Assembly (NCBI GenBank): GCA_001949185.1 | Contig: BDGG01000001.1 | Coordinates: 5,135,624-5,199,623 of the forward strand | Length of the DNA: 64,000 nucleotides | DNA from: Ramazzottius varieornatus | Taxonomy: Eukaryota > Animalia > Tardigrada | Direction: 5' to 3' | Shown: positions 1 to 64,000 of the stretch, piece after piece | Position numbering within the stretch: position 1 is the first letter of the stretch | Layout: every line of letters begins with the position of its first letter | The notes under the pieces: model-generated | Databases searched by the model: none | Seen by the model: the letters and a program-made list of their open reading frames with translations, nothing else | Told to the model about the DNA's origin: nothing | Program-made: the position numbers and the translations under genes

Positions 1-2213
1 CTTCGACGCACTGAAAGAACAAACCAGCCTAGTGAATATACGCAAATTTCGGTATTGTCTCGTAGTGATATATTTATCTCTTTTTTTAATATTTGAAAAT
101 CAAAGCATACCTTCTGCTACTGCTTGCGAGAGGAGTGGTATCGCAAGGTCCTGCTAACTTCACTTCTCGCATCATACGCAGAATGACCTCCCGGGTTCTT
201 TTTTCGGTTTCGACAGCTCTCTTTGATCCTCTGCAAAAACGTAGCTTGAAAGAGGGATCTAAAAACGAAGCCGCCAAGTACAAGTCATCTTCCTCCAGTT
301 TGTCGAACCGTTCTTCGAGAAGTCCAAGTAGCTCCAAGGTGAAGGCTTCCAGCAACGGGTACTCTCCAGCAGCCACTAAATTGTGCAAATGCACCCGAAG
401 ACCGTACAAAATAGGCAATACCTGACAGATGGCCGGTATGCTATCACGTTGCAATCCCAGAAAGGCCGTTTGAAACGGCGCAGTCGTTTTAACGAACTTT
501 TTCAAAATGATTTCGTAATCAGGAGAAAGACGGTACTTCTTCTCAAGACCCGCTTTGTCCCAGTCCATCTGCAACGCGTGCTCGGCCATGATGAAGTTGC
601 TGTTCCAGCGAGTGGCACAACGCGCTTTCAAGGCTCGTCCGAACTCTTTCTCCACAGCTTCTGTCATGCTCACGGAATGCCGAATGCTCGAAACAACTGA
701 CGCCAGCGCTTCTACCGCTTTATTGACCCACTGCACAGTTTTTCACGGGCTTTTTGACCACTAGCTGTAGTGAATGTGGCACACATCGAACCTACGAGAA
801 AACCAAATAATACAAATGGTAACCCAACCGAGCAGAAATATTTGAAAAGTTTCGTGAAGCTCGGAAAAAGTATCGCACCAGAATTTTTCTTTCAGGCAGT
901 AAACAATATTTTTGGAGGAGAAGTTCCGCTACTTCATTAGCCAAGTTGTTGTCCACGTCGAGTTCCTCAGGATCGACGGGATCGAACTCTTCGTCATCGG
1001 CAGCCGTTTCTTCGAGTTCTTGAATATCTTCCTGATGGCTTTCTTGTTGAAGTGAGTCATCATCTGCAACAAACCGCGAGTAAATGCAAGATACTTTTCC
1101 AGTCAGACAAGTGACTAAACTGTAGGAAAGTTTAGATGGCGGTACCTGAGCTATCGGCAGGGCTGTTGAATCCATAGAACTGCTGAAACCAGTCTTTGAA
1201 CGCGCAAATGATATTGCTCCCATTGTCCGTACCCACGTAGAAGATCTTCCTTGGCAGACCGTAATCCGCAATCACCTCCACTGTCAAGTTGAGTATCGCT
1301 TCAGCTGTGTGTGAGCCTTTGAAGCGAGGACCGGCGAGAAGGAAATTGAGGAAGCGGAAGTTCTCGTCGATGAAATGGACACTGATGCCGAGGTACCCAC
1401 GCTGACGTTTACTGCTCCAAATGTCGATGATCATCGCCACTGCGTCTGCTTTGTCCAGCAGTCTGACTAGCGCAGCTTTGATATTGACGTACTGCGCAGG
1501 TAGAAGCGTTTTGACGATTCGGTGCCTCTTCGACCACTACAAGTACGAAAAAGCTGTCTCGATATGACGTCATGCGCCCATATGGAAAATAATAGGCTTT
1601 AACTCCAAACCACTGTCTGCAACTTTGATAGCTTTATCAAAGGACGAGTGACCGAGCACGGACGGCGCGATCAGAGTTTGCACCTGGATAAGAGCTACGG
1701 CTTCGTCCAGACGGATCTGCTGGGGATGCTTCCGTCCAAGTCGCTTCTTCTTCGCCGAAGGAAAGTAATCGACGAACGTACCATTGTCCGCTTTTCGTTT
1801 CGCTTCTTCCGACGATGCACAGAACGTTACCACCTCCTAGTACCAGCAATAAAATCGAAAACAAGGTTACGGGAATTCAATCCCAGCTATCCGGGTAAAT
1901 ATGATGGCTGTTAAAGTTCCGGAGAGGGGAACATCACCTGGTTTCTGTTGTGGAAAGTCAACACATGGCTTTTGAAGTTACTGTAGCCGTCCCGGGATGA
2001 TATCTTCTTCTCAATCTTCTTTTCCTTCGGGCACAGACGACAGTTCCCGGAATGAACTACGTAGCTCTTGCTGTTCTTCGATTCTCTGGCGGTAGCTAAC
2101 GACGAGAAAAAGGTGGAGTAGAATTCTTTCGCCTTCCGGTCGCGGTCTCCACTCGATGCGTCCGACGCTTCCACATCGTTATCTTCGTCGATGACAATCT
2201 CCGTAGCGGCCAT
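1..2213 (-). CDS. hAT (ZBED/Ac-like) transposase, intron-containing, 3' end outside the window; may be disrupted
   Basis: N-terminal BED finger (CRLC...FKSHVLTFH, 1911-2213), IIDIW..GYLGISVHF, HTAEAI, TDNGSNI, CxxH motif (RCVPHSLQL near 760-790), TRWNS and AASFLDP. One predicted splice donor near 1600 is not canonical. Confidence 0.9.
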
Positions 2214-2559
2214 CCTTCAGCAGTTCTCTCGAAAATCAACCAAACCTCTTGTACACTTCGCACAGCCGATGGTACAAGTTTTCATGGAAGAGCGAAAGTC
2301 AAGATTTTGTCAGAAGATGCGTTAGACAACTAAAGTTAAGAGATTAGTCGCCCTCTTGCGACAACTTGTGCCGTATGGTGTGCTTGATTTTGTAATCGCT
2401 TAGTCATCTCTCACTCGAAGGTTTACATGGGTGGTTGTCCTCTAAGAACTATATGCATTTGGAACGATAATCACTCGTTGACTCTGAAAAAACTGTGACT
2501 TTTTACATTTACCATAGCGGAATTCAGCTTTCCGCTCCACTTTGGTCTTTTTTTTCCGC

Positions 2560-2698
2560 TTTCGTAGTTTTCTACGGATTCCGCGTCGCTACGTTCAGTT
2601 TTGGCCAGAGCTCCGTCCGCTATAGTTTCGCTGCAACTCGAAGCGAAGCGGATAGCGACCACCAAAACGCTACGCCGCTCCAAAACCGCTCATCCCTG
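2560..2698 (-). mobile_element. 5' terminus of the hAT element (CAGGGATG... TIR plus subterminal CGCT-rich repeats)
   Basis: catccctg at 2691-2698 reads CAGGGATG on the minus strand, the same opening as the Ac/Ds TIR. It lies ~480 bp upstream of the transposase ATG and truncates the neighbouring ORF. Confidence 0.7.
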
Positions 2699-2699
2699 G

Positions 2700-3240
2700 C
2701 TAGTTTGCCGACCTCCCATATGAAGCAGTGAATTTACTGAAAGCAAGGTTCTTGTAAAATCGGTCCTGCTTATTACCCATATGAAATCCGAGCTTGAACG
2801 TGTTCTTGTGGTCGGGGAATTCTAGTCCAAGGGCTTTTACCACTGTCTTCTCGAACGATTTCCGGTTGTCAGTGGATAGAGGTTCTTTGAGCTGCTCCGC
2901 GTAATACTTCACAAGGCTTTCAGCCAGCAACCAACTGCCTGGCACAACTCCCAGTGCGTTGCGTATGACGTCACACTCTTCTGCAAATGCCATTCGTTCC
3001 TAGTCTCTCTTCTCACGTACGCGATTCTTGACTGGCTTCTTCTCACATTCCATCACAGCGTCGAATTCCTCGGGCAAATACCGATCCGTTCCGAAGGCTG
3101 AGCGTTGAATCCAGCTATTTTGAGAATCCGGATAACCATCCCATTTGACGTATATAAGGAGAGCCCAAAACACTGGTCAGCTGTCGACGGTCCAAAATCT
3201 TCTCAACATAATACTTCTTACGCTTGCGGTCAGCCGTGGT
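2700..3240 (-). pseudogene. Chromodomain protein pseudogene
   Basis: KYYVEKILDRR..., then a frameshift into YVKWDGYPDSQNSWI (chromodomain aromatic-cage pattern), an in-frame stop near 3000, and continuation into ORF 2700-2993. Confidence 0.75.
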
Positions 3241-3398
3241 CACACTCGCTGGCAACGGAAGCTTCTTTCCCTTCAATTTTTCCTTTCTTCCGTGCATCTG
3301 AAGATCTCTCCATTGTCCCGTATTGAGGCAGAAAGACACATTAACGACGGAAAACTGCAGCAGAAGAAGGCGATCTTAGTTGAAACCAACTGAATGAC

Positions 3399-3510
3399 CA
3401 CTGTCCGACTATTACACATTGGTAAGTTATATAGACAAGCTCGAGTTACATAGACAAGCTCGAGTGTTAGACCCGAGCACTTGGCTTGTCTGTCCCATTA
3501 CTGTATAGTG
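3399..3510 (-). repeat. CACTA-like terminus with subterminal repeats
   Basis: 3501-3510 reads CACTATACAG on the minus strand. ATAGACAAGCTCGAGT occurs twice with a 19-bp period (3431, 3450), plus an inverted GCTTGTCT at 3484. Confidence 0.45.
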
Positions 3511-3670
3511 TTTGGCTGTGCTCTCTCTACGGGCAAAGCACCCACAGTGGTGCAATTGCTGACCCAGTCTGGTGCAATCCGGTATGGGTCAGCAAGTCAC
3601 TTCGCAGTTCCGAATAACGCGAACAGCTTCCGATATTTCTCATTGGAGAGATGTTATTGGTATTATTTAT

Positions 3671-6230
3671 TCATGTAGTCATGTAGATATTTGAGGGCGG
3701 ACTCACAATAATTCCTGAATCATCGTCGGACCAAGCCAGAAAAGCAACATGTTCTCGAAGATCGGAGGTAGGCAACAGAATATTTTCAGAAGTTCTAATA
3801 TAAAAGATATGAGGACACTCTGCCCTGAATAGCCCAGCAATTCTGTCTTCCATCTCATCCTCGTCCGGCTTTCTGAACAGCTTCGCATACACAAATGTGT
3901 GCAGAATATTTTTGTTCTCACAATCCATAACTGCTATGATCATGTCTATGTGCATTACACGCTTGTTCACATCGGTAACAATGAACTCATTCTTCTGGTG
4001 CGACTGACCACGCATTTTCGTTCTTACAACGATTCTCACTTCAACCGCAGCTCTTCTGAAGCAGTGAACTCTGACTCGCGACCAACATTCTTTCCTCCTT
4101 CTTCCTTCTCGTCTCACTTCCGCGTACGCTTCCCCGTCTTCGATCACATTAGATTGGCCACTCAACCGGCAAGTTCCGGCTGCTCCTTTGATGACGTAGG
4201 GTGATGCGGGCACTCCTATTAGTCTCTTATCTGTTGTCACAATCTTGCTGTTTCCGAAACACAGCATGTCTTCCATGTGTGCCGTACACCCCTGCAGCTT
4301 TAGGAAACTGTCCATGATGTTCTTTGTGTTGTTGTACGTGCCGCAAATCTTGCGTGTTACTTGCCCTATCTGATTTTCCGGACGATAGCAAGACGAAAGA
4401 TGCAGCGGTCCGAAGAGTTTAATCGCGAGGGCCAAGTGGAGCATCAAATGAATAGAGTATTTCGTTTGTTCGATCCCGAAATAGTCTTGGAAGGTTTTCA
4501 CATATCTTGTGCATCTGCTCTCAATCTCCTTCAGAGATTCATGTTTGATCTCGTCCTGGGTGGCAAGCCACCCGATACGGCTCAGGAGACAGACGAGGAA
4601 GTAAAATCCCTCTGAACAGTTTCCCTTCAAGACGAAAGGTGCAGCGTGCTGTATAAAGAATTTGAGCTCATGTGCCTTCCATGACTTGTAATCGTCCAGT
4701 GACCGCACACTTCTGTTCTGATGGCCCGGTAGAGCGACGGACATCCACAACCGCTCAATTGCGTTCAGCTGTGCTTTGGTTATTCCACTGTTACCGTCGA
4801 CAGTTATGATCTGAGCGATTATCCATCGCACCACACCTTCATCAAACTGATGCATGATGTCCAGAAGGAAGGCCAGTACCATATCGAACTTAACCCAGAA
4901 TCTGAGTATCGAAGGTCTCCGAAAGCCTTTGGTCATTCTTTCGGCCAGGAGAAACCTTTTCTCTTTCACCGGCATCTTTTCCCACTCTTCGGCGAAGTCG
5001 ACGAAGTGCTGGTGAGTCTTCATTTCAACGTTTCTCGTGTACTGGTAACACATGCAATGATTTATACACTCTGCAACGTACGTAGAACAATTAATTTTGT
5101 TAGGTGGGTTAATCACGATTTCTCGATCAACTGTGGTTTCTGTTGGTCCCGTTTGAAAGAGTAGGTGCAACCTTTACCTGCGCTGTGGGAAAGATGACCG
5201 TTCAAGGCTGTTCGTTCAGAAGAGTCAGCCCAGATCGAGTGGACGCTTACACCGGAACTCATCTGCATGTTCTCTATGCTGGTCCACAGGACTGGACGGA
5301 AACCGTCGTTTCCTAGCTGCAGTGTCCGTAGCTGCTCTTTTAGGAAAACAGGAAGGCCTTTCTGTCCTTTGGTAGAGTCTTCCCTACCCAAAGAAGTAGC
5401 ATAGGCCACACGTTTACGCTGAGTCGGATCGGGACATTCAGTACATGTACAAAACTGACGTACATCTTTCGGCTTGTACTTTCGCTCACTGAGGCCGTAT
5501 TAGCCCAAAGCGAGATGACCAGATCACCGTCTGCGGGATTCATTTCGAGCCACCGTTGCCCATCGCAGACATAACGGAGAACTTTACCGCTGAATTTCTT
5601 TGTTTGGCTACTGCAGAATTTTCCGTAACGTTGCATAGTCGACGTTAGTAGTTCATGCAATGGCTGAGCCGAGAAGCAGTTCCCATCCTTCTCGATGCGC
5701 TTTCTGTCCCACTCGATATTGCAGACCTCACACACATATGTTCGGTTGGGTCCCTCATTCCGGACAGTCAAGGTGTATCCACATATCTCGTAGCTCGGAC
5801 GTTTATTGCCCTTCTTCTTGAACTCTTTTTTCTCCGGGCAAATATAAACCACGTGCTGCTTGTTAGGTGGCTTTAGACCTAGAAATATGCCCATGCTCTT
5901 CGCAGACGTAGGGAATTTTATCCGTTTATCCACATCGCTGGCGTGCCGTGGGGTGTTTATCACTAGAGAAAATATCGCCATAAATCTATCCACGGTTGCA
6001 TTGGATGTCCCGTGAGCCTTTGCAGCGTACATAATCATCGTGCAGATTTGCTGGGACGTCCAACCGACGACAGCGTGTTGTCCATCATCGTCTAAAAGAC
6101 ACGACTGCGTTACTGTAAACAAAGACTGATTGCACCAGAGTGGGTAAACCACCCGGTAATTCGGAGGTGTGGCGCACTTTAGCACCGTTATAACACTAGC
6201 CCTGCGCAACCTTAAAAGGGGAACATGCAT
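3671..6230 (-). pseudogene. CMC/EnSpm (CACTA-type) transposase, frameshifted
   Basis: YICP..C..CEVC, VCDG, ADSSERTAL..H....GC, LDIMHQFDEGV, WKAHE and HLMLHL...FGPLHLSSCYRPE motifs are spread over three frames (5340-6230, 5113-5409, 3671-5170). Confidence 0.85.
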
Positions 6231-6665
6231 TCACTCGCATACATGTGGCACTGGTCTCTTCTCTGGTGGAGATAACCTCCGGCTCGGTAGCTGACTTATG
6301 GCGTCCAGTTAATGAAACCTGCAGTTTGCTCAGTCGATCGTCTCTCTTGGCATGAACTTTCGGCATTTTTGCAATGACCAAGTATCAGCTTAACAATAGG
6401 AGTCGCCTGATAACAATCAATTTTCAATCTATGGTCAGTGTCAAAACGTGAAACTGCATATGAAATACTGCAGAATGACGTAAGAATGAATGACGCAGCT
6501 AATCAGACGCTGCGTACACTGCGTTCAACGTGCGTTCAGCACATTGCTGAGTTATATTTCTAGAATAATTATGAGCCGTTGAGAAACGGATCAGTTCTAA
6601 TCATCATTTCGGATTATTTGCTATCATTTGCCATACATGTTCGCAGGTGTTGCTGTCCTTCGTCA

Positions 6666-9051
6666 TGGGTTCTAAATCAACCGGTAGGAGACCTAAATAG
6701 CGAGGCCAGGTGACTACATCTGATAAGGGAGGAAACAAGCCTGTCAGCTAAGAACTTATCAGCCTTCTGACTCGAACACGGGATGCTGGCCGTAAGTGTC
6801 TCTCTTACTTTTGATGCGGCATTCCCGTTCTTAACAAGAATCGAACTAAGGCTTGATGTTCTAGTGACGGTCATATTCCAGTACGACGATGACTACTACC
6901 ACCTCCTTCCACCAAGCAAGATCTTTCCGGACAAGATTTTAGAAAGACACAATGAAGACATCAAGGAGAAGTAGCGGCATAAGAAAGTGCTTGAGCCAGG
7001 GATGAAGTTTCGTCTGTTTTGGACTGCTGCCTTCAACCAGTCCAAAGCCACCGTCTACGCGGTGGGAAGACATGGAGCGACAGTTCACTGTCCTCGAAGA
7101 GGACCGAAAGAACCAGGTATGGCCACTATAGAATGAATAGATCTTTTAGCCAAATATTCACGAAAATTCAATACAGACTGGCTACCGAAATCCCATGTTG
7201 TTGATACGTTCCGCTCGTGACCTACTTTCTGTTTCCTTTTTCCCAGAAGAAGTAGCTCAACAAGCCACCGAAGAAAGGAAAAAGACTGCTGCTAGAAGAA
7301 AGAGAGCAAGAGATGACGTCCAAAAGCAGTCGTCTTGTCAATCAAAGAGCAAGGAAAGAATGGCACACGAGTGCATCTCCTCTGCACACCAGCAGCAACG
7401 AAATGGAGGAAGAAGACACTGACCTACAGTCACAACATTCGACAACAAAGATGACCCGTTGTTCTCTTTTCCGGCCAAAGTCCATGAATAAACGATCCCC
7501 ATCACCTGTCTTTGACTATAAAGAGTCTGCAGTCTCAAAGCCAGTGGACGGACGTCTCCTCTCTCCTACAAGCTCTGTTCATTCTTCTGAAGTGACAACA
7601 GTCCACAGTCCTGTTCCATCCGCTTCATATTTCCGTGATACAACCGCAGACCGCAGTGTTGCTGTTGATAAGTTATCAACCGGAACAGAAGAGTGCGTCG
7701 AAAAGGAATTATACGATCCGGGAAATTTCACGGAAAACGAGTATTCGCCCAGCAAGGAGAAATTTTAGTAAACTTGATAGTTCTAATATGATGAGTGACA
7801 AAATTTTTTACTGACAATGCTCATTGCAGACCGTGATAGCTCTCGCGAAAGCAGTAAAGTTCGTTCTGAACATAGATACACGAACATGGCGGCGAAACAA
7901 AGATCAGGTTTGTGAATAAAATTAATTTCGACCACTTAAATGGTACGGTGGCGTTATGATTGCAGTATTCTTCACAGGGCTGCGTTCGGCCGTTGTTGAA
8001 CGTAGCCCATTCGAGAGAAGTCACACCGACTCACCAAGTGGACGACGCCATAAAGGAAGCATGGGCCAAGAAGCGAGATATTTACAAGAAGAAATTTCCA
8101 TGTATGCCCAGCCCATATTTCATATTTCAATTTTCTCGCAAAATAAGCTCCTGTTTTTCAGACTACCACAAGCTGCTGAAAATGAACGGAGCTGCAGGGA
8201 AGACCCGAAAGCCGATAGCCAAATGTAACTCGATGTTCCACTGTTCTTTTCAAACAGCAGATCGTTTAGAATTCGCCTTGTGTCATTGCCGCTGAGTTTT
8301 ATGCTGCTGCACTGTTCAGATAGCATCTGCGAATTGAGTGCGATACTGAATATATTTCGTGCTGTTATAGTTCCCACAATCAAGTGGAAGTTCGAACGTT
8401 AGCCGAGAGCCGATCGCGAAAGATTTTGCCGGTTAAGAAAGTCCGAGATGTGGGTGGACAAGAAAGGCTTAAGGAAGCTCCAGGAAAAATCCAAAAACGC
8501 AACAGAGTACGCCCGGAAAGTCATGTTCCATCTGCTGATCACCAACGACGAAGTCATCTCGCTTTCGGAAATAAAGCCTGACGGTGTCGGGTTTGTGAAG
8601 TTGTTTGGACAAAAGAACTGGAATGCCTTCTACGGTAAGTGCACGAGTTTTTCTGCGTTTTCGTGTAGCGGCGGTTGGACCCACTCTGGTGCCAACGCAC
8701 ACCCATTCTGGTGCACTCTCAATAAATCGGTACACTGGCGCTCCTCACTTAATTTATTCGGTCTTCTTCCTCGTAGATCACGTCTTGGCTTTTCGTACGC
8801 AGAAGAAAGTATACCCGTTATCAAATTGGAGTTGGATGCATATGGACACGTTGCAAATGCGTCCATTGCAGTGTGGGTCGCTGCCGTCGCACAAGACTGG
8901 CAACCCAATACGCAACAAGTTGGGAGTCGCCATGGTCGCGTCATCCTCTTCGTCTTCGGCAGCTGTCTTGTTAAATAGCTTTTGCTCCTTCGAGACCATC
9001 CCGGCGTTGCCTCCCGGAATAAAGAAACATTTAGCGGTTGTAGTTCGCTAG
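6666..9051 (+). pseudogene. Divergent accessory gene of the CMC element: Tudor-like N-terminus plus BEN-domain-like C-terminus, spliced, with premature stops
   Basis: VIFQYDDDYYHLLPP...GMKFRLFW..ATVYAVG (6860-7070), an S/T-rich linker, then ATEYARKVMFHLLITNDEV...IRNKL (8500-8925), which resembles BEN helices. GT-AG introns are present and the gene is head-to-head with the transposase. Confidence 0.5.
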
Positions 9052-9431
9052 TTTGTAAAATTTCATGTTTAAAGTTTTTTTTGTCGACGATGAAGATTAC
9101 CGGTTGCCTGCTTGTACTCGAAGACGGTGGACTCTTGCGAAGCCTCTCGTAATGGAGAGACCTTGAATGATCCCTCGTTTTGCAGATTGTAGTTGTTGAG
9201 CCCCTTTTTGGCAACGACTTCTTGGCAACGACCTCAACCGGAAGTGCATGACGTCAGCCAGCTATTGACAAACCCTATACGAACGATCGGCAGCGAGAGT
9301 TTCGGTGACTGAGACTATCGGCATCGCACAGAGGTGGCGAAGTGCGCTGCGGCAGGGGGTACAGGGGGTGCTGGAGCCTGTACCCCCTGTAGTAGCAAGA
9401 ACAATAGAACCACTGCTCCTGGGGGCGTTTT

Positions 9432-9485
9432 CGATGCTCGAGCAAGCGGTTCCAGAGCCGATGCTCGAGCAAACGGTTCCGGAGC
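9432..9485 (+). repeat. 27-bp tandem duplication
   Basis: CGATGCTCGAGCAA(G/A)CGGTTCC(A/G)GAGC x2. Confidence 0.85.
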
Positions 9486-12400
9486 ACGGAGGCGCAACGC
9501 CAGACCGCGGGATGCACCATACACGGTCTTTTCTTATGTGTAACAGCTCACACCACGTACGAGTTGGTTCGCGCGAGGTTGCAATGGGGAAATAAGTGCG
9601 ATCCAAAATGACTGATGCTTTTACCAACAATAGCGTGGTACGGTTTCTTTTTCTTCGTCTCATATTGAGCCGACTAAGTTTAGCTCAATGTGACATATCG
9701 CTGTAACAATCACCGTCATTTCGAACTTCCCCTGCCGACAGTCAGCATTCACATTCTGTTCTCCTTGTGAGAGGGAGAATATCACACAAGTAAAAGGCAA
9801 GAGTGACAGTTGTAGGCCGCACAACGTCCGCAAAAATCTATTTTTCTAACTTGAAAACTAATGCGCCAGCAGATATTACTCATTCAAATTTCACACACAA
9901 CACTGCGTTGGCCATATCCACCTCCAGCAAGGCTCAGGATTAAACACGGGTTAGTCCAGCTTGATGTTGTAACCCTCACGTTCAACGGAGCATCGTGGGA
10001 TGCAACGCCAGATATTGCTCGCAGTATCAACAAATGTCAGATAGCTGTCGGCGGACCGTTCCGATCATTAACATTCGCAGTACCATGGGGTGCAAAAGAT
10101 CCCAGTGCTGCGGTTCTTGCCAGAGTACGGGCTGGGTACCAAGCGTATCAGCTTAAGATTTTTCGTTCTCTCTTGCATGTTGTGGGCAGAATGGACCAGC
10201 GGAGTCTGCTGACCGCAGGAAAAAATTCAAACTGGCCATTGACGCGGAGCTGTTACCCGATCAGCTGGCGCAAGGTAGCTCCGGCTCGTTTACGTCATTC
10301 GAACCATGCATTCTGCTACTGGCCGACTTAAGCCCCACGTTCTCTTTTCAGACAGTTAAAGTCCCTGGGATCGTTTCAACCCCATGGCTCAGTTCCAACA
10401 CAACACCTGGTTCTGCAACTGTTGACCAATTTCTAAATCCTACATTACTAATTAGCCCAAAAAGAAGCGGCCGTGTGGGCTAGCATTTCGGCCACCAGGT
10501 CCATGCTTCCATAGTCACTTTGAAGACTTTGACTTTGGCACCATATAATCCAGAGTGGATTTGATCAAGCATTGGTCGAACCAATTTTGAGCTGACCTTT
10601 TGGTCAATATCTCCTACCAATGGTAATCACCCACTCCCATGAGGCCACGGCAAAGTTCAAAAAAAATATAAAACCATTGTTCGCTAAACCTAAACGGATG
10701 ATCATTCAGTTTCACTTCTGTTACCGGGCATATTTCATTCCAAACGATATGTACGAGCTGGTCATAATTTTATTTATTCGTTTCCCATTCTTCTCTGCTA
10801 TCCACTTAAGTTTTTCTACATCATCGACAAGGTTCGAGCGAGTCGGAGGCGAAGCGAACAGCTTGCATATAACTATGTTCATGGGGAAACGTAGTCTTCG
10901 AGCTTTTCAACTAAACCGGGATCACAAAAATTGGACAAGAACAAAAAAAGCTGTTCGAAGTCAAAACATTTCGTCCATAAAATATGCTGTAACGTTGGCT
11001 GTAGGGCCCGTGCGGAAAATTTTTGTGAGGAATTTCTCGTGGAGATCTCTTTTGGTGCGATCTATAAGGTGATAATTGTGCTACGTTTTGGCTGTTCAGG
11101 CTTTCCCCTTCGTCTGTCACGTGACGAAAAACAAGCTTCCAAAAACGGGCCTCATTTCCTTCCTCAAACCACCCATACTCGCCGCTTGATTGATTGAAGT
11201 GGCGATACCGAGATCACGTGATCACAAAGTATAACGCGTGCTCTACATGATAGTGTTGGAACCATCGGAATCAGACGACGGGATCACAAATACAGGCAAC
11301 CGAATGGATATCACAGGGTGGCGATGACCTATGAGCGTGACTGTAAGAATATCATCTCCACTAGCCAGCCAGCCTGCTAATGAAGCGCACATCACATTGT
11401 GGATCCAGTGTATGCAAGAGTCAAGGAAATCGGCGTGTGGCTAGCCTGCTTCAAAAATCCTGAGAGCCATGTCTCGGTAGCACAGCTTTTGCCAAGAACT
11501 ATTTCGACTATCTGTGCTAATTTCTATTAAGCCCAGCCATGTCCCCAGCCACGTGAGACAAATAACTGCCGAAGTCGCGCGGCAGTTAGCGATGTCGAAT
11601 TCTGTTGAACGACACCGCTGGACGATGGTCCGCTGCTGACCAGTTTCTTGACGATCGCGGATTTGGACTCGTGTGCCAGGCTGGATTTGTGATGATGTTC
11701 TAGGCTAGAGCGGGAGTCCGGAACCAGCCGCGCCCCATCCGGTTGTGCAGAAAATGTGGCTTTTATCCATTGGTCGAAACGACACGTCCTCTTAGTCCGA
11801 CGCACCATGTGCGGCGGCGTTTGCTAACAGGTAACAGCATATCAGAACGGCGGCCAGGCCCTCGTTTGAGGCCAAATCTGAAGATTTTCTAGAAGATCAA
11901 GCAACATGTCTAGTAAACCAAGTTCACAGAGATAGAATCTTTGCTCTGCCTGCATCGTACGGATGTTCAGGATGAACGCCGTAAATCGATGTAAGGGTAG
12001 CCTTTTGGAGAAGTCAGCGCGAAGGTAGCTACCAGAGCTCAGTTCGGATTTGGGATGAATGGTCCTGCACTATTACGTTATACGTACTCAGCGATGACGT
12101 TTCACGGGGCTAGGGTACGCACGTTCCTAACTTTTCTCTACCCCTCTTTACTCTCTGCTTATTATTGTGCACTGATGATGTGAGCATCAGTTTAAAAGCT
12201 TCTGTCCTATCACTTGGAATCTCTCCAGAGAGATTTCCAAGTGCGCTCTCTCTCCGACCCATAAATCATCCTCCATCATCTTCCCGTGTTTCTCCCTTCG
12301 AATCCGACGATTCCGCGCACATGAGCTTATTATATTAGGGAACGTTAGAGCAGTACTGTACTCGGGTCGGGGGGGGGGGGGGTCCGAGCTAGTTTTGTTC

Positions 12401-12756
12401 CAGAATTAGCTCAAAGGCTATTATACTTGGGTAGCGACCTAGCCTTGTTCCGAGAGCGGAGTATACTACCCCTTGTGTTAAGCTTTGAGCGAGATTCGGC
12501 ACAAGCTCCAAACGACTGGAACAAGCCCTGGAACACGAATAGAAAGCTTTGAGCTTGCAATATTTAGCTCAAAGCCTATCAACGTTATGACTGCCATTGA
12601 TTGCGATTGCGTTGATCGAATGCGTCTGGCACTTTGCAAGTTGAATTTTGAAATTTCAACTTTCATATTATTAAAGGTTTCTCGAGCATCTTCTCCACTT
12701 GATAATCTCTTAACCTTGATCTTGCCTCAGTCGTCTCACATTGTTCTGTCCAACCA

Positions 12757-14022
12757 TGGACGGTCAACAACCAAGTTCAGGGAAGAAAGCTGGTGGTAAA
12801 CGGTCAGTTGCTGGTCGTCCAAAAGTGGGAAAGAAGAAGACGCCAGCTGAAACGCCGGCCAAGAAACATCGAAGATCGACCACGAAAAGGAAATGGAATG
12901 AGAAAGATATTGCCGATGTGATCACCCTGGTTGAGAAAAACAGAGTGTTTTACGACACTAGCCATGTGGATTATTACAAGGCGAAGGACAAGCGGTTGGA
13001 TATCTGGGAGGATATGGCCAAAGAGTTGAAGCTTGAAAAGACAGGTGAGCTACATATAATACGATTTTCTTATAATTACTGAATTATGGTTTCTGCTAGT
13101 CTTGATACGTTCTGCTGGACGTACCTAAGAAATATGAGGATGCTTTTCATATTCCTTGCTTAGTGTGCTGCCATTGTGTGAAATTGATACGTCTTTTCTG
13201 CAGGTGAAGATGTCAAGAAGCTGTGGACAAATCTACGTCGGAACTTCGGTAAGAAACTGAAGAAGCACTTCGGTAAGAAACTGAAGAAGCATGGTACAGC
13301 ACGACAAGCCACCATTGAAACCTGGCCTCACTGGGACAGTATGCAGTTTTTTCGCGACTACATAACTCCTACCGAGTTCTCTTTGTCGGATGGAACAACC
13401 GACGACGAGGGAGACAACAATGACGGAACTGGCGACGATACCAGCCTCGCTGCGAACGCAATTATCGATATCCCTAATCCACCCTCTGTTCAATCGTCCA
13501 CAGGTAGGCACAGCCCATTATCAGTGCATTGATGGATGAACCATGCAGGACATAACTCAGTGAATTTTGCAGCATCCACGTTGTCCAGCGCTAGCAAGCC
13601 GAAGAGAAACAGCAGTGGGTTGCTTGTTTCTCAGCAAGTGGAAGAATTAAATGAGGAAGAGAAAAAACTGGTCAGTCAAGCTGATGAGCTGACGAAAGCC
13701 TTGGGTGTGATTGGTGCGAAGTCTGACTCTCCAGAAGCACAATACGGTATGTGCACTACAGTATCTAATCGAAAGTTTGTTAGTTTAAAATCCGACATTT
13801 GTCTTGCTGTTAATTACCACGTGGTGTCTGGTGATATTCTAGTTACGTTATAGGCTACGTTACATAACGGCAACGTTGCTGAATCAAGATGCAGCTGGTC
13901 GTTCAACCCTCCGACAGAAGATTGTCCAAGCGGTGGCAGTCTTTCTGTACGAGAAAGCAACGGGATTCGGTTTCCCTTACCGTCCTAGCACGCCCATTTC
14001 CACGGAAGAGCACAACTTTGAC
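12757..14022 (+). CDS. Harbinger Myb/SANT-like (MADF) DNA-binding protein, spliced; 3' end approximate
   Basis: WNEKDIADVITLVEKNRVFYD...IWEDMAKEL|EDVKKLWTNLRRNF...WPHWDSMQFF. Intron ~13045-13203. In-frame 24-bp duplication at 13243-13290. Confidence 0.8.
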
Positions 14023-14104
14023 AGCACCATTTACGACTTTACGGTTTTATAGAAGTTTCTACATCACCAGCGTTTATGTAAACAGCTTTAAAGCAGCAAT
14101 ATTC

Positions 14105-15615
14105 TCATTTCTTTAATGTACCAAATACAATGTTTTCTTGCCACGGTAGGCTTCCATAAGAATTAGAGAATACAGAAAAATCTTCTCTGTTTCTGATAGC
14201 AGCACGTCCAGTCTTATTTCCGCTTAGTTTGAGAGGAATCATACTTGCAGGCATCGTCTTACGCCAGGAACCAGGTACAATGCTACCGTCAGGAGCCTCG
14301 CTGTCCACCAAGGTTGGGTGGATGTAGCTCTCGCCGCTCTTCGCATTTTCTTTTCTCAAAAAATTATGCAGCGCGCAGCATGCTAGGGTGAGGTAGATGA
14401 CCTGCATAAATTCCAGGTCGATTGGTCCCTTGAAGATTTCCCCATTTTGCCGCAAGGATGCCGAAAGCATTCTCCACCTCCCGACGAGCCCTTGACAATC
14501 TGCAAGTTATAATATATATAACACCTCTACGTACAAAATATCGAACCTGGAGTTGAAGATGCGTTCATGGCTGCCTAAACTCGACGAAGCTTATCCTGGG
14601 AATGGTCGCAGTAAATTTTCAGACATGGGGAATGCAGCATCGGCCACGAACACCTACGGTAGCTTCTTCGAACACTGTTCTGGCTTTCTAGAAGGAGGTA
14701 GAACCTACTCCCCGTCGTACAGAGCTCGGCTCAGAGTACAGTTCTGCCACGTTCCACCGTCGCTTTGCCGTCCAAACCCAACGTCCACATATTCAAATGT
14801 GTAGTTCGCTCCCGCCACAGCCATAAGAACGACTGAGTGTGTTCCCTTGTAGTTGATCCACTTACTCCCACTATTTCTTGGTTTCTACAAAAAGTTTACA
14901 ACCGTAAAAGGTGCACACGGAGAAAGGCACATAATCTCAAACACAGTTTTACCTTGATTTGGACATGTTTCCCGTCAATGGCGCCGATGAAATTAGGAAC
15001 GTTCCACATGACCTCGAATTTCTCAGCGTTCTTCTTCCATCTCTCCTTGCTTGGTTCACCTATGTAGACATCTTTCAGAGCATCGTATATGGCCTTCGTT
15101 GTTTCTTTGAAAATTTTGCTGATCGTTGTTTGAGATATAGCAAACGAATGGGCTGCTGCAGTCTGCGTGATACCCGTTCCAAGAATTCTGTAAGAACATC
15201 TGCTCGTTATAACTCTCCCATTCCATATACCAGATTAAAGAATACAAATATTACTTGCTTTTACCTTAAAGTCAGAACGAGTCGTTCTTCAGCTGATGGG
15301 CTGTATATGCGTTGACTGATAAGTTATCAACGGTGTGACTAGCTTTAGCAGCATCTTGAACAATGGCTCGGACATCTGAAAATATTCCATGTAGTATTCC
15401 ATGTTCTCTGCGAAGGTTTTCACTCTTCTCACGTACTCTCCAGATTCTCCCCTATTCACGTTAACGGGACGGACATACCATCTTCTTGCCTTCCGTTGAC
15501 GAGAAAGAAGGGATAAGCATTGTTGTCGCTTGAGCGCCACTTTGCGTTGTTATAATCTGAGCAAACGTAACCGACAATTCAACAGTAAAGCAGTAACAGC
15601 AGATCTAGAATCCAT
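14105..15615 (-). pseudogene. Harbinger DDE transposase (HARBI1-like), disrupted
   Basis: RRWYVRP, YFQMS..F..LL, GAIDGKH, NYKGTHSVVLMA, SDGG, FVADAAFP, RARREVENAFG and ACCALHNF. Frameshifts and stops lie between the blocks. Confidence 0.9.
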
Positions 15616-16475
15616 TTCAAAAGAACGATAACTTTTCAAGGATAAGCGATGAAATAACTTCAGGGAAACAGGAGATCAAAAATTAAAGCGGGATTTGTTG
15701 ACAGCGGAACAGCAAAACTATGCTGGCACAAGTGTCATAGTATACTCGGAACAACGGAATTCGAGTAGCGAAGACAGGTACTTGTGCTTGTTCCTGCTTA
15801 GGTTGCTACCTTCAAATTCCGATCTTTCGCTCAACAGAAAATTAGCTCAACCGCGACTAGGTCGCGACGGAAACCTAGCTTCCTGACCCGAGTATAGTAC
15901 TGACTTTACAGCACTTATACTAGAATGCGTTTCGCTGTGGTCACCAAGATATTTTCTGCGTCTGCGAGAAGGACAAATTAATGCGTTCGAAAGCAGACCA
16001 ATGTGTCGCACTCCCTGGCGTGGTTTAGATTACTAAAGCCTTAATGCCATAATGCCTGAGGGCTAGAAGGTAAGTATAAGAAGAGCAGTATGTTCTAATA
16101 GCGGCTCGTGACTTCGCCGTTTATAAGGATTATACTGGAAGGGCAAGGCACATTATTGCTAATTTTGCACCTTTCCAGTGTCAGTTTCTATTCCTGGTGT
16201 GGCCACTGGGCTTTGTTCCACGGAAGCCATCTGTACCTTAGCATGGACATCTCTCATTTACGTCCTTTGGAAGAAACTTTGCGTTAAGTCAAGGACGAGC
16301 TACTCCGAAGACGAGCTACTCCGAAGAACAGCTCGTTCGTCCCTGAAACAACTTCGTTCTCTGAGCCGGAGCACAGACGTGCATATCTTGGGTTGTCAGG
16401 GAAAGTAGGAGGGTTGAATTTCGAACGCTAAAACATCAGGAAAAGGCCAGTTGTATTTTTCTCACGTGAATCAAT

Positions 16476-18829
16476 ATGAGTGAGGTTGTGCCTCCACCAA
16501 GACCAGCACCCGTCGTACCCATTCCAGACTACGACAATTTCCAGTATGCTACTCAGGATGCACCGGAGTACACTGAACACATCAAGAGCATCTTAGCCAA
16601 AGCGAACGAAAAAGTGAACGCTCGGACTGGTTTCCCAGAAAAGAACGCTTTTGGCCACCGTCATGCCGCCCCATCCGTCATCGGCGCAGCTTCTGAAGAA
16701 GCTCTTGCTTACTTCAGCCATATCAGTATGCTCTAACCGCACTCAAACTTTGTGCGAGGGGCTGATGCGTATAATGAATGTTATGGTGGCAAATTCAGGT
16801 TCGGAATGTCTCATGCAGTTGATCCAGGACCAAACTTTGGAAGTCTTCGAAGGAGACAAAGTAGTCGGATCGTACAAGGTTAAAATCCTGAGGGTACCAG
16901 CCGATGCCGGCAAGGAATTCTTCCGTGTAACGACGCATTTAACAAGTCAGGTTGGAGGCGAGAAGGTCGAGGAAACGCACGATGGCGTTGTCTCGGAAAA
17001 TATGGCTACCGTCTACGAAAGCTACTGGCGCTTAGAATCGGCATGTCTGACCATGATACAATATTTCCTCGCGTAACCTGGGTTGCACTTTTGTTAAAAA
17101 CTTGCATTGGATCATAAATCTTACAATCTCTCTGCTTTTTTTACGGAATGCCGAAGCAACATCCGAACGAAAGTATCAGTTTGAGCATCAAGCCAACGGG
17201 AAGTGTTCGGTTGCCGTCTTGAACTCGTACAGCGGAGAAGTCAGCAGTTGGCTCAACGTGTATCCGGAGGACCAGGTTAGAGGCTTCGTCAGCGAGATCG
17301 CCCATATTCTGTTAGCACGGCTGCTCGCGATGGAAGAGAACATACCGGACAACTTTACGGTGCTATCCTTGAACAACTTTGGTCACTTCCGCGACGTCAC
17401 CTATGTCAGTGAGTACTGCACTGATTGTCATCGCCGTTCTTGTGCCAACTTTACTGAATGAAAAGCTAATAATTATGTTTGGTCTTCTCCGCTACAGGAA
17501 AACGTTCTACCTCGTAAAACATTCGCTTTTCGCCCCTACAAAATCAGCTGCTTTGGCTTGTCGCGTAAGGTCCCACGTGGGACGGAGCAAGCGTACATCA
17601 CGGTGCAGGAGCACTTCCTCAATCGTCGGTAGGTACGCATCTCCCTTATTTTGGTGATGTCTAGTAGTATACTGTGTACCAGAGGCACCAATCCGGCAGA
17701 TTGATCAGCGCCAACGAGAAAGACTCCAACATCGTAGTTCTAGCCACGGAGATTCCGCCTTGGGAGTCAACAAGTAAGCATTATGATAGTTTGTCTTGCT
17801 TTCGCAGTACGACAGAATGTTATTTCTTCCATAGACTTTACGAAGCCAACTGAACTGCAGGGAAGCACTTCGAACCCCGAAGACGACAGATGGTTGCTGA
17901 ACTTCCACAAAGCTGAGGCGAAGGTGTGCTTTGATACCCCACAACTCGTACGAAATAAGTTACTCTGATTGGTACGTAAGAGCGCGCAGAGAGGCGAGAA
18001 AGAGATTTGGCTAGCAGCTTTTCCTCTTTGTAATACGCAGTAAGAGACGGATCGTTTTACCGGAAGCAATTGGTTCCCAGCGAGGAAGTCCGCGCCCCGC
18101 ACGCGCTGAGCTGCTACTGGCTCCCGCCAGCTCTTCCTAATCAGAGACGCCAGCCTAAGCGGTGGCGCGAAAACATGCGAAATCTGAGCTTCGACTAGGC
18201 CTGAACCCTAGCCGCCGATACGGCAAAATCCCCTGCCTTGAAGCAATCATACAATAGTCGGAATAGGAAGGTAGCAAAACGCCTGATGGATGAACCACAG
18301 AGCCAAAAGAGCCACTCACCAACAATCCCGAAAAAAATTTACCTAAAGATGTGTTGAAGAAAAACTTCACTAGGGGCGGTCTCATCTTGGTAAGCCCACC
18401 TCCTTTTTCTAAGCTTCTTTTCGCCTCTCACAAATATTTCGCTCTGCCCTCTTTTTAAGTTTTTCTGAAATCGCTAGACTCAACTTCGTACGAGCAATCT
18501 GGCTGAGAACGTGCTGCACTAGTAAACAACCCACGTGATGTGCTGTAATGCAGGTGTCATGCGATATGAAGTCTGCAAACACGATGGCCAAGTACCCTCA
18601 GCTACTGCAGCCCCTGCAGGAAATGGTACAACTGGTTCTTGCCGTCCGACCTGACAACGTGTTCCAGTTTGTCAACGACTCTTTCCGAAGCTACAAAATG
18701 CTATTCAGCAAGGCTAGCCAGGAGAACAAACGCCGAGTTCTGTCCCATATCGCAAGGAATGACTACGAGGAACCTGAACCACAAGACCGCGCTTTCCAGT
18801 TACTTCGGACTTACCGTCTCGACAAATAA
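16476..18829 (+). CDS. CATIP: Ciliogenesis-associated TTC17-interacting protein-like (multi-exon)
   Basis: ASEEALAYFSHI near the N-terminus, GFVSEIAHILLARLLA centrally, and a C-terminal Dpy-30/RIIa-like YPQLLQPLQEMVQLVLAVRPDNVFQF. Order and motifs match my recollection of CATIP/C2orf62. Confidence 0.7.
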
Positions 18830-19084
18830 CTCTCCACATGTGGATCGCATCACGTAGAAACTCAACTGTTTCAGCTACCGATAACAAACTACGTGGAAAA
18901 TGGTCAGAAAAGCTTCTTACAGTTGCGTAAGTTCATTTTACTTTGGAGACTAAGGTTAACAAGAATACAGTATACCGAGCTCGAAAGTAACGAACTCCGT
19001 CCAATGCAAAATATTTTTTCGACGGAGGAGGTAACCCAAGAAGGCGTTAGTGCGATTGTTGGAACTTTAGCTCGAGAAGACATT

Positions 19085-22000
19085 TTAGGCTAACATAGTC
19101 CAGCGCTTTGGATCATCCACCGCAAATTTATCATCAGGCTCAAACGATCCAGCTGCTGTATCCGCAAAACCATCGATAGAGTTTTGTTCCTTCTGGTGAG
19201 CCGCTTTTAGCCAGGTGTCCAGTACACAGAAGGTTTCTCTGGCTACCGATCGTGATCTCCCAGACTGGCCAATGCACTCGACGATAAAGCGACAAATTCT
19301 TAACATGGTCTGATTAACTTCCTGGTCCACTGCTTTTGTGAGCAACTCTCGCACAACACTTCGCTGGTTTCGCCGTTCGATCTCCACTTGCAGCTGGCTC
19401 TTTCCCTCCTTCTTGTCCGCCACCGACTCCGTCTTTCCTTGCGAAATTACAGGTTGGCCGGTAGTCACAGTCACTGCTTTCTTTTGTCGTTGTTCCATTT
19501 TTAAACGTTGTCGGTTGAGGATATCCTGCCTAACTGTCATAAACAGCGCTTCCATATCCTTCTCCTCGAAAACATCCAGCCAGTCTTGCGACTCGCCCGG
19601 CTCGAAGGTCTCCTCGGCCACTTTCCTGTCTGAAGTCTGCTCCGGCTCTTGTCCGATACAATGTGCGCTTTCTTGGCCATCCATGTCTCGCACCTCAGCC
19701 AGGAGTCGATCCTTCAGACTCATTTCTCCTTCCGCTTTTAGATCCTTTTCTGAGCCATTTTGGTCTGATCTGGAAGTTCCATCAGTCAAGCCAGTGTCGT
19801 CGTTCTGAGTAACGAGGACGTTATCCAAATTCACTGCTTCGGTAATAAATTCTGGGTTCTGCGCGAAGCTCGAATCAAGACCTTTCCCCGGGGCAACGGA
19901 ATCGATTTCGGTTTGCACGAGCTCATCCAGCTGATCTTCATCGTTACGTTCGGTTCGGACAGGTCGCGAAAGTTTTCTGGTGAAGACTTCAATGAATTCA
20001 TCGAGATGGAACCGAACAGCTTGCAGTATCTTCCACCAAAAGTCCTCATCGTCGTCGATTATGTCCAGGAAGGAACACTGCTCTTCTTCCGGGGTTCCGC
20101 TGGTGATGAAGCGGTCCAACTTGACTTTGGCTTCTAAGTCACACTCTTCAATGAATTTCTTCACCTCACTCAACGCATGATCGTTCACACGAAAGACAGG
20201 TGGTGCGAAATGCCCAAGAGAAAGATCGCTGTGTAGACCGGCATGACAGACTGCGACGTACAGCTTCCACAAGAAACGAAGGCTGTGCCGAAAGTACTCA
20301 ATTTCTGCCTCTATGAGACCCAGGCAAGCATTGCGGAAGGAAAGGATCACTTCGGTATAGCCGCTATTGCCCATCAGTTTCCTCAAGCAGGTCTGACGAC
20401 CCGAGTGGCGGAAATCGACTATGGTACATGCTGTTTCGTAGAAGCCGTCAAGTTTTCTTATCCAGTCTTTCGTGGGATGGATGTCTGGATTTCGTTGATG
20501 CTGATAATTAAACCGCGACCCGAAGTCTTTCATCAAAATATCCAGCGTTGTACTAGTTTGATCTATGCAACTTCGGAATATTTCTTTCACATTCTTCGTA
20601 TTTCCTGAAAAAACAGACCAAGGTTGAATTTTTGAATAGACCACACAGTTTGTCATGTAAATGTTCTTCCTTTCCGGAAACTTTTTTCTAGGAACAACCA
20701 TTTCTATGACCATTTTCTAGGAGCTTCTTAGGAAATGAGTTTGGTGACTCGTACCCGCTAGCCTTCCTTCCGCGTGTCGAAGTGCTGGCATCAAATGTAC
20801 CAGCCTGTCAGCGTGCTGCAATTCCACTTCCTTCCATAGGGTCACCATCTGTGGATACTTCTCCGCTCCGATGAATGGAAATTCAAAGATTGAAACCCGT
20901 TCGGATTCAGTTGAAAGTTCCTGAATGTCAACGAAGAGCTTGTTACTGCGATGCCACGAAGAAATGTGATTTTCCAGTAGCTTCAACGTGCTGTCCATCC
21001 AGCACTGGAGAAACGTCTGAGCTGCAGTGCCCTCGATATCAGATGAGTCTCTGATTTCTAACTCCTTCAACGCCAGTAGTCCATCTCGTAGCTCTTTCAC
21101 ATCCCGGAAAGCGTTGCTGACCGGTCTACCCGATGAACGAGTATAGTTGTCGGAGCGGCGCAGTTCGTTGATTAATCGTCGTAGCTTCCTTGCTCGGTTC
21201 TTTCCAAACGCCTCGTTGACCAAAGCTTTGTCGTTGTTCAGTCGCTTACGGAGCGGGAAAGAAGATTTTCTGTATATGGCCAGAACTGAAAAAAACGAAG
21301 ACAGCCATCGTGACATAGAAAACTACCAGTTCAGAGTGGATTTCGCAAAATTAATCTGCTACCACACTGACACGTGTACTTTTCTAAATCCGATGTTGAT
21401 ATTGTTGCGACGTGCTCACCAATTCTTTTTGGAATTGTATCAGGGCTTTTGGCCACAATATCTCGCAGTCTTCCTTCGCATTTGCAATACACATCCCGAA
21501 TCAGAATGATATCTTGCTTGAATAAATAGTGTATGGCGGATTTCGCTATCCTCTTTCCGAGCAGACGTCGAGCCAGCTGATGTCGGATGGATGTTCGGTA
21601 GTTCCAGATGTGCTCACACACCTTCCCTAGAATGGTGTATATCTGCGCTTGTGCCTCAGCTGATACCCCGAAAGAACAGATGGTTCTGTTCAGTCGCAGC
21701 ACTTCTTCCACGACGCTCCTAAGTTCACCGAAAGTCTTTTCAGGCTCGTCCCAGTCATCATACTCTCCCACATGTTCAATGAGGAAGCTCGAGTAAAACC
21801 GCTGCACTTTTTCCCAAGCCAGTTCGTTCACTTCCTCGAACGTCTTCAGGTACTTGGTCAACTTGTTGCGAACAGCTTCGGGTGGTGGAGGCCATTCTTC
21901 CACCTCCTCGTGGTTGGGCGTACCGCCTACCAAAATCCAACATAGTCACGGTAACTATGAATCAAGCCTTTTCTAAAAACCTACCTTTTCCTTTGACCGT

Positions 22001-25000
22001 TTTGGCAGGTGGCTTTTGGGGTACATTCTCCACCGCTGCAGGTTCGTCCGCATCTATCAAAATCTCCTTGGATTGCACCTTTTGAAGCGCACCACCGGTC
22101 GAGTATGGCGAGATGAGGCTCGGGCCGGTGAGAAGTTCGCTCTCTTTCGGATACTCGATCCGCAGGATGGCGCCAAAAAAACTGCGGGGTGTCGGTCTGG
22201 GTTTCGGCCCGTTCTCGTCAGCCACCCAACGTGCTTCTCGCCATGTCTCTCTGGGTGGGAAAGTGTCTGCTGAGTAAACTCCCAGACGGCCTTCCAGTAC
22301 CTGCAGGAAGTCGACAGACGACGGGAAGTCGGTAATGATCCAGCCAAAAGGCGGAGGTGGCGGTGGCTCTTCCGGCTTCTCTGGGTCTAAAACGACAATC
22401 GATATCACTGGAATTCGGCACTACAACAGCAGTACACGCGCGACGAGGTATTACGGGCCAGTAAAAATTACGGGCCACGCCAGGCCCTTTCGCTACGGCG
22501 GCACGGGCAGGTGATTCTTACTACAAGTAAGAACCAACATCGAGGCTGCTCTGCTGTACGTACGTGCTGGATATTGGGCCGACGAGTTAACTTAAAGCTT
22601 GTCATATTTATTATAGCGTTTAGATCTCCATTTTACCGGAACACTCAGATCTTCAACAGTTCAAGCTATTTCAGAGCTTCTCCGGGAGAAAGTCGAATAT
22701 CAATCGACAGCAGCGTTGAAGCGTAAGAGTAAAACAGATTATCAGTTGATGGCCACTGTCCATGACAATTTTCTACGGTTGAATTTTACTGCGTTACGTC
22801 AATTGTCCGAGCTCTGTTTCTGACTTCCATACAAATTGTAAATTTGCCGTCTTTTCCGCCTGGCCCGTAATTCTTGCTGGCCCGTAATATCTCGCCGTTC
22901 GTGTACTCCCTTATGGTAACCGTGGAAAATTTTCAGTGAGATATTCGCTTCGTCCAGTTGTCGTTATTCGTTTGAAATCCACATTGGAACAGCTTGCTCT
23001 GGCGATCGCTTGTACGTATATGGGTGTTTAAAAAAACCATTTGTGGTTACCTCAGCTGGGCATGTCGTAAAGCTGACAAGACGCTAGACATGGTCAACGA
23101 AAACTTCTCGTTTGGACATCTGTACTGGACAAACTGAACTGAAATTGCGTGTGATGACGAACGAAGCACGAAAACATTTTTCTTGTACTTTGTGAAATGA
23201 AGCAAAAATTACACAGTAAAAGTCGAAGATTGCGAAAGTCGTACCCATGAATCGAAAATTTTATGAAATTGAATTCTCGTGGCGATCCAGTGGAACGCTG
23301 ATGATACAACTTCGATCGTCTGCTTGCTGGTCTCCCAAAGCTTGGGATGCCAGCAAGCGGAACGTAAAGACCGTCATCTTGAGTGGCGTATGTGTTCATT
23401 GTTTCTGGTCGGGGGCGTGCGCCACTCGGCAGGGTGGCTGCGTGCGCCTTGTTTACCGGCCTCCCAAAACTGGTAAGGCATACAAACTACTGTATTTCTA
23501 AAATTATTCAAACTCGGTGCTGCACTGAGGTTCGCAGACGATCCGATTTGTACCATCAGCATTCCACTGAATTCACGAGTACTTTAATTTCATGAAATTT
23601 TCGATTTATGGATAGCACTTTAGCAATTCTTGAGTTTTGCTGTGTCAATTTTGCTTCATTTCGTGGAGTACAAGAAAAGATGTTTTCGTGGAATTTCAAA
23701 CCAGTTTGTCCAGTCCAGTTGTCCAGTGGAGTTGTCCAGTAGAGCTGTCCAAACGAGAATTGTCCGTTCTCCATGTCCGGCGTCTTGTCCAGCTTTCACG
23801 ACATACCCCTTAGTTGAAGCAAATGACATCTGTTTGCATTGGCTGAATGAGAATATTTGAACTACGAAAGGCTTATAGAGGCTTTTACCCTGAATTATTT
23901 GTGAACTTTGTTGTTCTGCAAAAATACATAAAGACAGAGCAACTTTTTCTTTCGTTAATTTGTTTTGTTTAACATCGAGCAGCAGTGCTCGGGTGCGGGA
24001 ACTCCGTACGAGGTAGCCAGCATGAATATATCCGGGCCTGATCTCGACCCATACAGTACTTCTTCAAGCTATTGATAGCTTTTCTCGGCTCCTAAATTAA
24101 GAAAAACTTTTCTCCATTCTTTTGCAATAAATCAGAAGCTCAGAAATAGCAGAACTGGAACGATATTTGCCTTGGGAGGAAGGTGGGTCGGACGTAATGT
24201 TAAATAGCCCGTTTGACGTACTATGGTCAATAAATATGTTTCCAAAATGATCAAGTGAATATGTTTACAAAAATCTCCAGCAAAAGTTCGAACTGCTTAC
24301 TGGGTTCTGGTATTGGTTCAGAGGCCTTCATGTCGTGCTTGCCGTGGTGTTTAGCGTCAGTCTTCGGAGCATGTCCACCTTTTGCTGCCACGTTTGTTCC
24401 ACCGGCATTAGCGAGCTCATCTGCCGCTTTAACTTTCGTCGGAAGACGTATTACTCTTTGCTCAATAGCGTGCTCGAGCAAGTCAATCAACAAATTCGGG
24501 TCGACTGCTGCTTCGTCCATCAACTTTCGTAAAATCCTTCGCGTCTGGGCGTAGTTATTTCGTATCGAGTTATGATCAGTGGCTAACAAGGAAGTCATAG
24601 AGGTGGGAAATGACTTGGACTTTTCGCGTTTCAACGTGGAAGTCACACTGGACTTTTTGGTTTCACCGGTTCCTGCCTTCGACTTACGACGACTACCTGC
24701 AAACAATTCACCAGAAGAAAAGTTTTCCAGCTGCCGATCGATCGGCAAGTTTGTTTTCGCTCGGAATGAGCCTTTTATGACATCAAGCACTTTGAAATAT
24801 ATGACTGTGACGCAGGTTCAATGTGCTTCACTTTGTCGCGGTAACGAAGCAAAAACGGATGGCGGAAAAAATTTGAACCCACAACTCGAAAAATGCTGGG
24901 CTGTTGAGGGGCAGTCTTTCTATCAACAAGCGACTCAGCAGGAGACAAGCACCTGCGTGCACTTCCGAACCAGGATGCCTCATTATTTATCATGTTCGAT

Positions 25001-28000
25001 CAGTTGACCGCTAAGGCTGCGCACAGACTCGGCCACAGAGTGCAAGAGCGCAGGGGGCACCGTTCCAAGCACCCCACACATTTTCGGTGCTTCCAGCTTA
25101 CTCATCACAGCTTTGTGACCTGTGGTCGAAACTTTCTGCTGACTTGAGAGTCATGTTCCTCGAGGTCTGTTTTATGGAGATACCCATGTTTCTGAATGCT
25201 ATGCTAGTCACCAGCCCAATTTTCTAAGATTTCTCTCACGATGCTTTAATGCAGGATTTCGTACCTTTTTCTTTTTCGGCTGGTGCTTCGGGTGGAGGTT
25301 GGAGTGCTGTCTCGACGGCTTCATGGACCAAGTCAGCCACACTAATAACTTCCAAATTGTACATAGTGGCCAGCTTGTTGACGACGGCCAGCTTTAGTGG
25401 ACTACTCCGTTTGCCGACAACCCATACACTAACGAACTTGCAGGCAAACTTGAACTCTGGTATCGGATCAGGTCGCCACTCCTCACTGTTCAAGCAACAA
25501 GACAAAATGTGACCGAGATAGCGACGTTCCTGCACTACGTTCCCCACGAACTCAGTCATCCACCCTGTAAAACCGATATCGACACCCAAGTGCAATATAC
25601 GTACGAGTGCGTAGTGCGCAGAACCAAACAGTTCCTCGAGACTTTCTCCAGCCTCGTTTTCTGGACTATAAGGAGAATACAGCGGTGTTGTCAGGGCATG
25701 GTGAAGGGGCAAGGTCGAACTCTTTGCCTTCCGCTCATCCGAATTCTCCTATTTTGAACCGGTGTGGAATTTCGGTCTTTATCTATGAAACCGAGTCAAC
25801 ACTGAAAGACGCGGATGAGCGGAAGGGGAAAAGTTCGACCTGACAGCTCCACCATACCTGACATTTCCACTATGTTTTCCTCGTAGTCTTGAAGGATCAT
25901 CCCTATGTGAATTTCGTTATTTTTGTGATAGATCTTACCAAGTTCTTCGTAAGGGAAAGCAGTCGAAATTTCCCGGTATTCTTCCAGCTCGACATCGTCC
26001 CAAAATAGTGTGATTTGATCTGACGAATAATTGTCTTCCAAGATTGCCGGCTCAGGTTCTATTACAGGTTCATCGAACATCGGCTCTGGGTCCGGTTCTT
26101 CCCTCACCAGCGGTCCTTCGGGCTCTCCAAATTGTGCTTCCGGGTCAATCATCATTGTGAAATCTTCTCCCGCTTCTTTCGCCACCCTCCCGGCCATCAT
26201 GGAGAAGTTCGTCTCGTAATTTTCCCACAAGATCTGATTACACATGTTGTACTCTCGACTGAATATCTGATAGATCTCCGGGAAGTACCTCACGCTGGCC
26301 TTTTCACACCACTCTTTCAGTTTGTCTTCGCTGAGCAAATAATCTCCCAGCATGTCCCAAAAGCCTTCATTGACCATGGCTTTCACGTATTCGTACTGTC
26401 GTTCTTCATTTTCTTCCTCCCTTTTCCTAATCTTCCTGCACATCCCATCGAACTCTTCCCGCCTCTTGTACAACAAAGCCAGCGCCTGTTTCCTGTCTTC
26501 TTCTGCCTTCGCGTTGATTTTCCTAATCAACTGTATTGATTGTTGTTCCTCCCTCTCTCGTTTCTTTTCAATCAGAAGATCCATCCATAAGGCCTGCGCG
26601 TGCTTAGCCGCTTCATTCTTCTTGGCTTTATACTCCTCTGCCTTTTGTTTGATGCTGGTGAGATAACTTTTTTTACTGAAACTACTCGAGCTTTTTTTCG
26701 GCTTGATCACAGTGGACTCATGTAATGTCGCGAAAAGTACCGGCGGATCGGCTTCGACTGGCGCCATCAGCATGTCTTTCTTTGCCTGTAGGTTAACAGC
26801 TGACTTTGATTGCTTGATGCCATGGATGGATGGAGCACGAGTAGACAACTGTTCAGATTCCTTCGGTACACGCTGAGCGCTTTTACTCGTATGAAGTTCA
26901 GGTGACTTCGGGTCCGTCCGTGTCCGACCTTTGGATGGCGACGACGGCGAAGAGGCTTCAGGATGTGGGGGTTCAACTACAGGTGGTGGAAGTGGAGGAT
27001 GGCGAACCTTGTCAACCTTCTCATCGAATTCATCAAGTTCATGCTGGACGGCACCTTCCCAGTCTGAGTGATACTTCGTCCGTTCCATCGCATCTGCTCT
27101 GAAAACTGCTGTCAAATGTGATAAAATTCTAAGTCATCAACAAGAGAACGGTAGGGTGAGAAAACCGTTACCTTAGTGGGACTGAAGCCATGTCGATGCT
27201 GGCTTCCATATCTGGCTTCTTTTCGAGGAAGTGGCGGATTCTGGCTTCAGCCTGTCGACAACGGTCTTCTCCCGGTATATGGTATCTATCGTCCATCGCT
27301 TTGTAGGTCTCGTAGTCCATATTCGAGACTGCCAGAAAATTCATCCATGAACCCTGGAAGACAAAACCGTATCAGAAGAGTTCGTGAGTCCACCAGAGCA
27401 CTGGCCTATCTGACGCGAAGTATGGTGTCCCAGGTGTGACGTCATTGCGAGCGCGGCCCTGAGCCAGACCGCCCAGCTAGTTTTTCGTCAGCGCCATGCG
27501 TCAATCAACAGGCACACAGCAAATCACAACAACCGTACCTTGCGTTGGAATTTCTCGGCTTTGTCAATCATCCACTTAGGATCTCGCATTGGCAGAACTT
27601 TTAGGATTTTCAAAAGGTTGTAGGCAAAATATTCCGCCGTGCCTCGGGCCATCTGCCAGATATAAACAGCCATTCATGTGGCGTTAAACAGATGGAAAAA
27701 AGGCGGAGGCTACTGTACAGCCAATACATTCTGGGAAATATCAGGTGGAACAGCTCAATAATACCTGCCTGCATCAACTTCTTAACGTCTTCCAAAGATA
27801 GACGCAAATCGACGTCCTCCAACGCCGGTAAAATCCGGGAAAAATTCCGTATTTTGACCGCTTCATCTCTAAGAAAACAAAACCGTCCCATCGGACCCGT
27901 CTAGGTTTGTTCCAGCCACGGCCAAAGGACAAATACTCACCTGGCGTTCTCGAAGAACGCGAAATCCGGCTGCAGTCCAAACTTCTGAAGTATTTCGCCG

Positions 28001-28171
28001 ATAAGGTATCCATTAGCAAAGCTGGACGCAAAGTTGAAGTCATCTAAAAACCACGAATTATGTATAACTTCCGAGGGACGGATCTGAACGAAACGAAGGA
28101 TCAACGCCATTACCTAGTGTGGTTGATAACCCAATGCGTTGATTCAGTATTTTCTTCAGTTCGCGCGCCAT
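19085..28171 (-). CDS. SPEF2: Sperm flagellar protein 2-like (CH domain, coiled coil, degenerate adenylate-kinase-like region), multi-exon
   Basis: ATG at 28171 (MARELKKILNQRIG), CH domain FANGYLIGEILQKF...NFSRILPAL, a K/E-rich coiled coil, VVGKRSS..EVISVADLVHEA, VDPNLLIDLL and GWIITDFP. The ORF blocks are joined by GT-AG introns down to the stop at 19085. Confidence 0.8.
22435..22903. mobile_element. MITE in a SPEF2 intron
   Basis: ~45-bp imperfect TIRs (CACG..GAG(G/A)TATTACGGGCCAG...AATTACGGGCCA), with TA on both flanks. Confidence 0.85.
23058..23809. mobile_element. Foldback-type MITE with ~270-bp diverged inverted arms, in a SPEF2 intron
   Basis: 23058-23323 aligns to the reverse complement of 23534-23809. 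Ends are GGG...CCC with TTA on the right flank (Harbinger/Tourist-like). Confidence 0.85.
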
Positions 28172-28827
28172 CCCTCCCGCGGAAAAATTGTTAGTCTAAT
28201 ACCATTCAAGACATCTTCGAAGAAGGTTCGGGAAACAAGACCGAAAATAATTACATAAGAGGACAGAAATGAGAGTGTTTTCGGTATTTTACTTCCTATG
28301 ATAACGACGATCACCGTATCTCGTAATCTGACAGCTCTGCGCGTTGATTCCCGCAGTAAGCTACCCATGCCGTAACGCAGCAACCTGCAGGTTCCGCTAT
28401 GCATGCATGGTCATTTATCCTACGTCTCGCATTCTCGTCATCTGTCTTTTTGCAGAATTTTTTGCTTTCGACTTCTCAGGCTCTTCCAAAGATCTTCATA
28501 TTGGACACAGCGCGGTCATGGTCGCAATGCACGCTTGCCGACAAAAAATACATCCGCTTGCGAAGCAACGTTCAGCCTGCAGTGTTGGTTCAAGCTCGAA
28601 GGTCTTTTTGACGAGATACGATAAAAAGTCCAGTTTGGTGAAGAACGGTTCCATAGTTTTAGGTCGAGGTTCTCGTCTTTCAGTCTTCCGGTGGGCAGAC
28701 TGACGACTGACGAGCTCACACGTCACCATCAAAGCTGTCGTTGACGGACCATACATGTGCATTGATGAGCTGCTAAACCGAGCACTGCTGAGTTGATTGA
28801 CGATGAGCACTGAGGCTGATTGATACA

Positions 28828-29340
28828 CAGGGGGTTCAACAAGTTTTAAAGCTGATTTTGTTTCAAATTACTGGTTCGTCCGAACCTCTCAACTTTTCAA
28901 AGTAAGCACCACCAACCTCTATGCAACGTGTATATGGAGAAACCCAGTCGTTAAACATTTCGCGGTAAAAATTTTTCATCAAAAGAAGCAAGGGCGTCAT
29001 CGCCAGCGCTATCGAGCTCCTCTTCGGTCGAAAATGTATTTCCCCTTAAGAGACCTTTCAGTTCTGGAAACAGCCAAAAATCGCAGGGAGATAGATCTGG
29101 AGAATAACGGGAATGAACAACAGTATCGAGTTCCCGCTCGGCCAGAAATTCCGCTGTTGCAAGTGCGCTGTGTGACTTATCGTGGTGAAGCAGTTTCCCC
29201 GAATCCCGGCTTTCGACGTCTGTTTCTCAGGATCTCACACAGAGGTTTCAAATAGTTTTCGATGAAAGACGCAGCATTTACCGGCGGTTTACCAGGTAGC
29301 TTTGCTCTGAGAATAACTCCTTTCCGATCCTGGACAAACT
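28828..29340 (-). mobile_element. mariner (DD34D) transposase 3' remnant with terminal TIR
   Basis: LLHHD..., YSPDLSPCDFWLFPELK..LRG and RCIEVGGAYFE on the minus strand, with frameshifts. A CAGGGGGTTCAACAAGTT end lies at 28828. Confidence 0.85.
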
Positions 29341-29735
29341 TCCGATCCAGGAGTGTTGGTGGACAACACATTGCATGAAGGAGAAAAGCGAAGACTAGAA
29401 ACAAACTCGCGAAAAAATTTTAAATGTATCCGAAAAGGGACAAGTCATACTTCCACACCTGATATTACCCATATCGATGGGTAGCATTAGAGGACCAGGC
29501 TTCACTGCGAATACTCGACGGGATGGCGACCACATGGCAGAGACACGAACTGAAGTCAGGACGAAAATCCATTTTGAAAGTCTTGAAAGGCCTACTGAAT
29601 TGGGCCGAGCGCGCGACCACTGGTTAGGTTTGTTCTCATGAACAGCGTGACAGCCTTCTCCCAGTCCGGACACAGCCTACTCACATTATCAAGTCGAGCG
29701 AAGCGATGTGTTTTTAAAGGGGTTGCTGGGCATGT

Positions 29736-30089
29736 TTAGTTTGACCACAAAGGAATGGCACTTTCTGGGGCGGATTCGGAGCCAAACATATTGCCCCTGG
29801 CTGGCGCGCTGAACCGGATCCAGAATTGGTGCTTGCATGTGTAGTTGATTCCTATCACGCAGCTGCATGCACAGTTATGGCCATTTACGCCCCTCTGTAC
29901 ATGTAGGTGCATGCACTGAGCTCGGCTTGTCAGGGGTGTGCCCTTGCTAGTGTCTATCACCTGCAGCACTATGGAATCGAAACGATTGCAGCACACACCG
30001 ACCGGATCGAAAGTGCAGAGAAGATTCCAGCTATGCCCACGTTCAACGGACAAGAAAACGAGAGCAGTGTGTTCGTTCTGTAATATCAC
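29736..30089 (-). pseudogene. SWIM-type zinc finger remnant, probably TE-derived
   Basis: CACSCVIGINYTCKH (29829-29873) fits CxC...CKH. The surrounding sequence is degenerate. Confidence 0.35.
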
Positions 30090-30840
30090 TCTCTGTTAAC
30101 TGCACCACAAGTCCATTGAAATTGTAACTTGTCCTGAGTGTGAGAAGAATAGCTTCACGTTGTATTAGTAAACTTGGGCAGATTGATTGTTCTTCAGTCC
30201 TGTGTTTCCCCGATGAAGTGGTGAATTAAATGAATACTACACATGATATCATGCGCCGGTTAGAATGGGGACGTTGCTGTTGGTCAAGGGGCGGTGGCGC
30301 TAGTTTTAAACCAGTCAGAAACTCCGGGATCTTTTCGCACCCCATGGTTCAATTTTGACATAAAACACGTGGTGCTGCATGTGTTATTCAAGCACGAAGT
30401 ACTTCGTACGCACAGTGATGTACAAGGCCGTTCTACGTAAAGGGACGCTTTTGTTTGAACTCACCAGACAGAACGATTTTGCCCTGAAGGAGGACGGAAA
30501 ATCGGGGCAGTTGCCCGGACCTTCGTTATCTATTGCTCCATGAAGTTCAAGGCAGTAGCAAAGACCCAGCAGTAATTCACTGATCAGTTGCTTCTGGGTG
30601 CTGTTTTCACCTTGGCCGTCAGCAGTGTGCGACTCTTCTCATTCCATCAAAGTTGTTAGGGAGACGGACTGAGGAAGGAATCACATTCACCACGGATCGT
30701 ACCGGTAAGTTCGCTGTCTGTTCTGTAGCGCACCTCCTGAAATCAGGGATCCGCTTCATTTCCAATCCAAAACCAATCTCGACCACTGGTCAGGAGTAGT
30801 TGAACTATTTGCATGGGAAAGCCCACTGGAGACTGGATGA

Positions 30841-30982
30841 GGCTGGGCGAAGCGAAAATAAAGATTTTCGCCCGTTTCAGCCGCGCCGAAAGTATTTTTG
30901 ATCAACGAATCAGCCGCACACGCAGCGCTGTTTTCGCTGCGGCGAAGATCGGCGAGAAGTTTTATTTTTGATTCACTGAGCC
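30841..30982. mobile_element. Small Tourist-like MITE
   Basis: ~32-bp imperfect TIRs (GGCT..G.GAA.C.AAAATAAA..TT.TCGCC) with TGA and TTA flanks. Confidence 0.6.
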
Positions 30983-31357
30983 TTATCTACTCAAAGCTCC
31001 CCATGTTGTCCTCAGCAGTATGCTGAGATCGCTTGGACGGGAAAGAAAAGTGCTGTGCTGAACAGTTTAATTTCCACAACTAATGGATTCTGCTGAAGGA
31101 GCCTCACACAGACGGTATAGTGCCTGCTCTAAAACACGGTGATTTTTCGGGCTAATCTCCTCACGGAAACTGGTCATACAGTGCAATTAGAGGCCTTGTA
31201 ATTTGCATAGATGGTTTGAGTGAACAACGATGGGTGGCCATCTCGGCAACCATTAGCTTTCAGTTTGACGGGTGGTTGTAAGGGGATTCAACACCTGCTT
31301 GACGCTATGAAAAAATTTATGATGCGGTTGACAGCGTTACACGTTTTCAGACAAATG

Positions 31358-31676
31358 GGTATTTCCACATGAGAATGCGTCCAAAGTGTTTTGGCTTCGG
31401 ATCTGTCTTTTGTGACATCAGGTTTTGCGAAACATCAAACTGCACTACAGATTCGATTTGCCGCACTTTGCCGCCGTAATGAGACCGGAACGAACGGCTG
31501 AACTTTATTGAGTTACAACTCGGGAAATGCAGGGGCTTTAACGGCGAGTCTTTCCAGTTTTTTTTAGTGTAGGTAAAAGTCGCATTTGAGTTTGGCCTCA
31601 GGGTGCAGAAACTTCGGCCCGATCCTCGAACACTTTGGTCTGAGACTGTTAGGACGCATTCTCATATGGAGATACC
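31358..31676. mobile_element. MITE
   Basis: 25-bp TIR GGTAT(T/C)TCCA(C/T)ATGAGAATGCGTCC with 2 mismatches. Confidence 0.8.
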
Positions 31677-33102
31677 TAGATTTCAGATTAACTCTAACAT
31701 AGCAGCTGTCAAACAGGGAGATCTCCAGCGGTAACCAATAAGCCCGTCTTTACTGTACATTCCCTTCGTGACACAACTGTAGAAAAATCGGTGCGTTCAT
31801 GATTGTGCGATATCTACGTTTGTTCTGACCTCACGAGTTCAATCGTGAGGTCAAAACACGTGTGTAAATAGTAGTCTGGTATGTAATCGTGTGCAACGAA
31901 GAAGTTCGCAGTCCGCAGGCCGATTTCGACCGAAATTCTAAACCCATGTCTCACCAATAGGGGCTGCTGCTGTGCACACGCGCACATACTTGGTGTGTTT
32001 GCGCATGCTGTTCATGCGGTTCAACCTGCGGTTTAGCCGATTCATAAACGGCCGGCCAAAAGTTTACCTCAGTAACACCCGCGATTCCCTTCTTGTCTCG
32101 CACTGGGAGATATTTTCACAATTTGTAGACGGACAGGATGGATTTTCTTTTACGCCATAGTGAAGCCGGTTGTTTTGATCATATAATGGGCCTGACCGGC
32201 TTCCGATGGAGAATATTTGAAAACACTATTCGATGACATATTCAAAAGTTGCGCGATTAACAGTTACAAATCGATGTCCCTTGGGCCGAGTGCCGGCCAT
32301 GCAAAATCGTCAGTCTACCGCAGCCAGGGGCGGATGACCCATAAGGCTGACGAGACGCAGCCTGTCCCCTCGACCAAATACTCAGTCTCGACAGGATGGA
32401 AATTTGGCCGCAAGACAAGCCGAAGAAATGGGAGCCTCATGAGGCAGGTCGTTCACTCGATCAAATTTTAAATATTTCCGAGCAGTTTTTCACGTTTTTG
32501 AGGTTTTCAAACCTCCAAAATCGCAAAATTTCAAATAAAAATGTCCAGTCGCAGTTTACAGTAACAGAGTTTCGAAACTGAGGTGCATTTTTGGCATGGT
32601 CGCTTTAGAAAGACATCGGTCTTCAGTTGAACGCACTATGCAATGGTTCCAGTTTTGAAGGCTTCGTGAGGCTCGCCTTAGATTTCCGTCAGCCTCGGGG
32701 CTCAAACACACGATTTTCCCAGCCTTACAGGGTGATCAGCCTTACCCATCCTCCGGACCGCAATCCCCCCCTGACCGCAGCAACCCTTATTCGGGTCATT
32801 TTACCCTACCGTGTTGGTGGAGCCTTGGCATCATCTGCAGCTGCACAGCTGAATCCGCACGCGCTTAATTTTGATTCAAGTATTTTCAAATTACTGTTTT
32901 TGGTATGCAATGCCACAACTGCAGACACAGTTTATCCGACTATCACAGAAGGTTTGAATCAGGAAAGAATGGATTTGTGACCTACTCAACAAACAGCAAT
33001 CGCGACCCTGCAATGTACTCGGCAACTGGGAAAACGACTTGTAAGCTATGTCAACCATATGTCGTCCATCATATGGGTTTCCACGGCCCGATTTGAGCCT
33101 CG

Positions 33103-33311
33103 CAGGGATGAGCAGTTATAGGATTTGGTTTCGTCCGCTTCTTTAAACATCAAATACGCTAAAAAGTTTGCTAAAGTCGAATTTTACGTGATAAATTTCA
33201 CGGACCCAGTCCTCTACCAGTTTGGGCTAAAACTCCGCTATTTCCGCTGTGGCTTGCTATCGCTTCGCTCTGGATAGTTCTGAGTGTGCCCATTACCGCT
33301 ATAGTTTCGCT
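33103..33311 (+). mobile_element. Truncated hAT end related to the element at 1-2698
   Basis: Starts CAGGGATGAGC. CCGCTATAGTTTCGCT at 33296-33311 is identical to 2617-2632. Confidence 0.6.
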
Positions 33312-33997
33312 ATATGAAGAAAGTTATTTCGGACTGGGTGATTTGGTCAATGGCAAAAACTGTTCAGGAATCGATTTTTTCATCTGGGGCAGTTAGGGGC
33401 GAGTTGAAACGGCTGATGCAGCCTTCGTGCAAAGCTCATGGGCGGCAGATGACCATTAAGAGATATCACTTCGGCAGATAAGGGTCCTACAGTGGTTATG
33501 ACTGAACTTTGAACTATCGCGAGTGAGCGAACTGAGGCCTTTCTTTGCCTTTATTTTGAGAACGTCACGTCGTGATGAAAGCTCGTACAGCACAAAGTCG
33601 ACAACAGTGATTCATACGAACGTACAAGACGAAGAGTATAGAAGGTTGAGACCAAGATGGGGAGCCTGCAAACGATCTAGGAAGAATCGTTATCTTGTGT
33701 GGCACAGTTTTCATTCCTGTTGGCGAGTAATTTGCGCCACATCATCCCGAGATCGTTGTCCATGAGTACCTCGATAAGCGGGCATTACTGCAATGTCATA
33801 ATAACGGTATGGGACAAAGCACACTCAGTGTGAAGCTAATGATGAACAGATGATCCTCCGGTACGGATAATGGTCCGGATACGGTGGCGGACCCTGAAAC
33901 AAAAATAAAACATCAGTCTCAGACAATATTCAAAAATATTCATATATCGATACGAACGTAAAGTCGAAGGAAGAAAAATTCGAAGGGATGCTGGCAT

Positions 33998-34638
33998 TTA
34001 TACATGTGGCGGCGTACTCTGCTCCATCAACCGCGTGCAACCTGTCCAGGGCGTGGCAAGGTGGGAACGTTCTGCATGGCCAGCATCACATCGCGCTGGT
34101 GGACCTGGAGAGCGTTGATTCTGCCACGTGAAACGCGGACGGTGGCGGAAAAAGCACACCAAGACCAAAGCTGCGACGAGAGCTCCAGCAGCGATTCTGT
34201 ATATGGAATGGTCGTCCATCAATGATCGCTTCTGGACATCGCAGCGGTGTTCCATCATGTTGTAGAACTCCTGGGCATATTCCACCCTTTTCACGCTAAC
34301 CCGGTCCGCTGTCATGAAGTTCCCGTATCGCTGACTAATCATCTGCAACATAGCACCTCGCACGATCACCAAGGATCTCGTACAGTAATGAGACCTCAGA
34401 AGCAAATTTTTTCCAAAAATATCTGAAGGAAATGATCATAAACAGAATTTAGTACTAGACTGTTAAGTTATCGTTTTACTCAGTAGACTTACATGCTCCA
34501 TCCCTTTGAGCATAAGGTGACAGCTGACAAGATTTGTGGAGCCACTCTGTGGAGTTAGGATAGCAAGTTGCCGAGTCCTCCTTCCGCCAGAACCATAACC
34601 ATGACGAAGGCAAACAGAACAACGCCGGCGGTGTCCAT
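33998..34638 (-). pseudogene. Pseudogenised paralog of the small membrane protein at 57397-57996
   Basis: Exon 1 (34638-34493) has a signal-like N-terminus, one stop and a 1-bp frameshift. Exon 2 starts at 34342 and contains VEYAQEFYNMMEHRC...IAAGALV. Confidence 0.7.
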
Positions 34639-34749
34639 GATTTATTCTGGGATTTAGGAAGCGGAGATACCGTAAACGAAAGAGTAGGAAGGGGAATTTC
34701 ATGTGAGGAAATATGGCAAGTAGGACGAGAAACGTTCGACAAGTGGTTC

Positions 34750-35520
34750 TTTGTGTGACTGCACGGCGTTTGCGAACGTTTTACGTCTGAAAGTCGTAGT
34801 AACACTCTTGTCTGTGATGAACCGGTGTGCGTCACCGTAACACTATGCTTCTACGCGTAGAAAAAACTGGAAGAAACATTTGATACGTTGGAGATCGCAT
34901 CGTGCGACTTCCTCATTCTATCGAAAGCGCAGTAGGAAACATTTCTTGCTCGAAATTTATAGTCCGCACTGTTATAACCTTGCTTACAAGCTTGGCAATG
35001 GCGGACAATTTGTTGAATCCCATTTGCAGCTATTTCCACAGGGAACCGGCAAAAGTAGGAAAACGTTATCCTGCAGTATGCAAAGGTTGTGGCACTTGTG
35101 TTATCAATTCCCACGTTCCCTATCTGCTTGACCATAGTCGGCAAAAATGCTCGAGCACGTCTGCTGGCCACATGGCACTTGAGACAGCAGCCTCCGCCCA
35201 GCATGCACAACCCGAGATCGCACAAGCATCGTCCGTAGCACCAATGAACCCCTGGGTTTGGTTGTGTGTTTGCACCACTTGACCTCCAACACATGGCGGT
35301 TCACGTTTATCATTTCCCGGCTGTTGATTAAATGTCTGTTGTGTAGGCCGGTAATTGACCTGCTGCAGCTGCTGGGTAAACTTTCGCTGTTGTGGCTGAT
35401 TGAATCCCTGCTGCTAATTAAAAAAGTCACGTTCCCGATTATCGGACTCATGATACAGTGTAGGAGGACGATTGACCATACGAGGCGCACTAAAGCCCGG
35501 CTGGATGTCACTAAAAGGCT
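34750..35520 (-). mobile_element. Highly degraded Gypsy-like remnant
   Basis: Q/N-rich Gag-tail-like stretch (FNQPQQRKFTQQ), integrase Zn-finger-like IQQIVRHCQACK..AFDR, and IITD. Confidence 0.3.
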
Positions 35521-35762
35521 CACCGGCCTGCTGGTTTTGTTTACCGCTGTACTTCTGTCGTTTGTTCTTGGCCAACGCTTCTAGACGCGGTGTGGCGAGA
35601 TCGATTCCCGGGTACTCTCGGAGAAATCTCGCCAGTTCTATGATGCCTGCCATGCACGCGCCCATTTGGTGCATGTCTAGCTCGAAGGATGTCACCTCAA
35701 AACCCTGCTTGGTGAACCTGATGTTTCCCCGCCCATCTATGTCAGTTTCGACGTTCCCGAAT

Positions 35763-36376
35763 TCACACAAATTGGCTCTCCCCCAACTTGAGCTGTGCCA
35801 TCAAGCTCTGCATCCATCCGACAAAGGTGTCAAAGTCGGATAGACTTAAACGCAGGGCTTCTTCCCCCGACCATGCAACATAGCCATTCTTCCTCTTAGA
35901 GTATCGGCGGAAGTCGAAAAAGAACAGCTCGTTCCAGTAGGAGAAACCGCCCGCAAAATCTTTTAGCTAAATATGATACGTAATGCCATGAGGATAGTAC
36001 AGTGCGCTCGTTACAGCTGAAAAGTCTTTTGGCTGTTCAAGGAACAAATAGTATTAAATTATGCGCAATTCGAAGGTCAGCAAAAATTTTCTGAAACAGC
36101 CCAGTTCATGTCCATTTTATTCGCCACGTCTAGTACAACGAGTTTCTGAGTCGATCAAAAGTGGATGGTCCATTGATGAACACTTAAACTTGGTAATATG
36201 AATTGGACATGGTCCGAATCCAATTATTCGTCGAAAACTCCTACAATAGTACCGAAAAGTTAGCAGGTGGCAGCACTCACCGTGAACAGGACGTTGCGTG
36301 TGTCGAAGAACTTTAGCCAGTCGACTTGTGGCTGCTCCGGATTGTCTACTGCAATCGCGTTGTAGGTTTGGGCCAT
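35763..36376 (-). CDS. Small two-exon orphan gene (99 aa), possible PC4-like ssDNA-binding fold
   Basis: Exon 36376-36281 (GTGAGT donor) joins exon 35966-35763 (TTTAG acceptor) in frame. It contains FSYWNELFFFDFRRYSKRKNG...ALRLSLSDFDTF. TATAAA at 36758-36753 and TCAGCT ~30 nt downstream. Confidence 0.5.
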
Positions 36377-37328
36377 GATGAATTTTATCGGACTGTAGCG
36401 AAGGTAAAGGGGGAGATCATGTCGCGGTCGGTGAGCGTTTGGTCGATGCGACGAAAAGTTCGGAACGTGTCGAGGATCGGACGGGGATGAAGGGCAGGAG
36501 CTGGCTCTACACGGATTTGGAAAAGCATAACGGATGGTTCGTCAGTAACGAGGAAGGAGAAATCTGGCAAAATAAGAAGCGAGGAGCTTGGCAAAATAAG
36601 CGGTAATAGAGCTTGCAGCGATCACGTAAGAAACCGTACACTTCGTTTACTTCGACAAGGCTGGAAATCTGAACTTTGACTGAAACGTTCAAAGCAACGA
36701 CAGACATGCCGGAAAATCAAGCTGATAAGAAACATTCCAGAGTTGAAGCTCCTTTATATGAATGCTTGACTCGGGAAGGTGGGTGTGATCGATTTCGAGT
36801 GTTGACTACTTGAAATGTTCCATCTTTGTTTTACTACGCTGTCGGGGTGGTGCTTTTATTCCATCCTTCTGCCGATCATATTCCAGCTCAGGTCATGAAC
36901 CTGTTGATGAACTTGTTCTCACAGAAATTACGACCTGTCGACTCATTGTCATAACGCTCACGACAGGTGATTCGACACTGCCCATAGGTCATGAACCTGT
37001 TAATGATCTTGTTTGCGCAGAAATCTCAGCCTGTCATCCCATCGGCACAAAGGCTCACAGCAACTGACCAGACTTTTGTCACTTGTTATCGCTCCACGGT
37101 AAATTATCCGGCAGTTGACACGTTTCATTTCACATGAATTCTCAGTGTTCACCGTTTCAACAAAAGAATGCTAAAAGTACATAAATTTCTCAAGTTAAAT
37201 CCACATCAAACGTCAGAAGCATCTGTAAACAAAAGCGAAAGAGAAATCTGAAGCACTGTACAGATTTGTCTGGGAAAGAACCTACCAAAAACCTGTACAA
37301 TAAATGAGTAAACGTCCGGGTTAGCACG

Positions 37329-38222
37329 CTATTCCGACTCAATCGAGTCAGTCTCGCCAATGCGCGACGCGTAAACAGCATTCGGGTTAACGAGACTACG
37401 GGAACTGTGAAGTTCCAGTGCCTGATCCTTGCGAAACTTTCGACAAGCGAAGTACACCACACCGACAAAAGCCGCAACAACAATCACGCTTGCCACAACT
37501 CCCACTGCCACATACACTGCGACCTTCCACGTTGGATCTAAAATTACAAAAAACCAAATCGACAATATTTAGAAACGTTTGAGAAAACGAAAAATACCTT
37601 GAGGAGCTTCGGAGGCTTGGCTGACATTATCCACACCGCTTTCATTGATGTATGGAATTATGGCATTAGTCTTGATGGAGGTGGTTGAGCGAGTTGTTGG
37701 TGCGGCGGTTGTAGTTTGAGCGACATTGGTGCTACTGTACAAGCATCCCACAATGGCAACTTCCGGCTGCTGCGATGGACACTCCAGGTCGGCATTGTTA
37801 GTTAGAACTAGCAGCTTCAATTTCGGGTGGGACATCAACAGCAAAGACACGTTCACGTGGCGAATCGAGTTGTCAGAAGCCAGGATCTGAAAATAATTAC
37901 AACTATTGGAATTTAAAATACACATTGTGAACATCTGTAAATGGTTGGTCACCCCATGCCATCCAACTTTATCCAGTGAGAACTTTAAAGTTGGAAACAT
38001 TACAATTTTGGGTGTCATGTCACGTATGTCAAGTCAGGTCAGGTCAGTTCGCAAACTTACCGTTCGGATACTCCCGTCAATCACTCCATCCTTCCCGCCC
38101 AAGCTTGTCAAGGCCATGTCACGGCAGTCAATCACCGCCTCCAGTTGACAGGAACACTTAAGCGGACAGGCCTGTTCGGTTCCAGCGAAGAACATCAACA
38201 ACAGAGCGTACAGTAGCAGCAT
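37329..38222 (-). CDS. Minimal LRR type I membrane protein (219 aa, 3 coding exons)
   Basis: Exons 38222-38061, 37886-37598 and 37537-37329 join in frame. Order: signal peptide, LRRNT (ACPLKCSC..VIDC), two LRR-like units, Thr-rich stalk, TM helix, short tail. Confidence 0.85.
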
Positions 38223-39399
38223 ATTGGGGATTCGGAACGTGACAACCTGCAACTAAAAGCAAGCAAACACTTGTTCGAAACTCGCGCATCATATCAGTAT
38301 ATCGCTGTATAAAGTGTGCCGCTCTGAGTGGGTACAGCAAACGACAATTGGTCAGCCCCGATCAACTCGCGCATATTTCCGGAACAAAGCTCATGTCACT
38401 GCACGACACGGAAAAGTTATCGAAGTGAACACTCTCACCTCGATGGATGACTTATCCACCGTCAGAGATCCACCACCGATTCGGATTCCGTGCAGTAGAC
38501 TTGGTAGAAGCTTTGAGCAGCTTGTGGAAGTTAGGGCAAAGCTTGGAAGCATCAAAGAAGACGGTAAAGTTGAATGGAATATCGCAGTACGGTGACTGCA
38601 CTGGTCAGCAGTTTCCTCGACAGCCAGCGGTCAGCTTTCTCCAGGAAGCTCAGAACTTACTCCAAGAGGCCTGTTGCCCACCTCTACAGGCTAGCAAGCA
38701 GCCCACGCTACGTCAAAGCAGAAAAGGACGTCCAGAAAAACAAGAAAATCAGAAGAAAGTCCAGGACAAAAATAATGCAAATGGTCACAGACACACTTGC
38801 ACATTGTTCGTATGCAGGTGCGTGAGGATGCACCTCGGTATGGTATGAGCGTTAGCAGTGCATTCTGTTCCACTGGCCATGCGCCCTGTTATCTTAATAG
38901 TGCATGCATGACTTCCGGCGCGCTTTCCCTTTTTCTTAATACAGTACAGTGAGGCATGTCATATTACGTGACAGTCCATTACCGGTGGACGAGGGGTGGT
39001 TTGACGGCTGAAACGACCCTTGTCCACCAGCTACAGAGACAGAGAGAGCTCAAGCTAACAGCAGCGTAAAAGGTAGGTTTGAGTCAATCTGAGAAATCGA
39101 CTTCTCACTCCAGCACAGGCGCACTAAATACCCTCCAACAACTTCCCCGATTTAATTATAGGGTACAAAATGGTGCGGGGTAATTGCCCGCTATCTGGCG
39201 ACGTGTACTGCTAATGTCCCTCTGGAACACAAAATGACACTTCCGCCTTCCCTACAATTAGCGCATTCGCACATACGATAGCCATTACAGCCATGTTTTC
39301 ATTTTGGGATCCTGCTTCGGCCATCGATATACGGTGGGGGAAGGTCGTGTGGAATGCTGAGAAAGAAGATGGCTTGTTCAACGACTTTATCAGCCATCA

Positions 39400-40560
39400 T
39401 GCATCATGTGACCTGCGGTGTCACTTGGCCATCAGTAAAGAGTTATATCAAGAAGGCGACGTGCAATGAAGGAAATGTCCCGGCAGGAAAGACGACTATG
39501 TCTGGCTCCGATGCTATCTATGGCTGTTCCTGCAGTGCTTGAGGAGGGCGCTCATGCGAAGTATTCTTTCAGTGCTGGTCGACCGTTATGTCTTAAAGCT
39601 TTCTGCTTTGCATATGCAGCATCGAACAACACTGTCTACCGGTTGCGAACCTCTCTCAAGAATGGTGGGTTTCGTGTTGTATAACCACCAGGCAACCGTG
39701 GTCGGGCGCTGACAAGGCCACGATCCCTGCTGACCGCGAGCTTCCTCCTTCAGAAAGCCAGCTTATTCGGATTGTCGATGCCAACGCCAGCACGGGCAGC
39801 ATCCAAACCACCATCGATCTATCTACCTTCGGATCTTTGTCCTACGGTCGTGTACGGTCAGTACCTTCAGATATTTCCGAAGGACGGCCCGGAAAAGGGT
39901 GTCAGTAAGAAAACCTTTCTTAAGGTGTGGAAGCAGTTAGTGCCGCACGTGAAAGTCCGAAGTCTGCGCAGCGACATGTGCAAGGACTGCGATCAGTACT
40001 ACAGCCGCATATATCACTACCGAAAGGAAGGTACCCCCTGTGATGATCTGTTGGCGAAATGGACAGCACGCAAGCAAAGGGCGGACGACGAGCGAGCTAA
40101 ATATGTCAGCCACATGGAAAGCAGCATCGCAAGCTACAAACAGAATGGTTTCTTGGAGGGCAGCAAGTTTCCAGCGGGCAACAATTCAAAGCGCGTTATT
40201 GCTTTCGACTTCGCGCAGTCCGTGAGTCTTCCAAACCATACCGACCCAGTGGGGCCTATTTATGTTAAAGTAAGCTCGCCTACTATCGGAACATCTCAAA
40301 CGTAATGTTTTCATACCTAGCAAGCGAACCCCAGCTGGAACAGGGTTTCAGCTGGGGTTCGAAGTCGGCGAAGTCTATGCAGACAACGTTGATGGTTTTG
40401 TTTACGGGTCCAGCTGAAATGCCACTTGTTCGGCCTGGAAGACCCAGCGCGAAAACCCTTCAGTTACTACCTTGCCGATGAAACAGAAACCAGCGGACTG
40501 GACGGAAAGCAATCTCACGGACATAACGCGATGATTTCCATGGTCGATTACTACAGGATC
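39400..40560 (+). pseudogene. Sola-like transposase remnant (5' half)
   Basis: LCLKAF..Y...PGNRGR, TFLKVWKQLVPHV, SDMCKDC, FDFAQSVSLP..GPIYVK|..KCHLFG, YYLADE and HGHNAMISM. Truncated downstream. Confidence 0.7.
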
Positions 40561-41139
40561 AGAGGCTAACTTTTCTAACTCGCCGAAACGGGGGAGTACT
40601 TGTCTAACTGACATTTTTCTCGGTCGTCTTCCAACCAAAAATTGTCAAATTAATTCGCAAAGTTGTCCCAACACTTTGCTTTAGTCTGAAGTATCTTGAA
40701 CCGGAAATAGGTGACAGATCGAGGCGGATATGATTCAGAAAGCAAGAACGTTTGAAGATGGCTGGCGATATTAAGAAGCACGCTTTCTGCAGAAGGCGTA
40801 ATGCAGCTCAGCATCAGCTGATCCAGTTAGCCACATATATGACGCAACAAGCAGAAATCACGCGGGGGGTACACAGCGTGCTTGAGACTCTACGGCTGGT
40901 TTCTATACAAAGTCAGAACGGCAAAAACTTTGCTAACTTTCGAGCGAAAACATATTGTCCTGACAAATCTACGTGAGCACTGCTTGCTACCACGAAGATT
41001 ATCCTTCTTTGTTATCTTCCACCCTCTAAAGTTTACCTCGTTTATTCACCATGTCTGGGAGCATACCTTCAACAAGCTCTGCAACTTCCGAAAGCTGCCC
41101 TTCCGTTCCTCCGCAGCTCGAGATGAAGGCTCAACCGCG

Positions 41140-41770
41140 GAAGAGACAATACGTGCAATATTATCCTAATAGCTGCTCTGACCGCTGTCAACGATGGAAT
41201 GTCCACTAGGATGGCTGCCGAGAAGTACGATGTGCCTCAAAGACCCCTTTATAACAAAGCCAAGAGGAAACATCCAAAGAAGGCCGGACGTCCAAACACG
41301 TTTTCGCTGGAGGAAGAGACGGAAATATGCGAAATCCTCATCCGCTGTTCGAAGATTGAAGTTCCGCTAGGCAAACGAACGCCGATCAAAATCGTCAAGG
41401 CAGTAGCGCTCGCTAAAGGTAAGCCTCATTCCGTTGATTTTCGCTCGTACGAAAGATAACATTCAGGGAAACATCGACCAAATGTGAAAGCTGAAAGATG
41501 ACTTCTGGTGAAACCACTACCAAGGCTATCCTTGTTTTGGCCTATATTCTGTTTCTAGGCATGAATGGAGCAAAGTTCGCCGATCGATGGCACCGGAATT
41601 TCCTTCGAAGAAACCGTGAAATCTCGCTAAGAATGCTGAGTGCGCTGAACTTTAAGAAATCAAGGGAATGGACGGCTGCGCGTTATGAAGAATGGATTTC
41701 CCTTCTGCAGAAGCTGAAGGATGACGCTTTTCTCGATAATCCTGACGGGATATAGAACTTGGACGAATCT
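41140..41770 (+). pseudogene. pogo/Fot1-like transposase 5' remnant (Psq-HTH + CENP-B HTH + start of DDE_1)
   Basis: MSTRMAAEKYDVP, GRPNTFSLEEE, WHRNFLRRN and I*NLDES. Intron ~41419-41558. Confidence 0.8.
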
Positions 41771-42307
41771 GTAAAGCCTCCCGCTGGCTTGGCAAGAACC
41801 CTACAAGGTCGGTCGATGAAGAAGGAATCAGGATCAAAAGGGAACTGACTGGGGATAGTTTTCTTTATTAGTAATGCTAGGTCTCAAGAGAAGGAAAGGA
41901 AAAAAGGAGTCCCGACTGTTAATGACCAGTCGGTTTATATACTTTGACAGCGAAGCAGAAGGAAAGAGAAAGTTCTAGAAGTACGTGAAGTGTTCGTGCT
42001 GATTCAGCACGAGTGCTTCATTGCCGAGGTAAGCTCTTTACAGAGCCTCCTCGCTGATCCTACGCATCCTCGCGTAGTGCTCCATCGACCTGTTATTCTC
42101 AAGTATTTCCTTGCTGGCTGCGGTTTGGCCTGCGGTCGATGTTGGGTTGTCTTGAGTGTGGACGATGTAATGGCCCACCTGCGTGAAGTGGTTGTGGGTG
42201 TTTGCGGTTTTTGCGATTCGGCTTGCGGTCAATGTGCAGATGGCTTGAGTTTGGACTGCGGAATTGCTCACTCGTGTAAAGCGGCTTGCGGACTTGCCGT
42301 TTCTCGG

Positions 42308-42344
42308 TATAAATGCTCCGTGCTGTTATCACTGTCATTCAGTT
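42308..42344 (+). promoter_or_regulatory. TATA box plus initiator core promoter
   Basis: TATAAA at 42308 and TCAGTT at 42339 (canonical spacing), with an ATG at 42365. Confidence 0.55.
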
Positions 42345-42364
42345 GGTATTGCTTTGGATGTGTT

Positions 42365-43264
42365 ATGGATATCGATTCGGAGGTGGAATGTGTCAGCGAC
42401 GGGGAACACGAGGAGGATGATCAACGTGAGCGCGAGGAGGTCCGACCCTCTGGATATGTAAGTTTCTGGGCCATTTTCTGCTTGTTTCCTTTTGTCGTAA
42501 GTTCAGGATTGCTGCGTTGTAGACTGGCAGCATTGTTGGCATTGGATCGGACACGCTTTTCCAGCCGGACGGCGCGGTCGTTGTACATGGTACCCGAGAC
42601 TTTGGTGTGGCACTACGACTGAGTAGGCGAATGGAAGCCGAAAACACGGAACGGCGGGTAACGCAACGAGAGGCACTATATGCGATAGCCCGTGACGCTC
42701 TTCGTTGCTTGAGTGATTTTGAGTTTGCTGTATATGAATGGTAATGTTATGATGGCCTGTGCATGAGCTTTCTTGTTTTCTTCAGTTACCCATGTATTCG
42801 GGTTCTCTTGATTTTCCATCGTGGGAGTTCTTTCCGGCGTATTGTGGGGTGCTTGGTGCGTTCCCCTTCACGGAGCTGGACATGTTGAAACTTCTGCCAT
42901 GTCGTCTGGAGGGAAGGGCGGTGAATTACTTGAATGCCCAATCTGACATCATGCCGTTCAATTTAGTGGGTTTGTCTGAGGTGCCTGCGGTCAAGCCTGG
43001 TGATCCAGTTCATTTCCGGTACTGGTACGAGCACTTTTGGGAGGTAGTGCAGGCAGGCTTCTTGTTGGATCTACATGGCGCTTGGTTCGGGGAATGTCTG
43101 CAGCTCTGCATGGACCGGGACGACGTGGAGCGATGTATGGAGTATCTCGACGAACCTCCGGATTGAATGGATTTGGGGCCTTTCATGGACATGATCGGCA
43201 GCTTTGATGAGCAAGGAATGCTGGTAAACAATAATTTGTTCGAGCACCAACGGGAACGTTTCTG
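42365..43264 (+). CDS. Spliced orphan gene with a Gag-capsid-like segment (may be a pseudogene)
   Basis: Exons 42365-42457 and 42523-~42730 join in frame. The exon from 42786 reads LPMYSGSLDFPSW...MLKLLPCRLEGRAVNYL. TGA at 43164, AATAAA at 43290. The second donor is uncertain. Confidence 0.45.
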
Positions 43265-43879
43265 ACTAAATCGTCCTGTTAGCACGAGGAATAAAATGGT
43301 TTTGAAGTGTATCTGTAGGGCGAATTTTAGCGTCGGAAGACAGAAAAAACGGTAAAGGAACAAAACAAATAGTATCTCATTTCTTATAACGGCGTACATA
43401 CAGAACTGTAGTACATGGACAAACGGCTGCAGTAGAGGAAGAAACATCCGCAAAGAAGGAAGAAACTACTGAAGGACAGGTACAGAGCACAGAATAAAAT
43501 AAGCCTATAAAACTAAAATATCAAGAAAAATAGAAAGCTGAAACACAAAAAAAATACTCCGCTAGGAGGATGCGATCCAGGCTAAGTACTTTCTTTTGGA
43601 TCTTCGGCAACCTTTTCCCGGAAAAATTTCCTCGGACATTTCTTTATTCTTTTTTTGGAACATTTTCATTTGCAACATCCCGTAACCAATCTTTTCTTGT
43701 TGCGTATTTTCCGATATTTTTCGAACTGTTCGTTTTCTTTTCACCGTAATTAACTTTTTTTTTAAAATAAGGACAGATACAACAAATTACAACTGCGATA
43801 CAATACAATACACGTTACAATAGCGTAAGCTGATTCGAGCGCACACTCACCACTCTCCCTTGGTGAGTGGCGCGTCGGG

Positions 43880-44408
43880 CTAGTAGTCCGACTCTCGCGT
43901 CGCCTCTGCGATGTTGACATCAGTCTCCTCTTTGGAGAAGCCGTACTGGGACAGGTCTCCCAGCCGGTCTTGGTCAAACATGATAAAATATTGGATGCAC
44001 TTCAACTGGAGGATTGACCCTTTGATGAATGGGGTGTTCTGGCAATAGTCAGCATACATTGTCTTGACTAGCTGTATGGTAACTCGACGTGAATTCATCC
44101 TTGTAGCCAAGGGAGATGGTGCGTGAAGCAGGTGTTGTTCCTCGCAGTTGTACAAAGGATTACACGCTTTGAATAGAGGGCTTCGAGGCTGAACAGGAGG
44201 TACTTCTCTAGTGGTGCGTTTTCGAGAGGCATCCAGAGACTGATCAAGTTTTCTCCAAGCTAGGAGAGTTGAGATGGTCTTACGGTTTCGCGGGTCGCAC
44301 GAACTGGCTAACCTCGGGACGTTCCCGGCATGGGGTCACTTGTGTGGTGACATTTGGCATGCCTGCCAGAACTATTGCGACAGCCAAGAGGAGCAGGGAT
44401 GAATGCAT
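43880..44408 (-). pseudogene. Frameshifted secreted-protein gene, possibly cystine-knot (spaetzle-like)
   Basis: Signal peptide MHSSLLLLAVAIVLAG, a frameshift near 44280, a basic site RKRTTR, then C..C...DYC...KCIQYF. Confidence 0.3.
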
Positions 44409-44884
44409 GTCGGTAGTGTGATATGATATGCCCAGTTGGTGAGATATCAAGAAGACTGTGCGATAAGAGGTTATAATCCAATGAGCCAGGAGAACTCCAG
44501 AATGAGAAAGAACGACTGTGGTATAAGTAGAGAAAACACAGGTTCCTTGATGCCACGGTAAGCAAAATAATAGATTTGCAGACGATGTAGAACGTGAGGT
44601 ACATCGAAGTATTTTCAACCAAAAACTGCGTCGGTCGGCACAAACGGGGAAGGGCAATCAGGTAATAAGTCTGAAGTGTGTTGTTGGTTTTTTTGAGTTA
44701 TGTCTGTTGACGACGTCGTGCTCGTCAAAAAAGGAACATGTGATGTTGGGTATAAGTGACTATCAGGCCGTAGTCGGTAAGGGAAAGATAAAGGATAGAT
44801 GATTGACCGCCGGTTGGTCGGTTAGAGACGTAAACCGGCCATTGGACAGGTAGCTCAGAGCAACTGAAGGAGCTTCTCAGGCAT

Positions 44885-45204
44885 CGTGAGGAGCATCGGG
44901 CGTGGCAGGCTAATTTAACTGGCCAGACCCATGGTTTGGTCCGGCCCTTCTTACTTTAGTATTGAGTTAGCTTAGCTTGGCAGCGTCAGGCCTTGTGCCG
45001 AACGTCGGGTAGTTTTTTGGGTGGTCGTTCTGCATAGCTTGGAGTAATACAGCTCTGTCGTCGACTACGGTCTGGTGTTGCGCGTTTTTGGAATTTATTC
45101 GGTAACTCGGGATCAGGGAAAGTCCAGAGCTAGGTTAGATTTAGCGAAGGGAGTCTAGCCTAGTGTGTAGCGAGGCGTCTTGTAGCGAGGCCAGCAGCGT
45201 CACA
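44885..45204 (+). repeat. 5' LTR
   Basis: Direct repeat of 56414-56731 ending ...CGTCACA. Its first base is C rather than T. Confidence 0.95.
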
Positions 45205-45205
45205 T

Positions 45206-45220
45206 TGGTGCCGAAACCGG
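45206..45220 (+). promoter_or_regulatory. Primer-binding site, tRNA-Phe type
   Basis: TGGTGCCGAAACC, 1 nt after the LTR, is complementary to the 3' end of eukaryotic tRNA-Phe (…GGTTTCGGCACCA). Confidence 0.85.
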
Positions 45221-46167
45221 CTTGGGAGTGGAACTCGGCCGTTGGGAGACAGGGAGTATTGAATTCTGCGTTTCTTAAACGCAGTCTTCAAGCTTTGGGT
45301 TTCAATTATCAAAATATTGCGCGCTTATCTATAGCATTATTATTTATCTATTATATAGGATTTCTGCTCTCGTTTTTTTTCTAGTTTCCTTCTTAGCCGT
45401 TGCGAAAAAGGAAGGATCCTGGCCTGATCAACCAAGATTTCCCCCGTTTTGCACGGTGCACCTACCTTACGGCATCTTCAAAAGAGATCTTCACTTCGCT
45501 TCGCTTCATTGTCTAATCGGTCTTGATTAGCTCCACCTCTGCCCTCTGTCCAGTTCTTCAAGCAAGCTGACTTCACCCACGCCAACTCTGCCTGTCCATT
45601 CTCATTCCGTGCACGGTAAGAAGTATTCGCGCCAGTTCGAATATTCTTTGTGCGCCATCTTGGGTTTTGTTTTGTCTTGTCTTGTCTTGTCTTTGTTCCG
45701 CAATCTTGCACGCCTTCACCACCTTTCTTCGGTGCTTTGCTGAGGCCTTTTCTTGCTCTTGCGTACTTATACGTCTTACATTATAATATCATTATTAGGC
45801 TAACATTTACGGGTCGAATATTCCAAAATCCAAGAATAGCTTCCCAAAATTCAAAAGCTTTTCGAAACCAAAAAATTGTCTCGTCAAGAACTTTTCAGAA
45901 GAAGGAAAAAGTGAGAGAAATTCAGGGACAAATTCTCCCGTAAAAATTTGCCGCTGGCATTTAATTCGCTCACTGAGCTTTGGTTCCGGAAATAAATGCG
46001 AAAATTGACAAGGGTCAAGTTAGGTTCACTCGAACTCTCCTACGCACGTTCTCTCTCTTCGTGCTTCTTTGCTCTCTTCTGTTTTCAGCTCTCTATTCTT
46101 ACGCTTTACTTTTGTTTTCTGTAACTCGGGCTCACTTCTTTTGTTGTTCCACGTCGGGAATTACTGC

Positions 46168-46422
46168 GTGGTACTTGTAGAGTCTCACGTAGCGCCTTCG
46201 GCAAGTCAGCGGTACGGTGGTACCGACTTGATAGGTGGTATTGGTGGTACTTTTGAGTGGAGTTTCTGGTACTTTTAGGTCAGACTTGTACTACTTTTAG
46301 GTGGCACCTGTGGTATTTTGCGTGGCATTTTTAGTGGTACTTCCGACAATCCCTGGTGGTACTTGCGGTATTCTTTGGTGGTACTTCCGACAGTCTTCTT
46401 TCGTTCTTGTAGGTGGTACTTT
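46168..46422 (+). repeat. Array of GTGGTAC(TT) motifs in the retroelement leader
   Basis: 7 exact GTGGTAC copies (46168, 46217, 46244, 46334, 46356, 46378, 46413) plus ~7 near-matches. Confidence 0.85.
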
Positions 46423-46520
46423 TCGGGCACCAAGTGACATTCTTGCGTTACTGCTGTGCTTCTTCTTCGGCACATACGTTAGTCCATCGTTACTTCATTC
46501 TTGCTGGTTTCTGTTTGGGG

Positions 46521-47880
46521 ATGGTGCTTGAACACACGCCAAAACACGAATCAGGATACAGTCGTTTGTTAGCAAGTACTCAAAGAAACAGTTCCCAGAC
46601 CGCTACTTCTTCAGCGGCAGTTCCGGGTGCGCAAACCTTTGTCCTATCTGCGCCAGTCATGTCCACGCCAACAGAATTCACACCCTTAAATACTGAACAG
46701 CAACAGCAGTTGTTGCAGCAACTCCAGCAGGCCAGGCTAGCCAACCAACAACTTCAAACTGAAAACCAACGTCTAGCACAAACACAAAGTGCATCCGCTC
46801 TTCATAATCCCAGACGAGCTTTAGGGCAGGCTCTGAATGAGGAGTCCAATACGACGGAGGCTATTGTAGTGGAAGCAGATAAGATAGCTCTGGCTTTACA
46901 GGACTTCCGAAAATCGTTGAAGGTTTTTCGGAAGCACTAAATACGGTTCTTCCGATAAAAACCGACAGCAAAATATTCGTGACACCTTCGACAGTCACGA
47001 AGTTCCTTCGTTAATGAACGGATACCATGATGCCGCGTACGTCGGATTGCGCTTTCATTCCGACAAGACAGTGCGCGGTAACTTCCGGGAGGGGGGGCAA
47101 ACTCTTTTAGAAACAAATCAAATACCGGCAGGGCACAGTATAATCCCTCCCTAAAGTATTTCACGTGTGGTCTTTCCGGTCACGCGGCAGTAGACTGCTA
47201 TTCAAGTAGAAGTACTACCTCCACTTCGGCGGTGGCGAATAGCTTTACCAACTGCGGGTACTGTGGGAAGAATGGCCACTGGGCTGCACAATGCTTCAGA
47301 AACCCGGCCAACCAAAGCGCAGGCGGTAACAGTGGGAAACCTGAGGTGTTTTGCGGCTTCTGTGGAAAATATGGCCACCTCGGTCAAAAATTTTTCAAGA
47401 GTCCTTTCAATACCAATTAACCTACTCAGGATGTGAGGAATTCAGCTCCTTCAATCCAGCCTACCAGTTCAGACAACTGCTACAACTGCAATAAGCCGGG
47501 GCATAAGGCACGTGACTGTACTGTTGATGTTCAGTCAACAACAGATAACGCAATCACTTGCCACAAATGTGGGGGATTAGGACATCTTGCCCAGAACTGC
47601 GGCACCGGTCAGCAGTCATCGAATCAAACAAACAATTCTGGGGTGACTTCCGGTAACAACATGCGGGGACAGTCAAATTTCCGAGGCGGCCAGTACCGCG
47701 GAAACAACGATAATCCGTTCCCGCGAGGTACTTCCAATCAAGCGCGATGTGACATCTGCGGCTTGACCGGCCATACCACTCAGATGCATCACGCCAGATC
47801 AAATGAAGGTCAGCAAAGCAACAACAGTACCAACAACCAAACCATCACACAAAGATTTTCTCGCGGTAACCAGCAAGTCA
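46521..47880 (+). pseudogene. gag: gag (Q-rich coiled coil, capsid apparently deleted, six Zn-knuckles)
   Basis: ATG at 46521, CX2CX4HX4C-type motifs at 47157-47792, and a stop at 47418. The knuckle region is in the same frame as pol. Confidence 0.85.
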
Positions 47881-50208
47881 ATAGTATTGTCGTAGAGAGC
47901 GTTAAGGAGAAAGGTCAAACCATCATTGTTCCTGTGTTGGTGGAAAAACAGGAGCAGCTGGCACTGGGCGACGGTGGCGCCGGGGCCTCAGTCATTTCTG
48001 GTGACCATACGGCTTTTCTGGGTCTTGAAGTCTCCGAACCCTTACTTACAGTATCGGCTGTCAATGGACAGCGGGTTCTCCTCACTGATCGAGTACAAGT
48101 AGAATTAACACTTTGTGGAAAAAGCCAGATGATTTCTTTGCACGTTATGCAGCACTTCCCTTCCCAAGCTTACGGCGTCATTCTCGGTACGGATGTTCTA
48201 GCGCAGTTTGACGTCATGATCGACGTGGCGAAGAACCGGGTTTTTACTATCAATTTCTCCGAATCCGTGTACGCACCTCATACAGTAATTGTGCCAGCTC
48301 GTACAGCGGTCCAGGTCCTGGTACCCGTAGGTGATCTGGGGTGCGAGGAAGTATCCGTCTCTCCTAACAAGCTTATCCTTCAGACTAAGCTTCTTTCCGC
48401 AGTGAACTGTCTTTCCAAACTGAAAGATGGGTTTCTTCAGGTGCTGATAACTAACTTCTCCCTTCAAGACCAGGTTCTTCCGTCGGGTACTACCATCGGA
48501 ACAATAAAAAAGTTTGACAGTGCTGATGTGATCGAAGATTTTCGAGGATTCGCTATGACGAGTGAGTCTCGCGAGGAGAAGTTCCGTAACGTGAAGCTTT
48601 CCAACGTTCCAGTTCCTGAGGCGACGGCGGAACAGCTACGTGAAGGTGCCGAGCTGTCCCAAGAACAGTTTCAGCTTGTTTCGCAGTTTCTCGAATGGTA
48701 TAAGGATCGAGTCTTCCCGACGAAGGAACGACCTCTTGGTCTCACTGACAGAATGGAGATGAAGATGGACACAAAGGATGCAGTTCCTATCTTTAAATAT
48801 CCGTACCGTACTTCCCAGCAGGAGAAGGAAATTGTTAGGGCAGAAGTCAAAGACATGCTTGCGAAAGGTTTGTTTCAACCTAGCCAAAGTCCATGGGCTT
48901 CCCCGGTGCTTCTTGTAAAGTAGGAAGATGGGTCCGTGAGGTTCTGTGTCGATCACCGCGGTCTCAACGCGGTCACTGAAAGTTTCGTTTATCCTCTACC
49001 CAGGATCGAGGATATCGTAGATCAGCTTGCAGGTTCTACAATTTTCTCCACCCTCGATATGAAGTCGGGATACTTCCAGGTTCCCATGGATAAGGACTCT
49101 ATGGCGAAGACAGCTTTCATCGCTAATGGAGGTCTTTACGAGTTTACCGTTATGCCTTTTGGAGTAGTGACGCTCCCCGTTACTACCAGTGGATGATGAA
49201 TATCATCCTTTCAGGCTTGCTTTGGCAGTTATGTGCTTGTTACATTGATAACATAGTCGTGTGGAGCCGCGATTTTCACACTCATCTTCGGGACCTCACT
49301 TCCGTTTTTGATCGTATCGTGGATGCAAATCTTGTACTAAACCCAGTCAAATGTCGGCTCTTTCAATCAGAAATAAATCAACTCGGTTTTACGATCAATA
49401 GTGAGGGTGTCAAGCCGACAACGAAAGGTATCGATCCGATCCTCAAATTTCCTGTTCCTACCGCCATCGATAATTTGAGATCCTTCCTAGGAAAAACTGT
49501 GTACTATCGAAAGCATATTCCCGGTTATTCCGATATAACCGAGCCTTTGCATCAGCTACTGAGGTCAAAGAATGGTAAGTAAGTTCCTTTCGACTGGAAG
49601 GAACCACAACAATATGCGTTCGACAGGTTAAAGTCTATATTGACTTCTCCTCCGCTTTTACGTCATTTCGACACAAACTTGCCCACAGATTCACACGGAC
49701 GCTTCTGAATATGGCGTGGGATGCGTCATTGAGCTACGGCATCCAAATGAACCGTTAGAGCGTGTGGTAGCTTATGGTTCTAAGATGCTTAACGAGACAC
49801 AGGAGCTGGAGCGCTACGGAGAGGGAAGCTTACGCTGTGTATTGGACCTGTATGGAGTTTAGGCCTTACTTGCTGGGAAGAACAGTGAAGGTCGTTACGG
49901 ATCACCACGCACTTTGCTGGTTGTTCTCAAAGCATACGGTTAACAAACGTCTTACGAATTGGGCCCTTAGTTTGCAAGAATATCAATTAGAGGTCTTTTA
50001 CCGTAGCGGTAAGCGTCACGAGGACACCGACTTCCTGTCCAGGAACCCAATAGATCCACCATCCGAAATTGAGGATAGGATCGTCATGATGTTTGAGCCA
50101 ATCGAGATTAAAAGGCTTTAGAGCGAGGATGCAACTTTATGTGCTAAGATTCTAGGAATTCTTGAGCGCAATGTAGCGGAAATAGGTCCAAAAGACGCTA
50201 AAGCAGTA

Positions 50209-51580
50209 CTGTAACCCTTCTAACATCTTTAGTACGTCACTCAAGTTAAATCTACATGTCGCGAAAAAAGAGAGTTTGCAGTGCTTCAAGCACGCCTACC
50301 ACAGTGATCTCACAGTTACGTCAGATCTGACAATAGACTGCTGAAATGAGCTAATTTCCAGTTTCCAAATTCCGAATGCGTTTTGAGAATCCCGGTTCAC
50401 CACTGATCCTTGTTTCCTCATTCCAACACTTCAGTGTCGACCAACAGTGCTTCTACAGTATCCATGATGGGGAAGGTGCGAAAGACGTCATATATCGAGA
50501 TTAGGAAGAGAAAGAGGATTGTGCAGGAGAAACCGACGTTAGGTCAGAAGGCCTTGATTATCTTCAAGAGAGAAGTGCAACAGGTAATTTTTGTACAGTA
50601 CATGAAATTATGCCGTATCCTACGCACTGGATACTGTTCCCGAATTGAGTGGTTCTTGCTGGTTTTTAGGCATCGTTCCAGCAGATTGCTGACGAGTGTG
50701 GTCTATCGGTATACGGTGTGATAGGGATTTGTCAGAAGAAAGAAGAGATCAGATTCGCGCTGGCGAATGGCGCAAACCCGAACCGGAAAACGACAAAAGT
50801 CAACTTGCAGTTTCCGCAGATTGACGAACAGTGTCTGAAATTCTTAAAAATGGCTCGCGAGAAACGAATCCCAGTTCGCCCAGTTTTCCTCATGAGCGTC
50901 GCTACGTTTGTTGCGTCGACTTTAGCAATTGCCGACTTTCGATGCNNNNNNNNNNNNNNNNNNNNNNNNNNNNNNNNNNNNNNNNNNNNNNNNNNAGTGG
51001 ACAATTTTTCTGGACACAACGTCGCTTCTCGTCCCAACATAGAGCTACGGTTTTTGCCGCCTAACTGTACCGCAAAAGCGCAGCCATGCGATGCGGGCAT
51101 TATAAAATGTCTGAAAGACGAGTACAAAAAGTTTCTTTATAAACGAGTGTTCACAAATATGCAGCATGTAAGCAACGTTGAAAGTTTTGTGAAAGGCCTG
51201 ACGATTTTCGATGCAGTGGATTGGCTGGTAGAAGCGTGGAAACTCGTGAAGCCGTCGACTATTGTTAACTGCTTTCATAAGTGCAAGATTGTAGATGAGC
51301 TGTGGATGGATGTGCCAGTTGAAGAACCGTCGGAAACTGAGCTGATACAGATTTCTCAATTTGCAGAAAATGTGGTTGGCTTCGACGATGATGTAAGCTG
51401 AACACTTTTTTACTTCCCGTCATTTCTCTCTACTCGGCTGATACTTCCATGTTTCCAACGTTCTTTATCTGTTGCTGAGGTTGCTCTGACGTAACTGTAA
51501 TCTGACCAAGCGGTTGCCTTCGTAATGCTTCTCTTAAGCAAAAGACCAGTGACGTACTAAAGATGTTAGAAGGGTTACAG
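50209..51580 (+). mobile_element. pogo/Tigger-like DNA transposon nested in pol
   Basis: Perfect 33-bp TIRs CTGTAACCCTTCTAACATCTTTAGTACGTCACT, TA TSD (50207-8, 51581-2), CENP-B HTH and DDE_1 (VDNFSGH, FLPPNCT..QPCDAGII). Removing it restores the pol frame (AKAV|KRFKL). Confidence 0.95.
50946..50995. other. Assembly gap (50 N)
   Basis: N run inside the pogo transposase. The DDE N-terminal half is missing there, so the true gap is probably larger. Confidence 1.
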
Positions 51581-53222
51581 TAAAGCGTTTCAAGTTGATC
51601 GACGGGGTTCCCTGCCGCGAGTTTCTCAGAGAGGATACAGTGCATGATTTACTTTGCGTACCGAAGCTTCTGCGATTCGAGGTTCTTCAGGCGTGTCATG
51701 ATGACAAGCTTTCTGGCCATTCTGGTTTTCGAACGACTTGGGACCTCGTCAAAAACAGATTCTTTTGGCCCGGCGTGTTTACGTTTGTGAAGCATCACGT
51801 TCGGTCTTGTGTTTCGTGCCAAACGCGAAACATTCCGACGCAGGCGGAAGCAGGACTACTCCAACAGGTAGCAATCAAATCGGTGCCGTTTCATCGAGTC
51901 TCAGTTGACCTCATGGGCCCCCTTCCCTGGTCAACAAACAAGAAACGATACATTATCGTTGTAACTGATCAGTTCAGTAAGTTCGTCATCACTGGTTCCT
52001 TACGCACAAAGGAGGCCGAGGAGGTTGCCAGGTTCATGATCGAGCATGTCTTTCTCATTCATTCATTTCCGTTGGAAATGTTGAGCGATAATGGTTCAGA
52101 ATTCAACAACAGGATAGTTGAGGCTGTTTTGAAAATCTTAAACATCAAACACCTCCATTTTTCCTTCTACTGGGCACCGGGGAACGGGCAGGTAGAGCGA
52201 GCGAATCAGACATTTCAAAGGTCAATCGCTAAGTACATCGACGATAAGCATAAAGACTGGCACCTTATTCTTCCGTTTGTGACACATGCATACAACACCA
52301 CAGTGCATGAGCTGACAAAGATGAGTCCTTTCTACATGCTCTTTTTCCGAAATCCTCGCCTGATCGCGGACCTTCAACTTCCGACTCAAGTTTCTGATAC
52401 TTTCGTCGACTCATTTGCAGATCGCGTTGAAATCATGAAAGTAACAGTTCAGGCTAGGGTCGAACAACAGCAGGACCATGCGGTGAATTACTTCAACGCC
52501 ACTCACAGGTTTGTTGAATACCCTATTGGAGCATTAGTCTTGCTGTACAATCCCACGGTGAAGAAAGGTAATGCTAAAAAGTTTACACATCCATATCGAG
52601 GTCCTTATAAGGTAGTAGAACGCCCATCGGTAGTGAACTACGTCGATACACGTCGGGGCAAATACAGACGAGAACTGACTTACGTCAATCGAATGAAGCC
52701 GTTTGAAGACAGGCAGGATCTTGTTTTCTCGGAAGGCGCCTCTTCAGAAGACGAGTCGGAGGATGAATCCGACTATGAGGTCTACATGCCAAAAGCAAGC
52801 GGAACTACCGTTCGCCTGACTTTGCCAAAACAGGATGGTGCGGTATCTCAGCTTCCCGCTGTTGGGTGCCCATCTGCTTCGTCCCTCGTTTTTCCATTTG
52901 TGTCACCAGGTTCAAACGTTCCTTCGACCTCGCAGTGCGCGCCGCCTGTCTCACTTCATCGGTCGATGTCTAATTCTCAGTTTGCCGTGCGTCCCTCTGT
53001 CTCTCCGAGTGCGTCCACTCCTCCTCGTGTGTCACCGCCACTCCATGTTGAGCTTCCCGAGGAAGTTCAGCATGAGGTTAGCTTCGTCCTTCTTGTGTTC
53101 CCACCTGCAGGTCCTGACGACGCAGGTAGTAATCTTGGTCTGTACTACGACGCTAATAACCTGAGGCGTTCGTAAAGAGCGCCCACCTTAAATTCTAAGT
53201 ATTACAACTTCGTGTAAACAAT

Positions 53223-56001
53223 ATGCAGGTTGATCGGGTGCGCAGTCAGGACGTTCGGGTGCATCAGCATCCAGTCAATGCGATGGTACTGCCATGCACT
53301 GATCCAACCGTTGTGTCACTCAGATACAACGAGGATGTAAACGGCAATCATCCCGTTATCATCAGCGCTCTTTTAGATACGGGGTCGGGCATTAGTATCA
53401 TGACGAAGGCGGTTGATGAACGGCTGGGCATCGAAATGCAACGTCCATTCATTCAAGACGCGCGTACGATCGGCGGTCTGGTTCCTATCATTGGCCACGT
53501 CGAGGTTAACGTTCGAATTTTCGGCTCTCGCTCTCGTAACAGCTCGTTCCACGTGGTCGAAGAATTTCAGTCGGATCTGTATGAAGTGATTATGGGTGGC
53601 AGTACAATGCGCAGTCTGAGGGTTTGTATCGACACGTACGAGAAAATAATTTACGAGAGCGGGTGCCGGGAGGGACTCTATACTGAGGACACCGTCCTTC
53701 TGTACCCTAAAGAGGTACGACAGCTCATTTTGCCGGTTGACGTTCCCTTCAAACACGTCGGCCTTGAGCTGGAGCAGGACTTGGTCGAACAGGGCGTCGC
53801 TCTTATCGATCGGGTACTCCAGGTCGCTCACCAAACGGTGACGCTCACGTTGAGTAATCCCACGGCAGACACCATTCTGCTAGACGAGGATACGAAGTTG
53901 GCTAGTCTGTATCGCGTTAATCGAGAAGATTTCCTTCATGAGCGTTACGTGCCGCGCCCTGCTGTGCCGGGCTGGTGCGCCCATGAGTTCTCTAGGGTTC
54001 ATCTGGACAGTCCGGACGAGCCGACTATCAATGCTATTATCTCCCCATCCGTGGCAGACGGGGCTCCCTCCCATAAACGGGTGCGTACTTCACCAGTACG
54101 GTCCTGGCTGTTGGCCGCACTCGTCCTTTTCTATCTGACTACGAGTGTGCTTGTTGGCGCTACTACAGTGTGCAACTGTACAGCCGCGCCCACGGTGGGC
54201 GTGGTCGACTATTCCGACTACGCTCGTTGTCCCAATCTCACGGCCTCACAGGCGGTTACGCAGGACGTGGCGTACACCAGCTACGTTACTGCGGCCGCTA
54301 GTCGAACGTTTAAGGGACATGCGTGTTCCATGTAGCGAAAGGAGTTAACAAAATACATGGGATTTTGGCGTTCGGTGACGGAGACATTGAAATCTGCGCC
54401 TTCCGATGTCGGGCCAGTTCAGTGTTGGAATCTGGTACAAACAGGGTCTTGTTTGGGTCATGAAACGGGAGGGGCAGGTTTCCCGACATAACAGTGAGCC
54501 GTACGGTGATGCGCTGTGGATGCAGTCCATGACGTACACCGTTACAAATTGTCTGGTGGAAGAAGTGACTTTCGAACAAGCTTGCACCACCTGTCCGGTG
54601 GTAACGGCTAATGGTCAGTTGGGTTCGGCGTACGTGGACGGCGCGGGAATCCGCGGCCACGTAAGCTATATCTGGCCGGTCGATGACATTTTCGCTGATA
54701 AGTCTTGTTCCCATCGTAAGATCTATGAAGGACCTGCAGTAATGCCGTTCACGCAAACTGTCGAAATAATCCGTGACTCGAAACGTCAGAAAGATTTCAT
54801 TCTTGACGAAAACGACACTGAGATTTGTGCAGTCGCCGGGGCGAAAATAACGGACCCTGGTCTCCGATTGATAAAGGTGGTGGGCGAACCAGATATTCGA
54901 ATTGCTTTTGAGGGTGTAAAAGCTTTCCCCATCAAACCGCGAAAACGTATGGTCTCATACTCGAAAGAAAGTGAGACCGTAGTCAGTCGCATAGATAAAG
55001 CTCAGTCTCACTTGCAGTGGTTAGAAGACCGCGAAACATACCGTGATAATCGTCGGATCGACGAAAACGGAATGACTCACTGTAGGATGCGTTCCCTCCG
55101 ACTTTCCCTCATGTTCTCTCTCAGTCAACAATCCGGCATTCTTGCGGGACGGGTCGCAAATTACCCGAAGTGTGCTCTCCTTGATATGCATGGCGTCACT
55201 GGCATCGTACTCCAGTGTCGGGCCGTCAATACTTCCTTTGGGGTAGAAATGACCAAGTGTGGGGCTCAGCCGGTCTTTCAGTCGAACGACCGGAAGTATA
55301 CTGTTGGTCGCGATGGTTGGACCATGCAAACGTTTTCTCCATGTATTTGGTCTGGGTCTATGGTGAGCTTCAATGGGGTTACGTCTCAGTATCATGATGG
55401 TGCGTGGGTCCCCATGAATGTGACAACCACGATGTGTCATTATGACGCAATGGCTCAGTACAATTATACCGCAGATCAGAGTTATGCGTTTTTCCACGGT
55501 CTGGAAACCCAAGAAATTCAGCCCATGAACCTAATGGGGGAGCTCTCTGGTCTTCTTTGTGAAGACTCTGTACAGGTTCTGGATGACGTTCTCCAGCAGG
55601 AAAAGGACGTCAATCTTTGGAATCTGAATTTGGGCGTGTTCGATGCAATCAAGTCTGCGTTCTTCGTGGTGTTTTGTCTGTTTCTGGTAATAGTGGTCGT
55701 CTACGCGGGGCACCGGACTGGGTGTTTTAAGTGCTGTGGGGTTTTCTGCAAATGTTGTTGTTCGTTGTTTACTCGGGAGAAAAAACTCAATCGCCCTGCG
55801 GTAAGTACCACCGAGAACCAGTACTCGTCCTACGCCTATAACCCGGCTAACGATGTGCTGATTCCGATGACCAACCAGCCATTCCAGTTGGACTACGTGG
55901 CGAACCAGGATGTCGTTCTGCCACTCACCGGAACCATCTACACTGCAGGAAGTATGCCGCCCGCTGGAGCTCCTCGACGAGTTACTCTTCGCCGTTCATG
56001 A
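53223..56001 (+). pseudogene. env: ORF3: second retropepsin + internal signal peptide + class III-like envelope glycoprotein
   Basis: LLDTGSG (53376), IMGG, hydrophobic signal 54096-54161, Cys-rich ectodomain, TM 55657-55710 and a Cys cluster. One stop (54333) and one frameshift (~54458). Confidence 0.8.
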
Positions 56002-56401
56002 GGTAAGTAACATAGGTAAGTGACTTACCTCATTACCCTCATATTTCCTCCATTATTTTATTGCCTTACTAATGAGACCACCAGGTCCACCTTGTATTAT
56101 GCTCTTCCAGCTGTTCCACCTACAGTTCCTTTTTCCATTTCAAACCTCCGTAGCCATTTCCTCATCCTAGCAATAACATCCGCAGGGTGAGGTTTCCTGC
56201 GGCTGCGGACCATTTTTCCACTTTTCGACGACAGCCCTCTGTTTTCTGTTTTTCACTGTTAGGATTAGCCCAGTATTGGTTTGGATGGACTTTCGCGTTT
56301 TGTTATTATTTCATTTTTTTTATTAATTAGTCTTTTTCGTCATCATCGCCACCATCGCCACCATCGCCATCGTCAGGATCATGGAGACCATGATGTCGTT
56401 T

Positions 56402-56410
56402 GGGAGAGGG
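56402..56410 (+). promoter_or_regulatory. Polypurine tract
   Basis: GGGAGAGGG lies 3 nt before the 3' LTR. Confidence 0.8.
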
Positions 56411-56413
56411 TAC

Positions 56414-56731
56414 TGTGAGGAGCATCGGGCGTGGCAGGCTAATTTAACTGGCCAGACCCATGGTTTGGTCCGGCCCTTCTTACTTTAGTATTGAGTTAGC
56501 TTAGCTTGGCAGCGTCAGGCCTTGTGCCGAACGTCGGGTAGTTTTTTGGGTGGTCGTTCTGCATAGCTTGGAGTAATACAGCTCTGTCGTCGACTACGGT
56601 CTGGTGTTGCGCGTTTTTGGAATTTATTCGGTAACTCGGGATCAGGGAAAGTCCAGAGCTAGGTTAGATTTAGCGAAGGGAGTCTAGCCTAGTGTGTTGT
56701 GGCGTCTTGTAGCGAGGCTAGGAGCGTCACA
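56414..56731 (+). repeat. 3' LTR
   Basis: TGT...ACA ends; direct repeat of the 5' LTR. Confidence 0.95.
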
Positions 56732-56965
56732 CTTCAACTTCTTCTTCCCCTCCAGTATATGCTTGCGGTGCTACAGCCACATTAGTGCTTCCATAGCGCA
56801 TGCCGGTCGGGTTGATCTGGACGCTTGGTGGTGCTTTTTTGCAGAACTTGAGATGCGCAGTTAGCCGATCCGTCTTTGGAGTCCCGATAATCTCGCCACA
56901 GTATTTACATTCATGAGGACAATTTTTATTGATTTGGATGGTTTGCTTGTGAAAGTGAGTGAACG
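56732..56965 (-). pseudogene. BED-type zinc finger fragment at the Gypsy insertion site
   Basis: FTHFHKQ...ECKYCGEII..DRLTAHLKFC, with no in-frame start. Confidence 0.45.
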
Positions 56966-57396
56966 ATTATTATCCACCATTTTGTCGTCACGTAAAATCT
57001 GAAACCGCGGTACATTCTTTCGGGGAATCTGCATGTCTAATTTTGTGTTTCTTCGTATCGAACTTTCCTTCTTGGAACTTCAATCTTTCTAACCATCTGT
57101 ACCCGTGTGCTAAACATGCTCGTTTCAATTATCTACTTTGCGGGCTGATAGATGTGGCCTTAAAGCCACTAACGAAGGAAGATCTGTTACACAAGCGCTC
57201 CAGAGGGGTGCACCACCGGCTAGTGACCGATACAGGATAAGGCCAGCGTGGCAGCTTCCACTGATGGACTTGTGAGTTTCGCCTTGCGAACTTTAGTCTG
57301 TTGAATTTCTTCTTGCTGATCTTTACCGTCTGCATGATACTCTTCCCATAAGAGTCTATCTTTCTTTCCCATTATTTTCAGCAAACAAGTCGCAAA

Positions 57397-57996
57397 ATGT
57401 TCAAAGCCGCGTTTGATTGCTTCTTCATGCTCGCTGCTCCCATGGACGCTATTCTGGGACCACTCCTCGGCACTGTCCAAGGATTACTTCCAGCTGTGTT
57501 GGCCTATGTCGCGCCCTTTGTCAAGGAAATTCGAGACGTGAGTAATGGTCCTTGACTTATAATGAGTAGTTTTCCTCGCGTACACCATTGACTGAATTTT
57601 TCGGACTGCTTCTTTATATGGATACATTTGTAGGTTGTGAATAACTACCACGTGACCAAGCAAATCTCTCACGAACAGGCCGATGTCCAAATTGTCGAGT
57701 ACGCGAAGGACTTTTACGCGGCCATGGACCAGAAGTGCTACAAGGAGAAGGTTCCAATGGAAGAAGAGATCCAGTACCTCAACATTGCTGTCGGCGCTGT
57801 GGTCGTTCTGATGGTGATCAAAGGTACGTGCCTGCTTTATGCGTTCTGCAGTTACGTGTATAATTCTTATCGCTTTCGCTAGAATAATTATGGTGGCACT
57901 CTTGCAGGCATCCGCTTCGTCTTGTTCCTCAATAAGGATCGCCTCAACCACCGGGAAGTGATGGTCGCTCTGCGTGCTCAGCCGAATACCGCCTAA
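57397..57996 (+). CDS. Small orphan membrane protein (139 aa, 3 coding exons)
   Basis: Exons 57397-57537, 57634-57823 and 57908-57996 join in frame with canonical GT-AG sites. Hydrophobic N-terminus, C-terminal TM, AATAAA at 58205. Confidence 0.75.
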
Positions 57997-59002
57997 CCTT
58001 TGTTCGAGCAGTATACACGTTCAAGCCGTACTTTCTACAGTACTCTGTCTGTCTCTGTTCAGCTTTACTTACTCTGGCTTGTCTCATGTACAATTCTTTG
58101 TTGGCCAACTCACAGTACAGACGGGTTGAATGTTCATCAACTGCGCTGCTTATGGCATTGAATGTGAACAGCCATGAATACTTGAGACGCAGCAGTTCTT
58201 AATTAATAAAAATCAAAAATCTCCACATTTGCATAATTTTAGGGAAAAACAGTGTCATTCAAGGGTTTTTTTCTTCCCAAGGGCGACGAAATTTCAACGT
58301 CTTTTTGCCGGCTTCTTTGTGTGCGGCCTTTTGCGGCATTTCAGAGTTCGATGCAGCTTTTTTTTCTCTACAAGATAGGCTCAGAAAAGCACATTTCGGA
58401 ATTTTCGCATGATTTAGGGTTTCTACTTGACAGTACCCAAGTGTAAGATGGTCGAAGAGAAGTGGAGTGAAAACCAGTCAGAAGAAACTGCGGAAGTCAC
58501 TAGTCCAGCACATTCTTCTGCTTTGTCGGTTGTCTGCGAGTCTTGCGAGTTTTGATGACGATGTGTTGTAGATACTGCAGTGTAGTGTTGATTTTACCTC
58601 TTAAAACTTGTGTTTCCTTGTGATTGTTCCGTTCTTGCTGTGCAAATTTTTGTGTAAAATGACGTAGTAAACTGACGTAGAGCGAAAGCTGCCTGTTCGC
58701 TTCGCAAACTCTTTAACAAAAGTATCGCCTGTGACGTAGGGAAATTACTGGAGAGAATACAGTATAGTCTTTGGAGGCCGTTGATGACCTGTGATTTTGA
58801 CGTGCCGGCAATTTCAAACGGCAATCGCCGATTGAGCGAAGAAGTTTGGTGTTGCTGATTCGACAACGAGAGATTGGATTCTTACGCAAGCGAGCTTGCA
58901 CACGTTAGTGTTACCAAGCAGCTGTTTAACCTGCTACTGTGTCGAGTTTCTTGGCTGTTCGTATGCGGTTGTCGTCTCTTTTTGAGGCTCGTTTTGCACA
59001 AA

Positions 59003-62000
59003 ATGCTAAGCTTTCTGTGCGAAGATTTGTATCGGTTCCTCAGATTCAGCTTCATCTTTATCTGCTACCTTTCCTGCATTCTTGAGGTTCGATCGCAGCT
59101 ATCATACCGCTTTGGTGTCGTGCTGGCCAAGAACTCTGGTGATGTTTGCGATCAGTCATTAGTCATGCCCGTAATTAACCAAGCTATTTCCGACGCACTT
59201 ACACTCAAACCAAGTGTCAACCTTCAAATGATAACGCAGCATTACGTTCCACCGGTAGACAATGGCGCAACTGTTCCCATGTGCGACAATGTCAGAGTGT
59301 TTTCTTCGACAACGTCAGCCGCGAATCTAGCGACCGGTCAGAACGTGGTGGACGATTCTGGCAATCTTTTGGTTCCTCAGCCACCCAAACTACAGGGCAT
59401 GATGATTCTTGGACCAGCTTGCTCATACGATTACCAGGCTGTAGCCATGCTAACTGGAAGTGACTCTGCACCCACCATGCTTTTGACCGGTCAAGCGGAG
59501 CAATTGTATTCGACAAATGACATCCCTCTGGCTGTTCGGGCTTCTTACAGCGTTTATGCCATGTGGCATATTTTGACCAAGGGGATGGCCACCGAATACA
59601 ACTGGGTCAATATTGCAGGGATGTACGACAACACTGATACGATCCAGAGCCGCTATTGGGAAAGTGAGTGGATAGGAACGAGTTGCAGCATCAGGCTACC
59701 CTTGTTAACAAATGCTTGTTTGCTTGAAAGAAAATAGCTTTGAAGCTGAATATCAATGGTGGTGAGGTCAACGGCTATATCAATCAAACTCAGGTTGGCA
59801 TGGCGGGTGGAAATGCCACGGCAGTTGAAGGCAGTTGCGACTTCCCGGCGGTGCCTCGAGATGGTAGCGAACGACCTTTGCCGGACGATGAGGCTTTCAA
59901 AAACTGCTTTACTTTGGTCAATCAATCATCGCGCAGTGAGTTGTCTTATTGTGATCTGTGGACCAAATTTCATTGCTTTACAATATGCGGGTTCCATACT
60001 TTTCTAGTTATTGCCTTACTGATGAACCCTGCATACATTCGTCAAGCACTGATCTATGCCCAGAAGAACGGAATGACCACCGGAGAGTACGCTTACCTGG
60101 CCGTCGACATGTTGCACGATACCATAATTGACGTCAATCCACCGATTTGGCAGAACGGTAAGTCCATGATGCACACCATCCTTAGACCTGCAAAAGACAG
60201 ATGTCACAATACGATCATGATGACTTCTGAAAATTAAGCGAATCAAACGTATTCGGTTGACTAACTGCGCCGACATTTATGCAGCGAACGACTCTGCAAA
60301 CGACGCGATTGCCAAGGAAGCCCTCAAATCTCTCTTCGTCATTGCCCTGCCTAATTACAAGAACGATTCCAACTATGTTAACTTACAAGCCCAAATCCAA
60401 AAAACCGTCCCTTCTTTCCAGTTGACCTTTTTCATCGCGGCGTTTTATGATGTTCTAATGATGTTTACCATGGCACTTGGTCGGTTGGCTAGTACAGGTA
60501 GCGCTGCAGTAGATGGCTGTCAAGCTGCCGGCGTTACTGGAGGTTCAGTTAACAGTTCCAACTGCAAAGCAATTCGGAGCGCAATGGTGGATATCAGTCG
60601 AACTGGAGTCGGCTACAAGGGAGCAAGTGGCCTGATAAAGTTAGGTCCATATGGTGATCGTTACGTTCTGACCGAACTTTTTGCAATGGATCCAAGTGGA
60701 GCATTTTACACGGTATGCGCAACTACTGTACATACGAAAACGATTACCGTTTTTGAAATGAAGTAATTATGTTCTTTTTTCCAGAACGTTGCTCGATATG
60801 ATCCCGAAAGTCACAATTACACAGAGTTAAAAACTATTCCGTGGGTGGGAGGTTCACCACCAGCAAATGAACCAGCTTGTGGATACGAAGGTGTTTGTCC
60901 AGAAGAGTTTCCGGAAGTGGCAGTAGCGGTCGGCGTTACCATCCCTGTAATCTGCGGGTTAGCGGCCCTCTTCTACTTTTACTGGAAGCAGGAATCCGCG
61001 AGACGAAAGTCGGATCACGAATGGATTGCGACGATTCGCCAGATGCAGTTCCCCAAGCACAAGAAAGACGAGTTCGGTGAAAATACCCCCGAAAATATGG
61101 TGGACGAAAGCCATCAGGCTCAAGACACCGCTGCGGAAGGTCCTCATCTCAAGTTCTATAATTTGGTCAAAGGGTTGCACGAGACGTGTTATTTTCAGCT
61201 GGACATTCTATGGGACGCTCAATGGGAGCGTCATTCGGTGGGTCCTTTGGAGGTTCAATGGGTAGCTCGATGAACATGACTCAGTCCATGCGGAAAAAGA
61301 TGGCGCTGATGGGCGAACATTTTGGCTCGTGGAACAAGAGCGCTGTCATCATCCGCTGGGTCAACCGCAGACGGGTGGTACTGACACCTAAGATTATCAT
61401 GGAAGTCCGCATCATCCGGAAACTTGCCCATGAGAACGGTACTTTCTCACCTCGCTTACTTTATCCCACCCCAAATGAGTGCTAACCGACGTTTCTGTTT
61501 TCAGTTGCAAAATTTATTGGCGGATGCTTGGATGAAAATCATGTTGGGATGATGTACGAGATGTGTACAAAAGGACCTCTTCCGGTAAGTTCCATCCGTC
61601 CGCCAATCCGCATTCGGAAGCTCTCGCCAGACGCGGTTTACATTCGTCCGTGTTTCAGCTAATGTTCGAAGGGGAAGCAAGGGCGAAGATGGACTGGACC
61701 ATCCGCATGTCTTGGATAAAGGACATTGTAAGCGGTAAGGCATTTGTCGAAGTTGGTATTTACAGTGCTGAGGAGAAAGCCCAAAATGGTTCCATTCTTG
61801 TTCCCTTTTGATCTGTAGGAATGATCTACCTGCATTCATCGCCCGTGGGAACGCATTCCCGCCTGACATCACATTGTTGCTACATCGACAGTCGCTTTAC
61901 CCTCAAAATTACCGATTACGGTATCCCAACAATCTTTACGCAGACACTGTCGGAGTTCTGGACATCAAAGCGAAGCCCGTCTCACGCCAACAGCTTACTG

Positions 62001-63954
62001 TGGACTGCGCCTGAAGTCCTTCGAGCAGCGGCTGAAGGCCTTGTCGGACCTGCCATCTACACCAAAGAATCGGATGTGTACAGTTTCGGTATTATTCTAC
62101 AGGAGATGGCGCTACGCTCAAAACCTTACAACATGTACACCGCCATGAAATCGAGCGGTATGAGTGCAGAGATAGTGTGTCGAACTGCAGAATGTGTCTC
62201 TGACAACTGGACATTCAATTGTTTCAGAGATCGTGGATGAAGTTAGAAAAGGAGCATCAACTAGTGGCGTACAGTTTCGGCCTCGGTTCAACGACGACGG
62301 AGAAAATGTTCCGGTGAAGATCATCGAGCTCGCGCAGCGTTGTTGGGCGGAAGAAGCTTCTCAGCGACCACTGTTCGACAAGATTCGAGTGGCAGTTCGG
62401 AACGTCGCGAAAGACATGTCAGTAGGCTCCTGTTTTCTACAAGACTGCTCTGTGTGAAAGTTCCCATTTGGTTCGCAGGAATATGAACGATCAAACGAAT
62501 ATTATGGATATCTTCATGGCTCAAATGGAGGAATCGGGAAGTCATCTGCAGCACGTCGTGGAAGAAAAAGATAACGAGCTGCTACAACAACAAATCAAAA
62601 GTGATGAAGCCTTTTTGTACGTCTTTCCTCGGTAAGACGAAGCTTAGACCTATCCAACTACATGTGCAATTCCATGGAAAAAAAGAGAGTTACTTTTATA
62701 GTGATGTGGCGGAAAAAGTCATGAATGAGGAGGCAGTTGCTCCCATCAAAGTCAACAACGCCACCATCATGATGACGGACATATTGGGATTTGAGACCAT
62801 GTGTGCGGAAAGCTTGCCCGCCCAAATCACCCAGTTGCTCGATGACTACTACGAACTTATGGAGAAGCTCTTCGCTCAGTTCCAGTGCTTCAAAGTGGAG
62901 CACAACAGCGACATCGTGATGGTACCAGTGCCACTAAGCCCAGGTTTTTCGTAAGGGCTAACTTTCATTCTCTCACCTCTATTCTGCAGGTGGTTTCTGG
63001 AATATTCGGCGAGTCCTCAAAACATGGTGCAAGAGAGATTGCAAGGCTGGGACTGTTCACTGTCATCGAAATACGACAGTTCGTGATACATCACCGACCA
63101 ACCGAGCAGCTGAAGCTACGAATCGCCATAACGTCAGGTAGGGCAATATCTTTATGAAAATCTACGAAAGTTTGTCTGCAAATTTCTCTGTAGGTCCCAT
63201 GGTACTGTCCGTACTCAACCTGAAGGCTCCACGCTACAGTGTTAGCGGACAAACCAACATGATTGCTCAGCGGATGCTTCAAACTGCAGAACGTAAGGCA
63301 GCTACGAAGACGAGCTGTTCTCGAAATACGGGTTTCTGGTTTGACTGTCGGTCGTTTTGTTGCAGCCTTACGGGTGTACCTTTCGGCATCAAGCAAAAAA
63401 TTGTTGGATGGCTATAAGACCTTCAGGTTCAAGCCTTCGCCCGCCAGTCCAGTTATTGTGGATGAGGAACTGGAGATCGACACCTGCTTTTTGGTCGACG
63501 AAGATGGTAAGAACAAGACAACTTGGTTTCAGAAAGTGATTGATAACCCGAATCTGTCCTCGATACAGGCAATGAAGAACTACGCGCGAAGAGGCTTCAG
63601 CTGCACGATGGACTCGAACTGCTCGATGAAGAACTGTAATCAACCGGCCAGAAACTCTACCGTGGCGACTTGTGTCGCCCAGCCGAGACTTACACATTCT
63701 CGTTGTGGGTTGTTGGTTCACGTGAATCAGTACATGCTGCCCACCATCACGAAAGTTCGACTGATCAAGTGACTTACCTTTCAGTTTTTTCCCCCTGGAA
63801 TCGCAGAGATCTCCATGATCCGGAAGTTGGTTCAATAAAAATACTGAACAATCCTTTTAATTCCGGGCTGGAAACGCTTCGGTCGATCAAGAGTGAACCG
63901 TGCATAGACGAAAATGCGGACAAAGCTGCTTCCTCACTACTTCCAGAAATTTGA
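59003..63954 (+). CDS. Receptor-type guanylate cyclase (NPR/GC-A-like architecture) with a divergent catalytic domain, multi-exon
   Basis: Signal peptide, ANF-receptor domain (ILGPACSY, YNWVNI), PP..PACG, TM helix, pseudokinase (HSRLTS..C.IDSRF.LKITDYG, LLWTAPE, DVYSFGII), coiled coil, and cyclase (TDILGF, KVE..D, LRI, PRY). Confidence 0.92.
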
Positions 63955-64000
63955 GGGTTCGGTGTACCGTTCTAGCAAAAGACGCTTCTTACTGGAACGC

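What the first reader, a model, noticed from the sequence alone, without database searches (positions are those of the whole stretch)
53223..54335. Second retroviral-type protease module fused in frame to Env through an internal signal peptide
Seen: pol appears to end ...LRRS*RAPTLNSKYYNFV* at 53217, and a new ATG follows at 53223 in another frame. This ORF encodes a complete retropepsin (LLDTGSG, flap TIGG, IMGG). It also repeats the ~100-aa post-protease segment found in pol (TVLLYPKEVRQL...LSNPTADTILL...KLASL versus TVIVPARTAVQV...ITNFSLQDQVL...TIGTI). It then runs without a stop into a signal peptide (WLLAALVLFYLTTSVLVG) and the glycoprotein. Established: Gypsy/errantivirus elements normally have one protease, in pol, and an env with a short leader. 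Inference: this is a PR-Env polyprotein whose cytoplasmic protease is tethered or released by signal peptidase. It could couple particle maturation to envelope expression or cleave host factors. I do not know a described element with this layout.
Basis: partly seen in the sequence, partly recalled or inferred. Interest (0 to 1): 0.9.

Follow-up and report, generated by a model that had tools for sequence, protein, structure and literature searches.

The report
Second protease fused to retrotransposon envelope
A decayed retrovirus-like jumping gene of a tardigrade carries, besides its normal protease, a second retroviral-type protease written in one reading frame with the start of its envelope protein, a layout that we did not find described and in which the extra protease likely cuts itself free from the envelope precursor.

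Summary
Confirmed, with a caveat. The window holds an 11.8-kb Ty3/gypsy LTR element of Ramazzottius varieornatus (species from a source name). After pol, ORF3 encodes a second retropepsin (PR2; Pfam E 4.6e-7; intact DTG; predicted canonical homodimer 0.65 vs best control 0.00), a copy of the domain that follows pol's protease, a linker, a signal peptide and a gB/class-III-like Env. This copy is dead: Env has a stop at 54333 and a frameshift; pol is broken. It is not a one-off: PR2 precedes env at a second locus (P0003, 92% identical), three versions exist in DNA contigs, and a 65%-identical relative (P0004) keeps post-protease domain, linker, signal and Env start in one frame (its record lacks the protease part). 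New: an [VI]N-[AS]-hydrophobic motif, like ASPRV1's self-cleavage site, stands before PR1, before PR2 and 25 residues before the signal, which suggests self-release. Selection on PR2 is unproven, no other tardigrade species could be checked, and a spliced env mRNA that skips PR2 is not excluded. No description found in eight literature searches; the scan's earlier notes hold only gag-env-pol layouts.

The parts
44885..45204 (+). 5' LTR
   Evidence: direct repeat D1+D3, alignment; ends TCACA
45206..45218 (+). primer-binding site, TGG-start; tRNA-Phe-like (assignment recalled, not tested)
   Evidence: sequence
46659..47885 (+). broken gag with about six CCHC-like knuckles, in frame with pol at its end
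   Evidence: zf-CCHC E 4e-10; frame map
47877..47891 (+). VNSIV, putative protease site before PR1
   Evidence: motif scan; kept in P0007
47886..48260 (+). PR1, the pol protease; its catalytic triad is degraded in this copy, canonical in the second-locus copy P0007
   Evidence: RVP_2 E 2.1e-5
48261..48545 (+). post-protease beta-rich domain 1 (possibly degenerate dUTPase-like; untested)
   Evidence: no Pfam/PHROG hit; position as in PMC5408684, PMC6431247
48760..50199 (+). broken RT, RNase H and start of integrase
   Evidence: RVT_1 E 2.7e-9, RT_RNaseH E 7.3e-19; stops and frameshifts
50200..51589 (+). inserted DDE_1 (pogo/Tigger-like) DNA transposon with 42-nt inverted ends
   Evidence: I5; DDE_1 E 3e-16; other copies join across it
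51590..53217 (+). integrase and low-complexity tail; end of pol
   Evidence: Integrase_H2C2 E 1.5e-18, rve E 2.5e-10
53223..54335 (+). ORF3 as preserved: leader, PR2, post-protease domain, linker, signal peptide, first 57 residues of Env, premature stop
53274..53288 (+). VNAMV, putative protease site before PR2 (holds Met21, an alternative start in stronger context)
53283..53672 (+). PR2 retropepsin domain; DTG at 53376-53384
   Evidence: homodimer model with D-D and T-T contact
53673..53945 (+). post-protease domain 2
   Evidence: 81/85 identical in P0003, 47/71 in P0004
54027..54041 (+). INAII, putative protease site between the PR2 module and the signal; VNAVI in P0004
54105..54161 (+). hydrophobic internal signal peptide, basic residues before it
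   Evidence: hydropathy; 15/22 identical in P0004
54162..55620 (+). Env ectodomain, gB/class-III-like, broken by a stop (54333) and a frameshift (about 54455-54470)
   Evidence: by-eye likeness to the five Tardigrada C2 sequences; Atlas leads 0.81-0.84
55645..55712 (+). Env transmembrane anchor followed by a Cys-rich stretch
   Evidence: hydropathy up to 2.86
55713..56001 (+). Env cytoplasmic tail with an in-frame 87-nt GT..AG intron (55801-55887)
   Evidence: joint in X16; isoform P0002
56402..56410 (+). polypurine tract
   Evidence: sequence
56414..56731 (+). 3' LTR, TGTGA...TCACA

Best explanation
This is a decayed copy of a tardigrade Ty3/gypsy element whose third reading frame joins a second retropepsin module to the signal peptide and start of a likely gB-type envelope protein, and in the active ancestor it was likely made as one protease-Env precursor from which the protease would cut itself free. 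Shown: domain order, reading frame, intact catalytic motif, recurrence in other copies. Inferred steps: (1) PR2 with its post-protease domain arose by an old duplication of the lineage's own pol module; (2) the precursor is threaded into the ER at the internal signal, which leaves PR2 in the cytosol, tethered to the membrane, and signal peptidase frees the ectodomain after VGA; (3) tethering concentrates PR2, it dimerises and cuts after Asn in VN-AM and IN-AI, releasing a ~250-residue protease module and leaving a 43-residue signal stub; (4) this gives the element a pool of protease made in step with Env at the membrane, most simply to help mature Gag-Pol where particles bud. Step 4 is a guess.
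For: PR2: Pfam E 4.6e-7; profile hits to Ddi1 and ASPRV1 structures; Atlas first hit 0.96, retroelement protease clusters; homodimer score 0.65, best of 3 controls 0.00, runs agree in at least 89% of contacts, pLDDT at least 74, closest contacts T33-T33 and D32-D32 (mark reached by 21 of 30 solved pairs and 0 of 23 single chains in microbes, 17 of 29 and 0 of 30 in eukaryotes; the pass may be from likeness to solved retropepsins). No Met after residue 129 until 370, so the signal has no start codon of its own. Second locus on another scaffold: P0003, PR2 119/130 and post-domain 81/85 identical, DTG kept, followed by env pieces; its neighbour P0007 is the matching PR1. A contig of another version bridges pol end and ORF3 start, and a third version exists. 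P0004 keeps post-domain (47/71), linker (28/55, two one-residue gaps), signal (15/22) and Env start (22/24) in one frame. Of 5 hits among 1.84 billion proteins, the 2 that are not ORF3 relatives are this family's PR1. The motif [VI]N[AS]hh occurs 3 times in 2189 residues, 0.12 expected, each at a module boundary, and is kept in P0004 (motif defined after seeing it); ASPRV1 self-cleaves at IVFAN-SMGKG with hydrophobic P2' (PMC11402058, passages).
Against: No test of selection was significant: 9 synonymous, 14 non-synonymous and 1 stop among 24 differences, P 0.09-0.21; substitutions in P0004's post-domain P 0.09; an open frame over P0004's 60 changes has chance 0.13. P0004's record starts at residue 166, so its protease is unseen. 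One version has a stop and a changed Asn in the leader, and P0003 starts at Met21, which would make the VN-AM site unnecessary. A splice-acceptor-like site at 54058 lies just before the signal. Retroviral-type proteases have no strict consensus site (PMC11402058). PR1 is canonical in P0007, so PR2 is not needed as a replacement. No PR2-Env was found in another species; the searches were weak.
Confidence: 0.55

Rival explanations
1. Env is made from a spliced subgenomic RNA that lands just before the signal peptide; PR2 and its post-domain are a passenger piece of pol, brought in with env by an old recombination and inherited by all copies.
For: Acceptor-like site at 54058; the element does splice in the env tail; spliced env is the rule in Drosophila gypsy (recalled); selection tests not significant.
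Against: PR2 keeps catalytic, flap and dimer residues at 28% identity to PR1; frame open through a 56-residue linker here and in P0004; the residue pair over the acceptor differs in P0004 so that the same phase is unlikely (alignment uncertain); cleavage-like motif kept in the linker.
Confidence: 0.2
2. The fusion is translated but PR2 serves another end: it stays on the membrane and cleaves the Env tail or host proteins, or pairs with PR1 to regulate it.
For: PR1 and PR2 differ at 72% of positions, room for other specificity; topology puts PR2 on the same side as the ~95-residue Env tail.
Against: Both proteases are preceded by the same motif, which suggests the same specificity; no such motif in the Env tail; a PR1-PR2 pair was not modelled.
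Confidence: 0.17
3. A recent one-off chimera, nested insertion or assembly artefact.
For: The element is visibly damaged, has no target-site duplication and oddly identical LTR cores.
Against: Second scaffold, three versions in contigs and a bridging contig, 65% relative, no DNA similarity between PR1 and PR2, no gag or LTR remnant before PR2.
Confidence: 0.05

Closest known systems
Tardigrada HSV/gB-type errantiviruses (Hduj_4-6, Pmet_4-5), Chary and Hayashi, eLife 2026, PMC13524379
   Same: GAG-POL-ENV Ty3/gypsy elements in tardigrades; Env domain I-II Cys pattern and motifs match by eye, best Pmet_4. The R. varieornatus assembly was screened, 1 POL and 1 ENV hit, not annotated.
   Different: The main text says 'protease' once, for POL; no protease ahead of Env is reported. 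Whether these five elements carry PR2 could not be seen (only domain I-II sequences are in the supplement read).
GAG-ENV-POL elements (nematodes, bryozoans, flatworms; Burro/GYPSM1), PMC13524379 and PMC6431247
   Same: Env shares a polyprotein with a protease and is entered through an internal signal.
   Different: There Env lies before the single protease; here a second protease lies before Env, after a complete pol.
Atlas virus and related nematode belpaoviruses, PMC9094657
   Same: Protease upstream of Env in one polyprotein.
   Different: One Gag-Pol-Env frame, one protease, phlebovirus-like class II Env, Bel/Pao.
Bdelloid LTR elements with enzymatic ORF3 and dUTPase between PR and RT, PMC5408684
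   Same: Extra enzyme in ORF3; extra domain after PR.
   Different: ORF3 enzymes are GDSL esterase or DEDDy nuclease, captured from outside and not fused to Env.
ASPRV1/SASPase, PMC11402058
   Same: Retrotransposon-like protease that self-cleaves after Asn at its N-terminus.
   Different: Domesticated mammalian gene, no Env.

Membership tests
Ty3/gypsy LTR retrotransposon | two LTRs with TG...CA ends, PBS and PPT | tested here: met
   (first base of 5' LTR differs; no target-site duplication)
Ty3/gypsy LTR retrotransposon | pol order PR-RT-RNase H-integrase | tested here: met
Ty3/gypsy LTR retrotransposon | RT groups with Metaviridae in a tree | not tested
   no reference RT set held; RT broken
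Errantivirus (operational sense of PMC13524379) | env-like ORF with signal and TM anchor after pol | tested here: met
Errantivirus (operational sense of PMC13524379) | Env of gB/class III fold | tested here: inconclusive
   no Pfam or PDB hit; Atlas leads gp64, Monjiviricetes_fusion, rhabdovirus G at 0.81-0.84, TM up to 0.42; by-eye match to rows
Errantivirus (operational sense of PMC13524379) | intact GAG, POL, ENV frames | tested here: not met
   stops, frameshifts, insertion: a decayed copy
Errantivirus (operational sense of PMC13524379) | single protease, in POL | tested here: not met
   two proteases: the variant feature
Retropepsin (clan AA, single-lobed aspartic protease) | D-T/S-G triad, Gly-rich flap, hydrophobic-hydrophobic-Gly | tested here: met
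   DTG 52-54, TIGG 82-85, IMG 123-125; Pfam above cut-off
Retropepsin (clan AA, single-lobed aspartic protease) | homodimer with both Asp at the interface | tested here: met
   model only: 0.65 vs 0.00, D32-D32 and T33-T33 contacts; may be from memory of solved relatives
Retropepsin (clan AA, single-lobed aspartic protease) | proteolytic activity | not testable with these tools
   needs a bench assay
dUTPase-like domain after PR | PF00692 match or trimeric dUTPase fold | tested here: inconclusive
   no Pfam/PHROG hit to E 10, phage tblastn only chance hits, both AlphaFold2 models unusable; likeness rests on position and a recalled pattern

The most novel reading that the evidence does not exclude
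A lineage of tardigrade errantiviruses runs two proteases: the usual one in Gag-Pol and a dedicated, Env-borne one that is synthesised as the cytosolic head of the envelope precursor, activates on the membrane, cuts itself off at Asn sites and ties particle maturation to envelope production, an architecture (gag-pol / pro-env) not described for any retroelement in the papers searched.
Probability: 0.4. Interest if true: 0.8.

Novelty: new variant of a known kind. Interest (0 to 1): 0.6.

Why it matters
Retroviruses and LTR retrotransposons are taken to have one protease, whose timing is set by Gag-Pol assembly. A second, diverged but intact protease at the head of Env would be a new way of linking the envelope to maturation, and would give a handle on how gB-type errantiviruses, whose way of spreading is unknown (PMC13524379, discussion), process their envelope. 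It is cheap to test: five published intact tardigrade elements can be checked for the same N-terminal domain, and the natural PR2-linker fragment can be assayed for self-cleavage at predicted sites. The limit: the copies seen here are dead, few, and from one species plus one partial unnamed record.

Tried and rejected
No genome is held for the window, so copies were reached only through proteins and contigs. Word-index searches: PR2 against proteins of 649-2000 aa, none of 1280 candidates; Env C-terminal frame, 1 of 3306, the window's own isoform; Env read through with X, none of 4416: weak, they need shared 5-mers. Viral contigs and metagenome contigs gave no relative. AlphaFold2 alone and with 6 rows gave pLDDT 33 and 30, so no fold search was run. 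No RNA holder listed; contigs of a run guessed to be RNA cover 185 nt of PR2 and parts of env but show neither a single transcript nor level; X21 laid nothing. The lack of variant contigs over 53976-54742 is not read as a deletion in other copies, since a filter drops records; P0003's jumps into env may be predicted introns (one has GT..AG ends in the window). Phage tblastn hits of the post-domains are chance-level. PR2 as replacement for a dead PR1: rejected, P0007 has a canonical triad. LTR identity as a date: rejected (see noticed). Literature searches without a description of the layout: (timed out); subscription journals, Repbase/GyDB entries and Sacco et al. 2022 (seen only as cited in PMC13524379) were not read.

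Full report
SETTING. The window holds an LTR element at 44885-56731 (direct repeats; alignment) with PBS and PPT. [quoted passage not shown] A protein 100% identical to part of its env is named from Ramazzottius varieornatus, a tardigrade. The copy is dead: gag and pol carry stops and frameshifts and a DDE_1 transposon sits in integrase.

THE OBSERVATION. After pol ends at 53217, ORF3 (53223-54335, 370 aa) encodes a retropepsin with DTG, TIGG flap and IMG: Asp_protease_2 E 4.6e-7, weak single-sequence hits to DDI1, profile hits to Ddi1-like (E 1e-6) and ASPRV1 structures, Atlas first hit 0.96 among retroelement protease clusters and a structure match over residues 25-238 (TM 0.55). Two AlphaFold2 runs failed, but the complex predictor gave a homodimer of score 0.65 against a best control of 0.00, with at least 89% agreement between runs, pLDDT at least 74, and the two Asp and two Thr of the triad touching (mark reached by 21 of 30 solved pairs and 0 of 23 single chains in microbes, 17 of 29 and 0 of 30 in eukaryotes; it may reflect likeness to solved retropepsins). 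PR2 is 28% identical to PR1 over 124 residues with no DNA similarity: an old relationship. The post-protease segments align by position but are not significant alone (408 of 5000 shuffles). The frame continues through a linker into one hydrophobic stretch (W295-A313) and a Cys-rich glycoprotein; there is no Met between residues 129 and 370. Read through with X at both breaks the precursor is a little over 900 residues with a C-terminal TM anchor.

THE ENV. No Pfam, PHROG or PDB hit. The Atlas gives class III fusogens as leads under 0.9. By eye, the ectodomain follows the five Tardigrada C2 gB-type sequences in supplement 2 of PMC13524379 motif by motif (FKG..C..W, CW..VQT..C, NC..EEVT.EQ.C..CPVV, RD...Q.DFIL).

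IS IT A FAMILY FEATURE? HMMER over 1.84 billion proteins gave 5 hits. P0003 (RvY_16142) lies on another scaffold (1.66 Mb against 9.33 Mb): PR2 119/130, post-domain 81/85 identical, DTG kept, then env pieces; its neighbour P0007 (RvY_16140) is the matching PR1 with a canonical triad, which the window's PR1 has lost. P0004 (unnamed, 1282-nt contig) keeps post-domain, linker, signal and Env start in one frame at 66, 51, 68 and 92% identity; its record begins at residue 166, so its protease is unseen. P0005 is an Env start only. P0006 and P0007 are PR1s: the nearest non-orthologous relatives of PR2 found are this family's own PR1, which fits duplication within the lineage (no tree was built). In DNA contigs of run X1 three versions cover the PR2 start and one bridges it to the end of pol. 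No other species could be reached.

SELECTION. Inconclusive. Among 24 differences in ORF3: 9 synonymous, 14 non-synonymous, 1 stop, P 0.09-0.21 against 24-28% synonymous expectation; 9 of 19 (P 0.057) if the version with 5 changes in the leader is left out. Conservativeness of changes in P0004's post-domain P 0.09; in P0003 no signal, as expected for decayed copies; P0006's post-domain P 0.0001 but its PR1 P 0.73, so the test is weak.

A CLUE TO MECHANISM. The motif [VI]-N-[AS]-hydrophobic-hydrophobic occurs 3 times in 2189 coding residues (0.12 expected, 0 of 5000 shuffles; motif defined after seeing it, so the figure is inflated): directly before PR1, directly before PR2, and 25 residues before the signal; the last is kept in P0004 inside a linker that is otherwise half changed. 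ASPRV1 self-cleaves at IVFAN-SMGKG and always has a hydrophobic P2' (PMC11402058, passages); the same review says such proteases have no strict consensus. The simplest reading is a precursor in which PR2 lies in the cytosol, tethered by the internal signal, dimerises, and cuts itself out at both Asn sites. What the freed protease is for is not shown; aiding Gag-Pol maturation at the membrane is my best guess. The chief rival is a spliced env RNA landing at an acceptor-like site at 54058, with PR2 a passenger. Met21, in stronger context than Met1 and the start of P0003, may be the true start.

COMPARISON WITH WHAT IS KNOWN. PMC13524379 (abstract, sections 5 part 1, 6, 9 part 1, 14, 22; term search; supplements 1, 2, 6 searched) lists five tardigrade gB-type elements, screened this species (1 POL, 1 ENV hit, not annotated) and uses 'protease' once, for POL; its full ORF sequences (GitHub) and supplements 3-5 were not seen and could show or exclude PR2 in those elements. 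Env-before-protease polyproteins (PMC6431247, passages), one-frame Gag-Pol-Env (PMC9094657, passages) and enzymatic ORF3s (PMC5408684, passages) are known; the tardigrade repeat curation (PMC11071193, passages; library files not opened) never says 'protease'. Eight searches found no element with a second protease ahead of Env. The scan's earlier notes had no look-alike sequence, nothing in this genome and only gag-env-pol or other layouts by words; two of them led me to the Burro paper.

VERDICT. A real, inherited gag-pol / pro-env layout in a decayed tardigrade errantivirus-like family: it works like a gB-type errantivirus, fails the 'intact' and 'single protease' features, and is best called a new variant of a known kind. 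Interest 0.6; 0.8 if the self-releasing Env-borne protease is shown (probability about 0.4).

Noticed in passing
window 55801-55887: In-frame 87-nt GT..AG intron in the Env cytoplasmic tail, spliced in a contig of run X16 (guessed RNA) and in the annotated isoform P0002: the 3' end of this dead env seems to be transcribed and alternatively spliced.
   Followed up: partly
window 44885-45204 and 56414-56731: LTRs are identical over 283 nt but differ in the last ~36 nt, while the interior is heavily decayed; X1 contigs differ from the window at 45079 and 45110 at full depth, and no target-site duplication is seen: assembly collapse or gene conversion, so LTR identity gives no date.
   Followed up: partly
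window 46659-47790: Gag has about six zinc knuckles but only ~500 nt before them; an X1 joint at 46904-46906 with unknown sequence between may mark a lost capsid part.
   Followed up: no
window 50200-51589: High-copy pogo/Tigger-like DDE_1 transposon inserted in integrase, with an assembly gap that contigs fill with 657 letters; absent from other copies of the element.
   Followed up: partly
window 53161-53175 and 55987-56001: Both the integrase tail and the Env tail have LRRS directly before a stop.
   Followed up: no
window 58859-63772: Intron-split host gene that reads like a receptor guanylate cyclase (ligand-binding, TM, kinase-like and cyclase parts; by eye).
   Followed up: no
window 86-2216, 3671-6230, 12720-15315, 39685-41459: Several other DNA-transposon-like frames (hAT-like, CACTA-like, Harbinger-like with MADF partner, HTH) by eye: a repeat-rich region.
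   Followed up: no
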